From the UHGV virus genome UHGV-1998140: DNA of 50,335 bases; one strand, given 5' to 3'. The notes beneath the pieces were generated by a model. That model ran no database searches and was not told the origin of the DNA. It saw only the letters and a list, made by a program, of their open reading frames with translations. This document shows positions 1 through 50,335 of the stretch, one piece after another. The stretch comes from a virus. The position numbers were made by a program, and so were the translations under genes. Positions within the stretch are counted from its first letter, which is position 1; every line of letters starts with the position of its first letter.

Positions 1-3000
1 CCCGTTTTCCAGCGCCGTCGTCCGGTTCCCGATGCTGGACAACGTATCGCCCTGCTGAGTGACTTTCGTGGTCAGGGAGTCAACCGCAGAGGCCGCCGCG
101 TCTGCTGTGCCCTGCGCATTGTAAGCATCGGTGACATCTGTAATAACCAGGTCGTCGATATACAGGTTATAGCCTGGCGTATTGCTGCCGTTCGCCCCGC
201 GCGTGGAGATCCAGACCACAGCGCGCGTCGCGCCTTTCGCTGTGGCTTTTGCATAGCCGGAAAATTTAACCCATTTGTCACGACCGGCCAGCGCTGATTC
301 GCTGACATTCGCTGCCCCCAGCCATGAGTTCGCGCCCGCATCATTTTGTACGTTGAGACCGACGACAGTGACCCAGCCGCTGGACGGGTTTTCTCCGGCA
401 GGCATCATCGCCCAGAATTCAACCCTGAATACTGCCGTATCGCGAATGGCAAGGCGTGAGCCGATTAAATCATCGCTGTTGCCTGTCGTGTTCTGCGCGC
501 GCGAAACGCGCATACATTTGCCGCCCGAGTAACTGACCCCGGTGACCACTCGCGCTGACCCACCCAGGTTGTGGTTTGCGTCATAGGTTTCAAACGTTCC
601 GTCCAGCCACGGGTTTGAGCCTTTACGGGCATTAATATTCAGCGAGCTGTTCAGGCTGGTAATGCTGTCAGCCTGGCTGCTGATATCCTTTTCCGTCTGC
701 GTTACCCGATTAGATAACGCGTTTAAGGCAGTGGCGTCGGCTTTCTTCGTCACGTTAGCATTGGTGTCCGACAGGTCATTCCGCAGTTTTGTGATCGCCG
801 CCCCCTGGGAAGTTATGCTCCCCTCGGCACTGGTCACGCGTGTGGTCAGGTCACTGATTGCGGACGCGTTCGCTGAACCCGCAGTTTCATCAGTCACGTC
901 ATAAACGGCAATGCTGTCGACGACCACAACGGTTGCGGACGGATAGACATAAAAAGCAATCCTTGCGTCTGTGGTGGTGGCCGGCAACGCGGGTATATCT
1001 ACCGTCAGCGTTTCAAAACCATCTTTTCTGGTTACAACAGCCTGCGTCTGGGTGTAAGTGCCTGCGGTTTTCGAATTAAATATGCGGCATAAAATCCCGC
1101 CTGAGCCTGAAATTAGCCTGGCGCGGACCTTAAAACGGAACCGGCGGGATGAACTGACCGGGAACCATTTTGCGTTATTCGACATTAACCCCGGATTACT
1201 TGCGTCGCCAGTATGCGTGATGGTCACCCCGGCAGAACCATCCCCGCTTGAGGCACCCCACACAATGCGCCCGGCATTCTGCAGATTCCACGCATTTAAC
1301 TGGTTTCTGAAATCGTAGTTTTCAACCAGATTCTCACCGGTATCGCGGGCACTATCGAGCGAAGCTTCAAGCTGAGTGATGCTGTTGCTCTGGCTGGTCA
1401 GTTTCCCTTCGGCTTCGGTAACCCGGTTACTTAATGAGGTGACGGCTGACGCGTCGGCCTTCTTCGCGATGTTCTGGTTCGCGGTCGTCAGCCCGTTCTG
1501 CAGGCTGGTGATGCTGCTGCTCTGGCTGCTCAGGGTTTTGCCCTGTTCTGTCACGGTGTTCTGCAGCGACTGCAGCGCACTCGCATCCGCCTTTTTGTTA
1601 ACTGTGGCATTCGTCGTGGCCAGATCGTTCGTGAGTTTCGTGATGCTGCTGCTCTGACTCTCCAGCTTCCCTTCCGCGCTCGTTACCCGGTTGGTCAGAT
1701 TACTGATGGCAGTGGCGCTGGCAGCAATACTGGTCTCATCAGTCACGTCAATAAGATAGAAATCATCAAAATACTGCTCACCCGTCGCCAGCAGTACCAT
1801 AATGGAGACGTCAAGGACTGCCGTTTTCGTGGCTTTCCATGTGCCAGAAATTTCCTGCCAGACAGAGCCTGTCGGCAGCGTCGCGGGATTGAACTGCACC
1901 TCTTTCAGTGGTCCGCCGGATTCACCGATGCGCAGCTTGTTATTTCCGGCAGCGCCTGACGGCATTGTCGTGCCACCTGAAACACGCGTGAACACACCTA
2001 TTTTGTAGGTGCGATCCTTTATGAACGAAATCTTCTGAAGCAGCGAGACCACGTTACTGCCCGGCACCACCTTGAGGATTCGGGTGCCGTTGTACGGTGA
2101 CAATGCCGTTATGACTGACGTCGCTGACTGCCAGCCAGTAAACGCAGCCTGGCCGCGCTCGAATGACCCGTTGGAAATCAGGTTGCCGGGTATCGCCCGG
2201 GAGGCATCCGCATCAGCAACAGCTTCATTGAGGCTGTTGCTCAGCTGCGTCAGGCTGCTGCCCTGGCTTGTCAGCGTTTTGCCCTGCTCCGCCACGGTGT
2301 TTTGCAGCGTCTGCAGCGCACTCGCATCCGCCTTTTTGCTGACATTGGCATTCGTCGTCGACAGGTCGCTGGTCAGCTTCGTTATCGCGCTGTTCGCCGC
2401 CGTAATGTCTTTGCCCTGCTGCGTCACCGTGTTCTGCAGGGTCTGAACGGCACTCGCGTCCGCCTTCTGGCTGACGGTGCTGTTTGTCGTCTTCAGCCCG
2501 TTTTCCAGCGCCGTCGTCCGGTTCCCGATGCTGGACAACGTATCGCCCTGCTGAGTGACTTTCGTGGTCAGGGTATCCACTGCTGACGCGGTGGCATCGG
2601 CGATTTTCTGTGCGCGGTTCGCTGCGGTGACGTTGCGCAGATGCCAGTCTGCTGCATACCAGACCGTACCAAAGGGTGAACTCTGGTTAACCTGCAGGAA
2701 GGGGCGCAGGAAATTCGTGTCAGACGGCACCGTAAAGCGCCATGTTGCGCGCTTCCAGGCCGCCGTGGTTTTCGTGTTACCGCCAGAAAGTCTCGCTTTA
2801 ACCCCTTCCGTCGCTGAGGTGCCGCTGGCGATATAGAGATTAAAATCGGCCTGACCGGCGCCGCAGGCTACCAGGGCCGACATCTCGAAGACATCACCCG
2901 GAGTGACAGCAATGTTGTTTATTTTTGGGACATGATCGCGGCCTGCCAGACGAACCACGTACGCAAACGGGCAATCCCCGGGCACGCCAGCAGCGCCGGA

Positions 3001-6000
3001 TGATACGACGTCATACCCCATGCGGTCGTAAGAAGGATCAAATGCCGGGTTAGGTATATAGTCATCCCCGGCTGCTTTTGCGGCGCTAATTGAGCTGTTG
3101 AGGGAAGTGATATTACTGTTCGCTGCAGTCAGGCCACTTTCCGTCTTCTCCACTCGCCCGGTCAGTGACGTCAGCGCGCTCTGATCCGCCTTTTTACTCA
3201 CATTCGAGTTCGTCGTGGTCAGGTCATTCTGCAGCTTTGTGATTGCCTGGCTGTGGCTGGCCAGTTTCCCTTCCGCTGAGTCAACGCGACTGGTCAGGTC
3301 AGTCACGGCAGAGGCATTTGCCTTCTTCGACACCCCGGTCGACGAAAAAACGTCGACTTTACGGATATACAGACGCGCACTGTTTGACGGTACCCAGCCC
3401 CCGGCGGCAAACCGCAGATAGACATAATTCCCGGTAAAGTTTTCCGGAATGGTCAGCTCCACGGTTTTCGTCTGCCAGCTGGTCGTCACGCCACTCAGCC
3501 ACGGGGATTCTGAGGATAGCCAGGCGACAGGATTGCCCAAATCAGTTATCACACCAACGGTATCAGACGATACGCTGTTCATCGTTTCCGATGTTTTGTA
3601 CTCAAATGAGACGGTAAGCGTCAGCCCGGCCTCAGCAGGGATACGCGTGACGTTGGCAACCCGAACAGAGCCGGTTGTCGTTCTCAGCGCTTTTTCACCT
3701 GCATCATACGTGAATGCCGAGCCGGTACCGGAGTTCTCCCAGAACGACAGATCCACATCCATGCCGCCGTTACTAATCAGGCTCCCTTCAGCCAGGGTGT
3801 TTTTCAGCATCGTCAGCTGGCCAGACTGTGTGGTCAGGTTGCCTTCCGTCGCGGATACCCGGTTGGTTAACGCCGTGACCGCGCTCGCATCGGCCTTTTT
3901 ACTGACGTTTGAATTGGTTGTCGTCAGGTCGTTCTGCAGTTTAGCGATCGCGCTGCCCTGGCTGGTCAGCGTTTTATCCTGCTGGCTGACGCTGGACTGC
4001 AGGCCCGTGATGGCGTTGCTGTTTGCGGCCACGCCCGACTCTGCTTTACCGACGCGGTTAGACAGCGAGGTCAGCGAATTCCCCTGGCTGGTTAACGTAG
4101 TGCCCTGCTGTTCAACCTTTTGCGTGAGGGACTGCAGCGCGGTTGCATCGGCTTTTTTACCCAGACTGGTTTCCAGCCCGCTGATTTTGCTGGCCTGTGC
4201 GCTTTGTGCGGTCGACAGGGAACTCAGCTCCTCCGCCACCGAGGATTTATTCTCGTTGAACTGCGTCTGCAGCGATTCCCGGGCTGTCACCTCTGCTTTA
4301 TCAGCAGTGATACGGGCATTCATCTCCTGAAACAACAGGCCAGAGCGCAGGTCTGCCAGATTATTGCTTTCACTCGTCCCCCGCATCTGCGTGGCCAGCG
4401 TGGCTCGCTTATTCGCTTCTGCCGTATCGGCATTCGCACGGGCTGTCGATTCTTCGCGCAATGCTGCAGTGCTGGCTCCCGGCGTCGGTCGACCCACGGC
4501 AATCCAGTCAATGATGATGAAATTATCATCAGACTGATCCACCGTTAAATCGAGGCGAAACTGGACAACCGGCTTGCTGTCATCGCTTCCCCAGGGAATG
4601 TCCTGAATACTGAGAACAGCCCTGCCACTGCTGTCATAATCCGGCTCTGCGACGGTCAGCATGCGACTGTCGTTGAACGACTGACCTTCATAGCGCCAGC
4701 GGATTTGACCACTCCACGCGGGCGTCCCCGTTTTCTTAAGACGCAGTTTCAGAAAGCGGTACGCTGAGCCACTGATACTGATTCCAGGAGATGTAATGTA
4801 AGCATCTGTCGCATGGTTTGCCGGTCTCAGCCAGCCGTTTTCAACAACCGAAGGCGTGCCGCCGTTAGATGTCCAGCCTTCCCGGTCGTTATCAAAGTAC
4901 CAGATAGCCTGGCTGTCAAACTGCTCCCCGGTTCCCGCCGAAATCTGAGCCATCTGTGTGGCCAGAGAATCATTCACATTCTGGATGATTTGCTGTGTCG
5001 ACTCGATAGCTGCAACACGCTCGTTTTTTTCATTCAGCAGCTGGTCTGCCGCCTGCGCCGCTTTCGCGTTGACGTCCGCAATGCGGTCGGCAGTCTCCTG
5101 TTTTACCGCTTTGTCCCAGCCTGTATTCGCCTGGGCGATGGACTGTTTCAGACTGTTTTCAACCGTCTGCAGCTGGGATTTTAACGCAGCATCCCCTTCG
5201 GCCAGGGTTTTGTTAACGTCAGCGATCTGCTGGTCAACGGAGGCATTAATATCGCTCACGGCATCGGTGATGCTCTTGTTGACTGCCGTGATATTGTCAC
5301 TGAGCGTCTGATTTACGCTGTTGATATTCTCCGTTATCGACTTGTTGACCGCCTCTATCTGCCCGTCAACCTGCTGGCGGATCTCAGACGCGGAATCATC
5401 AATACTCTGGTTAATATCGGTGACCTGCTGCGCGACTTCTTCACGAATAGCATCGGCGGTTTTTGTCAGCTCCTTGTGGGTCTCCTCAATATCCCGCTGG
5501 GCTTCCTGCCAGGCTTCCGTATCCTTAATCGCATCGGTCAGCTTGTCGTAATACTCACCGATATCGTCGCTGGCCATCCCCTGCACCCAGGCGGTCCACG
5601 GGCTTTCATTGCCGATACGATCAACGATCCGCGCGCGGTACCAGAATATCGCCGCAATCTGCAGGCCCATCTGCTGATACGTTTTACCCGGATACGCCAC
5701 ATCAGACAGCGCCATCGCCCCGTTGCCGTTGGGATTAGGACTGTACTGCAGCTCGGTTTTCTGCGTATCGCCGCTCCCCTCCGGGAACTCCCAGTTCAGC
5801 TGCACGCCATGCAGCAGGGAAGTGGTGGTCAGCGCCAGCGGTGCCGACGGCAAACCGATTTTTCCGGTCAGCGTTTTCTCTTCTGAGTATGCCCAGCCGC
5901 TGGAGACCTCTGCAGCGTTGATCGCCCGGACACGGGCCAGATAACGACCGGCGTAAATGCCGCTGACCTCGAACGAGGTGGTCGAGCTGCGCGGCACGTT

Positions 6001-8004
6001 AATCCAGTTACCGTCATTACGTCGCCACTGCGCTTCATACGAAATCGCATCTTTCACCGCATTCCAGTGCACCTGCATCGTTTCAACGCTGATGCCCTGA
6101 TTCACCACAGAATACGAGCTGATGACGATATTTTCCGGCGGTGACTGGTTCCCCGGAGGAATAACGCTTATCGGGCGCTGGTCGATGATCGCGCCGGTAT
6201 CGATACGCGGAAATTTATCCGGGTCGTGGGCCACGCCGGTGATTGTATACGTGGCATTGTTGTTGTCCTTTACCCCAATCACGCGGTACTGCTGTGTATA
6301 CAGATCGTCGGACTCAATAACCCATACGCACTCTGTTTCCGGCGTCTCACTGTAGGCCGTAGTGACTGTTATCTGCCGTCGACCGTTGACTGACTGGATC
6401 GTCCGGGCCTGAGATATGCCTGACGGTAGGTTCAGCTGCAGCCGGTCACCGGCTTTTGCATCAGTATCCCGGTCAAGGGTAATCACCCGGCCATTAACCG
6501 CACTGATACGCCCGCCGTTCACGCGTCCGGCCAGCAGTTCATCAGCCAGGCCAATGATGTAGCCCGGCTGCGGAATTTTGCCATCGAGACCGACATCGAT
6601 TTCAACCATGCGGTCTTTGTTGTTGGTCAGAATGCCCCACAGCCCTTTCCTGTGGGCTTCGCTCTGCCGGGTACACCCAATGGCCGTCACTTCGAGCTGG
6701 TTAAAGCTGTAGCGGGAAACCAGCTCCGGGACGAACGCCGGTTCCATCGCATCAGCATACGCATTCGCCGGGTCGGACCAGGAGACCAGCGCGTTGGTGT
6801 AGCGGGCCTTGCTTGTGCTGCTCGAATAACGCGGTTTGCCAATAATGTTCGCCCGCGTGTAGTTGAAATCAACATCGCGCGGCATATCCGCCTGCACAAC
6901 AATCTGCTCACCGCTCCAGCAGGTCATTCCCCGGAAAATAGCCGCAAAGTCACGCAGCACGGTGTAGGCATCATTGCGTTCCTGCACGTAAACGTTACAG
7001 AGATAGCGAGGCTCCATGCCATCGCCGCCCCTGCCATCGGGGACCATCTGATCGCAATACTGCGCAATCTGGTACAGCGTCCATTTAGAGATATTCGCGC
7101 TGGTCAGACGGTTGCCGAGGCCAAACCGGTCTGAAACAACGATATCGTAATAAATCCATGCCGGGTTATCCGTCCAGGCCCATTTAAACCCGCCGGTCCA
7201 GGTGCCGGTATACTCGCGGCTCTCCGGGTTGTAGTTATCAGGAACGCGGATCACGCGCCCGCGTGGCTCACAGGAAATTTGCGGGATGGAACCATTAAAC
7301 TGGCTGGAGTCGAACTCGATATAGAGCAGCGCGGTATGCGGATAGCGCAGCTTCGCGTCGATTACTTCTGTGTAGCTCTGTAACGTCATCACATCGCCGA
7401 TTTTGACGCTGTTGGCGTCCGGCGATACTTTCCGCAGGCGGAGCGTCCATGTGCTCCCCGCTTGCGGCAGGTCGATGCGGTGGCTGCGCTCATAGCCGGA
7501 AGTGGTTTTCCCGGTAACCGCCGTTTCCAGCACGGTCTGCCATGCACCGCCATCTGTCTGCAAATCGATGGCGTATTTAACCGTGTTGCCCACCACGTCA
7601 CCATCATCTTCCTGCTTCATCAGGGACGGCCACTTCAGACGGACGCGGACGGCAGATAGCTGAGTATTTGTAAACGTATGGCTCCAGGCGGTTTCGCTGG
7701 ATATTTCTGTTCCGACGCTGATTTCATTTTCAGTGCCGGGAATGCCTTGAATATATTTTTGTGCCTGTGTTCCGGGACGAAATTCCCAGGCCACGCCGGA
7801 AAAGTTCTCTGACCCGTCGGCATTTAATAGCGGGGTACCATCGAGATAAATATCCTTGCCCGTTAATTCACCTGCAAATTCTCCCTCGCCCAGCGCGATG
7901 AGAATTTTGGCTTTTGCTACGGACTGTAAATCATCCGGCTGCTCCGTCGGCGTGCGCTGGCTTGAGCTGCCACCTTTGCGCCCTTTGATTATGTTATTTG
8001 CCAT
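1..8004 (-). CDS. Host specificity / central tail fibre protein J-like, giant form (partial; 3' end beyond window start; >2667 codons in window)
   Basis: ATG at 8004; minus-strand frame 0 has no closed ORF anywhere in 1-8004 while the other frames do; by-eye translation starts MANNIIKGRKGG, includes an FN3-like segment, then repeated KKADxSAxxxLTxRV coiled-coil units; sits downstream of I/K/L/M. Confidence 0.8.
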   Translation of the reverse strand, partial: MANNIIKGRKGGSSSQRTPTEQPDDLQSVAKAKILIALGEGEFAGELTGKDIYLDGTPLLNADGSENFSGVAWEFRPGTQAQKYIQGIPGTENEISVGTEISSETAWSHTFTNTQLSAVRVRLKWPSLMKQEDDGDVVGNTVKYAIDLQTDGGAWQTVLETAVTGKTTSGYERSHRIDLPQAGSTWTLRLRKVSPDANSVKIGDVMTLQSYTEVIDAKLRYPHTALLYIEFDSSQFNGSIPQISCEPRGRVIRVPDNYNPESREYTGTWTGGFKWAWTDNPAWIYYDIVVSDRFGLGNRLTSANISKWTLYQIAQYCDQMVPDGRGGDGMEPRYLCNVYVQERNDAYTVLRDFAAIFRGMTCWSGEQIVVQADMPRDVDFNYTRANIIGKPRYSSSTSKARYTNALVSWSDPANAYADAMEPAFVPELVSRYSFNQLEVTAIGCTRQSEAHRKGLWGILTNNKDRMVEIDVGLDGKIPQPGYIIGLADELLAGRVNGGRISAVNGRVITLDRDTDAKAGDRLQLNLPSGISQARTIQSVNGRRQITVTTAYSETPETECVWVIESDDLYTQQYRVIGVKDNNNATYTITGVAHDPDKFPRIDTGAIIDQRPISVIPPGNQSPPENIVISSYSVVNQGISVETMQVHWNAVKDAISYEAQWRRNDGNWINVPRSSTTSFEVSGIYAGRYLARVRAINAAEVSSGWAYSEEKTLTGKIGLPSAPLALTTTSLLHGVQLNWEFPEGSGDTQKTELQYSPNPNGNGAMALSDVAYPGKTYQQMGLQIAAIFWYRARIVDRIGNESPWTAWVQGMASDDIGEYYDKLTDAIKDTEAWQEAQRDIEETHKELTKTADAIREEVAQQVTDINQSIDDSASEIRQQVDGQIEAVNKSITENINSVNQTLSDNITAVNKSITDAVSDINASVDQQIADVNKTLAEGDAALKSQLQTVENSLKQSIAQANTGWDKAVKQETADRIADVNAKAAQAADQLLNEKNERVAAIESTQQIIQNVNDSLATQMAQISAGTGEQFDSQAIWYFDNDREGWTSNGGTPSVVENGWLRPANHATDAYITSPGISISGSAYRFLKLRLKKTGTPAWSGQIRWRYEGQSFNDSRMLTVAEPDYDSSGRAVLSIQDIPWGSDDSKPVVQFRLDLTVDQSDDNFIIIDWIAVGRPTPGASTAALREESTARANADTAEANKRATLATQMRGTSESNNLADLRSGLLFQEMNARITADKAEVTARESLQTQFNENKSSVAEELSSLSTAQSAQASKISGLETSLGKKADATALQSLTQKVEQQGTTLTSQGNSLTSLSNRVGKAESGVAANSNAITGLQSSVSQQDKTLTSQGSAIAKLQNDLTTTNSNVSKKADASAVTALTNRVSATEGNLTTQSGQLTMLKNTLAEGSLISNGGMDVDLSFWENSGTGSAFTYDAGEKALRTTTGSVRVANVTRIPAEAGLTLTVSFEYKTSETMNSVSSDTVGVITDLGNPVAWLSSESPWLSGVTTSWQTKTVELTIPENFTGNYVYLRFAAGGWVPSNSARLYIRKVDVFSSTGVSKKANASAVTDLTSRVDSAEGKLASHSQAITKLQNDLTTTNSNVSKKADQSALTSLTGRVEKTESGLTAANSNITSLNSSISAAKAAGDDYIPNPAFDPSYDRMGYDVVSSGAAGVPGDCPFAYVVRLAGRDHVPKINNIAVTPGDVFEMSALVACGAGQADFNLYIASGTSATEGVKARLSGGNTKTTAAWKRATWRFTVPSDTNFLRPFLQVNQSSPFGTVWYAADWHLRNVTAANRAQKIADATASAVDTLTTKVTQQGDTLSSIGNRTTALENGLKTTNSTVSQKADASAVQTLQNTVTQQGKDITAANSAITKLTSDLSTTNANVSKKADASALQTLQNTVAEQGKTLTSQGSSLTQLSNSLNEAVADADASRAIPGNLISNGSFERGQAAFTGWQSATSVITALSPYNGTRILKVVPGSNVVSLLQKISFIKDRTYKIGVFTRVSGGTTMPSGAAGNNKLRIGESGGPLKEVQFNPATLPTGSVWQEISGTWKATKTAVLDVSIMVLLATGEQYFDDFYLIDVTDETSIAASATAISNLTNRVTSAEGKLESQSSSITKLTNDLATTNATVNKKADASALQSLQNTVTEQGKTLSSQSSSITSLQNGLTTANQNIAKKADASAVTSLSNRVTEAEGKLTSQSNSITQLEASLDSARDTGENLVENYDFRNQLNAWNLQNAGRIVWGASSGDGSAGVTITHTGDASNPGLMSNNAKWFPVSSSRRFRFKVRARLISGSGGILCRIFNSKTAGTYTQTQAVVTRKDGFETLTVDIPALPATTTDARIAFYVYPSATVVVVDSIAVYDVTDETAGSANASAISDLTTRVTSAEGSITSQGAAITKLRNDLSDTNANVTKKADATALNALSNRVTQTEKDISSQADSITSLNSSLNINARKGSNPWLDGTFETYDANHNLGGSARVVTGVSYSGGKCMRVSRAQNTTGNSDDLIGSRLAIRDTAVFRVEFWAMMPAGENPSSGWVTVVGLNVQNDAGANSWLGAANVSESALAGRDKWVKFSGYAKATAKGATRAVVWISTRGANGSNTPGYNLYIDDLVITDVTDAYNAQGTADAAASAVDSLTTKVTQQGDTLSSIGNRTTALENG

Positions 8005-8015
8005 ATCGCGTCCAT

Positions 8016-8038
8016 AAAAAAAGCCACCGCAAGGTGGC
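8016..8038 (-). terminator. Rho-independent terminator-like hairpin between tail gene I and J
   Basis: GCCACC-gcaa-GGTGGC stem followed on the minus strand by a 7-U tract, 12 nt upstream of the J start. Confidence 0.45.
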
Positions 8039-8067
8039 CTGTACTGGAGGAATTACTGACTGATTAT

Positions 8068-8667
8068 TTATTGCTGGTCTTCGACGTATATTCCTGCGGA
8101 AATAATCGCGCCGCCAATTCGCCGCTTACCATAAAGCAAACCAACGGGATAACCCTGTGAGGCGGTATTTGTTACACCGCCAAAGGCATAGCTGGCTTTA
8201 TTCTCGGGAGATTCTCTGCGGGCTAGACCTCCGGGCTGAGGGGAAAGCATCTGGACGACGCCGCCTAGCATCATGGCTGCGCCGCTGGTCATAAGGCTTG
8301 CAGCCAGTGGAGAAGCCGTCCCGCCCGAAACATACGTCATTACCGCGCCCACAACGACCAGCACTGCGCCAAGAATCGTTTGAAGAATTCCGGCCTTTTT
8401 ACTACCAATGACGACAGGAACGATGCGGACTACTTCTCCTGTAGCAGGAAATCCCAAATCATCCTTACCAATATTCTTCTTGCCCCGGAAAACAGCAAAG
8501 GTCAGTCCCTGTTCCTTGCTGTTAAGCATGAATTTTTCGAACCCAGGAATGGTCGCCGCTAATGCGGCCCCCGCTTCATGAATTGTGCTAATTAAACGAT
8601 AGTGGAACCTGCCAAAGGTTTTTCCCAAAACGCCAGAAAGCTCTATTCGTGTCATGGTTTCTTGCAT
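8068..8667 (-). CDS. Tail assembly protein I-like
   Basis: 199 aa, Gly/Ala-rich hydrophobic C-terminal half resembling lambda gpI; positioned between K and J. Confidence 0.75.
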   Translation of the reverse strand: MQETMTRIELSGVLGKTFGRFHYRLISTIHEAGAALAATIPGFEKFMLNSKEQGLTFAVFRGKKNIGKDDLGFPATGEVVRIVPVVIGSKKAGILQTILGAVLVVVGAVMTYVSGGTASPLAASLMTSGAAMMLGGVVQMLSPQPGGLARRESPENKASYAFGGVTNTASQGYPVGLLYGKRRIGGAIISAGIYVEDQQ

Positions 8668-8712
8668 ATATATTCCATTTAAAAACCCGGTTAAGCCTAG
8701 TTTTAGTGTTAT

Positions 8713-9096
8713 TTACTGTCCGCATAGCTTACGTATAGCCATGTACCTAATAGTATCGGCCTCATCACGAACGTATACTTTACTGGATAAATAATACTTT
8801 GGTGACATAAATGGCAATAATGTAGGCTCAGCAACCAGTGTTATAGCAAAGGGGGTCGGTCCGTTATAGGCACCAAAACTATTTCTCCCGTTAACTTTCC
8901 CGATTATGCAATATGCGCCATTTCCAATATCTCTATCATTTATTTCTCTTGTTACCAAATCAGTAAATTCGGCACTATCAGGATCTTTCATTATCCTTTT
9001 AATTTCTTTCTTCGCGATATCAGTAATCTGATCATTACCTGGCTTACAGCCTGCCAGGCAAATAGCGCATAAAAATACAGTTAAAAAATTCCTCAC
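8713..9096 (-). CDS. Lipoprotein (moron inserted between tail genes I and K)
   Basis: GTG start at 9096 with AAGGAG 6 nt upstream; N-terminus MRNFLTVFLCAICLAGC is a lipoprotein signal peptide with lipobox; ORF-track ATG at 9117 is probably too far upstream. Confidence 0.6.
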   Translation of the reverse strand: MRNFLTVFLCAICLAGCKPGNDQITDIAKKEIKRIMKDPDSAEFTDLVTREINDRDIGNGAYCIIGKVNGRNSFGAYNGPTPFAITLVAEPTLLPFMSPKYYLSSKVYVRDEADTIRYMAIRKLCGQ

Positions 9097-9162
9097 TTGC
9101 TTCTCCTTTTCAGTCAAAAACTTAAAGTCCCTTGTAGGATAAACCTGAATATGAAGAGAAGG

Positions 9163-9873
9163 CTAACACAGAGAGTGATGGCGAACGATTTTCATCGTTC
9201 GGTCTAACCAGTACCCGCCATACGGCACTCGCTGGCTGAGGTGGCCATAGAGATGGTGCAGCAGCATGTTCCCTTCCAGCAGAATCCCGGCATGGTTCCA
9301 CTTATCTGCCTGCACCTGCATGATGACCATATCGCCCGGCTGCGGCGGGCCATCAAATTCACGGAACCCGCATTCGTACCAGCAATCATGGTAGAAGTTA
9401 TCCGGATAATCGTTTTCCCACCAGTGATAGTCGACACGGTAGTCATGCAGCTCGATGCCGTGGGTCTGCCGAAAATAACTCATCACCAGCCCCCAACAGT
9501 CGTAATGGCCAAGCACGAACGGTCGCTCGATGAGCGGCAGCTCACCCCTTGGATGGATGGTGCGGAGATCGCCTTCCGGCCAACTGATGATATGCCAGGG
9601 GAGCAGCGTGGCATCACACTGCGCTTTATCCAGTTCGCTGGGCTGAGTGGTCGCATCCGGATGGCTGTGAACAATACCGATGACCACACCCCAATCTTCT
9701 ACCTCTGCGTAATCTTCTGGAGCCAGGACGAAATTATCATTCGACTCGCTGGCCAGGTTCCTGCAGGGGAAATAGCGCTCAACACGCCCCTTCTGAGCAA
9801 GCAGCCCGCAGGCCTCTCGCGGGTACTCAGACGCAGCATGCGTCTGAATGGCTTTAATCGTTTTCTGACGCAT
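9163..9873 (-). CDS. Tail assembly protein K-like (MPN/JAMM plus NlpC/P60-like)
   Basis: 236 aa; HSHP JAMM-type motif and Cys/His-rich C-terminal half as in lambda gpK. Confidence 0.8.
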   Translation of the reverse strand: MRQKTIKAIQTHAASEYPREACGLLAQKGRVERYFPCRNLASESNDNFVLAPEDYAEVEDWGVVIGIVHSHPDATTQPSELDKAQCDATLLPWHIISWPEGDLRTIHPRGELPLIERPFVLGHYDCWGLVMSYFRQTHGIELHDYRVDYHWWENDYPDNFYHDCWYECGFREFDGPPQPGDMVIMQVQADKWNHAGILLEGNMLLHHLYGHLSQRVPYGGYWLDRTMKIVRHHSLC

Positions 9874-9874
9874 A

Positions 9875-10630
9875 TCAGCTCCTTATCAACGACGTGCCAG
9901 GGAACCCCCCGAACGGCAGCTCGTTGTTTTCACCAAAGCGCAATTTGCACGCCGAGAGCGTCCCATTGCAGACGTCCTTCGAAGGGTCATCGACCGGTTT
10001 GTTGTTCTTATCGAAATATTTTGTCCCGGCATAATCACAACCATCGCCGCTGCGGTACTGGTTGCGAATACACCAGGTGCAAATCGAGTGGTATTGCCGG
10101 GTAGGAATCATTAGCCCCTGCAGGTCCAGCGGGCTTGATAGGGTGAACTCCACCGCTTCATCGGTTTCAAGATTTTTGGCATCGATAAAATACAGCTGAC
10201 GCTTTTCCTGCGTAGGGTCTGCGGACGCGTTTCCCTCCGTGAAATTTCGCGCATCGAGATACTGCTTTTGAGTCTCATGTATCGTGATCCGCGCCTGCGC
10301 CATGTCGTCGTAATACAGGCATAGCGCTGTAATTGATCCGTCGATATTGCCCACCCGCAGCGTTGGTTGCGCATCGCTCCCCGAGGTGCTGGATTCAATC
10401 CCTTCCAGCTCGCACGGCCAGGCTTTATATTCGATACCCTGCCACCAGATACTTTTCGCGGGTAATGCTGCTTCATCCCCACCGGCAGCGATGATTTCCT
10501 CTGCTGAATGTGGAACGTTATAACCGTGGAAATACAAGACCTCGCCCATATTAAAAGCGCGGCCGTCTATTTCGAACAACCGGATTTCATCACCCGGCTC
10601 CAGTTTCTGGTAATTTGCATTCAGACTCAT
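9875..10630 (-). CDS. Minor tail protein L-like
   Basis: 251 aa, Cys-rich C-terminus, synteny between M and K. Confidence 0.8.
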   Translation of the reverse strand: MSLNANYQKLEPGDEIRLFEIDGRAFNMGEVLYFHGYNVPHSAEEIIAAGGDEAALPAKSIWWQGIEYKAWPCELEGIESSTSGSDAQPTLRVGNIDGSITALCLYYDDMAQARITIHETQKQYLDARNFTEGNASADPTQEKRQLYFIDAKNLETDEAVEFTLSSPLDLQGLMIPTRQYHSICTWCIRNQYRSGDGCDYAGTKYFDKNNKPVDDPSKDVCNGTLSACKLRFGENNELPFGGFPGTSLIRS

Positions 10631-10965
10631 GGTTTAAATCCCTGAATAAAAGTGGCTGAAAGTGAATAATTCCCGCCGCCCATCGGCACGGGCTTATATT
10701 GTTCACAACGGAATAGCCCCGCATCTTCAAGCGGCGGAGTCCACTGAAACGACTTTGTACCTGCATGCCGGTCCAGGAACTGTTTTATTGGTCGGATATA
10801 CTCCTCAGTACCGACAAAACTCAACTCCCATTCCTGGGACCGGGTATTTAATCCGTCCCCTGAAACCTGCGTATACCCGTCACCAAATTCCGCCTTTCTG
10901 GTGCGAAACTTCACGGTTTGCGCAGGGTTTACCCGGGGACTCCAAGTGAATATCTCAATGGCCAT
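10627..10965 (-). CDS. Minor tail protein M-like
   Basis: 112 aa, immediately downstream of the tape measure gene, start overlaps its stop. Confidence 0.75.
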   Translation of the reverse strand: MAIEIFTWSPRVNPAQTVKFRTRKAEFGDGYTQVSGDGLNTRSQEWELSFVGTEEYIRPIKQFLDRHAGTKSFQWTPPLEDAGLFRCEQYKPVPMGGGNYSLSATFIQGFKP

Positions 10966-13900
10966 TAGCGTTGTCCTCTTACGGCGCTCCAGATAGCGCC
11001 ACCCGGGCGCATATCCTTCGCCTGCAGCTCACGATATTTTTTCTCGACGAACGACCCAATCTGCTGGCCAAACTCTTCAAACCCTGACGTGCTGTCAGTC
11101 GAGGTTTTGTCGCCAGAAATGGTGATCCAGACTTTTGGCCCTTCAACAGACGCTGAGGGCTGGCCGGATGCTGTCGCCCGGATGCCTGAAAACTCATCCG
11201 CGGCACGCGGCGCAGGTATCATCGGAGCCGCCCCCATTCCGGTGATCCCCTCTGCGCTTGTGCTGAAACCTGTTCCGACAAGACTTTGAATCGTGGTCAG
11301 AAGTGACTGTGTCGCCATATCAATCAGCCCCTTAATGACCGACAGGGCCGGGCCGGAGGACTGTTCACCAATGGCACGGACGCCCAGCGAACCATCAGTC
11401 CCTCGGGTCAGTGGCATAATGGCCTCTGGACCAGCCTCACCAAATACCCCCGCGCCTTTGGCAAAGGCGAAGAGCTGCGGGGTGTCGTGGATCTGGTTGC
11501 TGTAGGCACTTAATGAAGGGGAATCGTAGACGCCACCTTTTGCGTTGAATTCCACCGTGGCTGCAGCGGCTTCATACGAACCGGACGGCGTATTTCCACC
11601 TCCTGCCGCACCTGCACTTCCTCCGATCGCACCGCCAAAAGCAGAACCGACCATGCCAAAAATACTCTGCAGTGCACTGGAAAGCGCGATACGCGTGGCA
11701 ATTTGCGCCAAATCTGAAAGGATTGAAATAGTAAAGCTTTTGAAGCTTCCTTTACCGGTTATGGCAAAGGAAGCGAGGGAGCTTGCCATGCTGTCAAAGG
11801 CACTCGTGGTAAAGCTGGCTATCTGGCTGTTTGCATCCCGCGCATTATCTGTCCAGTTCTTCGCCCCACGCCTGAATCCCGCGCTGTAATCCTGTTCTGC
11901 TCTCAGACGATCCTGCACGCTTTGCTCGGTAATCTGCAGTTCCTGCTGCTTTATCCGCTCCAGATCGGCCAGACGGGCCTGATATTCAGCCGATGTGGTA
12001 TCGATAAAATCTTTCTCCAGCGCAATGCGCCGCTGATTAAAGCGGTTAATAATGGCGTTACGGGCTTCTGCGTCGCTAGCTTCCTGTTCGGAAAGGTTGT
12101 ACTTCTCCAGATTCAGAGCAGCTTCGCGCTGCATAGCCTGAGCCTCTTCAGCCCACTTACGGCTTTCAGCCTGATATTTCAGCGAGGTTTTTCGCAAGAC
12201 GGCTTCTTTTTCAAGCTGAATATTCGACTGCAGTTGCGCCCGGATCTGGTCCTGCATATTCACCAGGCTTTGCTGGCTTTTGGTCAGGTTTTCACCCTTC
12301 AGCCCGGAGAGTTTTTCATTAAAGGCGACCAGCTGTCGTTCGGATTCTGTCAACGTATCAGTGGTCTGCGCCTGTTCTTTCAGTACTGCGTTTCGTTGCA
12401 GTGCCTGCTCCAGCATTCGCTGCCCTTCAGTCTCGCCGCTACCAGACTTTTTGGGTTTATCTTTCTTCGTGGCCTTGTCGTATTCATCATTAATCCCTTT
12501 CAGGATCCGCTGATACTCCTGCGAGCCGGATGCGTAAATGCTGTTATTGAGTTTTTTTATCGCTGCAGCACGCTTTTCTGCTGCGGTACTCCCGGCATCC
12601 ATGTAGCTCTTCAGCCCGGCAGCGTTTTTTATACGGTCACTTTGTGCCTCGGCGTATCCTGCTTTGCTTGTAGCGATAAAGCGGCGTGTCTTTTCGTCAA
12701 ACTCTTTCTGGTCTTTAGTGAGGAGATCGGTCAAAGCAATGGTTTCACCAAGACTTCCGAGTATCCCCCACTCACGCCCAAGATTTTTTAACTTATCAAG
12801 ATAAGTTTCCGCGTGTGCCGCCAGCTCTTTCAGTTTAAAGCTTTCCGCATCAAGAGCTTGTTCCATGATGAGCTGCGTTGCTTTCGCTGTTTCCCCTTTA
12901 TTCGTCAGGCTGATAACCTGTGCGACAATGGATTCATTCAGCGAAATGCCCTGGGCTGTCAGCTGGGCCATCGCATTAAGCGGGTCTCCCTTCAGGGCAG
13001 ATATTTTGCTGACCAGATCCTCAGCGTTCCCACCGGCTTCAGCGTAGGCTGTCGCAATAAATGCAACTTCATGCAGCAATGCACCACTGAAACCACCGTT
13101 TGCCGCAGCGACCACAGCAGAAAGGGAATGTTCTGTACCACCAAGCTGAGCATTGAGGCTTCTCAGTTCAGTGAGAGATAACTGAGCTGACGTTCTCGTT
13201 CCGAGTAGCGCCGCATTCAGTTTTTTTGTTTGCTCCTCGGATTTTTTAAACTCGCTGTAAATCATTGAGCCACCGGCAGCAAGCACCGACAGGCCAATAC
13301 CAACAGGTCCACCCAGCAGACTCATCGCCGAACTAAGCGCCCGGCTGCTGGTCGCTGCAATACGCTGGGTCACAGTAAGCTGGGTATTTGCCGCAGCAGC
13401 AGCTTCTGTTGCTGCTGTTAGTGCCGCCTTTCCACCTGTTTCGGCGGCATCAGCGGTCACAACAACCGCTTTGGCGGCTTTTAATTTTTCAAGCCCGCTG
13501 GCCTCAAGACGGTTCGCTTCAATGATCGCCCGCTCATTCTTCAGGTGTTCATCCTGATAGCTGACATTCAGCCCGTACAGCTTATTAACTTCGGTTTGTT
13601 TCGCGTAATACTCGTCCAGCGCAATCGCCTGCTCACGCTGGGCCTGCGCTGCCGCTATCGTCTTTTCAGCGATAGCAGCTTTATTCAGCGCAGACTGCCT
13701 TTCGGCCTGTGCCGCCGCAATTTGTGCCTTTGCCGCCGACTCCAGTTCGGCAGCTGCCTGACGGGCTGCATCCTGCTGTGTCTTCCAGCCTCCTGCCGAA
13801 CTGTCAAGTCGCCCCTTTAAGGTATGAACGGCGGGGATAAGTGCATTAATTATGCTGCTGCTGGCGACATTACTCCCGGCTGCAACTTCATGAAGCACGA

Positions 13901-14147
13901 AGTTCAGTTGGCCAGCACCTCGGGTGGCACCGGCAAACTGATCATCATTAGCACCCTGCACGCCGATTTTTTTTGCGGCCTCGACGGTTTTGGCTATCGC
14001 TGTTGTCAGCTCGTTAGCCTGTGCTGTCGCCTGCTGATTAAATTTTTTACTGGCCTGCCCTGCGTTCTGATATGCCTCGGTAATTTGCGACCGGAATGCA
14101 GCTGAATTCAGATGCAGGGCAACCGATAAGCTGGCTACATCACTCAT
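10965..14147 (-). CDS. Tail tape measure protein
   Basis: 1060 aa, Ala/Gln-rich coiled-coil composition with Gly-rich central region; follows G/G-T chaperone pair. Confidence 0.9.
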   Translation of the reverse strand: MSDVASLSVALHLNSAAFRSQITEAYQNAGQASKKFNQQATAQANELTTAIAKTVEAAKKIGVQGANDDQFAGATRGAGQLNFVLHEVAAGSNVASSSIINALIPAVHTLKGRLDSSAGGWKTQQDAARQAAAELESAAKAQIAAAQAERQSALNKAAIAEKTIAAAQAQREQAIALDEYYAKQTEVNKLYGLNVSYQDEHLKNERAIIEANRLEASGLEKLKAAKAVVVTADAAETGGKAALTAATEAAAAANTQLTVTQRIAATSSRALSSAMSLLGGPVGIGLSVLAAGGSMIYSEFKKSEEQTKKLNAALLGTRTSAQLSLTELRSLNAQLGGTEHSLSAVVAAANGGFSGALLHEVAFIATAYAEAGGNAEDLVSKISALKGDPLNAMAQLTAQGISLNESIVAQVISLTNKGETAKATQLIMEQALDAESFKLKELAAHAETYLDKLKNLGREWGILGSLGETIALTDLLTKDQKEFDEKTRRFIATSKAGYAEAQSDRIKNAAGLKSYMDAGSTAAEKRAAAIKKLNNSIYASGSQEYQRILKGINDEYDKATKKDKPKKSGSGETEGQRMLEQALQRNAVLKEQAQTTDTLTESERQLVAFNEKLSGLKGENLTKSQQSLVNMQDQIRAQLQSNIQLEKEAVLRKTSLKYQAESRKWAEEAQAMQREAALNLEKYNLSEQEASDAEARNAIINRFNQRRIALEKDFIDTTSAEYQARLADLERIKQQELQITEQSVQDRLRAEQDYSAGFRRGAKNWTDNARDANSQIASFTTSAFDSMASSLASFAITGKGSFKSFTISILSDLAQIATRIALSSALQSIFGMVGSAFGGAIGGSAGAAGGGNTPSGSYEAAAATVEFNAKGGVYDSPSLSAYSNQIHDTPQLFAFAKGAGVFGEAGPEAIMPLTRGTDGSLGVRAIGEQSSGPALSVIKGLIDMATQSLLTTIQSLVGTGFSTSAEGITGMGAAPMIPAPRAADEFSGIRATASGQPSASVEGPKVWITISGDKTSTDSTSGFEEFGQQIGSFVEKKYRELQAKDMRPGGAIWSAVRGQR

Positions 14148-14374
14148 TGTCCTAGAATCCTCATAACATCAGCACACTGCTGGTCAGCAAGAGAAGGGGA
14201 ATGGCTGGCAGTGGTTTCTTGAGCGGACAGATGAACAGCTTCACCACCGCTCAGGGAGAACCAGGCCTGCCAGTAAAGAAGAATATCTGCAGGAAGACTG
14301 GCAATTTTTCGTGGGTCATACTCCCCCATGCGGGCGGCAAGCGAAAAAACCGCCATAAGCCAGGGGGAGTTCAT
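14144..14374 (-). CDS. Tail assembly chaperone T segment (expressed as G-T fusion by -1 frameshift)
   Basis: 76-aa ORF in -1 frame relative to G; its ATG overlaps the G stop (TAATG); slippery heptamer immediately upstream. Confidence 0.7.
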   Translation of the reverse strand: MNSPWLMAVFSLAARMGEYDPRKIASLPADILLYWQAWFSLSGGEAVHLSAQETTASHSPSLADQQCADVMRILGQ

Positions 14375-14718
14375 TAGTTTTTTTGTGCTTCCTCCAGCGT
14401 ACCGTAGCTAAAACGCTGGACCTTGCTCATCGCCTCGGTTATCGATGCATAGGAGCGTGATTTCATCAGTTCCAGCGGAGAAGGCAGGTTCTGCAGGGGA
14501 AGGCCATTTTCGTCGACCAGAGCGCTCAGTACCAGCCCTGCAGCTTCCAGCATCAGCCCTCGCGTATTATCGGGACCGGTCAGCTGTGATGCTTTATCTT
14601 CAAACTCTGACATTTCAAAGGCGGTAAGACGTCTGATATGGAATTCGCTGCCAAACAATTGGACAGGAACTGCATCACTGTCAGGGGCCAGAAGGCGGGA
14701 TTTAACGTCATCTTTCAT
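14374..14718 (-). CDS. Tail assembly chaperone G-like
   Basis: 114 aa, acidic, between major tail protein and tape measure gene, ends in frameshift site. Confidence 0.75.
   Translation of the reverse strand: MKDDVKSRLLAPDSDAVPVQLFGSEFHIRRLTAFEMSEFEDKASQLTGPDNTRGLMLEAAGLVLSALVDENGLPLQNLPSPLELMKSRSYASITEAMSKVQRFSYGTLEEAQKN
14377..14383 (-). promoter_or_regulatory. Programmed -1 ribosomal frameshift slippery site A_AAA_AAC
   Basis: Last codons of G read GCA CAA AAA AAC TAA; heptamer fits X_XXY_YYZ in the G frame; -1 slip reads through into the T ORF. Confidence 0.6.
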
Positions 14719-14730
14719 TGGTTACTCTCC

Positions 14731-14760
14731 ATAAAATAGCCACCCGGACCGGAGGTGGCT
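14731..14760 (-). terminator. Terminator-like hairpin downstream of major tail protein gene
   Basis: AGCCACC-9 nt loop-GGTGGCT stem followed by U-rich AUUUUAU on the minus strand. Confidence 0.4.
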
Positions 14761-14781
14761 GTCACTTCAATAATGATGTGG

Positions 14782-15240
14782 TTATGCCCCGCTGCTGTTG
14801 GCAGTGCCCCAGGTGATTTTGTTCTGCTTTCCCTGCACGGTGATCTGAATGACCTCACTCGCCGGAGCGGTGATTTCGTTCATCTGCCAGCCGGACAGCG
14901 CCAGCAACATCGTCGCCGTCCGCTTGTTCGGTAGTTCAACATACAGCTGGATAGTTTCTCGGGCTTCCGCTGCGTTAAGCAGAGCGGCAAAATCCGTATT
15001 GCTCGGATCATCAATAAAACCCAGCGACTTTTCAGGCCCGTCAGGCAGATCACTGATGGATTGTTTCTGCTTATCAAGCAGCGTAGTGCAGTCGACAAAA
15101 CCTCCCGTCTGCCCCATTGCGCCCAGCGCTTTACAGTTAACCAGCGGCTTCAGAGCCGATGCTGCAGCGCCGGGTTCCCCGTATTTTACGATGGTGCCAG
15201 CAGGCAACATCGCATATTCAGGCGAACTCTTATCAGCCAT
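14782..15240 (-). CDS. Major tail (tube) protein
   Basis: 152 aa, directly upstream of G/G-T, flanked by hairpins. Confidence 0.7.
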   Translation of the reverse strand: MADKSSPEYAMLPAGTIVKYGEPGAAASALKPLVNCKALGAMGQTGGFVDCTTLLDKQKQSISDLPDGPEKSLGFIDDPSNTDFAALLNAAEARETIQLYVELPNKRTATMLLALSGWQMNEITAPASEVIQITVQGKQNKITWGTANSSGA

Positions 15241-15275
15241 AATTTTCTCTCTTTTTTATGAATGGGTAGCTAACG

Positions 15276-15680
15276 CTACCTGTTTTGAATGCCGTTGCGG
15301 ATTTCGACCGCTAGGACGCGCAGAACCTTCTGGACATTGTGATCCAGCGCCGGTCGGATAAACGGTTGAGCCACTTGTTTAACGGTGCCAACCTCCTGCG
15401 CCAGTGCTTTCATATGATGCTTTTTACTCGGTCCAACCCGGAGGGTGACAACGGTACTTCGGTACTTCGCTGTTCCCTTCCTTGAGCTGATTTTTATACT
15501 GTCCCGCATATGAGGGCCGGGGCTTTCTTTGTCAAAGCCGGCATGCTGCTTCATATCCTCCTGGACAACCTTTAACGCCTCACGACCGGCATCCCGTAAC
15601 ACCTTCGTCGCGACCTTTTCCCCCAAAGCGGTTAACTGCCGTTCCAGCTCATCCAGCCCTTTCACCTCCATTCGGATCAT
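15276..15680 (-). CDS. Tail component, HK97 gp10-like
   Basis: 134 aa, N-terminus MIRMEVKGLDELERQL typical of HK97 gp10-family proteins; synteny. Confidence 0.65.
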   Translation of the reverse strand: MIRMEVKGLDELERQLTALGEKVATKVLRDAGREALKVVQEDMKQHAGFDKESPGPHMRDSIKISSRKGTAKYRSTVVTLRVGPSKKHHMKALAQEVGTVKQVAQPFIRPALDHNVQKVLRVLAVEIRNGIQNR

Positions 15681-16066
15681 GAAGAGTCCTCCACGTAGTG
15701 AATGATGAAATCACGAATCAGGCGGTACTGGATGCTGCGGTTCGTCAGCGTCGTTTTATCCTGTTGGATACCACCACGCTCCACATACTGAACCGGGATA
15801 CCCTCAAGCTGGCCGTGAACGATTGACTTCCATTCCGACCAGATTTTTTTATCAAGTAGCAGCAGTGAGGTGTAATCATCAACGCGGTACAGGTTCACCT
15901 GGATACGGGCAGATACGATCCCCGTCCGTAATGTTCCCGAGACCATTTCCGGGTCAGAGATACGCTGAAAGGTCACTCCTTCCTGGACCGTGTCCGGCAG
16001 TAAAAGCGGGTACGCATCCATGCCGGTGATGCGCTCCAGCGCGGTTTTAATCGCCAGTTCTATCAT
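15677..16066 (-). CDS. Head-tail joining / tail completion protein (hypothetical)
   Basis: ATG at 16066 (MIELAIKTALERITGM) chosen inside the 203-aa track ORF so that overlap with the upstream gene is 20 nt. Confidence 0.5.
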   Translation of the reverse strand: MIELAIKTALERITGMDAYPLLLPDTVQEGVTFQRISDPEMVSGTLRTGIVSARIQVNLYRVDDYTSLLLLDKKIWSEWKSIVHGQLEGIPVQYVERGGIQQDKTTLTNRSIQYRLIRDFIIHYVEDSS

Positions 16067-16385
16067 GGCGCCCGTCAGCCTCCCCCGTAATGATGATCCG
16101 GTCAGTTTTACGGTCGATATTCCGGACTGTATAAACCAAGTCTTTTGTCGTGATTTTCCAGTCGATATCGACCACCACGCCCGGATAGACGGTAAACAGG
16201 CAGGTTTCCACCACTTGCTGTTGGTCCATCGTGCGGACTTTTCTTCCCGATACCAGCTCCCGCTTTGCCCAGGCCTTTCCCGATTCAACTAACTTTTCCG
16301 GCAGCGGTTCACCCAACGGCCCACGACCGGATTGCATATAGCCAATCACAATGCGGCAGGTCATTTCTTCCGGTTTAAGACTCAT
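16047..16385 (-). CDS. Head-tail adaptor / head closure protein
   Basis: 112 aa, synteny between connector-like gene and tail genes. Confidence 0.55.
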   Translation of the reverse strand: MSLKPEEMTCRIVIGYMQSGRGPLGEPLPEKLVESGKAWAKRELVSGRKVRTMDQQQVVETCLFTVYPGVVVDIDWKITTKDLVYTVRNIDRKTDRIIITGEADGRHDRTGD

Positions 16386-16702
16386 AGCGTGTCCTTTAAA
16401 GGGAAAAGAAGACTACTTACCGACAACGTTTCCAGCCACTGGCCCCTGAATCCATTCAGATACGCATCGCCGACCAGATACTGCACGGCCAGCCTGATAT
16501 CCTCATCTGCCACGAATCCACGGACGGTATCAGGGAGCGCTTGCAGCTCCTCATCACTGGTGACCAGCTTGCAGTTGTAATCACGCTCGATGCTTCGCTG
16601 TGCGGCGTTAACCATTCTCGTGAGCATGGCGTCGTGCTCAGTGAAATCCAGCTCCAGGCGAAGCTGGGTTTTCACATCATCCAATGTCAGTATCAAAATC
16701 AC
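16382..16702 (-). CDS. Head-tail connector protein (gp6-like)
   Basis: Proposed GTG start at 16702 with GGGAG upstream; N-terminus then reads ILILTLDDVKTQLRL; track ATG at 16795 would overlap the upstream gene by 119 nt. Confidence 0.55.
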   Translation of the reverse strand: MILILTLDDVKTQLRLELDFTEHDAMLTRMVNAAQRSIERDYNCKLVTSDEELQALPDTVRGFVADEDIRLAVQYLVGDAYLNGFRGQWLETLSVSSLLFPLKDTL

Positions 16703-16961
16703 TTTCTCCCTTGCGGGGGGCCATCGCTTTCTTTGCGTCTTCCGGCCATACCGCAATATGACGTTCGACCAGCTCTTCAGCATGGACTGCATCAAAGCAG
16801 GCCGTATCGCCGCGCGAATATCGATGATGAGGGCCTAAGAAAACGACGGCCTTACGCCCCGAAGTGTTCGCTCCGACCACAATTTGGTCAGCAGTGTTTT
16901 CTGAACCTTCGACATCAGAACCGTCTTCGGTCGCCGCTGGTTTAGTCGCTTTACCTGCCAT
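16677..16961 (-). CDS. Hypothetical small head-module protein
   Basis: 94 aa, strong RBS AGGAG 8 nt upstream of ATG, immediately after the capsid-gene terminator. Confidence 0.55.
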   Translation of the reverse strand: MAGKATKPAATEDGSDVEGSENTADQIVVGANTSGRKAVVFLGPHHRYSRGDTACFDAVHAEELVERHIAVWPEDAKKAMAPRKGESDFDTDIG

Positions 16962-16977
16962 GTTATTTCTCCTGGAA

Positions 16978-17048
16978 TAGAAAAAGCCCGCTGTTGCGGG
17001 CCAGAGGTGGTTGAATGTTTTCTTCTGTGCGACCGTGGTCGCACAGAA
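16978..17048 (-). terminator. Tandem hairpins / rho-independent terminator downstream of major capsid gene
   Basis: 11-bp perfect stem TTCTGTGCGAC/GTCGCACAGAA (17023-17048) followed by GCCCGC-tgtt-GCGGGC (16986-17001) and a U-tract on the minus strand. Confidence 0.55.
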
Positions 17049-17059
17049 TACCGGGTCGG

Positions 17060-18352
17060 TTAAAACAGCACTTTAGTCCCGAGTACAAGCCCTTCAGGAT
17101 GGCGGAAGCCAATGTCGTGTTCAGTAATAACTCGGATCAGAGACTGGTTGCGGGAGAACGCTGACACCAGATTGCCATCGGCGTCGATATAAGAGGCCTC
17201 TTTCGAGAAATCGACCTTCATATTGCCGTCTTCACCAATAACCACGTCATTGAAGTCGGCAAAGTAGATCTCGGACTCCTTACCGCCGGTACCCAGATTG
17301 GCAGGAATAGCGCTGGTACGCTGAATCGGGTAGCCCTTCAGCATGCTCTGTGGCCCCTGGGACATTTCCGGATAGACTTTGTTACCGTTGCCATCACGCA
17401 GGCCGTACAGCTTCATGTAAGTACGGTTAGACATGCCCCAGCCGCAGCTGATCATGTTGCTGTTACCGTCCATTGCCATCAGGATGATCTTATCGAGATA
17501 CTCATCAATCGTGTTCAGATTGATTTCAGCAGCTTCCCACGGCAGCAGGCGGTTCCATTCGGTTGCCCGCGCCTTCATACCCGTCGGCGTATCGCCGGTA
17601 CCGTCATCACGCATGAACGCCTTATCTTCGCGAACAGAAATGGCGGTCAGAATATCTTGCAGGACCAGTTGCTCAACGTTAAACCCGGCACGCCCAATCA
17701 GCTGGTTAGAGATTGGCACCATCGCAATCATGGTTTTTGCCGTCAGTTTCACATCATCAAAGCGCGCTTCCGACACTTTGGCATCTTTGTTTTCGCCGGT
17801 ATAACTTGCCGTTGCACCACCGGCCAGGCGCGGCAGCGCCATATTGCCATTAGGCAACGGAATGGAGCGGGCACCCAGCTTACGGATGATGGTACGGTCA
17901 CGCAGTAGCTCAATCACTTCGCTGTGCAGGTTCTGCGGGATGAGAACTCCGCCAGATGATGCGGCAGTGGAGATGGCCATCGATACAGATGGGTCATTCA
18001 GTTCTTCTGCGGCAAACGTTGCCGCGTCCTGCAGATTGCCCGCCCCCGCTGCAACGGCCATGACAAGACGAGTCATCCCGGCACCGGTATATTGCTTCGG
18101 CTCCTGCTTCACAACAATGCCCGGAGCCTGCTGTGTAGCTTTAACCGGTTTCGCAACCACCGCTGCGGCACGTTCAGCAGCTTCCAGTCGTTCCATTTTG
18201 GCGCTGATATCGCTGAACTGCTGCTGCAGACCAGCAAACTCTGTCAGCTGCTCCGCTGTCAGCGTACCGCCATTCGCTTCAATCGTGGCCAGTGCCTGGA
18301 CTTGTTCGTTAATACCCGCACGCTGACGACGCAATTCTTCAATCTGTGGCAT
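17060..18352 (-). CDS. Major capsid protein, HK97 family
   Basis: 430 aa with N-terminal coiled-coil delta-like region; position after prohead protease. Confidence 0.9.
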   Translation of the reverse strand: MPQIEELRRQRAGINEQVQALATIEANGGTLTAEQLTEFAGLQQQFSDISAKMERLEAAERAAAVVAKPVKATQQAPGIVVKQEPKQYTGAGMTRLVMAVAAGAGNLQDAATFAAEELNDPSVSMAISTAASSGGVLIPQNLHSEVIELLRDRTIIRKLGARSIPLPNGNMALPRLAGGATASYTGENKDAKVSEARFDDVKLTAKTMIAMVPISNQLIGRAGFNVEQLVLQDILTAISVREDKAFMRDDGTGDTPTGMKARATEWNRLLPWEAAEINLNTIDEYLDKIILMAMDGNSNMISCGWGMSNRTYMKLYGLRDGNGNKVYPEMSQGPQSMLKGYPIQRTSAIPANLGTGGKESEIYFADFNDVVIGEDGNMKVDFSKEASYIDADGNLVSAFSRNQSLIRVITEHDIGFRHPEGLVLGTKVLF

Positions 18353-18374
18353 TTTATTTCTCTCTTTTTAGGTA

Positions 18375-18398
18375 TAAAAAAAGCAGCCCGGAGGCTGC
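18375..18398 (-). terminator. Terminator-like hairpin between protease and capsid genes
   Basis: GCAGCC-cgga-GGCTGC stem followed by 8-U tract on minus strand. Confidence 0.45.
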
Positions 18399-18426
18399 TT
18401 TCTGGTGGTGACGCGCTTGCGTCGGG

Positions 18427-19347
18427 TTACATTCTGGTTTGCAGGTCCATCGCTGCCGCCTGCAGCTTGATGGAACCGGCTTTTTGAGGCGTTTTGTACT
18501 TCGCCGCAATAGCATTGATCGCCGACTGAGGGTCTGAAACTTCATCGGCCAGACCGGCAGAAATAGCACTGGCACCGAAAAAAGTCCCTGCCTGTGTGCC
18601 AATAACGGCCTGTAAATCTAAATCTCGATATTCAGCAACCGAAGTCGTGAATGTCTGGTACATATCGTCAAGTATCTTGTCGTACATTGCGAGAGAGGCT
18701 TCACTCAGTGGCTCATGAGAAGTACCGTTATTTTTGTTATCTCCACGATACATGGAGGTAAATTTTACACCGATATTCTCTTCCATTTTCGATGTATCCA
18801 GGTGTTCCATTATCACCCCGATAGACCCCACGCCGCTGGTCTGGCTAATAACGATTTTATTGCAGGCAGAGGCAATAAAATAAGCCGCTGAAAACGCGTT
18901 GAAGTTAACAATCGCGGTAATGGATTTCGTCTCTCGCGACTGATAGATGTAATCTGCCAGTTCTTTACACCCGGAGGCGTAACCCCCACCGGAATTTATA
19001 TCCAGCACGATTTCGCTGATGGATGAATCGTTTAACGCCGCGTGCAACTGACTGCGAATACGCTCATAGCTGGTTAGCTCCGTACAGGCTTGCGTTATTT
19101 GTCCCCGACGCGGCACCAGTAATCCATGTACAGGAATAACAGCCACGCCACCGGCTGGCTGGACCTGCTCAGGAGTCGGGGTGCCATCCGGATTGAGTGC
19201 CATCGTGAAAACCGGGTCCGTCACTGTTCCCTGAATGCGCGGGAGCAACACGGCCTTTACGGCATCCATCGTTTGCTGCGTGACGTAATGCGGGACGCCA
19301 AACACTTGGGCGGTAAGATGCGGCAGATTTAGGTTTGTGATATTCAT
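18427..19347 (-). CDS. Prohead maturation protease (S49/ClpP-like)
   Basis: 306 aa between portal and capsid genes; serine-protease-like core. Confidence 0.8.
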   Translation of the reverse strand: MNITNLNLPHLTAQVFGVPHYVTQQTMDAVKAVLLPRIQGTVTDPVFTMALNPDGTPTPEQVQPAGGVAVIPVHGLLVPRRGQITQACTELTSYERIRSQLHAALNDSSISEIVLDINSGGGYASGCKELADYIYQSRETKSITAIVNFNAFSAAYFIASACNKIVISQTSGVGSIGVIMEHLDTSKMEENIGVKFTSMYRGDNKNNGTSHEPLSEASLAMYDKILDDMYQTFTTSVAEYRDLDLQAVIGTQAGTFFGASAISAGLADEVSDPQSAINAIAAKYKTPQKAGSIKLQAAAMDLQTRM

Positions 19348-19360
19348 GAGTTTTGCCTAT

Positions 19361-19384
19361 AAAAAAACCCGCTTTCGCGGGTTT
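19361..19384 (-). terminator. Rho-independent terminator after moron gene
   Basis: AAACCCGC-gaaa-GCGGGTTT stem followed by 7 U on minus strand, 24 nt after the stop at 19408. Confidence 0.6.
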
Positions 19385-19407
19385 AATAGATATCGGAGGT
19401 GAGGCGC

Positions 19408-19755
19408 TTATTCTATAGAGGTAGATTGTCGTCCTGTGAGAGTGAACTCTACATTCACATCGTCGAAGCCCCTCGAATCTTTCCTGGGATAGTCCATTTC
19501 TTTGCAAAACATTTTGAAGCCAAGCTGAGCAAAGTTTTTTTCCTGTTCTGCTGGAAAATATTCGGAGAAAGATACAGCAAGGCACTCGTGATTTTTGAAC
19601 TTCGTCCGCTCGACGGGCCATCCTACACTCTTGCAACGCCGGGTGAGATCTTCTTCATCGGCACCCAGCAGAAATACTCTAAATGCCACCTGGCTGTATG
19701 TTCTAATACTGCCAGTCGGCTTCATTGGCTGATTAGGATCATAATTTGAGAACAT
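19408..19755 (-). CDS. Hypothetical protein (moron between portal and protease)
   Basis: 115 aa, AT-richer than neighbours, own downstream terminator, no recognisable motif. Confidence 0.5.
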   Translation of the reverse strand: MFSNYDPNQPMKPTGSIRTYSQVAFRVFLLGADEEDLTRRCKSVGWPVERTKFKNHECLAVSFSEYFPAEQEKNFAQLGFKMFCKEMDYPRKDSRGFDDVNVEFTLTGRQSTSIE

Positions 19756-19847
19756 TTTTGCACCTGAAATGGCCTATGAATTATGCAGGTATATTATCAC
19801 TAAAATTGATGAAAGGGTGCCTGTAGCCAGCAAGACAACCACCTTAA

Positions 19848-21110
19848 TTAACGAGCCAGAATCGCTTCAATCTTAGCCAGTTGTTTTGCCGTCGGAATTT
19901 TATCGCCTGGCAGGATTTGATTGCTGTCGACCATGTTCAGTGGTGTCAGATATCTGTCCCCGCCCTCAATCGGCGGCAGGTTTTCCATGCGGCGAATATC
20001 GTTGGTCGATAACCAGCCCCACTGACGACCCAGCGCATATGACTCATAGCGCGATTTCTGGTCGCCACGCAGTAAGCCGGAAACGTTGAATTCGATATAC
20101 AAGTCGCGGCGTTCGCTGGCCAGCAATAAATCACGCTGCAGTGCCCCTTCATGGCGTTTCAGCCAGGCGAGGAGCGTATACATCACGAACTGCAGACCCT
20201 GATGCTCGATGTTGTTATTGGTCGCTTTCGCAAGCATTTGCACCATGTGTGGCGGGATTTTGTAGAGCCGACACACTTCCTCCACGCCCCACTGGCGCGA
20301 TTGCAGCAGCTGTGCTTTCTCGTTGTCCTGCGACATCTGCTTGTAGCTCATTCCTTCTTGCAGCAGCGCCACAGAAAAGGCATTACGCATACCAGAATAT
20401 CGGTCAGTCCATTTAGCCAGTAGCTGGTCTATCTTCTCCTGGCTCTTGATTGCCGGGGCGGCCTGTGGACGCTCGATAACGCCGCTCATCGTTGTTCCGC
20501 GCCGGAATGTGGCAGATGCATGCTCCTCCACTGCCAGATTCAGCCCGAGTACATCTGCGTTCGTCTGAATCGGTGAACTGCCGATATAGCCATCCAGAGA
20601 AAAGACTTTCACATGGTGCACCATGCGCATCGGTAACGTTTCACCGATGTCCGGGATTTCATAATAGGGCATCCCGTCCGGGCCTTTCAGAACAATGACC
20701 TTTTTCGGGTTAATTGGGATGAGTTCTTTTGGGTAGCCTCTACCGTCACGGTCGATGATCGAGTAGCAATTGCCCTCCAGCCCCAGCAACCCCTGCTGCT
20801 GCTCAAAGTACTCAAATGAAGTGTCTTTTTTGTTTGGCTGAGAATGAATCAGGTCATAAATCGGGTGGTCTGTCGCACGTTGCCGCCCACCATTTTTATC
20901 TCGTCGATAGAGTTCGACAGGCAGCTGCGCGACGGACTCCGCCAGGAGGGTTACGCACGCACGAACAGCAGAAAGTGCAAGCGCCGTTTCCGGCGTAATC
21001 ATGACACCGGCTTTACTGTGACTTGAACGGACACCACCCAGCATTGCTTCCCAGAATCCGCCACCTGATACCGACCGCTTTTTACCTTCAAACATCTGGG
21101 GAATAAACAT
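19848..21110 (-). CDS. Portal protein, HK97 family
   Basis: 420 aa directly downstream of terminase large subunit. Confidence 0.9.
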   Translation of the reverse strand: MFIPQMFEGKKRSVSGGGFWEAMLGGVRSSHSKAGVMITPETALALSAVRACVTLLAESVAQLPVELYRRDKNGGRQRATDHPIYDLIHSQPNKKDTSFEYFEQQQGLLGLEGNCYSIIDRDGRGYPKELIPINPKKVIVLKGPDGMPYYEIPDIGETLPMRMVHHVKVFSLDGYIGSSPIQTNADVLGLNLAVEEHASATFRRGTTMSGVIERPQAAPAIKSQEKIDQLLAKWTDRYSGMRNAFSVALLQEGMSYKQMSQDNEKAQLLQSRQWGVEEVCRLYKIPPHMVQMLAKATNNNIEHQGLQFVMYTLLAWLKRHEGALQRDLLLASERRDLYIEFNVSGLLRGDQKSRYESYALGRQWGWLSTNDIRRMENLPPIEGGDRYLTPLNMVDSNQILPGDKIPTAKQLAKIEAILAR

Positions 21111-21289
21111 TATTTCTCCCCGCTATTTTTTGCGCTGGCGGATACCGAGCGCGCGATTAAAAAAGACCAAAGCAGACAGAGTATTCCGCCTGTGATAAAC
21201 CCCGCTGCAGGTAATAAAAGCCAGGCTCCGGTAGAAACCAATAAAGCCCCGGCAAGGCCAATAATGAAACTCAGAATTGTGATTAGCAC
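21110..21289 (-). CDS. Small membrane protein (59 aa, 2 predicted TM helices)
   Basis: GTG start at 21289 with GAGGAAG upstream, overlaps terL stop; its TAA overlaps the portal ATG (TAATG); not in ORF track because <60 aa. Confidence 0.45.
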   Translation of the reverse strand: MLITILSFIIGLAGALLVSTGAWLLLPAAGFITGGILCLLWSFLIARSVSASAKNSGEK

Positions 21290-23004
21290 GCTACGTCTTC
21301 CTCATCATAGATAGATTTGATGACTGCGCTGTTCAACATGGCGCGCCCTATCCCCATCATTAAACCAACCGCACCATCAATCTTGTTTTGTTTCCCCTCC
21401 TTTGTCGGACGGACAATATCGTCGCTGCCCGGCAAATACCGACCTACAACGTTCTGGATGCACCAGTTCATGATGGGATTTCCGTCATGATGGAATCGCC
21501 CCGACGCCAGTGCAGCTTCAATCTCTCTCATGGGGTCGCTCATATGGGTGAAGTTCTGTCTGATTTCGACGGGTTCCAGTCCCTCTTCCTCAAGCAGATG
21601 GCGCAAGGAAGTGGCACCATAAGGATCGATAGGACACTGGGCGATTTTCACGTTCTGACGTAACTGCAGGATGGATTCGAAAATCAGCCGATAATCTACT
21701 TCTGCGCCCTCAGTTGGAATTAAAACGCCCTGTCCCACAAAGGACTGATAACGTTCAGAGGTATGCTTAAGCTTCGGGTCGACAGAATAGATGGTGTCTT
21801 CAGGCACCCAGAACATAGGGCCTACGCAGTAGAAATGGGTAATACCTTCTATATCGCGACGAAAAACAGGAATAACGGCGTTAAGATCGACCTTTGACGC
21901 TAGATCTATTCCCAGCCAGCATTCCTCATCGGCAAAATCAGACAATTTCAGACTCTTGTCAGCAGCAGCCATCCATTTCTGTAAATCGTAAAAGACTGTT
22001 TTTGCGCTAACCCAACGATTAAAATGCTTGGTCAGGATCTTGTTGGTCTGACTGGGGTTCGATATCGCCAGTAACTGTTTTGCGCGAAGAAAGTGCTCTT
22101 TTACCGATATCCCATAATTGGGATTGGCTTTAATGAGCGCTTCCGGCTGAGTCCAGTCATCATCATCATCCAGACCATAGATGATGCCGAAAATGCCCTC
22201 ATTCTCTTCCCCATTGCGGGTTTTGCGCAGGATCTCCACCACCTGTTCCCGCTTCTCATAGCACGGCGATGTAATGTCATAACCGGCTGTCGTGATGATG
22301 AGCGTAATGGGTTGCTCGCGAGCCCCCATCCCTGTCGTCATCGTGGTATACAGGGCATCGGTAATATGTTCGTGGTATTCGTCGATAATGGCGCATGACG
22401 GCGAATCACCGTCACCGGGATCGCCAATCACGGGTGCAAATATGGAGCCATCCGGGCGAGTCATTTTTTTTGCCCAGGGCTTTATAGAAAATTTCTGCCG
22501 CAATGCGGGCAGCTTTTTCACCATCAACAACGCCGGAGCAAACACTTTCCAGGCCTGCTTTTCGGTCGTGGCGCCGCAGTACACTTCCGCACCATGTTCA
22601 CCGTCAGCGCAGAACATATAATTGCCAACGGCAGCGGCAATTGCTGATTTGCCGTTCTTTCTAGGAACTTCGATATAGATCTCAGTGAACCGCCGCAGGC
22701 CACTTTTTTTATTTACCCAGCCAAACGGAACACCCAGGGCAAACTTTTGCCAGGGTTCAAATTCTATCCTGAGTTTTCGGCGGGCCCATTCCCCTGCGGT
22801 ATGTGGCATTTTTTGTGCAAAACGAAGAAATCGCTCTGCCTTATTTTTATCGAACCGGTAAGGCCAGTTCGGATCCTTCGCGCGTTCCAGGTCATCAAGA
22901 TGTCGCTTGCAGGCAAGAATAGTTAACTGACATGCCAGAATCTTCCCGCCAACGATATCCCGTGCATACTGGTTCGCCGCATTGACGTTCGGATATGTGG
23001 CCAT
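21283..23004 (-). CDS. Terminase large subunit
   Basis: 573 aa, Walker A-like PRKNGKS, start overlaps small-subunit stop. Confidence 0.9.
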   Translation of the reverse strand: MATYPNVNAANQYARDIVGGKILACQLTILACKRHLDDLERAKDPNWPYRFDKNKAERFLRFAQKMPHTAGEWARRKLRIEFEPWQKFALGVPFGWVNKKSGLRRFTEIYIEVPRKNGKSAIAAAVGNYMFCADGEHGAEVYCGATTEKQAWKVFAPALLMVKKLPALRQKFSIKPWAKKMTRPDGSIFAPVIGDPGDGDSPSCAIIDEYHEHITDALYTTMTTGMGAREQPITLIITTAGYDITSPCYEKREQVVEILRKTRNGEENEGIFGIIYGLDDDDDWTQPEALIKANPNYGISVKEHFLRAKQLLAISNPSQTNKILTKHFNRWVSAKTVFYDLQKWMAAADKSLKLSDFADEECWLGIDLASKVDLNAVIPVFRRDIEGITHFYCVGPMFWVPEDTIYSVDPKLKHTSERYQSFVGQGVLIPTEGAEVDYRLIFESILQLRQNVKIAQCPIDPYGATSLRHLLEEEGLEPVEIRQNFTHMSDPMREIEAALASGRFHHDGNPIMNWCIQNVVGRYLPGSDDIVRPTKEGKQNKIDGAVGLMMGIGRAMLNSAVIKSIYDEEDVAC

Positions 23005-23438
23005 CAGTCAAACTCATCAAATTCATTCCCGTCATCGTCCTGATCATTTTTGCCGCTGGTCATTCGGATACGGCTGAGCGGATCTAACCCCAGTAGCGAG
23101 CCCAGACGGGCTATCTGGGAAACAGAGTCATTTCTGACGTTTACGGCAGGATGTTTTTTTAACCCTCCCATTTCGCTTTCAGTTGTCAGCCCGTTAGCCA
23201 GTAATTTTTCGGCTTCGAGCATCAGATGGAAGGCGTTGCAGTAAGCCAGAAGTAAAGGGGCATCTTCAAGCTCAAAAACGCCTCTTTCGATCAGGATTTT
23301 ACTTTGAGTCTTCCATATTCTTATAGCCGCCTCCCCCATCAACTCAGCCGGGGGCGCGATTCGGGTCAGTTTACTTTTTTGCCCGGTGGGTAAAACGGGT
23401 TTTCTTCCCCCTCCAGACGATCTAATACCAGCAGCCAT
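23004..23438 (-). CDS. Terminase small subunit (P27-like)
   Basis: 144 aa with acidic C-terminal tail, strong RBS, immediately upstream of terL. Confidence 0.7.
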   Translation of the reverse strand: MAAGIRSSGGGRKPVLPTGQKSKLTRIAPPAELMGEAAIRIWKTQSKILIERGVFELEDAPLLLAYCNAFHLMLEAEKLLANGLTTESEMGGLKKHPAVNVRNDSVSQIARLGSLLGLDPLSRIRMTSGKNDQDDDGNEFDEFD

Positions 23439-23575
23439 AACTCCTCTTTTGATAGGTGAAACCTGCCGGAAAAAAGATCCTTATTTCTGGCGTGTAAAAA
23501 TGTCCTTCAAGCGGCAGTCCCAAAGCGCGAAAGGGGTCAGGGATTTGATCCCCCCTACCCCTGGCGGCAGCTGCC

Positions 23576-23776
23576 TCAGTCGAGGTGGAAGTCGTCATTC
23601 AGGTTGCGCCGACGACCGCTGCTCGCGTTGTGTGGGCAGGCACTCGAGTTATGCCCGGACTGACCGCAATAACTGCAGCGCAAATTGGCGCGACGTGAGG
23701 AACCACCCCACGTTTTCGGGCAGTTCGCGTATGTATGAAGCTGTGAACCGCAATAAGTACAGCGGGTATAACCCAT
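23576..23776 (-). CDS. Small protein with two CCHC zinc-knuckle motifs
   Basis: Two CX2CX4HX4C motifs (CTYCGSQLHTYANC and CSYCGQSGHNSSAC); start placed at third ATG, 4 nt after GGAGGG. Confidence 0.5.
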   Translation of the reverse strand: MGYTRCTYCGSQLHTYANCPKTWGGSSRRANLRCSYCGQSGHNSSACPHNASSGRRRNLNDDFHLD

Positions 23777-23806
23777 CATGCCCTCCATTCATTAAGAATG
23801 CCGTTA

Positions 23807-24247
23807 TCAGGTTTCAGTTGGTGCCGGTGCAACGCCACCATCAGCCTGCAGCACACTTTCCGGCAAACGCTCAATCAGCGGGGCATTCTCAAATACTTTG
23901 AGACCGTACTGGCCAACCCAAGTGCTTTCCTGCCCAACGCTGCCAGAGATGAAGTCCATCACTTCTGCCAACAGCTCTTTAACCAGAGCCTCCGTACGCG
24001 TCCGCCAGTGGCCTTCAATGGCGACCAGGAGAGGATCTGAACCGTTGGCAATACTTTGCTTGCCTACCGAGTAGGTTTTCTTTTTCGCCTTATCGGTCAC
24101 ACACTGCAGCTGTGTCATCAGGGCCAGAACAGCAATCGGAGTTGTATCGCGGACTTCGATAGTCATCGTGGCCAGCTTGTTACCCGATTCAGCATCAGTG
24201 GATGATGCGTAGTACATTGAAATGGTTAAATCATCACGACTGAACAT
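23807..24247 (-). CDS. Hypothetical protein
   Basis: 146-aa ORF in the HNH-terminase cluster, no recognisable motif. Confidence 0.45.
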   Translation of the reverse strand: MFSRDDLTISMYYASSTDAESGNKLATMTIEVRDTTPIAVLALMTQLQCVTDKAKKKTYSVGKQSIANGSDPLLVAIEGHWRTRTEALVKELLAEVMDFISGSVGQESTWVGQYGLKVFENAPLIERLPESVLQADGGVAPAPTET

Positions 24248-24249
24248 GA

Positions 24250-24546
24250 TTAATGGCTCCGGTTACGGTTGCGATTTTTATTGCGGTTACGCTGATGGCG
24301 CGGTGCGGTTTCGGCTGGCAGGTGCTCGCCTTCGAACGCTTGCGCTGGCTCTTGCGGTTGCGGTTGCGGTTGAGCGGGAACCAGTCCCTCGGGAATTTCA
24401 CCACCTACCTCAAACTTGAGATGCGGTTCTTTCCCCAAGAAATGGCTGAAGTTCAGGCCCGATAGTCCTGCATTGAGCATCGAGATCCCCTCGACATCAA
24501 CGGTAACGAGTTGGCCATCAACGTATTCAATTTTTAAATTCTTCAT
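24250..24546 (-). CDS. Hypothetical protein with PQ repeat and basic C-terminal tail
   Basis: ATG at 24546 overlaps HNH stop (ATGA); contains (GCGGTT)3 hexamer repeat encoding PQPQPQ and a C-terminal RNRNKNRNRNR tail. Confidence 0.5.
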   Translation of the reverse strand: MKNLKIEYVDGQLVTVDVEGISMLNAGLSGLNFSHFLGKEPHLKFEVGGEIPEGLVPAQPQPQPQEPAQAFEGEHLPAETAPRHQRNRNKNRNRNRSH

Positions 24547-24905
24547 CGTGTTCTCTCTGTTGCGGTTTTCGTTCTGTGGCACGGCCAGCACAACGATTCC
24601 AGATTGTAATTGTCATCAGTACCGCCGTGGGCTTTAGGAATGATGTGGTCGACGCTGGTAGCTTTTGTGGCGATACCGTGGCGTCGGCAGTTCTGGCAAA
24701 GGTATTTGTCGCGCACGAGTATCTGGGCACGAATGATTTCCCAGGAACGACCGTATCCGCGTTGCTGTCGGGTTTTTCCGGTCTGATAGTTACGCCAGCC
24801 ATCGCCAGTGTGTTGCTGCCGATGGATCTCGCAGTATCTAGTGGCGTCATTCGTCACTGCCGCGCATCCTCTGTGCCGGCAAGGTCGTTTAGCTCGTGGT
24901 GGCAT
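24543..24905 (-). CDS. HNH endonuclease (terminase-associated, HK97 gp74-like position)
   Basis: Cys/His HNH core (DHIIPKAHGG ... CWPCH); start placed at ATG 24905 (MPPRAKRPC) with GAGGA upstream. Confidence 0.8.
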   Translation of the reverse strand: MPPRAKRPCRHRGCAAVTNDATRYCEIHRQQHTGDGWRNYQTGKTRQQRGYGRSWEIIRAQILVRDKYLCQNCRRHGIATKATSVDHIIPKAHGGTDDNYNLESLCWPCHRTKTATERTR

Positions 24906-25053
24906 ACACATCCTCAAGCATGAATTTGGAGAGAGTAAAAGCGGCACTGTCGATGGGGAACTCTGAAACTGGCAACGATGCGAATGACAAATCGTCATAC
25001 GAAATCACCACCAGCTTCCCTCCTACGTATTCAATTTTTAAGCTCTTCATCAT
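24889..25053 (-). CDS. Small ORF, N-terminal paralog of 24250-24546 product
   Basis: 54 aa MMKSLKIEYVGGKLVV... shares its first ~22 residues with MKNLKIEYVDGQLVTV...; weak RBS. Confidence 0.35.
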   Translation of the reverse strand: MMKSLKIEYVGGKLVVISYDDLSFASLPVSEFPIDSAAFTLSKFMLEDVYATTS

Positions 25054-25224
25054 GTGGCATCACGAATACAAAAAGCCCCGCAGATGCGAGGCTACTGGTT
25101 ATACATCAGGGTGTTATTGATAGAGAGCAGCGTGTAAGGTTATCGCTCAGCCGCCTGTGGTGGGACACAGGTAGATATTGTAATTGCAGAGGGATAGCTG
25201 ATTAGCTCTGCTTAAGGAATAGAA

Positions 25225-25425
25225 ATGATTAAAAAGAATATGCACCTTCAAATGGAATCAAATGCCCAAACAATCGACGAATTGAACAAAGAAATTGGGC
25301 AACTGAAATGTGTCGTTGGTTTCTTAATGACTCAATTACCACCGCAATCTAGGCAGGCTGTCATCAATAATCTTGAGGAGTTTGGACTTGATGAGTCAGT
25401 TAAGGAATTTACTCAGTTCCTTTGA
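25225..25425 (+). CDS. Hypothetical small protein
   Basis: 66 aa, AAGGAA RBS 6 nt upstream of ATG, low-GC region. Confidence 0.45.
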   Translation: MIKKNMHLQMESNAQTIDELNKEIGQLKCVVGFLMTQLPPQSRQAVINNLEEFGLDESVKEFTQFL

Positions 25426-25809
25426 ACAAGGCTTGACCTAATAAATTAATGTACCAGCCTTGAGAATTTTTGGGTTGTGTCCCAGGCGAAGTAGTGGACT
25501 CGCTTCCTTCGCCTGAAACATTTTTTGGGTTTGAAGTTTTGACGTTCAACGTTTTCAAGTTATTCCTCCTTATTACGATCCCCGCTAAGTGATACAGACA
25601 GATTTATCCCTTGGTAGGGATAGATGTTCTCACCGATTCGTAAATCCGCTCACAGGTCATTCCTGCTTTGTAGCGTTCGTCTGCAATTGCAGCATACGCC
25701 ACGGGGATTAACTACTTATGTCTAACAATCGACAGTCTCATTGTTACAGCCATTAAAAAAACCACCCATGTGGAGTGCCCCCCGAAATGTGGCCTATCTG
25801 ATCGCTATG

Positions 25810-25941
25810 AAAAAGGCCGCAAAAGAGATGCGGCCTTTTGTCATGCACAGTTATCGATTAAATAAACTCTCAGGAGCCATCCGGGAGAGCATCACTTAAA
25901 CGGGTAACTGACCTCCGACAGACTGGTGTTGGGACGGAGGT
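25810..25941 (-). repeat. Structured element copy A (terminator hairpin + conserved box + second hairpin)
   Basis: GGCCGCA/TGCGGCC hairpin with flanking A/T tracts, box CTCTCAGGAGCCATCCGGGAGAG, hairpin ACCTCCG/CGGAGGT with GGTGTTG in loop. Confidence 0.45.
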
Positions 25942-26283
25942 GCAATGAGAGTAGTGTGTTTCATTTTTTTTCATACCAGCAAACACAAAATAATGGCAGT
26001 TCTTCCTGTTAATCGATAACTGCTATTCAATTAGTCTGGCCAGACGGATGATTATCCTGCCAGGAGTTATCACACTCACACAATGAAAATCTTTAAAAAA
26101 AATCCTTAGCCGGTTCACTCGCCTTCGAACAGGTGCAATGACCTTGCTCTGACGAAATTAGCTTTAATCGTTCGTTGCCATCTTCCGTACAAACAAAATA
26201 GTCACAAAAAAATAAAGGTTAAAAAGTGAGCTATTTACTGTCCTGTGGTGTATGGTTAGCAATCACTCACGAGGATAAAAACC

Positions 26284-26454
26284 ATGGCGATGCTCAAAGA
26301 CAAGATACGTACACTCAGACCTGTAAAAAGCACCTGTCCTCACTGCTCTCGCCAGTCAACACATAGCCTGTCGAGAATAAAAAACGATATAACATTGATC
26401 TGCCCATACTGCGGAAATATTTTCCTCCCCTCAGAAAGTAAACCTGTTAAGTAA
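26284..26454 (+). CDS. Small zinc-ribbon protein (56 aa)
   Basis: ATG with GAGGA 8 nt upstream; two CxxC pairs (CPHC ... CPYC); not in ORF track because <60 aa. Confidence 0.5.
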   Translation: MAMLKDKIRTLRPVKSTCPHCSRQSTHSLSRIKNDITLICPYCGNIFLPSESKPVK

Positions 26455-26697
26455 CTGATCGAATACTTTACTGAAGCTGAAGTCCACTCTCAGGCTTCAG
26501 TAAACGAAACGACTTAGCAATCAGCGTCAGGACGCGCTACAGCCTGTATCCAGCAGACCGCAAAAATAACGGCTCACTCCTTTCAGGCGATTCATTCGCT
26601 CAAAATCACCAGGAGTTAACATGCTTCTTCTCCTGCTTCTGATAATCAAAAAACCGCAAATGCGAGGTTTATTTGGTAAATATTGGTTTACCTGAAC

Positions 26698-26967
26698 CTA
26701 GGAATAATAGGCTGCGAAATGCTCCTCAACCTGCGCCCTTGTGTCTGCGCTCTCGTTTAATGTCAATGAGTCATAACCCTTAATGTGAAAAACAGGTTCA
26801 TATGCATAAACAGTAATCAATGCGTAAATTGCATTGTCAGTACCAGAAAAAATCTCATATTTCACACGCGACAGGCGCTTATGTTCATTAACTAACATGT
26901 ATGTTTCGATAAGCTTATGAGTAACCACGTTTTTTCCTTCATGACAAAAAAATCCCCTTTTAACCAT
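26698..26967 (-). CDS. Hypothetical protein
   Basis: 89-aa ORF in low-GC island; no convincing RBS. Confidence 0.35.
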   Translation of the reverse strand: MVKRGFFCHEGKNVVTHKLIETYMLVNEHKRLSRVKYEIFSGTDNAIYALITVYAYEPVFHIKGYDSLTLNESADTRAQVEEHFAAYYS

Positions 26968-27110
26968 ACGCGTTAGGAGCTAAGAATTGAAATTATTAGC
27001 ATTATCGAAGCCACTCGGCAGAATGGTCTCTGTGATGCATTTGCATTTGCATTTATCTTTGCCATGCGTACAAGCAAAATGGTGGCCTTACGGATGCCTG
27101 TTACGCACAA

Positions 27111-27241
27111 TAAAAAAGGCCGCAAAAAAATGCGACCTTTGGTTAGTACCAGTTAGAAAACTAAAATCTCTCAGGAGCCACCCGGGAGAGGCTTTTCTGT
27201 TTTTTAACTGACCACTGCCGTTTCGGTGTTGACTGGCAGTG
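27111..27241 (-). repeat. Structured element copy B (paralog of copy A)
   Basis: Same architecture as copy A; second hairpin stem changed to CACTGCC/GGCAGTG with GGTGTTG kept in loop; first hairpin has C-A mismatch on plus strand that is G-U on minus strand. Confidence 0.45.
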
Positions 27242-27412
27242 ATAACGTGATGATAGCTTCATTTAAGTTATCGATATCATTTAAATATCTAAAGAACTAT
27301 TTAAACCAATAATTCTCAACTCGCCGGAACATTCAACCATAGAAACAGGTTTCTATGCTGGTCTTTTGATGGTAAGCATCAATTCACCACAACCAGCTTA
27401 GTTGCTAATAAA

Positions 27413-27625
27413 TTATTCGGGGGTACCTTCAACGTTGAACCATAGATCTAAATGTTTAATGTAGCGCTGGATGGACACACAAATAACCACTCCATCTTTA
27501 AGGTTAACAGACTTAATAACACATCCTTTCGGTGCAAAATACTCCCCATCATAATGGGGGCGAATGGAATGCTCGTCTCCGTAACGATAACCGTGCGGAA
27601 GTTGAGGGAGTGAATTTCTTGTCAT
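27413..27625 (-). CDS. Hypothetical protein
   Basis: 70-aa ORF downstream of lysis cassette, weak RBS. Confidence 0.4.
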   Translation of the reverse strand: MTRNSLPQLPHGYRYGDEHSIRPHYDGEYFAPKGCVIKSVNLKDGVVICVSIQRYIKHLDLWFNVEGTPE

Positions 27626-27792
27626 GGGCAGCTTCTTAGATAAAAGGAATTTGAAAATCCATAGTGCATTAGCAACCTTGACTTAGATACCAACTTTTCA
27701 TTGTTTACTGCTCTAATATCTCGTTTTCAGATTTTTTGTTCATACGATGATTTAAATATCAATACCTTAAGCGTGCGACATTTATATCTGAT

Positions 27793-28023
27793 TTATCTTG
27801 CTCCCTTCTCTGTAAGCTGCGGGCAGTTGGCCTGCACGGATTTGTTGTACGCCAAGATGTCGCGCTTCGTCTGCTTATCCAGCACGTCAATATCGCGGTC
27901 AGTGAGATAGATAATTTTCGCCCACAGGCACCCTGTATCAACGACCACCGGGGCGGGTGAATTGCTCGCGCAGCTCACGATCAACATCGTCATCAGGCAT
28001 ATGGCTAACAGTCTGCTGTACAT
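27793..28023 (-). CDS. o-spanin (Rz1-like outer-membrane lipoprotein)
   Basis: Start at internal ATG (MYSRLLAICLMTMLIVSCAS) giving a lipoprotein signal with lipobox Cys; overlaps the i-spanin gene out of frame. Confidence 0.6.
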   Translation of the reverse strand: MYSRLLAICLMTMLIVSCASNSPAPVVVDTGCLWAKIIYLTDRDIDVLDKQTKRDILAYNKSVQANCPQLTEKGAR

Positions 28024-28216
28024 CACTGGCCTCCCTGGTGGCTTCCTCTTTCCGTTCTGCCGCAGCGACTCTGGCGGCGGCATCCTCTTCTGTACGTTTC
28101 TTCTCAGATTCCGCTACGGCTTTTTCACGACCGCTCATTCTGCCCAAACCAAATACACCCATGAGCAGAAGAACTGCCGCAGTGAGAAATGCCAGAATGG
28201 CTTTAATTTGCGTCAT
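27938..28216 (-). CDS. i-spanin (Rz-like)
   Basis: 92 aa, N-terminal TM helix then charged coiled-coil; directly downstream of endolysin. Confidence 0.6.
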   Translation of the reverse strand: MTQIKAILAFLTAAVLLLMGVFGLGRMSGREKAVAESEKKRTEEDAAARVAAAERKEEATREASDVQQTVSHMPDDDVDRELREQFTRPGGR

Positions 28217-28755
28217 AGCTTCACTCGCTCTTTCACCCAGCCATAAACGAACGACTCATTAGCCGAGCGCTGTTCAGCCAGTTCAAGATACCTTTGGCCC
28301 TGGCTGCAATTGAGAGCGCGCAGCAGCACTTCTTCACCTTCCTTACCCCGGGTATTCAGATAGGATTTCAAAGCATTGATGCTACGGGGTCCAATCTGCC
28401 CGTCAGCAATAAGATCTGGATAAAGTTTCTGTTGATTGTTGAAAACGTTCAGCCAGCGCTGGAACCATTTCACCTGAACAGATGGCCCCATATTTACGCC
28501 TGTATCGCACAACTCTGCCGCAATTGATGGAGAAACTGTCGCAACCAGGTCAAAGCGCGGCCCATACCAGTAATCGGCTGAAAGGATATCCAGAGCCTGC
28601 TGACGAGTCAGATCACGCATATCGCCTGAATAACCATGGGCACGGGCAACGGCCTGAGTAATCCCCCAGTTAGTTGGACCACCCTTGTCGTTTGGATTGT
28701 TAACATAGCCACCCTCTTTACCGAGGATGCTGTTGAAAATATCTTCTTTAGTCAT
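28213..28755 (-). CDS. Endolysin (GH108-like muramidase with peptidoglycan-binding region)
   Basis: 180 aa, N-terminus ILGKEGGYVNNPNDKGGPTNWGIT typical of GH108 lysozymes; flanked by holin and spanin genes. Confidence 0.75.
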   Translation of the reverse strand: MTKEDIFNSILGKEGGYVNNPNDKGGPTNWGITQAVARAHGYSGDMRDLTRQQALDILSADYWYGPRFDLVATVSPSIAAELCDTGVNMGPSVQVKWFQRWLNVFNNQQKLYPDLIADGQIGPRSINALKSYLNTRGKEGEEVLLRALNCSQGQRYLELAEQRSANESFVYGWVKERVKL

Positions 28756-38622: not shown

Positions 38623-39176
38623 GCGGATTTCTCCATACACATTGATTTATTCGCCACGACGCCCGGAGCTGCACACTCGCGGGCGTCACTCTTTTCTGCC
38701 ACACAAAACACCCGGTAAAGAAGCGTGATGTGTTCCTGAAATTTGGCGATTACCTGATAACTGTTTTCCTCAATCTGAGCACGCTCGGCATCATCAATAA
38801 CGCCGTCAGCTGTCGCTTTGCGTACAAAATTAGAATGCTTGCCGATCCACTCGATCGACTCCATTAAGCGCTGGTTAATATCGCCGTTATCGACATCTTC
38901 AATATCCGCCAACGGAACGAATACCCCACCTGATTGGCGCGCGATAGCGTCTGCGATATGATTTGCGCCACCAGCACGCTGGAGCACCATCACCCATCCA
39001 AGCGGGAAAATTTGATCGCCATCAACACGCAGGCGGTTAAACAAAGCATTTTCGGTTACACCGAGCCATTCAGCGGCTTCGCCATAACCCCCAGGCAATT
39101 CAGTGATCGTTTTCTTGATCGCGGCCACCAGCCAAGCAGGCTGACGCTCTACTTTCCAGATTGGCTCATTACCCAC
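38619..39176 (-). CDS. CII-like / early regulatory protein (uncertain)
   Basis: 185 aa immediately downstream of cro; HTH-like segment [18 protein letters not shown]. Confidence 0.4.
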
Positions 39177-39432
39177 GGTGACCTCTCTTTTTCTGTGGTG
39201 TAACTTCTTGTTTACTTTCCGTATGCTTCAAATACCGATGCGGATATAAAATCTGGAGTTCATCTATCTGGCCTGAAAAAAAATTGACCAGTTTCTCCGC
39301 AATGTCAGTTGACGCAACCTGTTGCCCTCGCTCGATTCGGCTCAAGTTTCCAGGATCAATATCTACTGCTGCAGCAACATGGGACAAAGTCATACCTTGC
39401 GACTTACGCAAGTATCTTAACGGTGATTGCAT
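39169..39432 (-). CDS. cro: Cro-like HTH repressor
   Basis: Start at ATG 39432 with AGGAGG 5 nt upstream; HTH LSHVAAAVDIDPGNLSRIERGQ; divergent from cI. Confidence 0.7.
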   Translation of the reverse strand: MQSPLRYLRKSQGMTLSHVAAAVDIDPGNLSRIERGQQVASTDIAEKLVNFFSGQIDELQILYPHRYLKHTESKQEVTPQKKRGHRG

Positions 39433-39447
39433 AAAACCTCCTTTAAA

Positions 39448-39510
39448 TTGCGCATTACGCATATTAAAGGGTACTTACGCCTTGCGCAAGTTGCTTTGCA
39501 TATAACGCAA
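39448..39510. promoter_or_regulatory. OR-like operator region with divergent PR / PRM promoters
   Basis: Three ~15-17 bp sites with TTGCG...CGCAA half-sites; PR -35 TTGCGC/-10 TAATAT (minus); PRM -35 TTGCAT/-10 TGTAAT ending 7 nt before cI ATG. Confidence 0.5.
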
Positions 39511-39530
39511 AAATGACTTGTAATTAACTT

Positions 39531-40226
39531 ATGAACATCGGAAAGCGAATCAGAGAACTACGCCTTGCAAAGGGCTTAAAAATAAACGACCTGGCTGATG
39601 CTTTGGGCATTGATGGCGCCAATATTTCTCGCATGGAAACAGGTAAACAGAAATCATTTACCGAACAATCCCTTAATCTTTATGCAAAGGCATTAGGCGT
39701 AGAAGTTGCTGAGCTCTTTACACCTCCCCAAAATGAAATTACTGTATATAATAACAGTATAAAACATCCAGTTCATGGAGAGGGTAGCTCGGTGTTTAGA
39801 GTGGAAATGCTTGATGTCAGTGCGAGCGCTGGTGGTGGATTTATTCAGGGCAGTGATGTTATTGATGTCATAAGGTCTATTGAATACAACAACGACCAAG
39901 CCATGACTTTATTCGGTGGCAGAACACCAGACTCAGTGAAGGTCATTAACGTTCGGGGCGACAGCATGGCTGACACTATTCAGCCTGGAGATTTGATTTT
40001 CGTCGATGTTTCAGTCAATAGCTTTGATGGCGATGGCATCTACGTCTTTGGTTTCGATGGCAAAATATATGTTAAGCGCCTGCAAATGATACCAGATAAA
40101 ATGCTCGTGATTTCTGATAATCCAAAATACAGAGAATGGGAAATCGATCGGGCTAATGAATACCGCTTTTGCGTTTATGGCAAAGTAATGATCAGCCAGT
40201 CACAAGCCTTCAAGCGCCACGGCTAA
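39531..40226 (+). CDS. cI: CI-type repressor (HTH plus S24 LexA-like peptidase domain)
   Basis: 231 aa; N-terminal HTH LKINDLADALGIDGANISRMETGK; C-terminal S24-like domain (RGDSMADTIQPGDLIFVD ... KIYVKRL). Confidence 0.9.
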   Translation: MNIGKRIRELRLAKGLKINDLADALGIDGANISRMETGKQKSFTEQSLNLYAKALGVEVAELFTPPQNEITVYNNSIKHPVHGEGSSVFRVEMLDVSASAGGGFIQGSDVIDVIRSIEYNNDQAMTLFGGRTPDSVKVINVRGDSMADTIQPGDLIFVDVSVNSFDGDGIYVFGFDGKIYVKRLQMIPDKMLVISDNPKYREWEIDRANEYRFCVYGKVMISQSQAFKRHG

Positions 40227-40244
40227 CCAGTTCCATTCATTTTT

Positions 40245-40267
40245 GCCGCCTTTATGGCGGCTTTTTT
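40245..40267 (+). terminator. Rho-independent terminator downstream of cI
   Basis: GCCGCC-tttat-GGCGGC stem followed by TTTTTT. Confidence 0.6.
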
Positions 40268-40280
40268 ACGCCCTCAAAAC

Positions 40281-40315
40281 TGCGAATTACGCAATTTTTA
40301 GTTGCGTAATTCGCA
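40281..40315. promoter_or_regulatory. OL-like operator palindrome
   Basis: Perfect 14-bp inverted repeat TGCGAATTACGCAA / TTGCGTAATTCGCA separated by 7 nt; same half-site family as the OR sites; TATTAT hexamer 7 nt downstream. Confidence 0.4.
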
Positions 40316-40434
40316 ACTTCATATTATCGTTGGTTGCATCGATAGCGAACAGGCAGGACGCCCACGAAGTAGCCGCCCGGGGCATATGAAGGCCGGGATG
40401 ATTCGCTAAGCAACCAGACAGCAGAGGCTTCAGG

Positions 40435-40647
40435 ATGAATTCAGCACAACGCCGTAAGGCATACCGCAAGCTACCAAAAGCTGGAGGAATTGTAGTTCTA
40501 CACGGTGTCCCTCGTTTAGTCCTAGGGTTATGCACATTTAACAGCTTTACGGGCGAAGAACGTAGCAAACCATCAGTAAACCGTATCAGAGTACAAATGT
40601 CAGGCGGCTCAACTGCGGCCCCCCTGGTGCGTAATTTGAAGTTTTGA
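40435..40647 (+). CDS. Candidate N-like antiterminator (very uncertain)
   Basis: 70-aa ORF with arginine-rich N-terminus MNSAQRRKAYRK in the position where lambda carries N; no RBS. Confidence 0.2.
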   Translation: MNSAQRRKAYRKLPKAGGIVVLHGVPRLVLGLCTFNSFTGEERSKPSVNRIRVQMSGGSTAAPLVRNLKF

Positions 40648-41378
40648 TTAAAAACAGGTGTCTTCGGGAGGGGTTGCGGAGCTGGATTGACCACCAGCAA
40701 CAGAAACTCACCCGACATACAGCAGCCGTTTAACCCACGGCGTCGGGGGTCCAGTAAACCTGGATTAATACTGTAGGGGTTGTGCCGGTTGGTCGCCGGC
40801 GCCCCGCCCGAAGACACCTGAGTTAACACAACATGAAAGCGCATTCCATCTTCATCCGTCGTGGGGACTGGTTTGTAACTGAAGGAGTGCGCTTCCAGTT
40901 GTGAACGGCAACATTCACACCGTTGTATGGCACATGCAACGTCAGCGGCCTGAGAGTTCCCTTTATCCATCAACTCTCAGAACACCGGAATGTGCAAGCC
41001 AGGTGTTTCAGGCACGACGTGCGCCCCACCAGCGCGGCGAAAAGGTGTGACGCCCGGGAAGAGTCCGGGACACAACAGGTAAGAGCATTCCCGCCACACG
41101 AGGCTGAAACCCAAGCGCCATGTGGATGCGCCGAAAAGCTACGACGGGGCGTTGGTAGAAGATCGGAGTGCTCTTTCCGTTGTGGTAATTGCGGCTATGC
41201 GCACGTGACGAGCCAAACCCGTTCAATGAATGCGTTTCCGGGAAGTGTACGTCGCCGGTTACTGGCTAAACCCGGCAGGTGGAGGCACCACCGCCACAAC
41301 CTAGTTAACTGTGCTGTGTGTGGTCTTGGCGGTTATCCAGTTTTCCACTATCCAAAGGAGGAAGAGGATAACGTTGTG

Positions 41379-41540
41379 ATGGATAACCGCCCTTTTTACA
41401 CAATACAAAAGAGCATCACCGGGCGACGGGCTCATTACCCAATCCACCCGGGCGGCATCCAAACCGCAGGTACTCTTCTGTGTTGTGTACGGAGAAATTC
41501 CCGGCGGTGGCAGCCGCCTTTCGAGAGGGTAAAACCATGA
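41379..41540 (+). CDS. Small basic ORF coupled to downstream gene (uncertain)
   Basis: AGGAGG/GAGG upstream of in-frame GTG 41376 and ATG 41379; TGA overlaps next ATG (ATGA); Arg-rich, may be non-coding. Confidence 0.25.
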   Translation: MDNRPFYTIQKSITGRRAHYPIHPGGIQTAGTLLCCVRRNSRRWQPPFERVKP

Positions 41541-41908
41541 GTAATGATCGCATGACAGTAGTGCCCGATTTCCTGGGTGAACTGGACGCCGGCGTGTTCA
41601 TGAACAAGATTGCGGCGGCTCTTAATACCACCGCGCTCGGCGTTCTGAACAACGGCAACAAAGGCAAGGTTGTCCTCACCTTTGATTTTGAGCGTATGGG
41701 CAACTCTGTTGAAGAGAAGCGCGTCAAGATTAAGCACAAGCTGAACTACAGCACCCCAACTCCCCGCGGCAAAGCGTCGGAAGAGGACACCACCGAAACA
41801 CCAATGTGGGTTAACAAAGGCGGCAAGCTCACTATCCTGCAGGAGGATCAGGGGCAACTCTTCGGTATCACCGGCACGGTGGACGGAAAGCTTAAAGCGG
41901 CTCAGTGA
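41537..41908 (+). CDS. Hypothetical early-left operon protein (YfdP-like position)
   Basis: Start at ATG 41537 (MSNDRMTVVPDF) inside the 142-aa track ORF; first clear gene after the non-coding region. Confidence 0.5.
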   Translation: MSNDRMTVVPDFLGELDAGVFMNKIAAALNTTALGVLNNGNKGKVVLTFDFERMGNSVEEKRVKIKHKLNYSTPTPRGKASEEDTTETPMWVNKGGKLTILQEDQGQLFGITGTVDGKLKAAQ

Positions 41909-41964
41909 TCCGCCCGCACAAATTCACTGATACCACTTCGCTAATCAGTTAATAAGGAATTTTT

Positions 41965-42792
41965 ATGTCTCAGTTAGACAGCGGTACTTTTCAGCAAGTT
42001 AAAGACCTAGTGCTTTCCGGTTATCACCTGAACGATATCCACGGCTTAGCCTGCCCGACCGCCCTACTACCACAAGACACCAACGTTGAAAGTCTGGAGC
42101 GTTTTGCTCTTGAGCGCTTCCGTTTCCGCGGTGCCATGGACACAACTAGCATTGACGATTTCGTTCGCTATTCCGTTGGTTATGCCCAGGAAGACGAAAA
42201 AGCCCGTTGCTTCATCGATGCCGATAGCATGCTGGCGCGCTCCATCTTCAATATCGGTACTCTGGATAACCCAGGCCACGCTGATAATGTCGCTTCGATC
42301 AAACTGAAGAAAACCGCACCGTTCCGCGCGCTGCTGTCGATCAACGGCGATCACCTCATTCAGAAGCAAATCGCCGAATGGCTGGAAGACTGGAGCGATT
42401 ACCTTATTGCGTTCGATGCCGACGGCAACACGATGAAAATCGCCCAGGCAGCACAGGCAGTTCGCCGCGTCACCATTCAGCAAACTAACGCCTCCGATCA
42501 TGAAGATGGTGATTTCAGTGGCAAAAAATCGCTAATGCAGAGTATCGAAGCCAGTAGTAAAGATGTGATGCCGGTAGCGTTCGAGTTCAAATGTGTGCCG
42601 TATGAAGGGCTCGGCGAACGTGCATTTAGCCTGCGCAACAGCCTGCTGAAAAGTAATGATCCGGTATTCGTCTTGCGTATTGTCCAGCTGGAAGCCCAGG
42701 AAGAAGCGATCGCCAATGAGTTCCGCGACCTGCTGACTAGTAAGTTCGACGGTAAGCCTGTGGAAACCTTTATCGGTAACTTCAAAGCCTGA
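41965..42792 (+). CDS. YfdQ-like prophage protein (DUF2303-like)
   Basis: 275 aa; size and synteny with a downstream HD-domain gene resemble the yfdPQR block of E. coli CPS-53; assignment from memory. Confidence 0.5.
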   Translation: MSQLDSGTFQQVKDLVLSGYHLNDIHGLACPTALLPQDTNVESLERFALERFRFRGAMDTTSIDDFVRYSVGYAQEDEKARCFIDADSMLARSIFNIGTLDNPGHADNVASIKLKKTAPFRALLSINGDHLIQKQIAEWLEDWSDYLIAFDADGNTMKIAQAAQAVRRVTIQQTNASDHEDGDFSGKKSLMQSIEASSKDVMPVAFEFKCVPYEGLGERAFSLRNSLLKSNDPVFVLRIVQLEAQEEAIANEFRDLLTSKFDGKPVETFIGNFKA

Positions 42793-42924
42793 TTGCTCTC
42801 CATTAAATCCCCGGCACCGCGGGGATTTATTAAAGCGTAATCCTGAAATTTATCGCCTTTTGGCGAGGGATTCTTACACCCAAAAACCAGCGCTGTGCAG
42901 AGCGCGATTAAATGGAGAAATACG

Positions 42925-43452
42925 ATGAGCTTTATTCAAACCTTTACTGGCAAACATTTTAACTATCTCGACATCCAGCTGGATGCCATTGAGATCGAAG
43001 ATATCGCTAACGCGCTCTCGAATATTTGCCGCTTTTCCGGCCATCTTCCAGAGTTCTACAGCGTAGGCCAGCACAGCGTATTAACCAGCCATCTGGTACC
43101 GCAGGAGTTCGCGCTTGAAGCACTGCTGCACGACGCCGCCGAAGCTTATTTGCAGGATATCCCAGCGCCGCTTAAACGCCTGCTCCCAGACTACCGAGCC
43201 ATCGAGGATCGGGTTGATGCTGCTATCCGTCAAAAATTTGGTCTGCCTTCTGAGCAGCACCCGACCGTCAAATATGCCGACCTGGTGATGCTGGCAAGCG
43301 AACGCCGTGATTTTGAAATCGACGACGGCACTCACTGGCCTATGCTCGACGGAATTATTCCCACCGACCAATTCGTTATCAATCCCGTTCGCCCGGGTCA
43401 GTGCTATGGGATGTTCATGAACCGCTTCAACCAGCTGATGGAGCGGCGCTAA
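42925..43452 (+). CDS. HD-domain phosphohydrolase (YfdR-like 5'-deoxynucleotidase)
   Basis: Start at ATG 42925 with GGAG RBS; HD-type motif region (LLHDAAEAYLQD). Confidence 0.65.
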   Translation: MSFIQTFTGKHFNYLDIQLDAIEIEDIANALSNICRFSGHLPEFYSVGQHSVLTSHLVPQEFALEALLHDAAEAYLQDIPAPLKRLLPDYRAIEDRVDAAIRQKFGLPSEQHPTVKYADLVMLASERRDFEIDDGTHWPMLDGIIPTDQFVINPVRPGQCYGMFMNRFNQLMERR

Positions 43453-43649
43453 TGGCACACGTAAAAGTAAAAGACCTCGTTGCGGCTGCACATGCCGCAT
43501 CACAAGATTTGCCACCAGCATCAGCGAAGTTAATGCGCGATACCGCTACTCGTCTGGACGTTACCTACGCCGCACTAACTGAAGCAATGGATCAAAACAC
43601 AGCGCTGGCGGCTATGTTAGCTGCAGCGCAGAAAAAGGAGAAAAATTAA
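43452..43649 (+). CDS. Hypothetical small protein
   Basis: 65 aa from ATG 43452 overlapping the upstream stop (TAATG). Confidence 0.4.
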   Translation: MAHVKVKDLVAAAHAASQDLPPASAKLMRDTATRLDVTYAALTEAMDQNTALAAMLAAAQKKEKN

Positions 43650-43650
43650 C

Positions 43651-44223
43651 GTGAACCATTTAATGATCGACCTCGAAACGATGGGCAATAAGCCTGCTGC
43701 ACCAATCGTTGCGATCGGCGCTGTATTCTTCGCCCCGAAAAGCAGTGAGTTGGGCGCAGAGTTCTATATGGCCGTTAACCTCGCCAGTGCTATGGATCAG
43801 GGTGCGACACCTGACGGTGATACTATCCTGTGGTGGCTCAAACAATCATCAGAGGCCCGAGCAGCTATTTGTACTGACGATACCAGAAGCATTACATTTG
43901 CTCTCTCCGAGTTGAGTTCATTTATCAGCCGTCACTCTGACAACCCACGATATCTGAAAGTCTGGGGTAATGGTTCTAACTTTGACAATGTGATTTTACG
44001 CTCAGCCTACGACCGCGCCGGCCAAACCTGCCCGTGGCAATTCTGGAACGACTGCGACGTGCGCACCATGGTGTTGCTCGGCAAACAACTTGGTTTCGAC
44101 CCTAAGCGCAAGATGCCATTTGATGGTGTAGCCCACAATGCACTGGCCGATGCTCGCCACCAGGCAAAATACGTGTCCGCAATCTGGCAAAAGCTAATTC
44201 CAGCCACCAGCACCGAAGAATAA
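43651..44223 (+). CDS. 3'-5' exonuclease (DnaQ-like DEDD fold)
   Basis: 190 aa; N-terminal MIDLETMG acidic motif and C-terminal H-x4-D (AHNALADA) typical of DEDDh exonucleases. Confidence 0.6.
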   Translation: MNHLMIDLETMGNKPAAPIVAIGAVFFAPKSSELGAEFYMAVNLASAMDQGATPDGDTILWWLKQSSEARAAICTDDTRSITFALSELSSFISRHSDNPRYLKVWGNGSNFDNVILRSAYDRAGQTCPWQFWNDCDVRTMVLLGKQLGFDPKRKMPFDGVAHNALADARHQAKYVSAIWQKLIPATSTEE

Positions 44224-44265
44224 ACCTCACGCCCGGGTGCAGCCGGGCTGTATGGAGATCCTGCC

Positions 44266-44475
44266 ATGGCAAAACTTATGAAAGCGAGTCAATGGGGAAA
44301 ACGCGAATTTACCAAAGACTCTATTCCGGATAATCGAACCATTAAACGTTGGGTCGAAAATGGCCTACTCACAGGTAAAATCGTCGACGGCTCTGTTTTC
44401 GTCTACGAATCTGAAAAATGGGGGGTCGACTCGATGGTTAATCATGCGGTTCGCCAGCTTATCAGTGAGGGTTAA
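44266..44475 (+). CDS. xis: Excisionase-like DNA-binding protein
   Basis: 69 aa immediately upstream of int; TIKRWVENGLL ... VDGSVFVY resembles Xis. Confidence 0.65.
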   Translation: MAKLMKASQWGKREFTKDSIPDNRTIKRWVENGLLTGKIVDGSVFVYESEKWGVDSMVNHAVRQLISEG

Positions 44476-44477
44476 CC

Positions 44478-45659
44478 ATGGCAGCAAGGCCAAGAAAAAG
44501 GGAATACCGCCATCTACCTGATTATCTAATATTTGATAAAGATCGCGGCGTTTATAAATTCACCTTAATTACAGGGAAGAAAAAGAACATTGGGAAAGAT
44601 CGGGCTATAGCCATCGCTATTGCGCGCGAATACAACCTCAGAATGCGGCAGGCAAATGCTCCGTCAGTTGAATTGCTTATCCGTGATTCTGGCGGCGTGT
44701 CGGGTGAAGCTAAACCTTTTGCCGAGCATGTTGATCACATCATGGCGCGTGCGATTGAAAATGAACGTCCGTCGCAAAATACGCTTGATGACTGGAACAA
44801 CGACGCACTAAGGGTGAAGGAATTCTTTAGCAACATACCAGCTTGCGATATTGAGCTGGAGCATGTGAACGCCTACATAAAGCATTACCACTCAGATTCA
44901 TCAGCGAACGTACAAAACCGGAAGGTCAGCTTCCTTAAAAAATTGTTCTCGTATGCGGTCGATGAATCATTGATGTTTGATAATCCTGCTACACGCAAAA
45001 AAATGCGAAGAACCGAAGAGAAGAAACGCCAGCGTCTTTCACTCGATAACTTTAAAGCCATTCGTCGGGCCGCCGAACCCTGGTTACGCACCGCGATGGA
45101 TTTAGCATTACAGACGACGCACGCTCGCCTTGAAGTGTCTAGGATTCGGTATTCAATTCGTGAACCTAAGAACGGTATTTGTGGTTGTGTATGGCTCGAA
45201 CAGCCAGAAGATGGCATATATGGAACGCTTTACATCCATCGTCAAAAGGTACAAAAGAAGGAAGCATCGCACGTTGCGATTCCAATTGGGGATGAGCTAA
45301 AGCGCATAATTGATGAAAGTAGGGATAACGTAGCTAGTCCGTTTGTTGTTCATCGGATTCCGGAGCGACAGGTTAAACGCAGTAAAGAAGTTTCACACCC
45401 AACTCAAGTTGCGCCTGACTATCTTAGTCGCTCGTTCTCCTCGTTACGCGATGAGCTAGGGCTTTGTGATCATCTTGCGATGGACGAACGCCCTACATTT
45501 CACGAGATCAGAGCCCTTGCAGCACATTTGTTTAATAGCCAAGGAATCGATCCTCAAGGCAGAATGGCTCACAGTGATGCAAAATCAACAAAGATTTATA
45601 CTCAAAACCACATTGATTGGATCGTCGTTCCACACGGGGAAATTAAATACAATGCATAA
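44478..45659 (+). CDS. int: Tyrosine integrase
   Basis: 393 aa, Arg-rich N-terminal arm-binding region, C-terminal catalytic region; 1.6 kb from the tRNA-derived att core. Confidence 0.9.
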   Translation: MAARPRKREYRHLPDYLIFDKDRGVYKFTLITGKKKNIGKDRAIAIAIAREYNLRMRQANAPSVELLIRDSGGVSGEAKPFAEHVDHIMARAIENERPSQNTLDDWNNDALRVKEFFSNIPACDIELEHVNAYIKHYHSDSSANVQNRKVSFLKKLFSYAVDESLMFDNPATRKKMRRTEEKKRQRLSLDNFKAIRRAAEPWLRTAMDLALQTTHARLEVSRIRYSIREPKNGICGCVWLEQPEDGIYGTLYIHRQKVQKKEASHVAIPIGDELKRIIDESRDNVASPFVVHRIPERQVKRSKEVSHPTQVAPDYLSRSFSSLRDELGLCDHLAMDERPTFHEIRALAAHLFNSQGIDPQGRMAHSDAKSTKIYTQNHIDWIVVPHGEIKYNA

Positions 45660-45693
45660 TGAAATTGGCCTCAAATGAGGCCAATTAGTGGGA

Positions 45694-46077
45694 TTAGGAA
45701 GCTTCTGACTTGGTCATATCAGCGCAACGCTGGATTAATTTCTCTGCAGTCTTAATTGCGGTGCTTGATTGGGTTGATGTAACAGTGTCGTTAAGTCTGT
45801 AATCACAAACTATTCTCTGATCCTTAAGCGATTGTAGAGCATACCCCAAACCAATTAAGTCTCTTTTATCAAAAGGTTCGTTGCCCTTCCAAGCATCGTT
45901 AACGAGATAGTCAATGAGGCCCTGGTGACTTTCCTTCGGCCCCATGGTCAAACACGGAAGTACGTGGTGATAGGCGCCATAATACGCACGAGCGACAGCA
46001 TTTCTGTAACCAATTTCGTCGTTACGTTTTTCACAATCTTTTGCGAAAGCGATAATCTCAGAACTATTAACTGGCAC
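45694..46077 (-). CDS. Hypothetical protein B of cargo operon (127 aa)
   Basis: GTG at 46077 with GGAGG 9 nt upstream, overlapping stop of gene A by 11 nt; contains RAYYGAYHH segment; no confident family. Confidence 0.5.
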   Translation of the reverse strand: MPVNSSEIIAFAKDCEKRNDEIGYRNAVARAYYGAYHHVLPCLTMGPKESHQGLIDYLVNDAWKGNEPFDKRDLIGLGYALQSLKDQRIVCDYRLNDTVTSTQSSTAIKTAEKLIQRCADMTKSEAS

Positions 46078-46882
46078 GCGCAGGTTCCTCCGAATGTCCT
46101 TCAAACCAGACGCTGAAAGGTTTTCCAATCAAACTTTCATTTTCTGCAAGAGAAAATGCTATATCTAGGTTCATATCAGAGAGAACATCAGAATCTTCAG
46201 TATTAACTGTCATGACATACGATGACGTCCGCTCTTCAGGGACAGAGCAGAAAGACATAGCAACAGGACCAACCTTATGGTAGCTCATGATATCCACAAT
46301 GCGATTTGCAATATCCTGGAATTCTTCATCAGTAATTCCAGTTGTACTTTTGAAAGTCGTGGATTGGGCCAGTGCTGTGGCTGCGAGGTGCTTAACCAAT
46401 TCAGCCTCCTTTTCATCTACCATACTTATCAACCTCTCAGCATAGTAGAGCGCTTTGTCAATACGCCCCAAGAACAAGTTGGCTTCCCATGCATGGGACA
46501 ACATTGTAGGCGAGTTATAACGTTCAACTAATCGATTTACCGCTTGTTCAACTTCACGAAAACTGCCGTAATCGTTAAGGTAAACTACATAATTTTGAGC
46601 AATGAGTAGGTTGTTATGCTTCAATGCTTCTTCAAAGAATGCAACAGCCGAATCCTTACGCCCAAAAGCACCATTAGCCAACGCTTTGAGATAGTCCTCA
46701 GATGCACTGTCGCGCAACTTTTCTATATCTCTTAGATATCGAAAATATTGCATTTCGGATATCGTACCCCGAGCCGCAAGTATATCGATTAATTCGCTGC
46801 TGATTTCGTTCGCTTTTAGCGCCAATTTTGGCATTAATTTTTCCTTAAGAAGCGTTAGCTCAGTTGCTTTTTCATGTAGCAA
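46067..46882 (-). CDS. Hypothetical protein A of cargo operon (helical, TPR-like)
   Basis: 271 aa, alpha-helical repeat-like composition; first gene of a two-gene operon between int and att core; AT-rich promoter region upstream. Confidence 0.5.
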   Translation of the reverse strand: MLHEKATELTLLKEKLMPKLALKANEISSELIDILAARGTISEMQYFRYLRDIEKLRDSASEDYLKALANGAFGRKDSAVAFFEEALKHNNLLIAQNYVVYLNDYGSFREVEQAVNRLVERYNSPTMLSHAWEANLFLGRIDKALYYAERLISMVDEKEAELVKHLAATALAQSTTFKSTTGITDEEFQDIANRIVDIMSYHKVGPVAMSFCSVPEERTSSYVMTVNTEDSDVLSDMNLDIAFSLAENESLIGKPFSVWFEGHSEEPARAS

Positions 46883-47272
46883 TCTTAGTAAGTCTGTGAA
46901 GAGTACACGAGGATGCTCTCGATTTCCAACGACCTGTATAACCCTAAAGGAATGTCAACTCTTGACAATTGAATAAATGCCACTTTCATCAACAAACGAA
47001 GATATCCACAGACACGCCTAATGCACAACTCTGTGGATAACTATTACTTACCCACAGAAATGTACTTTTCGCTCGGTTTGCAAAAAGTGCTATAGATGGG
47101 ACCTATTAATAACAGCAAGCAAAAACAAACTGTAAAAATTGTGGGGTAAAACTGACGTTAAGTATTTGATGTATATAGTGTGGATTTTGCATAAAGCGCA
47201 CTGTTTGTATATACAGTCGAATACACTCCAGAAGCAGTATTTACAAGGGCTCCAGCACCTTTACAGCAGTGA

Positions 47273-47318
47273 CATGGGGTGTCGGGGGTCGGAGGTTCAA
47301 ATCCTCTCGTGCCGACCA
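47273..47318 (+). other. Attachment-site core: 3' 46 nt of tRNA-Pro(GGG) (partial tRNA copy at prophage-host junction)
   Basis: CATGGGGTGTCGGGGGTCGGAGGTTCAAATCCTCTCGTGCCGACCA has the T-arm GGTTCAAATCC and acceptor 3' strand plus CCA; no matching 5' acceptor strand upstream. Confidence 0.7.
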
Positions 47319-47332
47319 AATAATCCCAGTAA

Positions 47333-47360
47333 AACCAGCCTTTTAAGGCTGGTTTTTTTA
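47333..47360 (+). terminator. Rho-independent terminator downstream of the tRNA-derived sequence
   Basis: AACCAGCC-ttttaa-GGCTGGTT stem followed by T7. Confidence 0.65.

Positions 47361-50335: not shown

What the first reader, a model, noticed from the sequence alone, without database searches (positions are those of the whole stretch)
1..8004. Giant J-like tail fibre gene with internal direct repeats
The minus-strand frame is open from ATG 8004 to the window edge (>2667 codons, versus ~1130 for lambda J). The extension is built from repeated KKADxSA...LTxRV coiled-coil units. Positions 1-76 are identical to 2497-2572, and the repeat may extend beyond the window. Such repeats are substrates for recombination that could diversify the receptor-binding region.
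Basis: seen in the sequence. Interest (0 to 1): 0.55.

Follow-up and report, generated by a model that had tools for sequence, protein, structure and literature searches.

The report
Giant lambda-J-type prophage tail fibre gene
This is about three quarters of a very long (about 3,570-codon) central tail-fibre gene of a Klebsiella prophage: a known family whose shaft alternates coiled-coil linkers with sugar-binding-type domains, and whose near-identical internal repeat is probably why the sequence stops where it does.

Summary
The minus strand is open from ATG 8004 to base 1 (2,668 codons, no stop), and window 1-77 is identical to 2497-2573.

The gene is a lambda gpJ-type central tail fibre. 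It sits after H-M-L-K-(moron)-I in an integrated lambdoid Klebsiella prophage. Its first 1,372 codons are 93% identical in DNA to Klebsiella phage phiKO2 gp21 (3,433 aa, "similar to lambda J").

A 99.97%-identical copy in a public assembly (L002) is called at 3,571 aa, so the window holds about 75% of the gene.

The extension is more than coiled coil. In the window, 14 copies of a 44-aa KKAD unit form linkers between six ~150-aa beta-sandwich domains. Five belong to one CBM4/9/16/22-like family; one passes Pfam's CBM_4_9 cut-off and another has a confident AlphaFold model. Two more domains, a Phage_Tail_Tip domain and a C-terminal domain lie beyond the edge.

The 77-nt repeat starts a 443-nt duplicated linker. 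Linker dS is 0.05, against about 2.8 for the adjacent domains. Two independent assemblies identical to the window break in the other copy.

Differences from relatives start and end in the linkers or at linker-domain junctions, which supports the recombination idea.

Verdict: a new member of a known, functionally uncharacterised kind. Glycan binding is inferred.

The parts
1..8004 (-). 5' 2,668 codons (about 75%) of the giant gpJ-type central tail-fibre gene. The 3' end lies beyond base 1.
   Evidence: Open frame with no stop. PHROG 2589 'tail protein' 3,177 bits and PHROG 31 'central tail fiber J'. A 99.97%-identical gene in L002 is called at 3,571 aa.
5515..8004 (-). Conserved J body (aa 1-830): tail-tip hub and FNIII domains.
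   Evidence: Pfam FNIII-A_GpJ aa 91-217 (E 1.3e-46) and Phage-tail_3 aa 342-503 (45.8 bits, cut-off 23). PDB sequence matches: F2-pyocin fibre 25vf aa 3-843 (E 1e-269) and lambda J 8iyk aa 12-844 (E 8e-114).
4909..5514 (-). cc0 (aa 831-1032): first long helical coiled-coil segment.
   Evidence: Sub-threshold Pfam Apolipoprotein-type match (33 bits, cut-off 90). Strongest hydrophobic period is 3.66 residues.
4477..4908 (-). D0 (aa 1033-1176): beta-rich globular domain of a different family from D1-D5.
   Evidence: Sequence match to the roseophage R4C 'Megatron protein' 8gtc_M residues 489-619 (E 1.2e-7). The AlphaFold model is beta-rich but low confidence (pLDDT 61). This domain is replaced by a diverged version in relative L007.
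3787..4476 (-). cc1 (aa 1177-1406): coiled-coil segment ending in three 44-aa KKAD units. High identity to phiKO2 decays and ends here.
   Evidence: Units at aa 1281-1407. The 93% megablast match to phiKO2 ends at window 3887. Binned identity falls from 1.0 to 0.35 between window 4404 and 3804.
3340..3786 (-). D1 (aa 1407-1555): CBM-like beta-sandwich domain.
   Evidence: Domain-family HMM 127.9 bits. Weak Pfam CBM_4_9 match, E 0.08.
3067..3339 (-). cc2 linker (aa 1556-1646): two 44-aa units.
   Evidence: PHROG 'tail needle protein' match at aa 1554-1643, E 1.5e-5.
2626..3066 (-). D2 (aa 1647-1793): beta-sandwich domain of the same family, divergent.
   Evidence: Domain-family HMM 114.9 bits. 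No Pfam hit.
2185..2625 (-). cc3 linker (aa 1794-1940): three 44-aa units. It contains most of repeat copy A.
   Evidence: 98.5% nt identity to linker cc6 of L002, dS 0.053.
2131..2573 (-). Repeat copy A: 443 nt covering most of linker cc3 and the first ~18 codons of D3.
   Evidence: Matches L002 18591-19033 (copy B) at 98%. Its first 77 nt (2573-2497) equal window 77-1 exactly. Contigs L004 and L005 end 99 and 50 nt into it.
1735..2184 (-). D3 (aa 1941-2090): carbohydrate-binding-module domain.
   Evidence: Pfam CBM_4_9 E 6.8e-10, 39.9 bits, above the 25.9 cut-off. Domain-family HMM 180.7 bits.
1336..1734 (-). cc4 linker (aa 2091-2223): three 44-aa units.
886..1335 (-). D4 (aa 2224-2373): beta-sandwich domain. 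This cassette differs in relative L007.
   Evidence: Domain-family HMM 132.3 bits. No high-identity match to L007 between L002 aa 2218 and 2402.
619..885 (-). cc5 linker (aa 2374-2462): two 44-aa units.
127..618 (-). D5 (aa 2463-2626): CBM-fold beta-sandwich domain.
   Evidence: AlphaFold2 model with pLDDT 93.5 and pTM 0.88, all-beta. Foldseek against PDB: CBM16 2zey, CBM22 4xun, CBM4-2 2y6j, Klebsiella phage K2-2 tailspike 8iq9, and mycobacteriophage Douge central fibre 8zdp (TM 0.67).
1..126 (-). Start of linker cc6 (aa 2627-2668), cut by the window edge.
   Evidence: The linker continues in L002.
1..77 (-). First 77 nt of repeat copy B. The window stops here.
   Evidence: Exact identity to 2497-2573. 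The two sites where L002 and L003 differ from the window here (window 58 and 19) are the sites where their copy B differs from copy A.
8068..14147 (-). Upstream lambda-type tail-tip genes: I (8068-8667), moron-like ORF (8713-9117), K (9163-9873), L (9875-10630), M (10627-10965), tape measure (10965-14147).
   Evidence: Pfam Lambda_tail_I, NLPC_P60 with Prok-JAB, Phage_tail_L, Phage_min_tail, Tape_meas_lam_C. Same gene order as phiKO2 gp15-gp21.

Best explanation
Window 1-8004 (minus strand) is the first ~75% of a single ~10.7-kb gene. It encodes the central tail fibre (lambda gpJ type, 'tip attachment protein J') of an integrated lambdoid Klebsiella prophage.

Shown:
- Residues 1-~830 are an ordinary J body.
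- A ~2,400-aa shaft follows. It starts with a ~200-aa coiled coil and a beta-rich domain (D0). Then come seven modules (five in the window), each made of two or three 44-aa KKAD helical units plus a ~150-aa CBM4/9/16/22-like beta-sandwich.
- In the near-identical L002 copy and in full-length relatives, the protein ends with a Phage_Tail_Tip domain and a ~155-aa C-terminal domain, as lambda J does. The shaft is therefore an insertion into a J-type protein, not a fusion.

Inferred from lambda and from the fold:
- The protein is a trimer.
- Its linkers form a long coiled-coil rod displaying up to 21 lectin-like domains.
- These domains bind Klebsiella surface polysaccharide (capsule or O antigen) weakly and multivalently. 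They hold the phage while the distal tip domain reaches an outer-membrane receptor.

Shown by comparison: the conserved linker DNA serves as homology for intragenic and inter-phage recombination. This swaps, deletes or duplicates domain cassettes.

Inferred: the 443-nt near-identical linker pair is one such tract, and it is also the reason the sequence breaks off at base 1, as a short-read assembly break.
For: Identity as J:
- Pfam FNIII-A_GpJ and Phage-tail_3; PHROGs 2589 and 31.
- PDB sequence matches to lambda J, a J-like gp24 and the F2-pyocin fibre over aa ~3-850.
- Gene order H-M-L-K-I-J.
- 93% DNA identity to phiKO2 gp21 over 4,118 nt.

Full length:
- L002 and L003 carry the same locus (99.97% and 99.95% identity), with the gene called at 3,571 aa and PF09327 on record for it.
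- Relatives are 3,264 aa (K. oxytoca NBRC 105695), about 3,290 aa (a complete Klebsiella chromosome), about 3,440 aa (K. spallanzanii) and 3,433 aa (phiKO2).
- L007 has Phage_Tail_Tip at aa 2977-3107 followed by ~155 aa.

Domains:
- CBM_4_9 above Pfam's cut-off for D3.
- One HMM links D1-D5, D7 and D8.
- The D5 model has pLDDT 93.5 and its best PDB fold matches are CBM16, CBM22, CBM4 and phage fibre or tailspike CBM-like domains.

Linkers:
- 44-residue autocorrelation; 14 units in the window and 21 in L002.
- Only helical or coiled-coil families give weak matches.

Recombination:
- dS is 0.053 for cc3 versus cc6, about 2.8 for D3 versus D7, and 1.07 for cc4 versus cc7.
- Junctions between L002 and L007 lie at aa ~1045/1166, 2218/2402 and 2756/3031, in linkers or at linker-domain boundaries. 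They include the loss of one whole module.
- The phiKO2 break lies in the last KKAD unit of cc1.

Assembly break:
- The window ends exactly 77 nt into copy B.
- L004 and L005, both 100% identical to the window, end 99 and 50 nt into copy A.
- About two thirds of the 120 listed homologues are flagged 'partial'.

Precedent for function:
- CBM-like domains of the mycobacteriophage Douge central fibre bound the host surface in experiments (PMC13033339).
- Tal extensions with carbohydrate-binding domains are reported in streptococcal phages (PMC7291167).
Against: - No glycan binding, trimer state or fibre length was measured here.
- Only D3 passes Pfam's CBM cut-off. D2, D4 and D5 have no Pfam hit and D1 only a weak one.
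- The D0 model is poor.
- The helical nature of the 44-aa units rests on composition, periodicity (mixed peaks at 3.4 and 3.65) and insignificant matches. No structure was predicted for them, and each unit carries two conserved glycines.
- The gene's 3' end was never seen for this exact allele. Only L002's called length and L007's sequence stand in for it.
- The recombination evidence comes from a handful of relatives, without a statistical test of breakpoint placement.
- The link between 77 nt and an assembler word size is an inference.
Confidence: 0.75

Rival explanations
1. The giant open frame, or its length, is an assembly artefact: repeat-driven misjoining or expansion of a normal-sized J gene.
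For: The gene contains a near-identical 443-nt repeat. The window and two other contigs break at it. About two thirds of the listed database homologues are 'partial'.
Against: The same 8 kb is reproduced at 99.95-100% identity in four independent assemblies. L002 and L003 read through both repeat copies, which differ at 9 sites. Equally long intact genes occur in phiKO2, in a complete Klebsiella chromosome and in two other species. The frame carries coherent, differently diverged domains rather than collapsed copies.
Confidence: 0.03
2. The shaft is only a spacer or ruler. The beta-sandwich domains are structural beads with no ligand, and the extension simply sets the distance the tip must span through the capsule.
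For: Most of the domains fail Pfam's CBM cut-off. CBM-like jelly rolls are a common structural fold in phage fibres. Ligand-binding residues were not examined.
Against: The domains are the most variable and most often exchanged parts, while the linkers are conserved. This fits specificity determinants better than inert spacers. Homologues carry other lectin-type domains in the same slots, such as the Pfam ILEI family. Similar domains in the Douge central fibre bind the host surface.
Confidence: 0.15
3. After the J body, the three chains do not form one central rod. They splay into three separate long arms, giving side-fibre-like appendages.
For: Virions of NAR688, a Klebsiella telomere phage, are described as having a central tail spike and multiple long tail fibres (PMC12042878). 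The NAR688 genome encodes a relative of this shaft (47% identity over 99% of the distal 1,300 aa). No side-fibre or tailspike gene follows J in relative L007.
Against: The chain ends in a lambda-type Phage_Tail_Tip domain. From knowledge of the lambda tail tip, not tested here, that domain belongs to the trimeric central fibre. The linkers resemble trimeric coiled coils (P22 needle, HA2), although the matches are not significant. NAR688's other tail genes were not examined.
Confidence: 0.1

Closest known systems
Klebsiella phage phiKO2 gp21 (YP_006601.1, 3,433 aa, 'tail protein, similar to lambda J protein')
   Same: Same slot after the lambda I-like gene. 93% DNA identity over the first 4,118 nt. 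Same plan of J body, coiled-coil and beta-sandwich shaft, and 21 KKAD units.
   Different: Beyond aa ~1,373 only patchy 70-75% DNA matches remain, and in shuffled order. The domain-family HMM finds 4 strong and 2 weak domains there, against 7 in L002. phiKO2 is a linear-plasmid prophage, whereas this one has a lambda-type integrase and sits beside host genes.
Phage lambda gpJ (tip attachment protein J, 1,132 aa; PDB 8iyk)
   Same: Homologous over aa 12-844 (E 8e-114). Same gene order, and the same Phage_Tail_Tip domain near the C terminus in full-length relatives.
   Different: About 2,400 extra residues (coiled coils, D0 and seven CBM-like modules) lie between the FNIII region and the tip domain. 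The receptor is unknown, and nothing here points to LamB.
F2-pyocin tail fibre (PDB 25vf, 1,204 aa) and other solved J-like proteins (9l9p_S, 23gd_D)
   Same: These are the best solved-structure matches to the N-terminal 840-1,060 residues (E 1e-269 to 3e-191).
   Different: All are ~1,150-1,200 aa and lack the modular shaft.
Mycobacteriophage Douge central fibre protein gp20 (PDB 8zdp)
   Same: A siphophage central fibre carrying CBM-like domains. Its domain is the best TM-score match to D5 among the PDB hits (0.67). Such domains bound the host surface in experiments (PMC13033339).
   Different: No detectable sequence relationship (16% identity in the structural alignment). It has few domains, no 44-aa linker array, and a different host envelope.
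Tal extensions and 'evolved Dit' proteins with carbohydrate-binding modules in lactococcal and streptococcal siphophages (PMC7291167)
   Same: The concept is the same: CBMs grafted onto core tail-tip proteins to bind surface saccharides.
   Different: Different CBM family (BppA-type), one or a few modules, Gram-positive hosts, and no coiled-coil spacing.
Trimeric coiled-coil fibres with KAD-type beta-layers (trimeric autotransporter stalks; Streptococcus prophage tail-fibre hyaluronidase 2C3F; PMC4786415)
   Same: Beads-on-a-rod logic. The recurring K-A-D motif at the start of each helical unit resembles the beta-layer motifs IENKAD and LxxKADK.
   Different: The resemblance is by eye only. 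The 7-residue IENKKAD construct served as the 'control' in that paper. No structure of these units was predicted or solved here.

Membership tests
Lambda gpJ-type tip attachment protein / central tail fibre | N-terminal FNIII-A_GpJ domain and Phage-tail_3 hub domain | tested here: met
   PF24801 E 1.3e-46 (158 bits, cut-off 27). PF13550 45.8 bits (cut-off 23).
Lambda gpJ-type tip attachment protein / central tail fibre | Collinear homology to solved J proteins across the body | tested here: met
   8iyk_J aa 4-840 aligns to query aa 12-844, E 8.4e-114. 25vf_A E 1.1e-269.
Lambda gpJ-type tip attachment protein / central tail fibre | Last gene of the H-M-L-K-I-J tail-tip cluster | tested here: met
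   Pfam assignments of the six upstream ORFs. Same order as phiKO2.
Lambda gpJ-type tip attachment protein / central tail fibre | C-terminal Phage_Tail_Tip (PF09327) domain followed by a receptor-binding domain | tested here: inconclusive
   This region is outside the window. PF09327 is on record for the 3,571-aa L002 product. It is found at aa 2977-3107 of relative L007 (E 7.8e-38), followed by ~155 aa. Not seen for this exact allele.
Lambda gpJ-type tip attachment protein / central tail fibre | Trimer at the tail tip of the virion | not testable with these tools
   Needs virion proteomics or cryo-EM.
phiKO2 gp21-like giant tail proteins (PHROG 2589) | Match to the family profile across the J body and shaft | tested here: met
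   phrog_2589 3,177.7 bits in 6 stretches, profile length 3,686. 93% DNA identity to gp21 over 4.1 kb.
CBM4/9/16/22-type beta-sandwich carbohydrate-binding modules | Sequence match to Pfam CBM_4_9 above the gathering score | tested here: met
   Met for D3 only (39.9 bits, cut-off 25.9). D1 is sub-threshold (13.7 bits). D0, D2, D4 and D5 give no hit.
CBM4/9/16/22-type beta-sandwich carbohydrate-binding modules | Jelly-roll beta-sandwich fold matching solved CBMs | tested here: met
   D5 model pLDDT 93.5. Foldseek probability 1.00 to CBM16 2zey, CBM22 4xun and CBM4-2 2y6j at TM 0.5-0.6. D1-D4 are linked to D5 only through a shared HMM.
CBM4/9/16/22-type beta-sandwich carbohydrate-binding modules | Binds a carbohydrate ligand | not testable with these tools
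   Needs glycan arrays or binding assays. Ligand-site residues were not compared.
Alpha-helical trimeric coiled coil | Heptad or hendecad hydrophobic periodicity and helical structure of the 44-aa units | tested here: inconclusive
   Period-44 sequence repeat. Hydrophobic peaks at 3.4 and 3.65 residues, without a shuffle test. Only sub-threshold matches to SlyX, Apolipoprotein, P22 needle, SNAP25 and HA2. No structure predicted.

The most novel reading that the evidence does not exclude
The giant J may be the only host-recognition protein of this prophage family. Its ~150-200-nm trimeric rod, studded with about 21 exchangeable lectin-like domains, would let a siphophage cross and grip the thick Klebsiella capsule without any depolymerase. 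The conserved linker DNA would act as a built-in cassette-shuffling system that retargets individual beads. This would be a natural modular adhesin scaffold usable for engineering host range.
Probability: 0.25. Interest if true: 0.6.

Novelty: new member of a known kind. Interest (0 to 1): 0.3.

Why it matters
Practical lesson: genes of this family carry near-identical internal repeats that break short-read assemblies. Their database entries are therefore mostly 'partial', and neither length nor copy number can be trusted without long reads.

Biological interest: the shaft of CBM-like domains on conserved linkers is a plausible capsule- or O-antigen-binding device, and apparently evolves by cassette exchange. 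This is relevant to predicting and engineering host range of Klebsiella phages. The family has been on record since phiKO2 and is routinely annotated, but I found no functional study of the shaft in the held literature.

Tried and rejected
- Exact-match scan of genome contigs with window 78-140: no hit. The source strain is not a species-representative genome.
- megablast of the L002 sequence beyond the window against the phage collection: no match.
- The search for homologous proteins returned no protein longer than 2,275 aa. It lacked both the 3,571-aa L002 product and phiKO2 gp21, so it could not supply the full-length protein. Full-length relatives came from the look-up of encoding contigs and the search for related loci instead.
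- The phiKO2 genome paper (Casjens et al. 2004) is not in the held library by DOI or by my guessed PMC id. I cite only the GenBank annotation.
- Self-BLASTP of the whole protein gave only the trivial hit. It was replaced by HMMs of the domain and the 44-aa unit.
- Tandem Repeats Finder found nothing in 1-8100. The 132-nt units are too diverged to count as a DNA tandem array.
- The D0 AlphaFold model was too poor (pLDDT 61) to use for fold search.
- The antisense ORF 3449-4330 (+, 293 aa) has no PHROG hit. I treat it as a by-product of the G+C-rich coding strand.
- No tRNA and no Rfam family anywhere in the window.
- A J-side-fibre gene fusion was considered and rejected, because full-length relatives end in J's own tail-tip domain.
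- A depolymerase role was considered and rejected, because no catalytic domain was detected and the modules are small CBM-fold domains.
Full report
1. Observation

The reverse strand of window 1-8004 translates into 2,668 codons from ATG 8004 with no stop, and the frame runs off the left edge. Ungapped similarity continues at 82% over 135 nt.

KKA[D/N] occurs eight times. A profile of the 44-aa unit finds 14 units in the window protein, the last cut by the edge. At DNA level these units are only ~60-90% alike. Tandem Repeats Finder reports nothing. The only near-identical DNA repeat is therefore the 77-nt pair.

2. Context

The window is an integrated lambdoid prophage.
- The right end (47678-50335, minus strand) is a host type VI secretion TssM/IcmF gene.
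- A lambda-type integrase lies at 44478-45659.
- Q-like, O-like, Ant and methyltransferase genes lie in between.

Directly upstream of the finding lie the tape measure, M, L, K, a small moron-like ORF and I. This is the same order as phiKO2 gp15-gp21. No tRNA or Rfam family is present.

3. What the gene is

Residues 1-~840 are a standard J body.
- Pfam finds FNIII-A_GpJ (E 1.3e-46) and Phage-tail_3.
- PHROGs finds 'central tail fiber J' and the giant-protein family 2589 at 3,177 bits.
- Among solved structures, the F2-pyocin fibre, two J-like proteins and lambda J (aa 12-844, E 8e-114) match.

The first 4,118 nt are 93% identical to gene 21 of Klebsiella phage phiKO2. That gene is 10,302 nt (3,433 aa) and annotated 'tail protein, similar to lambda J protein'.

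4. The part beyond the window

The exact gpI protein of the window is encoded on 21 public contigs. In L002 (GCA_021208745.1, a 249-kb contig) and L003, window 10000-1 aligns without gaps at 99.97% and 99.95%. The J gene there is called at 3,571 aa, with PF09327 (Phage_Tail_Tip) among its recorded domains.

The 1,933 nt that L002 adds encode the rest of linker cc6, two further CBM-like domains with their linkers, and the start of a tip-domain-like sequence ('SMYSIKVETNNGK').

Full-length relatives:
- 3,264 aa in K. oxytoca NBRC 105695 (L007)
- about 3,290 aa in a complete Klebsiella chromosome (L009)
- about 3,440 aa in K. spallanzanii (L008)

L007 has Phage_Tail_Tip at aa 2977-3107, followed by ~155 residues. 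The shaft is thus an insertion between J's body and J's own tip, not a fusion with another fibre gene. In L007 the next genes are umuD and umuC and then host genes. No side-fibre or tailspike gene follows.

5. Anatomy of the shaft (L002 numbering, identical to the window up to aa 2668)

| Segment | Residues | Note |
|---|---|---|
| cc0 | 831-1032 | hydrophobic period 3.66 |
| D0 | 1033-1176 | separate domain family |
| cc1 | 1177-1406 | ends in three 44-aa units |
| D1 | 1407-1555 | CBM-like |
| D2 | 1647-1793 | CBM-like, divergent |
| D3 | 1941-2090 | passes Pfam CBM_4_9 |
| D4 | 2224-2373 | CBM-like |
| D5 | 2463-2626 | confident CBM-fold model |
| D7 | 2773-2917 | beyond the window |
| D8 | 3058-3202 | beyond the window |

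D1 to D8 are separated by linkers of two or three 44-aa units.

D3 passes Pfam's CBM_4_9 cut-off (39.9 bits against 25.9) and D1 is sub-threshold. One HMM built from the seven domains recognises all of them, and recognises 6-7 such domains in each close relative.

An AlphaFold2 model of D5, built on an alignment of 35 family members, is a confident beta-sandwich (pLDDT 93.5). Its best PDB fold matches are CBM16, CBM22, CBM4-2, the Klebsiella phage K2-2 tailspike and the mycobacteriophage Douge central fibre. In the viral structure library it matches many tail-fibre and minor-tail proteins.

D0 belongs to another family. It matches residues 489-619 of the roseophage R4C 'Megatron protein' by sequence (E 1.2e-7), but its model is poor (pLDDT 61).

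The linkers give only weak matches, all to helical coiled-coil families: SlyX, Apolipoprotein, P22 needle, SNAP25 and HA2. I read them as a trimeric coiled coil. That is an inference and no structure was predicted. The K-A-D motif recalls the beta-layer motifs of trimeric coiled coils, including a prophage tail fibre (PMC4786415). This is a lead only.

6. The 77-nt repeat

In L002 the duplicated tract is 443 nt. Copy A is 16095-16537, equal to window 2573-2131. Copy B is 18591-19033. The copies differ at 9 sites. The tract covers most of a linker plus the first ~18 codons of the following domain.

| Pair | Nei-Gojobori dS |
|---|---|
| Linkers cc3 vs cc6 | 0.053 |
| Domains D3 vs D7 that follow | about 2.8 (saturated) |
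| Next linkers cc4 vs cc7 | 1.07 |

A young, nearly identical tract between old sequences indicates gene conversion or recent recombination.

Two of the three window/L002 differences in 10 kb, and two of five for L003, lie at window 58 and 19. At those positions the window carries the copy-A bases and L002 and L003 carry copy-B-specific bases.

7. Why the window ends there

The window stops exactly 77 nt into copy B. L004, a JGI metagenome contig, is 100% identical to the window and stops 99 nt into copy A. L005, a Logan contig, is also 100% identical and stops 50 nt into copy A. L002 and L003, whose copies differ early in the tract, read through.

About two thirds of the 120 listed homologues are flagged 'partial'. 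I infer that base 1 is a short-read contig end at a repeated word. From my own knowledge, 77 is a common final word size in SPAdes. Copy number therefore cannot be read from this window. The repeat itself is real.

8. Recombination between phages

Against L007, L002 is 91-97% identical except for three differences:
- a replaced D0 (aa ~1045-1166)
- a replaced D4 cassette (aa 2218-2402)
- the absence in L007 of one whole module (aa 2756-3031)

Every junction lies in a linker or at a linker-domain boundary. Against phiKO2, identity decays within cc1 and is lost at the last KKAD unit before D1. Further on, only 70-75% patches in shuffled order remain. Module counts vary from 6 to 7 and unit counts from 17 to 21.

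9. Mechanism

Shown: the domain composition, the order of parts and the mosaic pattern.

Inferred:
- The protein is a trimeric central fibre, as in lambda (PMC7291167).
- Its ~1,270 linker residues would make a rod of roughly 150-200 nm if fully helical (my estimate at 0.15 nm per residue).
- The rod would display up to 21 lectin-like domains that bind capsule or O antigen multivalently, while the distal tip domain finds the final receptor.

Precedents are the CBM-like domains of the Douge central fibre, which bind the host surface (PMC13033339), and Tal extensions with carbohydrate-binding domains.

Rivals are a purely structural spacer, three splayed arms (suggested by the NAR688 micrograph description in PMC12042878), or an assembly artefact. 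The artefact reading is effectively excluded by the independent assemblies.

10. Novelty and verdict

The family has been on record since phiKO2. It has its own PHROG, and NCBI names it 'phage tail tip fiber protein', 'DUF1983 domain-containing protein' or 'carbohydrate binding domain-containing protein'. A 99.97%-identical allele is already public.

The distal half of this allele is at most 56% identical over 79% of its length, or 83% over 42%, to the listed database proteins. That index appears to omit proteins longer than ~2,275 aa.

This is a new member of a known kind. The gene itself is ordinary. The modular CBM shaft, whose function I found unstudied in the held literature, and its linker-mediated shuffling are moderately interesting. 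Interest 0.3.

Noticed in passing
window 47678-50335 (-), 44478-45659 (+): The right end of the window is a host type VI secretion TssM/IcmF gene, open to the edge. A lambda-type integrase lies ~2 kb inside it. The prophage is therefore integrated next to a T6SS cluster, and no tRNA is present at the junction.
   Followed up: partly
window 8713-9117 (-): A 134-aa ORF with no Pfam hit (PHROG 2320, unknown function) sits between the K-like and I-like tail genes. This is the slot where phiKO2 carries its 'putative moron' gp19.
   Followed up: partly
window 30233-36433 (-): A dense run of DNA-methyltransferase-like genes (30233-31309, 33619-35592, 35546-36433; the last also matches a PAPS-reductase PHROG), with an HNH endonuclease (32564-33622) and a Q-like antiterminator (31845-32693).
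   Followed up: no
window ~24000-28000: G+C falls to 41-48%, and 25.0-26.7 kb contains no ORF of 80 aa or more on either strand. No Rfam family was found there.
   Followed up: no
L004 (ends at window 2475), L005 (ends at window 2524); one search hit list: Independent short-read and metagenome contigs identical to the window terminate inside the other copy of the 443-nt repeat. About two thirds of the listed database homologues of this gene family are 'partial'. This is a systematic assembly and annotation problem for the family.
   Followed up: yes
L007 12350-14051 (+): In the K. oxytoca NBRC 105695 relative the giant J gene is followed directly by umuD-like and umuC-like genes and then host genes (BLUF-EAL, thrS). 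No side-fibre, fibre-assembly or tailspike gene follows, so J looks like the only adhesin of the tail module.
   Followed up: partly
output (search for homologous proteins): No listed protein exceeds 2,275 aa, and neither the 3,571-aa L002 product nor phiKO2 gp21 appears. This suggests a length ceiling in that index, so 'best identity 56%' understates what is public.
   Followed up: partly
one search hit list (e.g. P0020-P0081): Many homologues carry a Pfam ILEI (interleukin-like EMT inducer, PF15711) domain instead of, or alongside, CBM_4_9. Different lectin-type domains may therefore occupy the same shaft slots.
   Followed up: no

What the first reader, a model, noticed from the sequence alone, without database searches (positions are those of the whole stretch)
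14377..14383. Programmed -1 frameshift producing a G-T tail chaperone fusion
The heptamer A_AAA_AAC lies in the last codons of G, and the T ORF is in the -1 frame with its ATG overlapping the G stop. This is the conserved lambda-like G/GT mechanism.
Basis: partly seen in the sequence, partly recalled or inferred. Interest (0 to 1): 0.4.

Follow-up and report, generated by a model that had tools for sequence, protein, structure and literature searches.

The report
Tail chaperone G–T frameshift site
This is an ordinary but well-preserved phage "slippery site": a few ribosomes slip back one base at the end of a tail-assembly gene to make a longer fusion protein, and the site is flanked by conserved RNA signals that had not been pointed out for this phage group.

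Summary
On the minus strand, gene G (14718..14374, 114 aa, Pfam Phage_TAC_14) ends CAA AAA AAC TAA. The heptamer A_AAA_AAC (14383..14377) is in the correct phase. ORF T (14374..14144) lies in the -1 frame, between the tail tube gene and the tape measure gene.

Comparison with 105 related loci supports a programmed -1 frameshift producing a 191-aa G-T fusion:
- 104 of 106 sequences carry NNA AAA AAC plus an immediately adjacent stop.
- All heptamer wobble positions are frozen in 35/35 clusters.
- T is always in the -1 frame.

The window's T-frame ATG is present in only 5/34 clusters, so it is incidental.

A GGAGGA lies 7 nt upstream (29/31 representatives). A stem-loop starts 6 nt downstream (14370..14320) and shows repeated compensatory changes at synonymous positions.

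The system is lambda-like in logic but not in sequence family, heptamer or stop position. phiKO2 gp13/gp14 already carry a "putative programmed frameshift" annotation, so this is a new member of a known kind. Nothing has been shown experimentally. The heptamer is weak in E. coli reporters (0.16-0.74%).

The parts
14374..14718 (-). Gene G: tail assembly chaperone, 114 aa, ending CAA AAA AAC TAA
   Evidence: ORF. Pfam Phage_TAC_14 E 2.9e-12, 47 bits against a cutoff of 22.1. PHROG 25875 positions 4-114.
14390..14395 (-). SD-like GGAGGA inside the conserved T-L-E-E-A codons, 7 nt 5' of the heptamer; candidate upstream stimulator
   Evidence: Coordinates checked. An SD-like word 6-17 nt before the second motif base occurs in 29/31 representatives (criteria from PMC4066793). 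Glu -6 is GAG in 29/31 while the adjacent Glu -5 is GAA 17 / GAG 14. Background usage is GAG 47%.
14377..14383 (-). Slippery heptamer A_AAA_AAC in X_XXY_YYZ phase of G
   Evidence: Invariant in 35/35 clusters, and the preceding codon always ends in A (GAA 15, AAA 15, CAA 4, ACA 1). Wobble entropy is 0 at all three codons, against background AAC 47% and AAA 70%.
14374..14376 (-). G stop codon TAA directly abutting the heptamer; its last A is the first base of the T-frame ATG
   Evidence: The stop immediately follows the heptamer in 35/35 clusters (TAA 23, TGA 12).
14144..14377 (-). T segment in the -1 frame: 77 codons from CTA (Leu) to TGA, read after the slip. It also forms a 76-aa ORF from ATG at 14374.
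   Evidence: PHROG 25875 positions 118-194 and PHROG 14748. T is in the -1 frame in all relatives, and the conserved L-x-x-S-P-x-L begins at the first post-slip codon.
14320..14370 (-). Downstream stem-loop. Outer stem ACUCCCCC (14370..14363) pairs with GGGGGAGU (14327..14320); inner helix 14354..14349 pairs with 14338..14333. The spacer after the heptamer is 6 nt.
   Evidence: MFE -33.1 kcal/mol, z -2.3. Pair 23-65: GC 14, CG 8, AU 1, UA 1, GU/UG 5, unpaired 2. Pair 26-62: GC 16, CG 6. About 10 state changes on the tree. 26/31 representatives keep at least 5 of 7 core pairs in their own MFE. Under the synonymous-resampling null the window z is -3.45 and the mean z is -2.45.
14144..14718 (-). 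Predicted G-T fusion product, 191 aa, junction ...EEAQKN-LMNSPWL... if both tRNAs slip
   Evidence: Translation. The fusion-length PHROG 25875 profile (195 positions) covers both halves.
10965..14147 (-). Tape measure protein gene (1060 aa); its ATG overlaps the T stop (ATGA)
   Evidence: Pfam Tape_meas_lam_C and TMP_4. PHROG 24.
14782..15240 (-). Major tail (tube) protein gene, immediately upstream of G
   Evidence: Pfam Phage_TTP_13 E 2.7e-74.
14738..14760 (-). Terminator-like hairpin plus U tract between the tube gene and G (context, not part of the frameshift signal)
   Evidence: phiKO2 has a 'putative terminator' annotated at the same place.

Best explanation
G and T are the two halves of a tail assembly chaperone pair in an integrated Klebsiella prophage whose virion module is phiKO2-like.

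Most ribosomes translate G (114 aa) and terminate at TAA. A small fraction slip back one base on A_AAA_AAC, most likely with tRNA-Lys on AAA in the P site and tRNA-Asn on AAC in the A site. They then read CUA AUG AAC UCC... in the -1 frame and make a 191-aa G-T fusion with the junction ...QKN-LMNSPWL....

Three conserved elements probably set the slip rate:
- an SD-like GGAGGA 7 nt upstream that can pair with 16S rRNA;
- a stem-loop starting 6 nt downstream, which puts it at the mRNA entrance when AAA/AAC occupy the P and A sites;
- possibly the zero-frame stop that abuts the heptamer.

By analogy with lambda, the G part would bind the tape measure protein and the T part would recruit the tube protein, and a low GT:G ratio would be needed for tail assembly.

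Shown here: the sequence anatomy, family membership, conservation of heptamer, phase and stop, lack of a conserved T start codon, and RNA-level selection on the stem and on the GAG codon. Inferred: that slippage occurs at all, its efficiency, the exact junction residue, that the flanking elements stimulate it, and the protein functions.
For: - Anatomy and phase.
- Gene order tube, G, T, tape measure, with Pfam and PHROG assignments. PHROG 25875 is a 195-position 'tail assembly chaperone' profile that matches G at positions 4-114 and T at 118-194.
- phiKO2 gp13/gp14 at the syntenic position are annotated 'putative programmed frameshift'. They end GAA AAA AAC TAA, and there the following ATG is in the G frame, so T has no start.
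- The closest relatives end AAA AAA AAC TGA and have ATC where the window has ATG.
- 104/106 sequences, down to about 33% G identity, carry the heptamer plus an abutting stop with T in the -1 frame. The exceptions are indels that fuse the frames.
- In 35 clusters the X wobble is A in 35/35, AAA AAC is present in 35/35, and the stop abuts in 35/35. The A-run length varies from 6 to 9 while the heptamer register never moves.
- ATG at T codon 2 occurs in only 5/34 clusters. Most relatives have no ATG, GTG or TTG before T codon +5 to +30 and none upstream, yet T residues are conserved from the first post-slip codon.
- Wobble entropy is 0 at the heptamer codons against about 1-1.8 bits elsewhere. 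Background usage is AAC 47% and AAA 70%.
- SD-like word at a published stimulatory spacing in 29/31 representatives; the GAG/GAA contrast between the two adjacent Glu codons.
- Stem-loop evidence: compensatory changes at two synonymous positions 42 nt apart, about 10 independent state changes, 74% of cells paired against 36-48% in slid controls, independent MFE recovery in 26/31, and synonymous-resampling z of -3.45 for the window (mean -2.45).
- A_AAA_AAC is a proven bacterial -1 site in IS1 (PMC4066793).
Against: - No experimental evidence exists for this family.
- A_AAA_AAC is a poor shifter in E. coli reporters: 0.16% alone, 0.19% with IS911 stimulators, 0.74% with the IS3 pseudoknot (PMC4066793 Suppl. 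Table S3). Ribosomal slippage could therefore be well below lambda's roughly 1:30.
- RNAalifold with default settings returned no consensus structure on the 31-sequence alignment.
- The tested structure was derived from the window sequence, which favours it in slid-partner controls.
- One clade (L014, L024, L104) lacks the stem, and two of its three members lack the SD-like word. The flanking signals are therefore not indispensable.
- The window does have a T-frame ATG overlapping the stop (TAATG), so some free T by termination-reinitiation cannot be excluded in this lineage.
- The A7 run could also give some transcriptional slippage.
- The deposited phiKO2 gp14 uses a K-K-L junction, not K-N-L, so the junction residue is unsettled.
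- The invariance of AAC over AAT is not explained by the published efficiencies.
Confidence: 0.85

Rival explanations
1. Transcriptional slippage, not ribosomal slippage, is the main route. RNA polymerase adds one A in the A7 run, and ordinary translation of those mRNAs gives a G-T fusion with a K-K-L junction.
For: 34 of 35 clusters have runs of 7-9 A. L032 shows that a +1 A at the DNA level gives exactly such an in-frame fusion. The ribosomal efficiency of AAAAAAC in E. coli is below 1%, so even rare polymerase slippage could be comparable. The clade without the stem, which mostly also lacks the SD-like word, has A9 runs throughout, and 9 is the length at which slippage is well documented (PMC5009743). 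The deposited phiKO2 gp14 junction is K-K-L.
Against: What is conserved is the 7-nt register, the C and the abutting stop, not the run length. The run varies from 6 to 9, and the base before the heptamer is unconstrained (GCA/GCG/GCC). One well-populated cluster (L079, 10 loci) has only A6 and keeps the exact heptamer. A stem-loop 6-7 nt downstream and an SD-like word upstream are under RNA-level selection, and these are signals for ribosomes rather than for polymerase slippage. A7 is below the lengths shown to slip efficiently.
Confidence: 0.08
2. T is made as a free 76-aa protein from its own ATG by termination-reinitiation at TAATG, and no fusion is needed.
For: In the window, ATG overlaps the G stop. 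Gene callers annotate T as a separate 76- or 70-aa hypothetical protein in this lineage.
Against: ATG occupies a variable codon and is present in only 5/34 clusters. phiKO2 and most relatives have no start codon in the T frame before codon +5 to +30, yet they conserve L-x-x-S-P-x-L from the first post-slip codon. The nearest SD-like word is 16 nt from the ATG. This rival does not explain the frozen heptamer, the stop position, or the stem and SD selection. It may coexist as a minor lineage-specific route.
Confidence: 0.05
3. The juxtaposition is fortuitous, or the region is a decayed or mis-sequenced gene. T is not expressed, or G-T was once one gene broken by an indel.
For: AAAAAAC is common in this window, 21 copies. 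Homopolymer indels do occur in relatives (L008, L032, L045).
Against: The same split arrangement recurs in more than 100 loci from many genera, with T under protein-level conservation. The in-frame versions are single-contig oddities.
Confidence: 0.02

Closest known systems
Klebsiella phage phiKO2 gp13/gp14 (tail assembly chaperone; 'putative programmed frameshift from Gp13')
   Same: Syntenic position in a homologous virion module (85% nt over 58% of the window's 8000-22000). The site is identical, GAA AAA AAC TAA, with T in the -1 frame. Both belong to Pfam Phage_TAC_14 and PHROG 25875. The fusion proteins are 41% identical.
   Different: The G/T cassette itself is diverged: only 74% nt identity over 117 nt. 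phiKO2 has no T-frame ATG. phiKO2 is a linear plasmid prophage, whereas the window carries a lambda-type integrase next to host T6SS genes. The deposited gp14 places the junction as K-K-L.
Phage lambda G / G-T (-1 frameshift at G_GGA_AAG; Levin 1993; Xu, Hendrix and Duda 2004, 2013, 2014, as summarised in PMC5009743)
   Same: Two overlapping ORFs between the major tail gene and the tape measure gene. The second ORF is in the -1 frame and is reached by a heptamer near the end of G. The expected product is a low-abundance G-T fusion.
   Different: The heptamer differs (A_AAA_AAC against G_GGA_AAG). Lambda G runs 5 codons past the site, while here the stop abuts it. G belongs to a different Pfam family (Phage_TAC_2 against Phage_TAC_14) and lambda T is Phage_tail_T. 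T-to-T profile similarity is only suggestive (E 0.0068, probability 5.6%). Here there is a conserved SD-like word and a covarying 3' stem-loop.
E. coli dnaX and IS911 -1 frameshift signals (upstream SD-like sequence, A_AAA_AAG, 3' stem-loop)
   Same: Three-part architecture: an SD-like word within the 6-17 nt stimulatory range, an A-rich X_XXY_YYZ heptamer, and a stem-loop about 6 nt downstream.
   Different: The last base is C, not G. This lowers efficiency by one to two orders of magnitude in E. coli reporters. The zero-frame stop abuts the site. The outcome is a longer fusion at a presumably low level, not a 1:1 shorter product. No Rfam family matches.
IS1 insA-insB' frameshift (A_AAA_AAC)
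   Same: The same heptamer. It is a proven, low-efficiency -1 site in enterobacteria, used where a small amount of fusion protein is wanted (PMC4066793).
   Different: IS1 has no established stimulator. The proteins are unrelated (transposase).

Membership tests
G/GT-type tail assembly chaperone frameshift (Xu, Hendrix and Duda 2004 class) | Two ORFs located between the major tail (tube) gene and the tape measure gene | tested here: met
   Tube gene 15240..14782 (Phage_TTP_13), G 14718..14374, T 14374..14144, tape measure gene 14147..10965.
G/GT-type tail assembly chaperone frameshift (Xu, Hendrix and Duda 2004 class) | Second ORF overlaps the end of the first in the -1 frame and lacks a conserved start of its own | tested here: met
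   T is in the -1 frame in all relatives. ATG occurs in only 5/34 clusters, and most have no start codon nearby.
G/GT-type tail assembly chaperone frameshift (Xu, Hendrix and Duda 2004 class) | In-phase slippery heptamer X_XXY_YYZ inside the overlap, conserved among relatives | tested here: met
   A_AAA_AAC in phase. Present in 35/35 clusters with frozen wobble positions.
G/GT-type tail assembly chaperone frameshift (Xu, Hendrix and Duda 2004 class) | A G-T fusion protein is actually made at a low ratio to G and is needed for tail assembly | not testable with these tools
   Needs mass spectrometry, western blots or genetics. Only lambda data are available, from the literature.
Pfam PF16462 Phage_TAC_14 | Score above the gathering threshold over the full-length profile | tested here: met
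   47 bits against a cutoff of 22.1; profile positions 2-113 of 113.
PHROG 25875 (tail assembly chaperone, fusion-length profile) | G matches the N-terminal part and T the C-terminal part of one profile | tested here: met
   G: E 1.5e-22 at positions 4-114. T: E 1.3e-17 at positions 118-194 of 195.
Lambda gpG / gpT sequence families (Pfam Phage_TAC_2 PF06894, Phage_tail_T PF06223) | G matches Phage_TAC_2 | tested here: not met
   Lambda G hits PF06894 at E 9e-62. The window's G hits only PF16462.
Lambda gpG / gpT sequence families (Pfam Phage_TAC_2 PF06894, Phage_tail_T PF06223) | T matches Phage_tail_T or is detectably homologous to lambda T | tested here: inconclusive
   No Pfam hit for T at E <= 0.01. 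At E <= 10 there is only a sub-threshold Phage_TAC_18 hit (E 0.11, 13.1 bits against a cutoff of 27) and still no Phage_tail_T. hhalign of the T-family profile against lambda T gives 35 columns, E 0.0068, probability 5.6%.
dnaX/IS911-type stimulated -1 frameshift signal | [quoted passage not shown] | tested here: met
   GGAG, GAGG and AGGA at 9, 8 and 7 nt. Present in 29/31 representatives. Criteria from PMC4066793.
dnaX/IS911-type stimulated -1 frameshift signal | Conserved RNA structure beginning about 5-9 nt 3' of the heptamer | tested here: met
   Spacer of 6-7 nt, with covariation and a synonymous-resampling null. However, the RNAalifold default consensus was empty.
dnaX/IS911-type stimulated -1 frameshift signal | High-efficiency heptamer ending in AAG | tested here: not met
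   The heptamer ends in AAC in all 35 clusters. AAAAAAC gives 0.16-0.74% against 0.29-39% for AAAAAAG in E. coli.
dnaX/IS911-type stimulated -1 frameshift signal | The flanking elements measurably raise frameshifting | not testable with these tools
   Needs reporter assays with synonymous and compensatory mutants.
Programmed transcriptional slippage site | Homopolymer run long enough for efficient slippage (about 9 or more A/T in bacteria) | tested here: not met
   The window has A7. Relatives have 6-9, and only 5 of 35 clusters have A9. Length criterion from PMC5009743.

The most novel reading that the evidence does not exclude
The phiKO2-type chaperone genes carry a distinct, conserved frameshift cassette that is absent from Rfam. 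Its parts are an SD-like GGAGG, the intrinsically weak heptamer A_AAA_AAC, a zero-frame stop that must abut the heptamer, and a covarying 3' stem-loop.

In this reading the abutting stop is itself a stimulator: slow release-factor decoding gives peptidyl-tRNA-Asn time to slip. That would lift a heptamer giving less than 1% in E. coli reporters to the few-percent level needed for tail assembly.

In addition, one clade lost the stem, mostly lost the SD-like word, and has A9 runs. That clade would have switched partly or wholly to transcriptional slippage. The same protein ratio would then be maintained by two different recoding mechanisms within one gene family.
Probability: 0.25. Interest if true: 0.55.

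Novelty: new member of a known kind. Interest (0 to 1): 0.3.

Why it matters
For annotation: in this Klebsiella oxytoca prophage lineage, public records list G as 'phage tail protein' and T as a separate 70- or 76-aa 'hypothetical protein'. No fusion is deposited. The correct gene model is G plus a 191-aa G-T product.

For recoding biology: the family offers a natural, well-sampled series for asking how a weak heptamer is tuned. The series spans more than 30 diverged clusters, A-runs of 6-9, two stop codons, and lineages with or without the stem and SD-like word. The compensatory changes sit at synonymous sites, so the mutant and compensatory-mutant experiment is already designed.

None of this changes the general picture of G/GT frameshifting in tailed phages, which is long established.

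Tried and rejected
- **RNAalifold consensus:** default settings on the 31-sequence alignment gave no consensus structure. I therefore relied on explicit pair counts, per-sequence folds, parsimony counts and a synonymous-resampling null.
- **Rfam:** at E <= 10 there were only chance hits to eukaryotic families.
- **Upstream hairpin 14420..14393**, which would sequester part of GGAGGA: 69% of cells are paired but there is almost no covariation. I dropped it as a family feature.
- **Natural in-frame G-T fusion in Edwardsiella piscicida (L008)** as support for the K-N-L junction: it occurs on one contig only, and sister strains have the normal 112-aa G. It is probably a mutation or sequencing error, so it is weak evidence.
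- **Homology of T to lambda T:** suggestive motif (LxxLAxxxGxxD...W) at the same distance from the slip site, but hhalign gives probability 5.6%. Inconclusive.
- **The phiKO2 genome paper** (J Bacteriol 2004) could not be retrieved by DOI or by a guessed PMC id. What its authors said about the site is therefore known only from the GenBank note.
- **Heptamer rarity as evidence:** rejected, because AAAAAAC occurs 21 times in the window.
- **Mutual information:** pair 23-65 ranks third of all column pairs. The other top pairs are clade signals without complementarity.
- **Not used:** the large protein searches and structure prediction, because they would not bear on the frameshift question.

Full report
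**1. What is there**

The genes lie on the minus strand. Plus-strand 14377..14383 reads GTTTTTT, which is AAAAAAC on the coding strand.
- ORF G (14718..14374, 114 aa) ends ...GAA GCA CAA AAA AAC TAA. In G's frame the heptamer reads caA_AAA_AAC, the canonical X_XXY_YYZ phase, and it is followed at once by the stop.
- ORF T (14374..14144) is in the -1 frame. Its ATG overlaps the stop as TAATG, and its TGA overlaps the ATG of a 1060-aa tape measure gene as ATGA.
- The T frame is open upstream only to 14410.
- A -1 slip on the heptamer would give a 191-aa protein with the junction ...EEAQKN-LMNSPWLMAVF....

The heptamer by itself is not unusual: AAAAAAC occurs 21 times in the window against about 9 expected.

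**2. What the genes are**
- G matches Pfam Phage_TAC_14 (47 bits, cutoff 22.1).
- The upstream ORF is a Phage_TTP_13 tube protein.
- The downstream ORF has tape-measure domains.
- PHROG 25875, a 195-position 'tail assembly chaperone' profile, matches G at positions 4-114 and T at 118-194. Relatives have therefore been deposited as fusions.

The window's virion module is 85% identical to Klebsiella phage phiKO2. In phiKO2, gp13 and gp14 at the same place are annotated 'putative programmed frameshift from Gp13'.

The window itself is an integrated prophage. It has a lambda-type integrase and host T6SS tssM at one edge. An identical G occurs in an 810-kb K. oxytoca contig. It is therefore not a phiKO2-type linear plasmid.

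**3. Comparative test of the frameshift**

phiKO2 ends gp13 with GAA AAA AAC TAA. There the following ATG is in the G frame, so its T segment has no start. The nearest relatives (about 80% nt identity) end AAA AAA AAC TGA and have ATC where the window has ATG.

I collected 105 related loci. The viral scan that gave 80 of them used peptide seeds that exclude the K-N codons, so it is not biased toward the heptamer. The genome scan's seed did include K-N.

Of the 106 sequences (105 loci plus the window), 104 carry GAR GAR GCN NNA AAA AAC plus a stop, with T in the -1 frame, down to about 33% G identity. The anomalous loci are:
- L008 lacks the pattern. A +T insertion fuses the frames and reads KKN-L. 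It is a one-contig oddity.
- L032 lacks the pattern. It has one extra A relative to its sisters and reads KKK-L.
- L045 keeps the heptamer and stop, but an indel in another A-run about 30 nt upstream fuses the N-terminal part of G into the T frame.

In 35 clusters at 85% aa identity:

| Feature | Result |
|---|---|
| Codon before AAA AAC | GAA 15, AAA 15, CAA 4, ACA 1 (always ends in A) |
| AAA AAC | invariant |
| Stop abuts the heptamer | 35/35 (TAA 23, TGA 12) |
| A-run length | 6 to 9, while the 7-nt register never moves |

Wobble entropy is 0 bits at these three codons. At other conserved codons it is about 1-1.8 bits. Background usage in the same genes is AAC 47%, AAA 70% and CAA 31%.

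T-frame codon 2 is ATG in only 5 of 34 clusters. Most relatives have no ATG, GTG or TTG before T codon +5 to +30 and none upstream. Even so, L-x-x-S-P-x-L is conserved from the very first post-slip codon.

**4. Flanking signals**

*(a) Upstream SD-like word.* GGAGGA (14395..14390) lies 7 nt 5' of the heptamer, inside the conserved T-L-E-E-A codons.
- SD-like words at 6-17 nt before the second motif base are the spacing shown experimentally to stimulate -1 shifts (PMC4066793). They occur in 29/31 representatives.
- The first Glu is GAG in 29/31, while the adjacent Glu is GAA 17 / GAG 14. Background GAG usage is 47%. This is nucleotide-level selection for GAGG.

*(b) Downstream stem-loop.* A stem-loop begins 6 nt after the heptamer. 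ACUCCCCC (14370..14363) pairs with GGGGGAGU (14327..14320), and there is an inner helix. The MFE is -33.1 kcal/mol, z -2.3.

The evidence comes from a gap-free 31-sequence alignment:
- The Ser wobble (column 23) and the Gly wobble (column 65), 42 nt apart, give GC 14, CG 8, AU 1, UA 1, GU/UG 5 and only 2 unpaired. Pair 26-62 gives GC 16 and CG 6.
- 74% of cells are paired, against 36-48% for slid partners. No shuffle out of 500 reached the observed covariation score.
- On an NJ tree, pair 23-65 changes state about 10 times, with 8 changes on each side, and stays complementary in 29/31.
- 26/31 sequences recover at least 5 of 7 core pairs in their own MFE.
- Against a null that fixes the T protein and resamples synonymous codons, the window has z = -3.45 and the family mean is -2.45. 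24/31 fall below -1.64. Only about 25% of resampled sequences keep the core stem, against 84% of real ones.

Caveats: RNAalifold's default consensus was empty. The tested structure came from the window sequence. The clade L014/L024/L104 lacks the stem.

*(c) Abutting stop.* The stop that abuts the heptamer is invariant in position.

**5. Mechanism**

The best-supported model is a canonical tandem -1 slip, with AAA in the P site and AAC in the A site. In that state the stem begins 12-13 nt from the first P-site base, at the mRNA entrance. The SD-like word is at a stimulatory distance.

A_AAA_AAC is a proven bacterial shift site in IS1, but it is weak in E. coli reporters. It gives 0.16% alone, 0.19% with IS911 stimulators and 0.74% with the IS3 pseudoknot. 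AAAAAAG gives 0.29%, 4.3% and 39%. A weak site suits a product needed at a low ratio; lambda's ratio is about 30:1 (PMC5009743).

The abutting stop might add a pause that lets peptidyl-tRNA-Asn slip. This is inference only.

The junction residue is open:
- K-N-L for a tandem slip;
- K-K-L for a Lys-only slip or for transcriptional slippage. The deposited phiKO2 gp14 uses K-K-L.

The strict use of AAC rather than AAT is unexplained. TTR would still encode Leu in the T frame, and the reporter efficiencies of the two heptamers are similar.

**6. Rivals**

*Transcriptional slippage on the A-run.* It is disfavoured as the main route for three reasons:
- Selection acts on the register, the C and the stop, not on run length.
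- An A6 lineage keeps the exact heptamer.
- The flanking signals are aimed at ribosomes.

It may contribute, especially in the stem-less A9 clade.

*Free T from TAATG.* This is possible only in the minority of lineages that have the ATG. It explains none of the conserved features.

*Pseudogene or chance.* This is excluded by recurrence in more than 100 loci.

**7. Comparison with known systems**

In logic and gene position this is the G/GT system of lambda. It differs from lambda in several respects:

| Respect | Lambda | This window |
|---|---|---|
| Heptamer | G_GGA_AAG | A_AAA_AAC |
| G codons after the site | 5 | 0 (stop abuts) |
| Pfam family of G | Phage_TAC_2 | Phage_TAC_14 |
| Pfam family of T | Phage_tail_T | none (only a sub-threshold Phage_TAC_18 hit, E 0.11) |

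T-to-T profile similarity is only suggestive (E 0.0068, probability 5.6%).

In signal architecture the site resembles dnaX and IS911, with an SD-like word, an A-rich heptamer and a stem-loop, but with a weak last base and an abutting stop. No Rfam family matches. No paper in the held library describes these flanking elements for this chaperone family.

**8. Verdict**

This is a new member of a known kind, because the phiKO2 homologue is already annotated.

The modest added value is threefold:
- a corrected gene model for this lineage, where public records list T as a separate hypothetical protein;
- evidence that the ATG is incidental;
- a conserved, covarying frameshift cassette that is directly testable with synonymous and compensatory mutants.

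Noticed in passing
window 44478..45659 (+) and 47678..50323 (-); virion module about 8000..21300: The element is an integrated prophage. It has a lambda-type integrase (Arm-DNA-bind_1), with the host T6SS tssM/IcmF gene at the window edge. Its head and tail module is nevertheless 85% identical to the linear plasmid prophage phiKO2. So a phiKO2-type virion module sits on a lambdoid integrating backbone. An identical G occurs in an 810-kb K. oxytoca NBRC 105695 contig.
   Followed up: partly
window 14738..14760 (-): A terminator-like GC-rich hairpin with a U tract lies between the tube gene and G. phiKO2 has an annotated 'putative terminator' at the same place. It may lower transcription of the chaperone and tape-measure genes relative to the tube gene.
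   Followed up: no
L008:1819-1835 (Edwardsiella piscicida ACC35.1); L032:911-925; L045:1799-1805: Three relatives have single-base indels in or near the A-run that put G and T in one frame. L008 has +T and reads KKN-LRDSPWL (deposited as WP_073383225.1, 194 aa, one contig only). L032 has A9 against A8 in its sisters and reads KKK-L. L045 has an indel in another A6 run about 30 nt upstream. These are either sequencing errors or tail-defective prophages.
   Followed up: partly
L014, L024, L104 and L045 (Morganella-type clade), site region near locus positions 1777-1925: This clade lacks the downstream core stem, and L014 and L024 also lack the SD-like word. All members have an A9 run (GCA AAA AAA AAC). 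Four of the five A9 clusters are in this clade. This is a possible shift toward transcriptional slippage. It is a single clade, so the pattern is only suggestive.
   Followed up: partly
window 14377 (C of AAC) and the same position in all relatives: Asn is always AAC and never AAT (31/31), against 47% AAC in the same genes. AAT would still give Leu (TTR) in the T frame, and it has similar reporter efficiency in E. coli. The constraint is unexplained.
   Followed up: partly
phiKO2 record NC_005857 8490..9097 (L001:2163-2770): The deposited gp14 fusion (YP_006593.1) has the junction E-K-K-L. The annotators placed the slip before the Asn codon is decoded. The canonical tandem-slip product would be E-K-N-L, and that sequence is not in the public collection.
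   Followed up: yes
window 30233..31309 (-) and 33619..35592 (-): There are two DNA methyltransferase genes in the early region. One is the N6/N4 type. The other is a 657-aa protein with an N-terminal C5-cytosine methylase domain.
   Followed up: no
window 14393..14420 (-): In the window sequence, an upstream hairpin (UCCAGCGU...ACGCUGGA) overlaps the first bases of GGAGGA and contributes to a z-score of -3.25 for the wider region. It is not supported by covariation in relatives.
   Followed up: yes

What the first reader, a model, noticed from the sequence alone, without database searches (positions are those of the whole stretch)
19361..19755. Autonomous moron with its own terminator inside the head gene cluster
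A 115-aa ORF of unknown function sits between portal and protease with AT-richer composition and a strong intrinsic terminator (8-bp stem plus 7 U) immediately downstream. It looks like an inserted, independently expressed cassette, possibly lysogen-expressed.
Basis: seen in the sequence. Interest (0 to 1): 0.5.

Follow-up and report, generated by a model that had tools for sequence, protein, structure and literature searches.

The report
Accessory gene cassette between portal and protease
A 500-base cassette carrying a small gene of unknown function, with its own transcription stop signal, has been inserted between two essential head genes of a Klebsiella prophage; this is a well-known kind of phage add-on ("moron") and it is ordinary, although this protein family has never been described.

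Summary
A 115-aa ORF (19408..19755, minus strand) lies between the portal gene and the S49 prohead protease gene. It has 44.5% GC against 52% for the window. A strong intrinsic terminator follows it (19384..19361).

It is an insertion. About 95% of related head modules, with portal proteins at least 88% identical, have only about 40 nt at this junction.

The gene is real. A 45%-identical, gap-free, equal-length homologue sits at the same junction in Citrobacter prophages. Codon-position conservation is typical of coding sequence, and the antisense ORF is not conserved.

Between the two lineages the coding sequence has diverged to saturation. The 46 nt upstream of the ATG are still 80% identical; they hold an extended -10-like TGATAATAT and a Shine-Dalgarno sequence. 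The terminator stem is also kept, with GAAA and UUCG loops. The expression signals are therefore under selection.

An unrelated membrane protein occupies the same junction in other relatives, so the site is a recurrent cargo slot.

The protein is soluble (13.4 kDa). It has no hit in Pfam, PHROGs, PADLOC, NCBIfam, PDB, or phage and plasmid genomes. Its low-confidence model shows only a generic alpha+beta fold.

Verdict: a genuine moron encoding an ORFan. Expression in the lysogen and the protein's function remain untested.

The parts
19348..19847 (-). Whole inserted segment (500 bp, GC 0.438). It replaces the roughly 36-40 nt portal-protease spacer found in relatives.
   Evidence: Alignment with the empty sites of phiKO2, KpLi5 and ST846; gap statistics; composition.
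19408..19755 (-). Moron ORF: 115 aa, 13.4 kDa, pI 5.9, soluble, no TM segment; ORFan family limited to K. oxytoca and Citrobacter prophages.
19756..19801 (-). Conserved upstream block, 37/46 nt identical to the Citrobacter allele. Probable promoter core plus 5'UTR.
19791..19799 (-). Candidate extended -10 element TGaTAATAT (TGaTAACAT in Citrobacter). Conservation begins two bases upstream of it, at 19801. Other -10 candidates: CATAAT 19785..19780 and CATAGG 19778..19773.
   Evidence: Read from the sequence. The motif alone is not enriched in the window. The promoter scan finds GTGATA-16-TATAGT only in L094 and nothing in the window.
19761..19765 (-). Shine-Dalgarno-like AGGTG, 5 nt upstream of the ATG; conserved in both alleles.
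19361..19384 (-). Intrinsic terminator: stem AAACCCGC/GCGGGTTT, GAAA loop, T7 run. The stem is conserved in Citrobacter, where the loop is UUCG.
19848..21110 (-). Portal protein gene (upstream neighbour). It ends ...ILAR*, with the same last 15 nt in both moron-bearing lineages.
18427..19347 (-). S49-family prohead protease gene (downstream neighbour). The N-terminus is MN(I/L)xNLNLP in moron-bearing lineages and MTTKLINLP in empty-site relatives.
31845..32693 (-). Q-type antiterminator gene on the same strand, upstream of the lysis and head genes. It is the expected means of reading through the moron terminator during lytic growth.
   Evidence: PF06323, E 1e-34. Read-through is inferred from established lambda Q biology.

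Best explanation
This is a classical phage moron. A 500-bp, AT-richer cassette was inserted once into the portal-protease junction of an HK97/phiKO2-type head module of a lambdoid Klebsiella oxytoca prophage. It carries a real gene for a soluble 13.4-kDa alpha+beta protein, a conserved promoter/5'UTR-like leader and a strong rho-independent terminator.

Proposed mechanism, with the status of each step:
1. In the lysogen the gene is transcribed from its own weak, -35-independent promoter (extended -10 TGATAATAT). This is inferred.
2. The transcript stops at the hairpin, so no transcription runs into the protease and capsid genes. The terminator is shown at sequence level; its activity is inferred.
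3. After induction, Q-modified RNA polymerase from the late promoter reads through the terminator, so head-gene expression is not interrupted and the gene is also made late. This is inferred from the presence of a Q gene and from lambda biology.
4. The protein is not a virion building block. It most likely acts in the cytoplasm by binding a partner through its conserved N- and C-terminal segments, in phage-phage or phage-host conflict (exclusion or defence against other phages, or counter-defence). This would explain a protein divergence about 8 times that of the portal and capsid. This step is an inference and the specific activity is unknown.

Rough probabilities: inserted accessory cassette 0.9; own promoter or lysogen expression 0.5; role in defence or exclusion 0.35.
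For: Insertion: 78 of 80 and 73 of 80 related head modules have a 42-58 nt junction. phiKO2, KpLi5 and ST846 annotations show the portal directly followed by the protease.

Real gene: a 45%-identical, gap-free, 115-aa homologue lies at the same junction in Citrobacter. Identity by codon position is 0.61/0.66/0.40, and the antisense ORF has 9 stops in the homologue.

Foreign composition: GC 0.445 (0.405 in Citrobacter) against 0.50-0.54 for the neighbours.

Selected expression signals: the upstream 46 nt are 80% identical (P about 2e-8 against 40% neutral identity). The terminator stem is identical, with two different stable tetraloops. Synonymous sites of the ORF and its neighbours are saturated or close to it.

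Same cassette in mosaic backbones: the K. oxytoca copies are nearly identical (4 variable sites) although the tail modules differ.

Junction reused by unrelated cargo: a multi-TM protein, phrog_18437, sits there in 6 contigs.

Q antiterminator on the same strand.

Precedents: morons inside late operons that are expressed from prophages and protect against other phages (PMC10884400, PMC11364771; moron criteria as used in PMC3851460).
Against: No promoter passed the sigma-70 scan in the window. The extended -10-like motif is not statistically unusual on its own, and the -35 region is poor and not conserved. The conserved leader could be a 5'UTR or translation signal used only on the read-through late transcript. 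The gene is on the same strand as the late operon, so it needs no promoter of its own to be expressed in lytic growth. No function can be assigned: Pfam, PHROGs, PADLOC, NCBIfam, PDB sequences, 50,697 phage genomes and 72,556 plasmids give no hit. The structure model is of low confidence (pLDDT 59), with only generic fold matches. One natural copy is frameshifted (L013), so the gene is dispensable.
Confidence: 0.72

Rival explanations
1. A late-operon accessory gene without autonomous expression. The gene is made only during lytic growth from the Q-dependent late transcript, for example as a counter-defence factor or an assembly helper. The conserved leader is a ribosome-binding or mRNA-stability element. 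The hairpin tunes the portal/protease expression ratio or stabilises the upstream mRNA.
For: The gene has the same orientation as the late operon and a Q gene is present. No consensus sigma-70 promoter was found in the window. Other strong hairpins follow the capsid and tail-tube genes of the same operon, and phiKO2 annotators marked terminators after its protease and capsid genes. The alternative cargo at this junction (L103) has no terminator and overlaps the protease start, so it is operon-integrated.
Against: Conservation of the upstream block starts two bases upstream of a TG-n-TAAyAT element and extends about 25 nt upstream of the Shine-Dalgarno sequence, which is more than a ribosome-binding site needs. 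The terminator arrived with the cassette and is absent from empty sites.
Confidence: 0.2
2. A capsid-targeted internal or ejection protein, analogous to the T4 internal proteins. The conserved, apparently disordered N-terminal peptide (MxSNxxPNQPMKxTG) would act as a procapsid-targeting or protease-cleavage signal. The fast-evolving body would be delivered with the DNA to neutralise a host defence.
For: The gene sits between the portal and prohead protease genes. The first 15 residues are 10/15 identical between alleles that are 45% identical overall, yet they are modelled with pLDDT below 50. The body of the protein diverges quickly.
Against: No sequence or fold similarity to any known internal protein. 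The own terminator, the low GC and the rarity among close relatives fit a moron better. There are no virion proteomics. The analogy rests on my recollection of T4 biology, not on a test.
Confidence: 0.06
3. A spurious ORF or a decaying remnant with no function.
For: It is an ORFan with no database annotation. One copy is frameshifted in an A7 run (L013).
Against: The frame is intact and of equal length in two lineages whose synonymous sites are saturated. The codon-position pattern is typical of purifying selection. Five other frames are closed in the homologue. Synonymous changes occur in the conserved N-terminal codons.
Confidence: 0.02

Closest known systems
Morons of lambdoid/HK97-like phages (Juhala et al. 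2000 definition; e.g. HK97 gp15, lambda bor/lom)
   Same: An extra gene between two genes that are adjacent in relatives. Deviant (lower) GC. An own terminator and promoter-like leader. It lies inside the Q-dependent late region.
   Different: The protein is unrelated to any characterised moron product. It is soluble, whereas HK97 gp15, Bor and Lom are membrane or envelope proteins. Promoter activity and lysogen expression are not shown.
Tab (tail assembly blocker) moron of Pseudomonas phage JBD26 (PMC10884400) and Tai/Ati systems (PMC11364771)
   Same: A small protein (83 aa for Tab) without recognisable domains, encoded inside the packaging/morphogenesis late operon of a prophage. In those cases it is expressed constitutively and protects the lysogen against other phages.
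   Different: No sequence similarity (tblastn against phage genomes gave no hit). Tab is on the opposite strand and is paired with an adjacent anti-Tab gene. Here the gene is co-oriented with the operon and has no partner ORF. No phenotype is known.
phrog_18437 membrane protein at the same portal-protease junction (L102-L104, L177-L182)
   Same: Same insertion slot in the same head-module family, and by coincidence the same length (115 aa).
   Different: Unrelated sequence with multiple TM segments. It has no terminator, overlaps the protease start codon and has a 33-nt leader, so it is integrated into the operon rather than autonomous.
T4 internal proteins (IPI-III) in polymorphic loci
   Same: Small, rapidly diverging proteins with a conserved N-terminal peptide, encoded among head genes.
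   Different: The resemblance rests on recollection only. No homology, no evidence of packaging, and a different phage type.

Membership tests
Moron (accessory cassette in a phage late region) | Present between two genes that are directly adjacent in closely related phages | tested here: met
   78/80 and 73/80 related loci have a 42-58 nt junction. phiKO2, KpLi5 and ST846 annotations agree.
Moron (accessory cassette in a phage late region) | Nucleotide composition different from the neighbouring genes | tested here: met
   GC 0.445 (GC3 0.457) against portal 0.53 (0.594) and capsid 0.543 (0.596). The Citrobacter allele is 0.405.
Moron (accessory cassette in a phage late region) | Own factor-independent terminator downstream | tested here: met
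   Hairpin plus T-run at 19384..19361, -14 kcal/mol. The stem is conserved in the Citrobacter allele with a different tetraloop. It is absent from empty sites. Activity was not assayed.
Moron (accessory cassette in a phage late region) | Own promoter upstream | tested here: inconclusive
   The window has no hit in the sigma-70 scan. L094 has GTGATA-16-TATAGT. A conserved TGaTAAyAT extended -10-like element sits at the 5' end of an 80%-conserved 46-nt block, but the motif alone is not above chance.
Moron (accessory cassette in a phage late region) | Expressed from the repressed prophage | not testable with these tools
   Needs RNA-seq, 5'-RACE or a reporter assay in a lysogen.
Core head-module structural or assembly protein | Conserved across head modules of the same type | tested here: not met
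   Absent from about 95% of modules with a portal at least 88% identical. No hit in 50,697 phage genomes.
Portal-adjacent minor head protein (SPP1 gp7 / Mu F-like) | Sequence match to the family profile | tested here: not met
   No Pfam or PHROG hit at E up to 0.1-1. At 115 aa it is much shorter than what I recall for that family.
Known anti-phage defence proteins (PADLOC set) | Profile match to a defence-system component | tested here: not met
   No PADLOC hit at E up to 1. That database dates from 2023 and does not cover all systems.
Tab/anti-Tab or Tai/Ati assembly-interference systems | Homology to Tab/Tai and an adjacent cognate inhibitor gene in the late operon | tested here: not met
   No tblastn hit in phage genomes. 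No extra ORF lies between the portal and protease genes besides the moron. A functional analogy is not excluded.
Free-standing homing endonuclease | HNH, GIY-YIG or LAGLIDADG nuclease domain | tested here: not met
   No Pfam or NCBIfam hit.
Ferredoxin-like alpha+beta sandwich fold (ABM / ACT / uS10-like) | Confident structural superposition | tested here: inconclusive

The most novel reading that the evidence does not exclude
The cassette encodes a previously unrecognised single-protein weapon of inter-phage conflict: a prophage-expressed defence or exclusion factor, or a counter-defence factor. Its conserved terminal peptides would dock onto a conserved target, possibly a head-assembly component of competing phages. 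Its variable body would evolve in an arms race. The portal-protease junction would then be a dedicated hot spot for such cargo in phiKO2/HK97-type head modules.
Probability: 0.3. Interest if true: 0.55.

Novelty: new member of a known kind. Interest (0 to 1): 0.3.

Why it matters
Morons are the main route by which temperate phages carry fitness, virulence and defence genes. Several recently described defences (Tab, Tai) turned out to be small domain-less proteins hidden in late operons. This cassette is a clean, well-delimited candidate of that sort in Klebsiella oxytoca and Citrobacter prophages. It has two divergent alleles and an alternative cargo at the same slot, which makes a simple knockout or plasmid-expression test against a phage panel feasible. 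On present evidence it remains an ordinary moron with an ORFan product.

Tried and rejected
1. Sequence searches for function found nothing: Pfam, PHROGs, PADLOC and NCBIfam, a profile search of PDB sequences, and tblastn against phage and plasmid collections. Megablast against E. coli genomes also found nothing.

2. Wider homology searches were also unproductive. The word-indexed search of 5.8 billion proteins, with a single sequence and with a profile, found only two allele groups. So did the exhaustive HMMER scan of 1.84 billion representatives.

3. The 5491-aa hit P0004 is an artefact of many weak repeats and was rejected.

4. The GTDB genome scans by protein pattern and by the conserved leader DNA pattern found nothing. 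The IMG/VR DNA-pattern scan only recovered the same two alleles.

6. Rfam had nothing meaningful in 19250-19950.

7. The idea of an SD-sequestering hairpin in the leader (ACCUG...CAGGU) is not supported: z = +0.5 in the window and -1.15 in L094.

8. The antisense ORF 19399..19749 (+) is a shadow ORF and was rejected.

9. The leader motif does not recur elsewhere in the window, so there is no sign of a shared operator.

Full report
**Observation.** The window region 17-23.5 kb is a minus-strand HK97/phiKO2-type head module. It runs, in order, through these genes:
- small terminase, 23004..23438
- TerL, 21283..23004
- a 59-aa membrane protein, 21110..21289
- portal, 19848..21110 (PF04860)
- the ORF in question, 19408..19755
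- S49 prohead protease, 18427..19347 (PF01343)
- major capsid protein, 17060..18352 (PF05065)

The ORF has an ATG start preceded by AGGTG, and encodes 115 aa. Twenty-three bases after its stop codon lies AAACCCGC-GAAA-GCGGGTTT followed by further T's, seven T in all (19384..19361). This is one of the four best terminator-like sites on the coding strand of 14-26 kb, at -14 kcal/mol. GC is 0.445 for the ORF and 0.438 for the 500-bp intergenic-plus-ORF segment, against 0.50-0.54 for the neighbours and 0.52 for the window.

**It is an insertion.** The portal gene is 82-89% identical in DNA to Klebsiella phage phiKO2 and its relatives, but the match stops near the portal's end. In phiKO2, vB_KpnS_KpLi5 and ST846-OXA48phi9.1 the portal gene is followed after about 36 nt by the protease gene. 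The alignment shows a clean 460-nt gap in those phages.

Among 80 IMG/VR loci whose portal is at least 88% identical, 78 have a 42-58 nt junction. Only two, with portals about 100% identical, carry the ORF. A second set of 80 loci anchored on the protease gave 73 empty junctions, the same 2 with this ORF, 3 with a different insert and one frameshifted portal. This is the opposite of 'universal conservation as a structural head component'.

**The gene is real.** Exact or near-exact copies occur in about 60 contigs of the Klebsiella oxytoca complex. In every locus examined it lies between the portal and S49 protease genes, although upstream genes and tail modules differ.

An exhaustive HMMER scan of 1.84 billion representative proteins found one further relative. 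It is a 115-aa protein of Citrobacter farmeri/amalonaticus, 45% identical with no gaps. It lies at the same junction.

Comparing the window with that locus:

| Protein | Identity | dN |
|---|---|---|
| Portal | 90% | 0.06 |
| Capsid | 90% | 0.06 |
| Protease | 75% | 0.15 |
| Moron | 45% | 0.48 |

Synonymous sites of the moron and portal are saturated. Moron identity by codon position is 0.61/0.66/0.40. The sense frame alone is open in both alleles, and the antisense ORF seen in the window has nine stops in the homologue. It is therefore a protein-coding gene under purifying selection that evolves about eight times faster than its structural neighbours.

**The expression signals are conserved.** Against that saturated background, the 46 nt before the ATG (19801..19756) are 37/46 identical (P about 2e-8 at 40% neutral identity). 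The sequence between the portal stop and this block cannot be aligned.

The block starts at AGTGATAATAT, which holds an extended -10-like TG-n-TAATAT (TAACAT in Citrobacter). It also contains CATAAT/AATAAT and the AGGTG Shine-Dalgarno sequence. In the Citrobacter copy the scan also calls GTGATA-16-TATAGT.

No candidate reaches the scan threshold in the window, and the short motif alone is not above chance. The promoter therefore remains an inference from conservation.

Downstream, ATTAAACCCGC....GCGGGTTTTTT is conserved, with GAAA in one allele and UUCG in the other. Both are stable tetraloops.

Both lineages also share junction marks that empty sites lack. The portal ends ILAR* with an identical last 15 nt, and the protease starts MN(I/L)xNLNLP instead of MTTKLINLP. 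This points to a single ancestral insertion, later spread or lost by recombination among head modules. The K. oxytoca copies of the cassette differ at only four sites in 12 sequences.

**Context.** The window is a lambdoid prophage. A Q antiterminator (31845..32693, PF06323), two holins and an endolysin lie upstream on the same strand. By established lambda biology, Q-modified polymerase ignores intrinsic terminators, so the moron's terminator need not interrupt late expression. Strong hairpins also follow the capsid gene (17002..16985) and the gene at 14782..15240 (hairpin 14760..14738). The phiKO2 annotators marked terminators after its protease and capsid genes.

**The junction is a recurrent cargo slot.** In nine loci from six distinct contigs (L102-L104, L177-L182) the same junction holds an unrelated 115-aa multi-TM protein (phrog_18437, unknown function). 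It has a 33-nt leader and no terminator, and it overlaps the protease start.

**What the protein is.** It is 13.4 kDa with pI 5.9 and GRAVY -0.69, and has no hydrophobic segment. Conserved parts are the N-terminal MxSNxxPNQPMKxTG, two cysteines (C41, C58), the segment around YxPAxQEKxF, and the C-terminal VEFxLTGxxSxxIE. Residues 84-99 are variable.

There is no hit in Pfam, PHROGs, PADLOC, NCBIfam, PDB sequences, 50,697 phage genomes, 72,556 plasmids or E. coli genomes.

**Interpretation.** Every feature of a moron that the sequence can test is met; promoter activity and lysogenic expression remain open. The best-supported mechanism has three parts. The prophage expresses the gene autonomously at a low level, and its own hairpin terminates the transcript. 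Q-dependent read-through occurs during lytic growth. The product is a cytoplasmic accessory protein acting in phage-phage or phage-host conflict.

The last part rests on the fast divergence with conserved termini, on the dispensability of the gene (one frameshifted copy, L013), and on precedents. Those precedents are Tab, an 83-aa moron between the terminase genes that blocks tail assembly of invading phages (PMC10884400), and Tai/Ati (PMC11364771). There is no homology to either and no partner gene, so this is an analogy, not membership.

The main rival is late-only expression as part of the operon (about 0.2). A T4-IP-like packaged protein is a long shot (about 0.06). A spurious ORF is excluded.

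**Verdict.** The finding is correct and the interpretation essentially right, but the object is an ordinary representative of a well-known class that carries an uncharacterised ORFan. Interest 0.3; novelty: new member of a known kind.

Noticed in passing
window 29553..29735 (+) and 29792..30205 (+): A HicA-like 60-aa ORF followed by a HicB-like antitoxin (PF15919, E 9e-34). They are on the strand opposite to the late genes, between the Q/methylase genes and the holins. This looks like a second moron-like cassette, a toxin-antitoxin pair.
   Followed up: partly
window 30233..31309 (-), 33619..35592 (-), 35546..36433 (-): Three DNA methyltransferase genes (N6_N4_Mtase, a 657-aa protein with a C-5 cytosine methylase domain, and Dam) surround the Q gene. 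A DUF968 protein lies at 32564..33622. This is probably an anti-restriction arsenal.
   Followed up: no
L103 2654..3001 (also L102, L104, L177-L182): An unrelated 115-aa multi-TM protein (phrog_18437, unknown function) occupies the same portal-protease junction in other relatives. It has no terminator and overlaps the protease start codon.
   Followed up: yes
L001 (phiKO2), L002, L003: portal-protease spacer: Empty junctions carry a short hairpin CCCGC-(c/a)gc-GCGGG without a T-run, about 10 nt after the portal stop. The core of its stem is the same as the moron terminator's core (CCCGC/GCGGG). It is unclear whether the terminator was built on a resident hairpin, whether empty sites are deletion scars, or whether this is chance.
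   Followed up: partly
L013 6001..6300 (window equivalent about 19539..19545): One K. oxytoca copy has a 1-nt deletion in the A7 run inside the ORF, giving a 99-aa frameshifted product (P0002). This is either a pseudogene or a slippage-prone site.
   Followed up: partly
L119 1700..2964: The portal gene is split into 308-aa and 113-aa ORFs, by a frameshift or a sequencing error, in one IMG/VR relative.
   Followed up: no
window 17002..16985 (-), 25093..25074 (-), 14760..14738 (-): Three further strong terminator-like hairpins lie on the late-gene strand: one after the capsid gene, one just downstream of the short ORF 25189..25353 (−) and about 75 nt upstream of the HNH gene (24543..24998), and one after the ORF at 14782..15240. 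Overall, terminator-like sites number 26 against 12.4 +/- 3.7 expected in 14-26 kb.
   Followed up: no
window 21110..21289 (-): A 59-aa two-TM membrane protein lies between TerL and the portal gene. It is conserved in phiKO2 (gp3, 'membrane protein') and, unlike the moron, is a fixed part of this head module.
   Followed up: no
window 18427..19347 (-) versus relatives: The protease is much more mosaic than the portal. Most relatives with 89-94% identical portals have proteases only about 75% identical, with intermediate alleles at 82-86%. A recombination boundary therefore lies at or near the portal-protease junction.
   Followed up: partly

What the first reader, a model, noticed from the sequence alone, without database searches (positions are those of the whole stretch)
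21110..21289. Unannotated 59-aa membrane protein coupled between terL and portal
A GTG-initiated ORF with GAGGAAG RBS overlaps the terL stop, and its stop overlaps the portal ATG. The product has two hydrophobic helices. It is absent from the ORF track and easily missed by annotation.
Basis: seen in the sequence. Interest (0 to 1): 0.4.

Follow-up and report, generated by a model that had tools for sequence, protein, structure and literature searches.

The report
Known small phage membrane gene (YmfR family)
The 59-codon reading frame between the phage DNA-packaging enzyme gene and the portal gene is a real, conserved gene for a tiny two-helix membrane protein, but it belongs to a long-annotated family (E. 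coli YmfR, phiKO2 gp3, PHROG 502) whose function nobody has established.

Summary
A GTG-started 59-aa ORF sits on the minus strand at 21110-21289. Its start overlaps the terL stop (GTGCTAA) and its stop overlaps the portal ATG (TAATG). A GAGGAAG Shine-Dalgarno-like site lies 7 nt upstream.

It is a genuine gene. dN/dS is 0.10-0.33. It matches PHROG 502 full-length (E 8.6e-18). Profile search finds 879 representative clusters, 49-122 aa among the best 150. The terL-small-portal order holds in alpha-, beta- and gammaproteobacterial (pro)phages. In 79 of 85 distinct loci the stop overlaps the portal ATG.

The product is predicted to be an N-in/C-in helical hairpin. Its conserved motif is G-x2-G...G-A-W-L-x2-P-A-G-F-I-x-G-G, centred on the predicted periplasmic turn.

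It is not new. The identical protein is in NCBI as a K. oxytoca hypothetical protein. Homologues were annotated long ago: phiKO2 gp3, phiP27 L37, ST64B Sb3, E. coli e14 YmfR. Some phage records do omit it.

I found no published function. It is not lambda gpW, and not the holin, because a full lysis cassette lies elsewhere. It does not look like a moron.

My best guess, inferred only, is a late-expressed inner-membrane accessory of portal/procapsid assembly or packaging. Interest is low.

The parts
21110..21289 (-). 59-codon gene (GTG start, TAA stop included) for a two-helix membrane protein of the YmfR / PHROG 502 family
   Evidence: ORF listed and sequence read. PHROG 502 E 8.6e-18. Identical NCBI protein P0001. 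dN/dS 0.10-0.33.
21297..21303 (-). Shine-Dalgarno-like GAGGAAG, 7 nt upstream of the GTG, inside the last codons of terL
   Evidence: Read. An SD-like match of at least 4 nt precedes the small-gene start in 49 of 85 distinct loci.
21283..21289 (-). GTGCTAA: the small-gene start overlaps the terL stop by 7 nt
   Evidence: The same -7 arrangement occurs in 33 of 85 distinct loci, and an overlap of 1-7 nt in 58 of 85.
21221..21286 (-). Codons 2-23: predicted transmembrane helix 1, carrying conserved G11, G14 and G21
   Evidence: AlphaFold2 helix 2-23, hydropathy, column conservation.
21185..21229 (-). Codons 21-35: family signature G-A-W-L-x2-P-A-A-G-F-I-x-G-G around the predicted periplasmic turn; the most conserved part of the protein
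   Evidence: Alignments. Per-column information over 144 representatives: G21 0.99, W23 0.88, G30 0.94, G35 1.00.
21152..21211 (-). Codons 27-46: predicted transmembrane helix 2, followed by R47 and a 13-residue polar tail
   Evidence: AlphaFold2 helix 27-56, hydropathy, K/R distribution.
21116..21121 (-). GGGGAG, the Shine-Dalgarno site of the portal gene, embedded in the last codons (S-G-E-K) of the small gene
   Evidence: Read. G and E dominate the last four residues across the family, which fits a dual coding/SD constraint (inference).
21108..21112 (-). TAATG: the small-gene stop overlaps the portal start by 1 nt
   Evidence: The same 1-nt overlap occurs in 79 of 85 distinct loci.
21283..23004 (-). 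Large terminase subunit gene (573 aa)
   Evidence: PF03354 E 4e-30 and PF20441 E 8e-34.
19848..21110 (-). HK97-family portal gene (420 aa)
   Evidence: PF04860 E 1e-102.
23004..23438 (-). P27-family small terminase subunit gene (context)
   Evidence: PF05119 E 3.7e-17.
18427..19347 (-). S49 prohead protease gene (context)
   Evidence: PF01343 E 6.6e-31.

Best explanation
**Shown (probability about 0.95).** This is a real protein-coding gene of a prophage in a Klebsiella oxytoca-type chromosome. It belongs to the known YmfR / phiKO2 gp3 / phiP27 L37 / PHROG 502 family. It encodes a 59-aa helical hairpin predicted to sit in the inner membrane with both ends in the cytoplasm. Its reading frame is interlocked with terL upstream and the portal gene downstream, leaving no room for its own promoter. 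Its translation is therefore most likely coupled terL -> small protein -> portal in the late operon.

**Inferred (probability about 0.35, the figure given as confidence).** The protein is an accessory of the head/packaging module, not a cargo gene. It would be made in portal-like low amounts and insert into the inner membrane. There it would give portal or procapsid initiation, or the packaging complex, a membrane-bound site. This is functionally like the T4 gp40-assisted, membrane-attached gp20 portal initiator. It could act through its short cytoplasmic tail, or simply by drawing the coupled mRNA-ribosome complex to the membrane. The glycine faces and the conserved G-A-W-L...P-A-G-F turn would serve self-association or contact with a host membrane partner.
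For: **Gene reality**
- Full-length PHROG 502 match.
- Identical protein in NCBI.
- 879 representative clusters at E <= 1e-3; the best 150 listed are 49-122 aa.
- dN/dS 0.10-0.33, with dS similar to the neighbouring genes.
- No other frame is consistently open.

**Linkage to the head module**
- terL-small-portal order holds in nearly all of 87 phage/viral loci.
- It also holds in most of 37 genomic loci from Alpha-, Beta- and Gammaproteobacteria, where terL is only 22-38% and portal 30-55% identical to the reference proteins used as queries.
- The stop/ATG overlap with portal occurs in 79 of 85 distinct loci. Overlap with the terL stop, or a gap of at most 14 nt, occurs in 80 of 85.
- Mosaic breakpoints fall just upstream of the small gene. 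The phiKO2 match starts about 20 nt before the GTG, and the F1055 match ends at the end of terL.
- Small-protein identity tracks the portal N-terminus slightly better than the terL C-terminus (Spearman 0.64 vs 0.58).
- A Reyranella locus keeps small+portal+protease with no terL upstream.

**Against a cargo gene**
- No promoter-like site nearby.
- GC content like the neighbours.
- Not among the nine phage proteins detected in a lysogen of the related phage NAR688 (PMC12042878).
- e14 ymfR rises with the other e14 genes listed (log2FC 4.5; PMC10012262).

**Topology and precedent**
- K+R per protein: 1.85 at the N-terminus, 0.15 in the loop, 2.23 at the C-terminus.
- AlphaFold2 predicts a hairpin.
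- T4 precedent for a membrane-attached portal initiator: PMC9958956.
Against: - No experiment addresses this family. I found no functional paper.
- The most conserved residues lie in the membrane and at the periplasmic turn. The cytoplasmic tails, where portal and terminase are, are less conserved. In this protein the N-tail is absent and the C-tail is only 13 residues.
- HK97 itself, as far as I recall, has no such gene, so it cannot be essential to HK97-type assembly in general.
- None of the best 150 family members is fused to portal or terL.
- The correlation favouring portal over terL is weak, and the pairs are not independent.
- The negative lysogen proteome result is weak evidence, because small hydrophobic proteins are hard to detect by mass spectrometry.
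Confidence: 0.35

Rival explanations
1. Host-membrane modulator or superinfection-exclusion protein. The hairpin would bind or block a host inner-membrane protein, for example the DNA-entry route used by related phages or a membrane-bound defence effector. It would not act on the phage's own assembly. Functional analogues are HK97 gp15 and T4 Imm.
For: - The strongest conservation is within the bilayer and at the periplasmic turn, which is where a host membrane partner would be contacted.
- PHROGs files family 502 under 'moron, auxiliary metabolic gene and host takeover'.
- In these searches the family was found almost only in Proteobacteria.
- It evolves 3-8 times faster than its neighbours, as conflict genes often do.
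Against: - Classic exclusion morons have their own promoter and terminator, odd composition and patchy distribution.
- Here there is no intergenic space and no promoter-like site.
- GC content matches the neighbours.
- The position is fixed across deep divergence.
- It was not detected in a lysogen proteome of a related phage.
- There is no PADLOC match, though that library holds host defence systems rather than phage exclusion genes.
- dN/dS is well below 1.
Confidence: 0.2
2. Lysis-timing or pore-forming protein. This would be a holin/antiholin-like or viroporin-like hairpin whose glycine-zipper helices oligomerise and alter membrane potential late in infection.
For: - Size, two transmembrane helices and Gly-rich small-xxx-small faces resemble class II holins and pinholins (resemblance from general knowledge).
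- Two of 63 family members give sub-threshold hits to Pfam Phage_holin_10 (E 0.003).
Against: - The prophage has a complete lysis cassette elsewhere: two holin-family genes, an endolysin and an Rz-like spanin at 27793-29412.
- The gene never sits next to an endolysin in the loci examined.
- No holin PHROG is matched at E <= 1.
- Depolarising the membrane while ATP-dependent packaging is under way would be counter-productive (inference).
Confidence: 0.08
3. Virion-associated protein. The hydrophobic hairpin would be packaged at or near the portal and released on infection to help DNA cross the inner membrane.
For: - Position next to portal and portal-like expected dosage.
- Hydrophobic helices could insert into the target cell's membrane (inference).
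Against: - No solved phage structure contains a homologue by sequence or by fold.
- Positive-inside topology and the absence of any soluble domain argue for insertion in the producer cell's membrane.
- I found no virion proteomics report of it.
Confidence: 0.05
4. Lambda gpW-type head-tail joining (head completion) protein, as some automated annotations of homologues state ('head-tail joining protein W' in vB_EcoM-606R7, Salmonella phage As1 and others).
For: It has the same position as lambda W (between the large terminase and portal genes) and a similar size. The label appears in four records.
Against: - No Pfam match of any kind, including the gpW family, for this protein or 63 relatives.
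- gpW is a soluble protein, whereas this one is almost entirely hydrophobic (GRAVY 1.35).
Confidence: 0.01
5. Not a functional protein. The ORF would be a chance open frame, or a spacer whose only role is to pass ribosomes from terL to portal.
For: Short ORFs are common by chance, and both overlaps suggest a coupling role.
Against: - The peptide sequence itself is conserved. G14, G21 and G35 are invariant or nearly so, and W23 and G30 are 88-94% conserved, over 144 representatives spanning three proteobacterial classes.
- dN/dS is 0.10-0.33.
- A mere spacer would not keep a motif at 30-45% overall identity.
Confidence: 0.02

Closest known systems
E. coli e14 prophage YmfR, phiP27 L37, ST64B Sb3, Shigella SfI/SfII 'membrane protein' (PHROG 502)
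   Same: - Homologous: tblastn 44% identity over 57 of 59 residues, and the same PHROG.
- Same size (about 60 aa), same two-helix layout and same G-A-W-L...P-A-G-F motif.
- Same slot between terL and an HK97-type portal.
- e14 gene order oweE-aaaE-ymfR-beeE.
   Different: - The start is an ATG 8-14 nt after the terL stop, rather than a GTG overlapping it.
- These phages pair the gene with a different prohead protease and capsid set.
- Function is equally unknown.
Klebsiella phage phiKO2 gp3 ('membrane protein', YP_006583.1) and the telomere-phage group (KpLi5_03, NAR688, 48ST307)
   Same: - 92% identical (phiKO2) or 75% identical (KpLi5 group).
- The same GTG start overlapping the terL stop and the same TAATG junction with portal.
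- The portal is 88-95% identical.
   Different: The terL upstream is only 57% identical, so a recombination joint lies about 20 nt before the small gene. Those phages are linear plasmid prophages, whereas this copy lies in an integrated prophage with an integrase at 44478-45659.
T4 gp40, the membrane chaperone of the gp20 portal initiator
   Same: This is a proposed functional analogy only: a phage-encoded membrane protein that helps the portal start procapsid assembly at the inner membrane (PMC9958956).
   Different: - No sequence relationship: no other PHROG is matched apart from a marginal hit to phrog_7105, an unannotated family.
- gp40 is not encoded next to the portal gene (my recollection).
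- Any role of the present protein in assembly is untested.
Lambda gpW (head completion protein encoded between A and B)
   Same: Same gene position and a similar length. Some pipelines transfer this name to homologues.
   Different: Not homologous. gpW is soluble, whereas this protein is a membrane hairpin.
Small two-helix phage membrane proteins such as class II holins/pinholins, and exclusion proteins (T4 Imm, HK97 gp15)
   Same: Size, two hydrophobic helices and Gly-rich helix faces.
   Different: - It lies in the head/packaging operon rather than the lysis cassette, which exists separately at 27793-29412.
- It is not an autonomous moron.
- It matches no holin or defence profile.

Membership tests
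YmfR / PHROG 502 small phage membrane protein | Significant full-length match to the family profile | tested here: met
   phrog_502 E 8.6e-18, residues 1-53 on profile positions 3-55 of 58. A profile built from relatives retrieves 879 clusters.
YmfR / PHROG 502 small phage membrane protein | About 50-70 residues forming two hydrophobic helices joined by a short turn, with the signature G-x2-G ... G-A-W-L-x2-P-x-A-G-[FY]-I-x-G-G | tested here: met
   All signature residues are present: G11, G14, G21, A22, W23, L24, P27, A29, G30, F31, I32, G34, G35. Hairpin model.
YmfR / PHROG 502 small phage membrane protein | Encoded between the large terminase gene and an HK97-type portal gene, stop overlapping the portal start | tested here: met
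   Window. Family: 79 of 85 distinct loci. PGAP labels the E. coli copy ymfR between 'terminase large subunit' and 'phage portal protein'.
YmfR / PHROG 502 small phage membrane protein | Actual location in the inner membrane | not testable with these tools
   Prediction only: GRAVY 1.35 and positive-inside K/R distribution.
Lambda gpW head-tail joining protein (Pfam gpW family) | Sequence match to the gpW family | tested here: not met
   No Pfam family at E <= 0.01 for the protein and none related to gpW among 63 relatives.
Holins | Encoded in the lysis cassette next to an endolysin | tested here: not met
   Lysis cassette at 27793-29412 with two holin-family genes, an endolysin and a spanin. 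The small gene lies 6.5 kb away in the head operon.
Holins | Match to a described holin family | tested here: not met
   No holin PHROG at E <= 1. Only 2 of 63 relatives give sub-threshold Phage_holin_10 hits.
Holins | Lethal, timed hole formation in the membrane | not testable with these tools
   Needs expression experiments.
Morons / superinfection-exclusion genes (HK97 gp15, T4 Imm type) | Autonomous expression unit (own promoter and terminator) and atypical composition | tested here: not met
   Both ends overlap neighbouring genes. No promoter-like site within about 400 nt. GC 0.478 against 0.497 and 0.530 for the neighbours.
Morons / superinfection-exclusion genes (HK97 gp15, T4 Imm type) | Expressed from the repressed prophage | tested here: inconclusive
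   It is not among nine phage proteins detected in a NAR688 lysogen (PMC12042878), but small hydrophobic proteins are poorly detected. e14 ymfR rises with the other e14 genes listed (PMC10012262).
T4 gp40-type portal assembly chaperone | Sequence relationship to gp40 | tested here: not met
   The PHROG scan at E <= 1 returns only phrog_502 and a marginal phrog_7105.
T4 gp40-type portal assembly chaperone | Required for membrane-attached portal initiator formation | not testable with these tools
   Needs genetics and fractionation. The analogy rests on gene linkage only.

The most novel reading that the evidence does not exclude
The YmfR/PHROG 502 hairpin would be a conserved, so far unrecognised membrane component of head assembly or DNA packaging in a large branch of HK97-like phages of Proteobacteria. 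It would tie synthesis or oligomerisation of the portal (or docking of the terminase-procapsid complex) to the inner membrane. That step is so far documented only for T4 (gp40/gp20).
Probability: 0.25. Interest if true: 0.55.

Novelty: already known. Interest (0 to 1): 0.15.

Why it matters
The finding has little importance as a discovery. The gene, its family and even the identical protein are already in public databases.

It has modest practical value. The gene is skipped in some phage genome records and mislabelled 'head-tail joining protein W' in others, so annotation pipelines could call and name it consistently.

The open question is functional. A roughly 60-residue membrane hairpin has stayed locked between terL and portal across three proteobacterial classes, and is present in about a quarter of complete E. 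coli genomes (1386 of 5426). Yet I could find no published function. If it links portal assembly or packaging to the membrane, that would add a step to the textbook HK97-type assembly pathway.

Tried and rejected
**Database searches that found nothing**
- Pfam: no family for the protein. Among 63 relatives there were only scattered sub-threshold hits to generic membrane DUFs.
- NCBIfam: only a far sub-threshold hit (15.8 bits against a cut-off of 147).
- PADLOC: nothing.
- PDB by sequence profile: nothing meaningful (best E 0.14).
- Foldseek of the hairpin model against PDB: no match.
- Rfam on both strands of 20600-21800: nothing.

**Alternative reading frames**
- No other frame or strand is consistently open across 73 distinct gene sequences.

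**Literature**
- Searches on phiKO2 gene 3, ymfR, pKO2, small membrane protein + terminase + portal, phiP27/ST64B, and 'between the terminase' found no functional study. The hits were about holins or were simple gene lists.

**Technical dead ends**
A narrower alignment worked.
- Co-folding the small protein with portal could not be run.

**Readings considered and rejected**
- Independently exchanged 'allele cassette' between conserved neighbours: its dS matches the neighbours' and only dN is higher.
- Lambda gpW, holin and chance ORF: see rival explanations.

**Apparent exceptions to the gene order**
- L102 is a decayed head module: an S78 protease lies downstream and the portal is broken.
- L104 is a remnant of unclear context.
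Full report
**1. The observation**

On the minus strand the sequence reads ...GAT GAG GAA GAC GTA GCG TGC TAA for the end of terL (21283-23004, 573 aa). A GTG at 21289-21287 opens a 59-codon frame, so start and terL stop overlap as GTGCTAA. GAGGAAG (21303-21297) lies 7 nt upstream of the GTG.

The frame ends ...AGC GGG GAG AAA TAA. The last A of that stop is the A of the portal ATG (21110-21108; portal 19848-21110, 420 aa). GGGGAG (21121-21116), inside the last codons, is placed to serve as the portal's Shine-Dalgarno site.

The product is MLITILSFIIGLAGALLVSTGAWLLLPAAGFITGGILCLLWSFLIARSVSASAKNSGEK. It has GRAVY 1.35 and two hydrophobic stretches. AlphaFold2 on a 16-sequence alignment gives helix 2-23, a three-residue turn and helix 27-56, with mean pLDDT 74.

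The flanking genes are confirmed by Pfam:
- terS: PF05119.
- terL: PF03354 + PF20441.
- portal: PF04860.
- S49 protease.

PHROGs add a major head protein downstream and an HNH endonuclease upstream of terS.

**2. Is it more than a chance ORF?**

Length alone says nothing, since 67 ORFs of at least 30 aa overlap this 5.5-kb stretch. Conservation settles the question.

- tblastn against 50,697 phage records finds the same frame in 44 records, at the same place wherever the flanking genes were checked. These include Klebsiella phiKO2 (92% identity), the KpLi5/NAR688 telomere-phage group (75%), Yersinia PY54/YeP1, Marinobacter AS1, phiP27, ST64B, Shigella SfI/SfII/SfIV and Azospirillum phage Cd.
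- The protein matches PHROG 502 ('membrane protein') end to end at E 8.6e-18.
- A search of 5.8 billion proteins returns an identical 59-aa NCBI entry, 'hypothetical protein QY077_05695 [Klebsiella oxytoca]' (P0001).
- A profile of 16 relatives finds 879 clusters (50%-identity representatives) at E <= 1e-3. The best 150 listed are 49-122 aa, none is fused to a larger protein, and three are tandem duplications.
- Nei-Gojobori dN/dS against twelve relatives with unsaturated dS is 0.10-0.33. The same comparisons give 0.025-0.07 for portal and 0.02-0.09 for terL, with similar dS. The peptide is under purifying selection, but 3-8 times more relaxed than its neighbours.
- No other frame on either strand stays open across 73 distinct gene sequences.
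- No Rfam family matches the region.

**3. Gene arrangement across relatives**

In nearly all of 87 phage/viral loci the order is terL, small gene, portal. Among 85 distinct loci with all three genes:
- The small gene's stop overlaps the portal start by 1 nt (TAATG or TGATG) in 79.
- Its start overlaps the terL stop by 1-7 nt in 58.
- Its start lies 3-14 nt after the terL stop in 22.

A scan of 185,579 species genomes with a high-GC subfamily alignment found 37 loci:
- Alphaproteobacteria: Reyranella, Rhizobium, Shinella, Sulfitobacter, Roseobacter, Ahrensia, Ferrovibrio.
- Betaproteobacteria: Alcaligenaceae, Castellaniella.
- Gammaproteobacteria: Lysobacterales, Halopseudomonas, Mangrovibacter, Pseudaeromonas, E. 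coli, Shigella, Edwardsiella.

The order is kept even where terL is 22-38% and portal 30-55% identical to the reference proteins used as queries. The two apparent exceptions are a decayed head module and a remnant of unclear context. One Reyranella locus keeps small gene + portal + protease with no terL upstream.

Mosaic joints fall just upstream of the small gene. The phiKO2 nucleotide match to the window starts about 20 nt before the GTG. The Salmonella phage F1055 match ends at the end of terL. F1055 carries a different Gly-rich 52-aa two-helix ORF in the same slot, which aligns weakly but in register with the family profile.

Across 3,570 locus pairs, small-protein identity correlates a little better with the portal N-terminus (Spearman 0.64) than with the terL C-terminus (0.58). 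This is weak evidence, because the pairs are not independent.

**4. What the protein looks like**

Over 144 representatives the best conserved columns are:

| Residue | Conservation | Note |
|---|---|---|
| G11 | 0.86 | |
| G14 | 0.97 | |
| Y20 | 0.75 | T in this protein |
| G21 | 0.99 | |
| A22 | 0.78 | |
| W23 | 0.88 | |
| P28 | 0.76 | A in this protein |
| A29 | 0.76 | |
| G30 | 0.94 | |
| F31 | 0.68 | |
| I32 | 0.79 | |
| G35 | 1.00 | |
| R47 | 0.66 | |

Conservation thus centres on the glycine faces of both helices and on the aromatic/proline turn. K+R per protein is 1.85 before helix 1, 0.15 in the turn and 2.23 after helix 2. By the positive-inside rule both ends are cytoplasmic and the turn faces the periplasm.

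The C-terminal tail varies in sequence but is rich in G and E. I attribute this partly to the embedded portal Shine-Dalgarno site (inference).

**5. What it is not**

- **Lambda gpW.** Several records call homologues 'head-tail joining protein W'. No Pfam family matches, and the family profile does not recognise gpW.
- **The holin.** Two holin-family genes, an endolysin and an Rz-like spanin lie at 27793-29412.
- **A typical moron.**
  - There is no intergenic space, no promoter-like site, and GC matches the neighbours.
  - It was not among nine phage proteins detected in a lysogen of the related phage NAR688 (PMC12042878).
  - E. coli e14 ymfR rises together with the other e14 genes listed (log2FC 4.5 under LP-600; PMC10012262).
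- **A known defence or solved-structure protein.** There is no match in PADLOC, in PDB sequences or by fold.

**6. How it most likely works**

*Shown:*
- It is a conserved coding gene.
- It is interlocked with terL and portal.
- Its product is predicted to be an N-in/C-in membrane hairpin.

*Inferred:*
- It is translated by ribosomes passing from terL to portal, and therefore late and at portal-like low levels.
- I favour, at about 0.35, a role as a membrane-resident accessory of the head/packaging module.
- It would give portal or procapsid initiation, or the packaging complex, a site at the inner membrane.
- The only documented precedent is the T4 portal initiator, which is membrane-attached and depends on gp40 (PMC9958956).

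*The main weakness* is that the conserved residues lie in the bilayer and at the periplasmic turn rather than in the short cytoplasmic tails. That fits equally well a protein that self-associates, or one that contacts a host membrane protein. I therefore give about 0.2 to a host-membrane modulator or exclusion function. Smaller shares go to a lysis-timing pore (0.08) and a virion-borne protein (0.05). The remainder is 'something else'.

**7. Comparison with what is known, and novelty**

The gene is a member of an already annotated family:
- phiP27 L37, 'putative integral membrane protein'.
- ST64B Sb3.
- phiKO2 gp3, 'similar to bacteriophage phi27 gene'.
- E. coli e14 YmfR.

PGAP names the phiP27-type copy ymfR. 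DNA similar to the phiP27 junction region is found in 1386 of 5426 complete E. coli genomes, and the e14 gene order is oweE-aaaE-ymfR-beeE. All tested defining features of the family are met.

The finding is therefore already known as a gene. What remains unknown is its function, for which I found no study. ST846-OXA48phi9.1, 48ST307, PY54 and SfIV leave it uncalled, and at 59 aa it falls under a 60-aa ORF threshold.

**8. Verdict**

- Observation: confirmed.
- Interpretation: supported, apart from 'unannotated'.
- Novelty: already known.
- Interest: 0.15.
- Most novel reading still open: a conserved membrane step in HK97-type head assembly or packaging, probability about 0.25, interest if true about 0.55.

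Noticed in passing
window 24998-27793: About 2.8 kb of low GC (0.41-0.48) with no ORF of 90 aa or more. It lies between the HNH endonuclease/terS genes and the lysis cassette and holds only small ORFs of 45-89 aa on both strands. It looks like a cargo or moron stretch of the prophage.
   Followed up: partly
window 27793-29412 (minus strand): A complete lysis cassette: holin phrog_198 (29023-29412), a second holin-family gene phrog_217 (28755-29033), endolysin (28213-28755) and Rz-like spanin (27793-28083).
   Followed up: yes
window 24543-24998 (minus strand): An HNH endonuclease gene a short way upstream of terS, separated from it by two genes of unknown function (23807-24247 and 24250-24591). 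HNH endonucleases usually accompany HK97-type cos terminases.
   Followed up: partly
window 21170-21261 (minus strand): Six of the 14 terminator-like hits in 19500-23600 fall inside the 180-nt small gene, against 4.4 expected for the whole region. This is probably a by-product of T-rich codons for hydrophobic residues. An attenuating role ahead of portal was not tested.
   Followed up: no
window 21309 (joint), compared with phiKO2 (L001): A recombination joint. The small gene and portal are 92-95% identical to phiKO2, but terL is only 57% identical. The nucleotide match starts about 20 nt before the small gene's GTG.
   Followed up: yes
window 47678-50323: An 881-aa ORF on the minus strand in a stretch of GC 0.657, well above the rest of the window (0.41-0.57). 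It lies outside the prophage, beyond the integrase at 44478-45659.
   Followed up: no
L097 2498-4615 (Reyranella MAG): Small gene, portal and S78 prohead protease are present, but the upstream genes are Fic- and Usp-family genes on the other strand rather than a terminase. This is either a head module detached from terL or a remnant.
   Followed up: partly
L045 737-2990 (Arsenophonus viral contigs): terL is split into several fragments carrying PF03354 and two PF20441 pieces upstream of an intact small gene. These are decaying or duplicated terminase genes.
   Followed up: partly
P0068, P0146, P0155 (family representatives): Three proteins of 102-122 aa contain two tandem copies of the hairpin. 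They would form four-helix versions of the family.
   Followed up: no
OR844959.1 'Enterococcus phage Efm 3-10' (1764 nt) and L122 'Bacillota MAG': Both carry copies whose small protein matches the query exactly as the Salmonella ST64B/phiP27 copy does (OR844959.1) or is identical to E. coli copies (L122). The organism labels are probably contamination or mislabelling.
   Followed up: no
L088 1933-2091 (Salmonella phage F1055): A 52-aa Gly-rich two-helix ORF occupies the same terL-portal slot but is only marginally similar to the family (13.9 bits, aligned in register). The slot may host a wider superfamily of hairpins.
   Followed up: partly

What the first reader, a model, noticed from the sequence alone, without database searches (positions are those of the whole stretch)
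23576..23776. Tandem CCHC zinc-knuckle protein next to terminase
The ~66-aa product has two CX2CX4HX4C motifs, the spacing of retroviral nucleocapsid zinc knuckles, and sits between the HNH endonuclease and terS. A GC-rich palindrome GGCAGCTGCC lies immediately downstream. This is an unusual fold in a phage packaging module and may bind nucleic acid near cos.
Basis: seen in the sequence. Interest (0 to 1): 0.55.

Follow-up and report, generated by a model that had tools for sequence, protein, structure and literature searches.

The report
Phage double zinc-knuckle protein beside cos
A real, strongly conserved 66-residue phage protein with two retrovirus-type CCHC zinc knuckles is the last gene before the DNA-packaging (cos) site; it belongs to a widespread phage family that nobody has studied, and it looks like a free-standing accessory gene rather than a required part of the packaging machine.

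Summary
Minus-strand ORF 23576-23776 encodes a 66-aa basic protein with two CX2CX4HX4C motifs, the only two in all six frames of the window. It is the homologue of phiKO2 Gp64 and is identical to Klebsiella oxytoca SAP99547.1.

- **Real gene:** dN/dS is about 0.05 over 61 distinct nucleotide versions, and all eight metal ligands are invariant in 88 homologues. The rival plus-strand 171-aa ORF carries stop codons in 57 of 61 homologues.
- **Fold:** a family profile matches solved CCHC knuckles (Air2, RSV nucleocapsid, HIV NC, Lin28).
- **Position in the enterobacterial clade:** in 80/80 loci the gene lies between the HNH gene and cos/terS. In 59 of them it abuts the HNH gene.
- **Not packaging-specific:**
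  - More distant family members sit in tail, head, lysis and early modules and share no conserved neighbour.
  - 24 of 62 phage contigs that carry the same cos right-arm motif have no such gene nearby.
- **Palindrome:** GGCAGCTGCC is kept in only 2 of 66 homologous regions, so it is not a feature.

Best reading: a stand-alone accessory zinc-knuckle protein made from the late operon. It probably binds single-stranded nucleic acid or a conserved partner. No function has been tested, and I found no literature or curated family for it. I rate it a new variant of a known fold, of moderate interest.

The parts
23576..23776 (-). Gene for the 66-aa tandem CCHC zinc-knuckle protein (phiKO2 Gp64 homologue, identical to K. 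oxytoca SAP99547.1). pI 9.1, net charge about +5.
   Evidence: ORF list. 87% nt / 89% aa identity to phiKO2 gp64. dN/dS 0.047, variable sites by codon position 26/21/64. Exact-sequence look-up. pI.
23720..23761 (-). Zinc knuckle 1, CTYCGSQLHTYANC (aa 6-19).
   Evidence: Motif scan. C6, C9, H14 and C19 invariant in 88 homologues.
23636..23677 (-). Zinc knuckle 2, CSYCGQSGHNSSAC (aa 34-47).
   Evidence: Motif scan. C34, C37, H42 and C47 invariant. Sub-threshold Pfam zf-CCHC hit at aa 37-53 of the 70-aa reading = aa 33-49 of the 66-aa protein.
23782..23786 (-). Shine-Dalgarno GGAGG, 5 nt upstream of the ATG at 23776.
   Evidence: Read from the sequence. The same start is annotated for phiKO2 gp64.
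23566..23575 (.). Present, but not a conserved element.
   Evidence: Kept in 2 of 66 homologous regions. 57 perfect 10-bp palindromes in the window.
23532..23562 (.). Conserved G-rich imperfect inverted repeat (arms 23532-23542 and 23552-23562) in the cos right arm.
   Evidence: Inverted-repeat finder. Conservation profile over 66 distinct regions. Also present in E. coli P27-type prophages.
23505..23521 (.). cos core. The conserved block GGACYGCCGCYT is on the minus strand, and the phiKO2 virion right end maps to about 23507/23508.
   Evidence: Alignment to the joined phiKO2 termini. Per-column conservation. The cut position is inferred from the termini of the phiKO2 record, not measured here.
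23004..23438 (-). Terminase small subunit (P27/Terminase_4 type).
   Evidence: Pfam PF05119, 3.7e-17. PHROG 83.
21283..23004 (-). Terminase large subunit.
   Evidence: Pfam TerL_ATPase and TerL_nuclease.
23807..24247 (-). 146-aa protein of unknown function (phiKO2 Gp62 homologue), immediately upstream of the CCHC gene.
   Evidence: PHROG 2473, 1.7e-57, unknown function. 97% identity to phiKO2.
24250..24546 (-). 98-aa protein of unknown function (phiKO2 Gp61 homologue). Its start overlaps the HNH stop.
   Evidence: PHROG 4567, 1.9e-38, match from residue 16 of the 113-aa ORF..
24543..24998 (-). HNH endonuclease of the cos-associated type (the true start is probably near 24911).
   Evidence: Pfam HNH 2.3e-14. 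PHROG 144 match from residue 27.

Best explanation
This is a genuine late-operon gene, the last cistron before cos. It encodes a small basic protein that folds around two zinc ions, one per CX2CX4HX4C knuckle. It belongs to a large, uncharacterised phage family of stand-alone double knuckles. Each repeat is 28 residues: a knuckle, then CP-K-T-W-G-G-S..R, which the structure model predicts as a short helix. The protein ends in a conserved D-x-F-x-x-D tail.

The family behaves as a single-gene accessory cassette that inserts into operons at many genome positions. In Enterobacteriaceae phages it has become fixed between the HNH gene and cos.

Inferred mechanism: like other CCHC knuckles, it binds single-stranded nucleic acid (RNA or ssDNA) through the knuckles and the basic linker. 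The linker and tail may also dock onto a partner. It is not an obligatory part of cos recognition or cleavage.

Shown here: coding status, ligand conservation, knuckle homology, synteny, and dispensability for this cos type. Inferred only: zinc binding, nucleic-acid binding and biological role.
For: **Real and strongly constrained**
- dN/dS is 0.047 at dS about 1, and 64 of 66 third codon positions vary.
- Protein identity is 85-100%, while the neighbouring HNH ranges 49-100% and TerL 32-100%.

**Knuckle identity**
- All eight ligands are invariant in 88 sequences.
- The profile hits PDB Air2, RSV NC (aligned over both knuckles), TUT4, HIV NC and Lin28.
- Of 88 members, 51 hit AIR2-like_ZnK4, 18 hit zf-CCHC_4 and 16 hit Lin28 ZnK2.
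- The protein is basic, pI 9.1.

**Stand-alone accessory behaviour**
- An exhaustive search gives more than 100 clusters of 58-75-aa two-knuckle proteins.
- Their contexts differ:
  - between gpU and tail X;
  - just upstream of head-completion genes;
  - after portal;
  - near a DNA ligase;
  - upstream of TerL.
- A Pfam census of the neighbours shows no dominant family.
- Among 375 neighbour proteins from 68 loci, the largest homologous cluster covers 4 loci.

**Not required for this cos**
- The cos right-arm motif occurs in 62 non-redundant viral contigs, and 24 of them have no knuckle gene within up to 3 kb.
- A few contigs carry decayed copies.
- E. coli P27-type prophages share the 55-nt cos segment and have no CCHC gene.

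**Precedent:** Air2 knuckles both bind RNA and dock onto a protein through a linker that follows the knuckle (PMC3384339).
Against: - No direct evidence here for zinc binding, for nucleic-acid binding or for expression.
- The conserved aromatic residue sits at Cys+2 (C-T-Y-C). In retroviral NC and Lin28 the base-stacking aromatic is at Cys+1 (my own recollection of those sequences), so NC-like base recognition is not assured.
- The window protein scores below the Pfam zf-CCHC gathering threshold (16.6 against 20.8 bits).
- The perfect positional fixation in the enterobacterial clade (80/80), often with HNH stop and CCHC start overlapping, is more than a random accessory gene would be expected to show. 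It leaves room for a packaging-linked role in this clade.
Confidence: 0.45

Rival explanations
1. Packaging accessory factor. The protein works with the cos-associated HNH endonuclease and terminase, as a small specificity or adaptor subunit that binds the cos right arm or the single-stranded cohesive end. This is the role Xu and Gupta speculated for the 'ZR domain protein adjacent to the HNHE'.
For: - In 80/80 enterobacterial-clade loci the gene lies between HNH and cos/terS, across three very different TerL classes. In 59 of them the gene abuts the HNH gene.
- The protein and the adjoining cos right arm are both conserved while terS and terL vary.
- Small zinc proteins recur next to cos-linked HNH genes in Gram-positive phages. 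In phi105 one is the last gene before cos (PMC3592412).
Against: - The same cos motif occurs without the gene in 24 of 62 contigs and in E. coli prophages.
- By my recollection, HK97 has its HNH directly at cos with no such gene.
- Relatives at 50-65% identity occur in Mu-like, P2-like tail, lysis and early contexts. HNH appears near only 3 of 68 loci.
- The protein stays 85-100% identical while its supposed partners diverge to 49% (HNH) and 32% (TerL). That argues against co-evolving contacts.
- The phi105 zinc protein is not homologous.
Confidence: 0.2
2. Protein-binding effector. The knuckles are a rigid zinc scaffold, and the conserved CPKTW linker and the C-terminal D-x-F-x-x-D tail dock onto a highly conserved host protein or defence component. 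The protein would then be a host take-over or counter-defence factor rather than a nucleic-acid binder.
For: - Single-gene cassette behaviour, with variable insertion sites in phage genomes.
- Two loci have Tad2-like anti-defence genes among the neighbours.
- Extreme purifying selection that is independent of the neighbouring phage genes suggests an invariant, non-phage target.
- The C-terminal Asp is nearly invariant and the tail motif is conserved.
- The Air2 linker after ZnK4, together with ZnK5, binds Trf4.
Against: - No match to any defence-related model in PADLOC.
- No literature.
- The gene is usually translationally coupled inside late structural operons. Known take-over or counter-defence genes are, by my recollection, typically expressed early.
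- No partner has been identified.
Confidence: 0.2
3. Small zinc-finger regulator of late gene expression, analogous to Mu Com (a translational activator that binds mRNA) or P2 Ogr. It would act on the mRNA or promoter of adjacent genes such as terS.
For: - Similar size and a zinc-dependent fold.
- RNA binding is the commonest role of CCHC knuckles.
- It sits directly upstream of the terminase genes in this clade.
Against: - No homology to Com or Ogr families appears in the Pfam scans.
- Family members have unrelated downstream genes, so there is no common regulatory target.
- No conserved RNA structure or operator was identified. Apart from the cos blocks, the downstream non-coding DNA is not conserved.
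Confidence: 0.07
4. Not a gene. The conservation would reflect cis-acting cos DNA or the plus-strand 171-aa ORF 23386-23901.
For: - The ORF is short.
- It is unannotated in several phage and plasmid records.
- It lies within 70 bp of cos.
Against: - dN/dS is 0.047 with saturated synonymous change, so the DNA itself is not conserved.
- The metal ligands are invariant in relatives down to about 33% identity that live in unrelated genomes.
- The plus-strand ORF is broken by stop codons in 57 of 61 homologues, and it runs across cos and the terS start.
Confidence: 0.01

Closest known systems
CCHC zinc knuckle (Pfam clan of zf-CCHC PF00098, including AIR2-like_ZnK4 PF21759 and the Lin28 second knuckle PF21890)
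   Same: - Exact CX2CX4HX4C spacing, with Gly after the second Cys and Pro after the last Cys.
- The profile matches solved knuckles.
- Of 88 family members, 51 hit PF21759.
- The match to Air2 ZnK4 extends into the CP-x-[IT]-W segment that follows the knuckle.
   Different: - The window protein is below the PF00098 gathering score.
- The conserved aromatic residue is at Cys+2, not Cys+1.
- It has a fixed 28-residue repeat with a predicted helix after each knuckle, and a conserved acidic/aromatic C-terminal tail.
- It is a free-standing 60-75-aa phage protein, not a module of a larger eukaryotic RNA-processing protein.
Retroviral nucleocapsid proteins (HIV-1 NCp7, RSV NC)
   Same: - Two CCHC knuckles in a small basic protein of about 55-66 aa.
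- The family profile aligns to RSV NC (2ihx) over both knuckles, residues 6-55, at E = 7e-5.
   Different: - It is not cleaved from a Gag polyprotein.
- By my recollection, the inter-knuckle linker (14 aa) is longer than in HIV-1 NC and is predicted to be helical.
- The aromatic position differs.
- It comes from a dsDNA tailed phage. No evidence of genome coating or chaperone activity.
Klebsiella phage phiKO2 Gp64 (YP_006644.1) and its Enterobacteriaceae homologues
   Same: - True orthologue: 89% aa identity.
- Same position as the last gene at the right end, about 70 bp from cos.
   Different: Nothing of substance. Gp64 carries no name or function in the record, so the comparison gives no mechanism.
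'ZR domain proteins' next to cos-associated HNH endonucleases (Xu and Gupta 2013, PMC3592412), for example phi105 PHI105_00260
   Same: A small Cys-rich protein encoded beside the HNH gene and just before cos/terS. Its function is also untested, and a specificity-subunit or regulator role was proposed.
   Different: - No homology (hhalign probability 0.3%).
- The phi105 protein has a single C...CxxC element plus a long helix, not CCHC knuckles.
- The resemblance is positional only.
Bacterial membrane proteins with five tandem CCHC knuckles (for example P0056, P0093, P0146)
   Same: - Same knuckle and the same repeat period of about 28 residues.
- They pass the Pfam zf-CCHC threshold.
- They show that this knuckle type is native to bacteria.
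   Different: They are 220-430 aa long, with hydrophobic (probably membrane-spanning) segments and SH3_3, YARHG or LprI domains. They are cellular proteins, not phage proteins, and are also uncharacterised.

Membership tests
CCHC zinc knuckle (zf-CCHC clan) | CX2CX4HX4C ligand spacing | tested here: met
   Two exact motifs at aa 6-19 and 34-47, the only two in six frames of the window.
CCHC zinc knuckle (zf-CCHC clan) | Ligands conserved across homologues | tested here: met
   C6, C9, H14, C19, C34, C37, H42 and C47 are invariant in 88 sequences down to about 33% identity.
CCHC zinc knuckle (zf-CCHC clan) | Significant sequence-profile similarity to curated or solved knuckles | tested here: met
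   - The family profile hits PDB Air2 at 3.9e-5 and RSV NC at 7e-5.
- Of 88 members, 51 hit PF21759 (best 1e-7) and 8 hit PF00098 (best 2e-7).
CCHC zinc knuckle (zf-CCHC clan) | The window protein itself passes the Pfam PF00098 gathering score | tested here: not met
   16.6 bits against a cut-off of 20.8. Membership rests on the family profile, not on the single sequence.
CCHC zinc knuckle (zf-CCHC clan) | Knuckle fold seen in a structure | tested here: inconclusive
   - AF2 with 88 sequences gives pLDDT 75 and pTM 0.54.
- The best Foldseek hit is the CCHC fingers of T. brucei RNase D, at E = 0.5.
CCHC zinc knuckle (zf-CCHC clan) | Binds one Zn2+ per knuckle | not testable with these tools
   Needs metal analysis of purified protein.
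Retroviral nucleocapsid-like nucleic-acid chaperone | Two knuckles in a small basic protein | tested here: met
   66 aa, pI 9.1, two knuckles. Aligned to RSV NC over both knuckles.
Retroviral nucleocapsid-like nucleic-acid chaperone | Base-stacking aromatic residue at Cys+1 of each knuckle | tested here: not met
   The family consensus is C-[TS]-Y-C, with the aromatic at Cys+2. The Cys+1 rule for NC and Lin28 is from my own knowledge.
Retroviral nucleocapsid-like nucleic-acid chaperone | Derived from a Gag polyprotein, and binds or anneals ssRNA or ssDNA | not testable with these tools
   It is a free-standing ORF in a dsDNA phage. Binding was not assayed.
HNH-terminase cos-cleavage machinery (HK97 gp74 type), as an accessory subunit | Encoded beside the HNH gene and cos/terS | tested here: met
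   80/80 enterobacterial-clade loci. In 59 the gene abuts the HNH gene. In the window two ORFs intervene.
HNH-terminase cos-cleavage machinery (HK97 gp74 type), as an accessory subunit | Present wherever this cos type is used | tested here: not met
   - 24 of 62 non-redundant contigs with the cos right-arm motif have no knuckle gene within up to 3 kb.
- E. coli P27-type prophages have the cos segment but no CCHC gene.
HNH-terminase cos-cleavage machinery (HK97 gp74 type), as an accessory subunit | Linkage to HNH or terminase across the whole protein family | tested here: not met
   HNH is near only 3 of 68 distant loci, and no conserved neighbour cluster exists.
HNH-terminase cos-cleavage machinery (HK97 gp74 type), as an accessory subunit | Physical or functional interaction with HNH, TerS, TerL or cos DNA | not testable with these tools
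   Needs biochemistry or genetics.
Xu and Gupta 'ZR domain protein' adjacent to the HNH endonuclease | Homology to a described example (phi105 PHI105_00260) | tested here: not met
   hhalign probability 0.3%. The resemblance is positional only.

The most novel reading that the evidence does not exclude
Tailed phages of Proteobacteria carry a widespread family of nucleocapsid-like double zinc knuckles that has never been studied. These would act as single-stranded nucleic-acid binders or chaperones. In the phiKO2/P27-type clade the protein would act at the cohesive end together with the HNH-terminase complex, or it would neutralise a conserved host nucleic-acid-based defence. This would be the first functional CCHC knuckle described in a bacteriophage. 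Together with the five-knuckle bacterial membrane proteins, it would show that this 'eukaryotic/retroviral' module has a prokaryotic repertoire of its own.
Probability: 0.3. Interest if true: 0.65.

Novelty: new variant of a known kind. Interest (0 to 1): 0.45.

Why it matters
CCHC knuckles are textbook modules of retroviral nucleocapsids and of eukaryotic RNA-processing factors. They are hardly known in bacteria or phages.

This work defines a large phage family, with more than 100 clusters at 50% identity across alpha-, beta- and gamma-proteobacterial phages and prophages. The family has a distinctive 28-residue repeat and a conserved tail, and it is under very strong purifying selection. 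It has no curated family, no name beyond 'hypothetical' or an automatic 'CCHC-type domain-containing protein', and no literature.

It is common in clinically relevant Klebsiella and Enterobacter phage-plasmids and prophages, where it is often not annotated at all.

If it binds nucleic acid or a conserved host target, it would be a compact new phage effector. If it helps HNH-terminase, it would add a component to a well-studied packaging system.

Tried and rejected
- **Curated libraries:** Pfam, PHROGs, NCBIfam and PADLOC have no family above threshold for the window protein.
- **Literature:** searches for phage or prophage CCHC knuckles found nothing relevant. The phiKO2 genome paper is not in the held library, so the cos overhang type could not be checked.
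- **72-sequence alignment:** too diverse for the locus scan, so I split it into subfamilies.
- **Two-strand greedy gene calling:** it picked antisense shadow ORFs in GC-rich loci, so I redid it on the same strand only.
- **Rejected, conservation is cos DNA rather than protein:** synonymous sites are saturated.
- **Rejected, the plus-strand 171-aa ORF:** stop codons in 57 of 61 homologues.
- **Rejected, the palindrome as terminator or binding site:** it has no loop and is not conserved. The terminator scan finds nothing at that position.
- **Rejected, homology with the phi105 'ZR protein':**
- **Not done:** a search for HNH-CCHC fusion proteins.

Full report
**1. What is in the sequence**

On the minus strand, 23576-23776 encodes MGYTRCTYCGSQLHTYANCPKTWGGSSRRANLRCSYCGQSGHNSSACPHNASSGRRRNLNDDFHLD.
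- GGAGG at 23782-23786 lies 5 nt upstream of the ATG at 23776. The upstream ATG at 23788 falls inside this ribosome-binding site, so the 66-aa reading is the right one. It is also the reading annotated for phiKO2 gp64.
- The two CX2CX4HX4C motifs (aa 6-19 and 34-47) are the only two in any frame of the 50-kb window.
- The protein is basic: pI 9.1, 7 Arg and 1 Lys against 3 Asp.

Gene order on the minus strand:
- HNH endonuclease, 24543-24998
- a 98-aa ORF, 24250-24546
- a 146-aa ORF, 23807-24247
- the CCHC gene
- about 140 bp of non-coding DNA
- terS, 23004-23438
- terL, 21283-23004
- portal

No sigma-70-type promoter-like site was found in 23000-25300. A terminator-like hairpin lies upstream of HNH at 25093-25074. 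I infer that the gene is read as part of the late transcript.

**2. Identity and the cos site**

- The region is 87% identical in DNA to the right end of Klebsiella phage phiKO2. There the homologue is Gp64, the last gene of the linear virion map, 70 bp from the end.
- Joining the two phiKO2 termini and aligning them to the window places the cos cut at about 23507. This is an inference from the record's ends.
- The exact protein is K. oxytoca SAP99547.1, 'Uncharacterised protein', seen on 30 contigs.
- Its 90% clusters include Klebsiella, Enterobacter, Cronobacter, Leclercia, Citrobacter, Salmonella and Raoultella. All are named 'hypothetical', apart from a few UniRef entries auto-named 'CCHC-type domain-containing protein'.
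- 89 Klebsiella/Citrobacter plasmid records carry the segment, mostly with no gene listed there (the plasmid gene table is incomplete).
- Among 50,697 phage records only 10 encode a relative: eight Klebsiella records and two of Pseudomonas phage RSP.

**3. Is it a real gene?**

Across 82 copies (61 distinct nucleotide sequences, all 201 nt):
- Variable sites by codon position number 26, 21 and 64.
- Mean dN is 0.049 against mean dS of 1.05, a ratio of 0.047.

The DNA has therefore diverged to saturation at silent sites while the protein is held at 85-100% identity. This rules out conservation due to cis-acting cos DNA.

**4. What kind of protein?**

- The word-indexed search found 29 clusters.
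- An exhaustive profile search found 646 hits at E <= 1e-3. More than 100 are 58-75-aa proteins matched end to end. The rest are mostly long multi-knuckle proteins.
- In an 88-sequence alignment reaching down to about 33% identity, all eight ligands and G25 are invariant. G10, T22, R29, G38 and the C-terminal Asp are at least 90% conserved.
- The consensus is MRCTYCGSxxHTxxxCPKTWxGSxxRxxLRCxYCGxxxHNxxACPK...D. In one subfamily the second repeat repeats the first almost literally (…CPKTWxGNAARAW), which indicates an internal duplication with a 28-residue period.
- The family profile matches solved knuckles:
  - Air2 at 3.9e-5, and there the match runs on into the CP-x-I-W segment.
  - RSV nucleocapsid at 7e-5, aligned over both knuckles.
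  - TUT4, HIV-1 NC and Lin28.
- Of 88 members, 51 hit Pfam AIR2-like_ZnK4, 18 hit zf-CCHC_4, 16 hit the Lin28 second knuckle and 8 hit PF00098. The window protein alone is below the PF00098 threshold.
- AF2 with the deep alignment gives pLDDT 75 and pTM 0.54, with a helix at residues 23-31. Fold searches were uninformative.

The 'retroviral spacing' is therefore true homology to the CCHC-knuckle clan and not a coincidence. Two differences stand out. The conserved aromatic is at Cys+2 rather than Cys+1. Each knuckle also carries a conserved extension.

**5. Is it part of the packaging module?**

Within the enterobacterial clade the answer looks like yes.
- In 80/80 IMG/VR loci the gene lies downstream of an HNH gene.
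- In 59 of them it abuts the HNH gene.
- In 19, as here, the p146 ORF lies between them.
- In 71 a TerL gene follows within 0.6-1.4 kb.
- The neighbours vary widely: HNH 49-100% identity, and TerL in three classes at about 33%, 56-60% and 100%.

Three tests speak against a dedicated packaging role.
- **(a) Distant members sit elsewhere.**
  - Contexts found:
    - between gpU and tail protein X in an Aurantimonas myovirus-like tail cluster;
    - just upstream of head-completion genes;
    - right after portal and before a cold-shock-domain gene;
    - among small early genes near a DNA ligase;
    - upstream of a different TerL.
  - A Pfam census of the two genes on each side of 68 non-redundant loci shows no dominant family: lysozymes 6, portal 5, Mu F 4, head completion 4, HNH 3, integrase 2, Tad2-like 2, and so on.
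  - All-against-all comparison of 375 neighbour proteins gives no homologous cluster covering more than 4 loci.
  - About 50 of the 68 genes start within a few bases of the upstream stop codon, so they are embedded in operons.
- **(b) The same cos right arm is used without the gene.** The motif AGGGSGGRTCAAA-N21-24-GGACYGCCGC occurs in 62 non-redundant viral contigs that have enough upstream sequence.
  - 33 have an intact double-knuckle gene within 450 nt.
  - 5 have a decayed or more distant copy.
  - 24 have none within up to 3 kb.
  - Six E. coli genomes carry the 55-nt segment next to a P27-type terS. In the one I examined (L227) there is no CCHC motif in any frame.
- **(c) The protein is far more conserved than HNH or TerL.** That is not what co-evolving subunits would show.

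**6. The palindrome**

- GGCAGCTGCC at 23566-23575 is kept in 2 of 66 distinct homologous regions.
- It is one of 57 perfect 10-bp palindromes in the window.
- What is conserved downstream is a G-rich imperfect inverted repeat (23532-23562) and the block GGACYGCCGCYT (23509-23520) at the inferred cut. These belong to cos, not to the gene.

**7. Mechanism**

- Shown: coding status, ligand conservation, knuckle homology, synteny, and dispensability for this cos type.
- Inferred: two Zn2+ ions, and binding of single-stranded nucleic acid by the knuckles and the basic linker. This is the usual activity of the fold. For example, Air2 ZnK2-4 bind RNA (PMC3384339).
- The conserved CPKTW linker and the D-x-F-x-x-D tail could dock onto a partner. 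In Air2 the linker after ZnK4 becomes helical when it binds Trf4.

I rank the readings as follows:
- stand-alone accessory nucleic-acid binder, 0.45
- accessory of HNH-terminase at cos, 0.20
- protein-binding host or defence effector, 0.20
- Com/Ogr-like regulator, 0.07
- not a gene, 0.01

The packaging idea has a precedent. Xu and Gupta (PMC3592412) noted small zinc proteins beside cos-linked HNH genes and proposed a specificity-subunit or regulator role, which they did not test. Their phi105 example is also the last gene before cos, but it is not homologous.

**8. Novelty and verdict**

- The fold is known and the gene is catalogued as hypothetical.
- The family has not been described: it is a free-standing phage protein with two repeats, a 28-residue period and a conserved tail.
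- No curated model covers it, and I found no paper on it.
- I classify it as a new variant of a known kind, with interest 0.45.
Its interpretation is partly supported.

Noticed in passing
P0056, P0093, P0103, P0137, P0146, P0153, P0157, P0166, P0171: Bacterial proteins of 220-430 aa with four or five tandem CCHC knuckles at the N-terminus, most with a period of about 22-28 residues, often the same 28-residue period as the phage family. Hydrophobic segments follow, then SH3_3, YARHG or LprI domains. They pass the Pfam zf-CCHC threshold and appear to be uncharacterised.
   Followed up: partly
window 23505-23562; L227 3001-3055: A 55-nt cos right-arm segment, made of a G-rich imperfect inverted repeat plus the GGACYGCCGC core. 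It is shared at 91% identity with E. coli prophages that have a P27-type terS and no CCHC gene. In IMG/VR the motif occurs about equally often with and without the gene.
   Followed up: yes
L259, L266, L295: Apparent decayed copies of the CCHC gene upstream of the cos motif: one knuckle is lost or the ORF is truncated after knuckle 1. This suggests the gene is dispensable in some lineages.
   Followed up: partly
L090 2215-2685: A family member lies directly upstream of a cold-shock-domain gene, just after portal. Together the two genes carry the domain content of eukaryotic Lin28 (a CSD plus two CCHC knuckles), split over two genes. This may be coincidence.
   Followed up: no
window 13749-13758, 23566-23575, 30705-30714: GGCAGCTGCC occurs three times in the window against 0.13 expected from dinucleotide shuffles. 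The other two copies appear to lie inside long ORFs, so the excess probably reflects favoured codons (CAG-CTG, or GCA-GCT-GCC) rather than a site.
   Followed up: partly
window 24889-25053 (-) and 24250-24546 (-): Two small ORFs flanking the HNH gene share an N-terminal MK(S/N)LKIEYV(G/D)G(K/Q)LV segment: 12 of 22 residues identical, E = 6e-7 for the single comparison. The downstream one (the phiKO2 Gp61 homologue) ends in low-complexity PQPQPQ and NRNKNRNRNRN runs.
   Followed up: partly
KY271402.1, MK803322.1 (Pseudomonas phage RSP, between RSP_0063 and RSP_0061) and most PLSDB Klebsiella plasmid hits: The double-knuckle gene has no listed feature in several deposited phage records, and none in most of the plasmid hits (where the gene table is incomplete). 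The family is probably under-counted in annotation-based surveys.
   Followed up: no
window 25074-25093 (-): An intrinsic-terminator-like hairpin with a T-run, just upstream of the HNH gene. By my reading, the HNH-to-terminase genes would then need read-through, for example by Q antitermination, to be expressed.
   Followed up: no
L083 5001-5485: In an Aurantimonas P2-like tail cluster, the knuckle gene is inserted between gpU and a tail-protein-X-like gene, overlapping the latter by 4 nt. This is an unusual place for a non-structural gene.
   Followed up: no

What the first reader, a model, noticed from the sequence alone, without database searches (positions are those of the whole stretch)
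24250..25053. Duplicated N-terminal module flanking the HNH gene, with in-frame hexamer repeat
ORFs on either side of the HNH gene begin with homologous ~22-aa segments (MKNLKIEYVDGQLV vs MMKSLKIEYVGGKLV) and then diverge. The downstream one contains a (GCGGTT)3 tandem hexamer encoding PQPQPQ and ends in an RNRNKNRNRNR tail. This suggests local duplication or recombination around the HNH insertion and a slippage-prone repeat.
Basis: seen in the sequence. Interest (0 to 1): 0.5.

Follow-up and report, generated by a model that had tools for sequence, protein, structure and literature searches.

The report
Recombination scar beside a phage HNH gene
The short ORF upstream of the HNH gene is most likely the leftover 5' end of a small phage gene that was cut off when an HNH-containing gene block recombined in, and the hexamer repeat in the intact downstream copy is an in-frame microsatellite whose copy number really does vary between related Klebsiella prophages; this is ordinary phage mosaicism.

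Summary
All genes here are on the minus strand. A 54-aa ORF (24889-25053) and a 98-aa gene (24250-24546) flank a 120-aa HNH gene (24543-24905) and share about 29 N-terminal residues and a 31-nt DNA repeat (28/31). A perfect (CAACCG)3.5 hexamer array lies at 24352-24372, and the 98-aa protein ends in RNRNKNRNRNR.

- **The 98-aa gene:** It belongs to an uncharacterised family restricted to Klebsiella and Raoultella prophages (phiKO2 gp61, PHROG 4567). Its parts are a four-strand beta domain, a disordered P/Q/E linker, an EGE(L/H)LP motif and an Arg/Asn tail. It is always followed by a gp62-like gene.
- **The upstream ORF:** In relatives with lambda-type terminases and no HNH, an intact gp61 sits behind the same terminator and ribosome-binding site that precede the mini-ORF here. 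The mini-ORF resembles that subtype more than its own downstream neighbour. Its substitution pattern is near neutral. One relative has lost the start codon, and another has a different chimera at the same spot. I read it as a mosaic-joint scar, not a local duplication.
- **The repeat:** Copy number varies from 1 to 5 among close homologues and always stays in frame.

The function of gp61 remains unknown. Interest is low to moderate.

The parts
25074..25093 (-). Intrinsic terminator hairpin (8-bp stem, then TTTTGTATT). It lies immediately upstream of the mini-ORF.
   Evidence: The terminator scan found it and the fold confirms the stem. The same hairpin precedes intact gp61 genes in L021, L034, L036, L047, L048, L058-60 and L065, and precedes the mini-ORF in all mini-bearing loci.
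24889..25053 (-). Mini-ORF of 54 aa. Residues 1-30 are homologous to the N-terminal domain of gp61-type proteins, and residues 31-54 have no identifiable source. Its last 17 nt overlap the HNH start, and its codons LEDVY carry the GAGGA Shine-Dalgarno sequence of HNH. I interpret it as a truncated gene remnant.
   Evidence: establish the homology. Searches show a near-neutral substitution pattern. Searches show synteny with intact genes. One search shows a relative (L055) with the start codon lost.
25025..25055 (-). Upstream copy of the 31-nt imperfect direct repeat (ACAyGATGAAGAnnTTAAAAATTGAATACGT).
   Evidence: 28 of 31 bases are identical to the downstream copy.
24543..24905 (-). HNH endonuclease gene (120 aa, start MPPRAK), of the packaging-associated type. 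The gene is itself chimeric, with a crossover at about 24600-24700.
   Evidence: Pfam HNH 2.3e-14 and PHROG 144 6e-40. The start matches phiKO2 gp60. The identity profile shows the 5' part 93-100% identical to L007 and the 3' part 94-100% identical to phiKO2/L004.
24521..24551 (-). Downstream copy of the 31-nt direct repeat. It spans the HNH stop / gp61 start overlap (ATGA).
24250..24546 (-). gp61-like gene (98 aa). Residues 1-48 form a predicted four-strand beta domain. Residues about 50-98 are disordered and contain a P/Q/E linker, an EGEHLP motif and an Arg/Asn tail.
   Evidence: PHROG 4567 1e-38 over the full length. It is 92% identical to phiKO2 gp61. The AlphaFold2 model has pLDDT about 85 for residues 1-48 and below 60 after that. 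The family alignments are A2 and A3.
24352..24372 (-). Perfect hexamer array (CAACCG)3.5, encoding QPQPQPQ in the disordered linker. Copy number is polymorphic in relatives.
   Evidence: TRF. Relatives carry 1-3 copies at DNA level and up to 5 at protein level, and the adjacent (GCGCAA) AQ repeat carries 1-3 copies.
24259..24291 (-). Coding sequence of the RNRNKNRNRNR tail, an imperfect (CGN AAY) repeat.
   Evidence: A basic tail is conserved in all subtypes: RRRRNRQRSQ, RRSRHRRGGKQ and RHRNRNRNRSQ.
23807..24247 (-). gp62-like gene (146 aa), the constant partner of gp61. Its function is unknown.
   Evidence: PHROG 2473 1.7e-57. It follows gp61 in every locus examined. Pfam, NCBIfam, PADLOC and PDB gave no match.

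Best explanation
The region is a mosaic joint in a Klebsiella-type temperate phage.

The small genes gp61 and gp62 (phiKO2 numbering) form a fixed pair. They sit between the lysis cassette and the terminase genes.

- In phages with a lambda-type terminase (Nu1 or DUF1441 small subunit plus gpA) there is usually no HNH gene. An intact gp61 then follows a terminator and a weak ribosome-binding site directly.
- In phages with an HK97/P27-type terminase an HNH gene is always present. It is usually fused by an ATGA overlap to the start of gp61.

The window's arrangement is terminator, 54-codon ORF, HNH, gp61, gp62, terminase small subunit (TerS), terminase large subunit (TerL). The simplest origin is a non-homologous joint. 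A resident gp61 of the 'LPVSA' subtype was cut after about 30 codons and joined to sequence just upstream of an incoming HNH-gp61-gp62 block. The 5' stump, with its terminator and start codon, was left behind (inferred).

Later homologous exchanges swapped the gp61-gp62 cassette and the stump's first codons. One crossover is visible inside the window's HNH at about 24600-24700 (shown).

The stump is probably still translated in most relatives. It carries the HNH Shine-Dalgarno sequence and overlaps the HNH start, so its translation may simply deliver ribosomes to HNH (inferred). Its amino-acid sequence is under little or no constraint (shown).

The (CAACCG)n array and the neighbouring (GCGCAA)n array lie in a disordered linker of gp61. 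They gain and lose whole hexamers, most likely by replication slippage (mechanism inferred, polymorphism shown). This changes linker length by two residues at a time and never breaks the frame.

What gp61 does is not known. Its conserved beta domain, EGELLP motif and Arg-rich tail, and its constant pairing with gp62, suggest a small late protein that binds a partner and possibly nucleic acid. That is speculation.
For: - **Synteny:** In L034 and L036 the full-length 102-aa gp61 follows gcctcgcatctgcggggcttttttattcgcaaaaggtaacgcgATG. This is the same terminator and ribosome-binding site as upstream of the mini-ORF in the window, L003 and L013. The first 41-43 nt of the coding sequence are 93-95% identical.
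- **Insertion geometry:** L021 has a terminator followed by a phiKO2-type gp61 and no HNH. It aligns to the window on both sides (window 25010-25215 and 23837-24549). Relative to it, the window carries an extra block of about 504 nt, bounded by the 31-nt repeat.
- **Subtype:** Residues 1-30 of the mini-ORF match the LPVSA subtype at 17-26 of 30 positions. They match the gp61 of the same genome at 11-15 of 30, in 7 of 7 loci. The profile comparison with the LPVSA subtype gives E = 7e-17.
- **A second joint at the same place:** In L026-L033, 11 codons of the module (MQNIKIEYVNG) are fused to the C-terminal ~83 residues of a phiKO2 gp59-like protein, followed by HNH.
- **Variable left flank:** The HNH left flank has many unrelated contexts (I counted at least 8 types), and similarity among them breaks down at or within a few nt of the ATG.
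- **Link to terminase type:** 73 of 73 loci with an HK97-type terminase have HNH. 8 loci with a gpA-type terminase have none. 5 gpA-type loci have HNH, and in at least 2 of them (L074, L090) it is split or truncated. This fits HK97 gp74 promoting cos cleavage, while lambda has no such gene (PMC9410871).
- **Relaxed constraint:** For the mini-ORF dN/dS is 0.2-0.9, against 0.06-0.2 for HNH in most pairs (0.42 for the near-identical L003/L002 pair). Changes at codon positions 1/2/3 number 18/15/19 in codons 1-30 and 11/4/10 in codons 31-48. In L055 the start codon is ATG->ATT.
- **Crossover in HNH:**
- **Repeat polymorphism:**
- **Disorder of the linker:**
Against: - The mini-ORF is open in all 23 distinct DNA variants, and its only indel is 3 nt long. 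Chance retention has a probability of roughly 0.05-0.1. Some selection for an open frame, or for a product, cannot be excluded.
- Some divergent pairs have dN/dS of 0.2-0.3.
- Residues 31-54 have no identified donor sequence, so the exact joint is not mapped. hhalign extends the alignment without gaps to residue 47, but only 1-4 of those 17 positions are identical.
- The ancestral genomes are not available, so the order of events is inferred.
- No expression data exist.
Confidence: 0.72

Rival explanations
1. The mini-ORF is a functional small protein. On this view it is a domain-only paralogue of gp61, kept by selection, for example as a partner, competitor or regulator of gp61/gp62 or of HNH. 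Its origin by recombination could still be true.
For: The ORF is open in 23 of 23 distinct variants, and 22 of 23 have a start codon. The chance of having no stop codon is about 0.05-0.1. PGAP annotates it. dN/dS is 0.2-0.3 in the most divergent pairs. Stand-alone versions of the domain of about 69 aa exist in a distant branch of the family.
Against: There is no third-position excess of substitutions. Many pairs have dN/dS of 0.6-0.9. The window and its closest relatives have lost the AAGG Shine-Dalgarno sequence. L055 has lost the start codon. Many sister phages with the same HNH-gp61-gp62-terminase block lack it. Conservation of the 3' end is explained by the overlapping HNH ribosome-binding site and start.
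Confidence: 0.17
2. A local tandem duplication of the 5' end of the resident gp61, made in situ when HNH inserted. This would be a target-site-like duplication.
For: A 31-nt repeat (28/31) brackets the mini-ORF remainder plus HNH. An analogous short duplicated gene end next to an inserted gene has been described in mycobacteriophages (PMC3029335).
Against: Beyond the first 26 nt the two copies differ at most synonymous sites. The upstream copy is consistently closer to another subtype than to its neighbour. The same mini-ORF accompanies three different downstream gp61 subtypes.
Confidence: 0.06
3. The HNH gene is a free-standing homing endonuclease that spreads into gp61 alleles, and the repeat is its recognition or repair footprint.
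For: HNH presence and absence is polymorphic at one site (L021 against the window). The left flanks are variable and break at the ATG. One phage record annotates the neighbouring gene as a homing endonuclease. The idea that nicks could convert HNH-minus phages is raised in PMC3592412.
Against: HNH presence tracks terminase type: 73 of 73 HK97-type loci have it, and it is absent or decaying in gpA-type loci. This fits a packaging cofactor. HNH is under strong purifying selection, with dN/dS about 0.1. Homing does not normally duplicate the target.
Confidence: 0.05

Closest known systems
Klebsiella phage phiKO2 genes 60-61-62 (HNH, Gp61, Gp62)
   Same: The window is 92.7% identical at DNA level over 23779-24905. 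The gene order HNH-gp61-gp62 upstream of the packaging genes is the same. gp61 is 92% identical and has the same architecture.
   Different: phiKO2 has a 241-aa gp59 upstream of HNH and no mini-ORF. Its PQ tract is QPQQQ rather than QPQPQPQ. phiKO2 is a linear-plasmid prophage, whereas the upstream half of the window resembles prophages with a lysis cassette, terminator and mini-ORF.
Mosaic joints and gene remnants in tailed-phage genomes (illegitimate recombination near gene boundaries; for example mycobacteriophage Island3 gp67/gp68, PMC3029335)
   Same: A short stretch of one gene is repeated on the far side of an inserted gene. The break points coincide with gene starts. Related genomes lack the insert (one search compared).
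   Different: Here the repeated piece is a 5' end that keeps its own terminator, start codon and open frame. It overlaps the next gene's start and has persisted through many later exchanges.
HK97 gp74-type packaging-associated HNH endonucleases
   Same: It is a small HNH protein encoded next to a P27-family TerS and an HK97-type TerL. In this gene neighbourhood it occurs whenever that terminase type occurs (PMC9410871; PMC3592412).
   Different: Two small genes (gp61, gp62) lie between HNH and TerS. No activity was tested.
In-frame microsatellites in disordered protein linkers
   Same: It is a perfect hexamer array whose copy number differs between near-identical alleles. It lies in a region predicted to be disordered.
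   Different: It is not a contingency locus, because the unit is a multiple of three and no allele is frameshifted.

Membership tests
PHROG 4567 / phiKO2 Gp61 family (function unknown) | Full-length sequence match to the family profile | tested here: met
   1e-38, residues 1-98 against profile positions 1-98 of 98. It is 92% identical to phiKO2 gp61.
PHROG 4567 / phiKO2 Gp61 family (function unknown) | Followed directly by a gp62-like gene (PHROG 2473) | tested here: met
   This holds in the window and in all 96 sequences examined wherever the flank is present.
PHROG 4567 / phiKO2 Gp61 family, applied to the mini-ORF | Match over the whole domain, linker and basic tail | tested here: not met
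   Only residues 2-31 match (PHROG 4.6e-06; hhalign 29 columns). There is no linker and no tail.
Packaging-associated HNH endonuclease (HK97 gp74-like) | HNH catalytic motif | tested here: met
   PF01844 2.3e-14, above the gathering score.
Packaging-associated HNH endonuclease (HK97 gp74-like) | Encoded next to an HK97/P27-type terminase and co-occurring with it | tested here: met
   TerS is PF05119. 73 of 73 HK97-type loci have HNH, and 8 gpA-type loci lack it.
Packaging-associated HNH endonuclease (HK97 gp74-like) | Stimulates cos cleavage by TerL | not testable with these tools
   This needs biochemistry.
Free-standing homing endonuclease gene | Presence/absence polymorphism at an otherwise conserved site, with the enzyme cleaving the empty site | tested here: inconclusive
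   The polymorphism is seen (L021 against the window). Presence follows terminase type, however, and cleavage specificity cannot be tested here.
Phase-variable simple-sequence contingency locus | Repeat-number change switches the reading frame or promoter on and off | tested here: not met
   The unit is 6 nt and all alleles with 1-5 copies stay in frame.
Mosaic-joint gene remnant | The remnant shares its upstream flank and start with an intact gene at the same position in relatives | tested here: met
Mosaic-joint gene remnant | Relaxed protein-level constraint compared with neighbouring genes | tested here: met
   dN/dS is 0.2-0.9 against about 0.1 for HNH. Codon positions vary about equally, 18/15/19. 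One relative has lost the start codon. The frame is nevertheless still open in every variant.

The most novel reading that the evidence does not exclude
The truncated N-terminal domain is a maintained product, a decoy or adaptor version of gp61. In addition, the 31-nt direct repeats bracketing HNH let the phage gain or lose the HNH gene by recombination when it swaps between HK97-type and lambda-type packaging modules. That would make this a built-in 'module adaptor' rather than a passive scar.
Probability: 0.08. Interest if true: 0.55.

Novelty: new member of a known kind. Interest (0 to 1): 0.25.

Why it matters
This is a clean, well-resolved example of how tailed-phage genomes are assembled from modules. 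The donor-type and recipient-type arrangements both survive in relatives. A second independent chimera marks the same junction. The HNH gene travels with the terminase type that needs it and decays where it is not needed.

It also defines an uncharacterised, narrowly distributed gene pair (gp61-gp62) that sits between lysis and packaging genes in Klebsiella temperate phages, including phiKO2-like plasmid prophages. Only 48 clusters at 50% identity were found among 1.84 billion representative proteins.

For annotation, it warns that the 54-aa 'hypothetical protein' is probably not an independent gene. None of this overturns current understanding.

Tried and rejected
- **Function of gp61, gp62 and the mini-ORF:** Pfam, NCBIfam and PADLOC gave nothing. 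Profile searches against PDB sequences gave nothing. PHROGs gave only families of unknown function.
- **Structure of gp61:** The AlphaFold2 model shows a confident four-strand domain only. Foldseek against PDB and BFVD found no match with E <= 0.001.
- **Structure of gp62:** The single-sequence model had pLDDT 41 and was not searched.
- **Origin of mini-ORF residues 31-54:** blastn-short of that 52-nt piece against all 96 sequences hit only other mini-ORFs. Other reading frames of the intact gene show no resemblance by eye (sequence). The ungapped hhalign extension to residue 47 is not backed by identities, so I do not claim it.
- **Promoter in the mini-ORF region:** None was found.
- **E. coli genomes:** No match.
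- **Exact 54-nt window pattern in species-representative genomes:** No match. A degenerate pattern hit only K. oxytoca NBRC 105695.
- **N-terminal extension of HNH:** The ORF is open to 24998 in the window, but this is not conserved in L003, L013 or L014, so I rejected it.

Full report
**1. What is in the sequence**

Everything relevant is on the minus strand. Read in the direction of transcription, the features are as follows.

| Feature | Window coordinates | Notes |
|---|---|---|
| Intrinsic terminator | 25074-25093 | |
| Mini-ORF | 24889-25053 | 54 aa |
| HNH endonuclease gene | 24543-24905 | 120 aa; Pfam HNH 2.3e-14, |
| gp61-like gene | 24250-24546 | 98 aa; its ATG overlaps the HNH stop (ATGA) |
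| gp62-like gene | 23807-24247 | 146 aa |
| CCHC zinc-knuckle ORF | 23576-23788 | 70 aa |
| Terminase small subunit (TerS), P27 family | 23004-23438 | PF05119, |
| Terminase large subunit (TerL) | 21283-23004 | |

The two N-termini are similar well beyond chance.
- The local alignment scores 65 over 29 residues, against 19.0 +/- 3.3 for shuffles (0 of 2000 reached it).
- 28 of 31 bases match around the two start codons.
- The profile-profile probability is 98% over 29 columns.

The hexamer array is perfect: 24352-24372, period 6, 3.5 copies. The protein ends in RHQRNRNKNRNRNRSH.

**2. What the 98-aa gene is**

It matches PHROG 4567 (unknown function) over its full length (1e-38). It is 92% identical to Gp61 of Klebsiella phage phiKO2, and the window is 92.7% identical in DNA to the phiKO2 HNH-gp61-gp62 block.

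The family is small and narrow. A profile of the N-terminal domain found only 48 clusters at 50% identity among 1.84 billion representative proteins. Named members come from Klebsiella and Raoultella, and the 11 phage records that hold it are all Klebsiella phages.

All subtypes share one architecture:
- a domain of about 48 residues that starts M-K-x-L-K-I-E-Y-V-D-G-x-L-V;
- a P/Q/E/A-rich linker;
- a conserved (K)EGE(L/H)LP motif;
- a basic tail (RNRNKNRNRNR, RRRRNRQRSQ or RRSRHRRGGKQ).

AlphaFold2, run on a 34-sequence alignment, predicts four beta strands for residues 4-47 with pLDDT about 85. It predicts no structure after residue 50. Foldseek against PDB and BFVD, and sequence searches of Pfam, NCBIfam, PADLOC and PDB, gave nothing significant. 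The function is unknown.

**3. Gene-order survey**

I classed 96 sequences with local HMM and phmmer searches. These were the window, annotated phage and plasmid hits, contigs encoding mini-ORF homologues, and 80 IMG/VR loci. gp61 is followed by gp62 wherever the flank is present. HNH is the movable part.

| Arrangement | Loci |
|---|---|
| mini-ORF - HNH - gp61 - gp62 - TerS - TerL (includes the window) | about 35 |
| HNH - gp61 - gp62 - TerS - TerL, no mini-ORF | about 40 |
| gp61 - gp62 with no HNH upstream | 11 |
| gp61 - gp62 - HNH - TerS | 1 (L040) |
| mini-ORF - damaged HNH - gp61 - gp62 - second HNH - TerL | 8 |

HNH presence follows terminase type.
- All 73 loci with an HK97/P27-type terminase have HNH.
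- Eight loci with a lambda-type terminase (Nu1 or DUF1441 small subunit plus gpA) have none.
- Five gpA-type loci have one, and in at least two (L074, L090) it is split or truncated.

This fits what is known: HK97 gp74 promotes cos cleavage, and lambda has no such gene (PMC9410871). HNH genes commonly sit next to cos and terminase genes (PMC3592412).

**4. What the upstream ORF is**

Six results bear on this.

- **Synteny.** L036 reads holin - lysozyme - Rz/Rz1 - terminator - gp61 (102 aa) - gp62 - DUF1441 - gpA. The terminator and ribosome-binding site in front of that intact gp61 are the same as those in front of the mini-ORF in the window, L003 and L013. The first 41-43 coding bases are 93-95% identical. 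L021 has the terminator directly before a phiKO2-type gp61. It aligns to the window both at 25010-25215 and at 23837-24549. Relative to it, the window carries about 504 extra bases (the rest of the mini-ORF plus HNH), bracketed by the 31-nt repeat.
- **Subtype.** Residues 1-30 of every mini-ORF tested match the 'LPVSA' subtype of gp61 (the L034/L036 type, found in HNH-less phages with gpA-type terminases) at 17-26 of 30 positions. They match the gp61 of the same genome at only 11-15 of 30 (profile E = 7e-17). This argues against a local duplication.
- **Association.** The same mini-ORF accompanies three different downstream gp61 subtypes.
- **A second chimera.** In L026-L033 the first 11 codons (MQNIKIEYVNG) are fused to the last ~83 residues of a phiKO2 gp59-like protein, followed by HNH.
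- **Left flank of HNH.** There are many unrelated left flanks (I counted at least 8 types). Similarity among them breaks down at or within a few nt of the HNH ATG.
- **Residues 31-54.** These have no detectable source. The identities do not support the ungapped hhalign extension. The precise joint is therefore not mapped.

**5. Is the stump a gene?**

The evidence is mixed but leans to no.

- Pairwise dN/dS is 0.2-0.9. For the adjacent HNH it is 0.06-0.2 in most pairs, and 0.42 for the near-identical L003/L002 pair.
- Across 23 distinct DNA variants, the minimum numbers of changes at codon positions 1/2/3 are 18/15/19 for codons 1-30 and 11/4/10 for codons 31-48. There is no third-position excess.
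- L055 has ATG->ATT and a damaged terminator.
- The window and its closest relatives have lost the AAGG Shine-Dalgarno sequence present in other variants.
- Against this, the frame is open in all 23 variants and the only indel is 3 nt. I estimate chance retention at about 0.05-0.1.
- The 3' end (LEDVY ATTS*) contains the GAGGA ribosome-binding site and the first codons of HNH, which explains its conservation.

My reading is that any selection acts on keeping ribosomes moving into HNH, not on the peptide. This is an inference.

**6. Later exchange**

A 60-nt identity profile shows that the window's HNH is itself chimeric.
- From 24905 to about 24700 it is 93-100% identical to L007 and 75-88% identical to phiKO2.
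- From about 24665 through gp61 and gp62 it is 94-100% identical to phiKO2/L004 and 43-77% identical to L007.
- Further right, the CCHC ORF and TerS are again 97% identical to L007.

The conserved HNH and terminase genes therefore serve as homology arms for swapping gp61-gp62 cassettes.

**7. The hexamer repeat**

Among proteins 88-99% identical to the window's gp61, the PQ tract reads QPQ, QPQPQ, QPQPQPQ (the window), QPQPQPQPQ or QPQPQPQPQPQ. Total lengths run 94-102 aa in 2-residue steps. The adjacent AQ tract has 1-3 units. DNA from the loci shows whole (CAACCG) and (GCGCAA) units gained or lost.

All alleles are in frame, and the tract lies in the predicted disordered linker. This is slippage-type length polymorphism, not phase variation. 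Whether linker length matters is untested.

**8. Comparison with what is known, and verdict**

The closest described sequence is phiKO2 genes 60-62. The phenomenon is a truncated gene end left at a mosaic joint, with break points at gene boundaries. This is well known in phage genomics, and a very similar duplicated gene end beside an inserted gene is described for mycobacteriophage Island3 (PMC3029335).

Its 'recombination' and 'slippage' readings are supported, and its 'local duplication' reading is not. I rate the finding a new member of a known kind, with low to moderate interest (0.25).

The one reading that would raise interest is that the stump is a maintained decoy domain, and that the repeats mediate reversible gain and loss of HNH. 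I give that about 8%.

Noticed in passing
L010 3646-4045, L011 3646-4056, L012 3906-3995 (K. oxytoca prophage loci related to the window); not present in the window: The HNH gene next to the mini-ORF carries an 8-bp tandem repeat (CAAAAGCC/CAAAATCC)n inside the catalytic DH...HGGT stretch. In L012 it has period 8 and 11.2 copies. Compared with the window type, the extra length is 40 nt in L010 (out of frame), 48 nt in L011 and 72 nt in L012 (both in frame, adding 16 and 24 residues). This looks like a phase-variable or decaying HNH. The 'frame' flags printed used a wrong reference length, and the values given here are corrected. These loci carry a second, different HNH gene between gp62 and the terminase genes.
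   Followed up: partly
window 25604-25702 (-): A 32-codon ORF (MAYAAIADERYKAGMTCERIYESVRTSIPTKG*) matches the C-terminal end of the Rz-like spanin of L036. It lies downstream of about 2 kb of AT-rich, moron-like sequence and away from the intact lysis genes near 27800-28750. It appears to be another gene remnant at a mosaic joint.
   Followed up: partly
window 23576-23788 (-): A 70-aa ORF with two CCHC zinc-knuckle-like motifs lies between gp62 and TerS (weak Pfam hits only). Zinc-ribbon proteins next to HNH and terminase genes are tabulated in PMC3592412. Relatives carry other small ORFs at this position.
   Followed up: no
L026-L033, about 3343-3630: A 95-aa chimeric ORF. The first 11 codons of the gp61/mini-ORF module are fused to the C-terminal ~83 residues of a phiKO2 gp59-like protein. 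It sits behind the same terminator and directly upstream of HNH.
   Followed up: yes
L045, L074, L076, L083, L090: These loci have HNH upstream of gp61 in phages whose terminase is lambda gpA-type. In L074 and L090 the HNH is split or truncated. This suggests a passenger gene decaying where it is not needed.
   Followed up: partly
window 25225-25425 (+): A 66-aa ORF lies on the opposite strand between the Rz remnant and the terminator. A 66-aa ORF is called at the equivalent place, in the same relative orientation, in L007 and L009. Its function is unknown and it is likely a moron.
   Followed up: no
P0137, P0139, P0145 (proteins): These are further truncated or fused versions of the N-terminal module. 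For example, P0145 breaks right after LPVSA at residue 30, and P0137 is fused to a tail-fibre-like C-terminal region. A distant branch of ~69-110-aa proteins (MQDLKIEYRDGKLVEL...) has different C-terminal parts. The module therefore recurs with many different tails.
   Followed up: no
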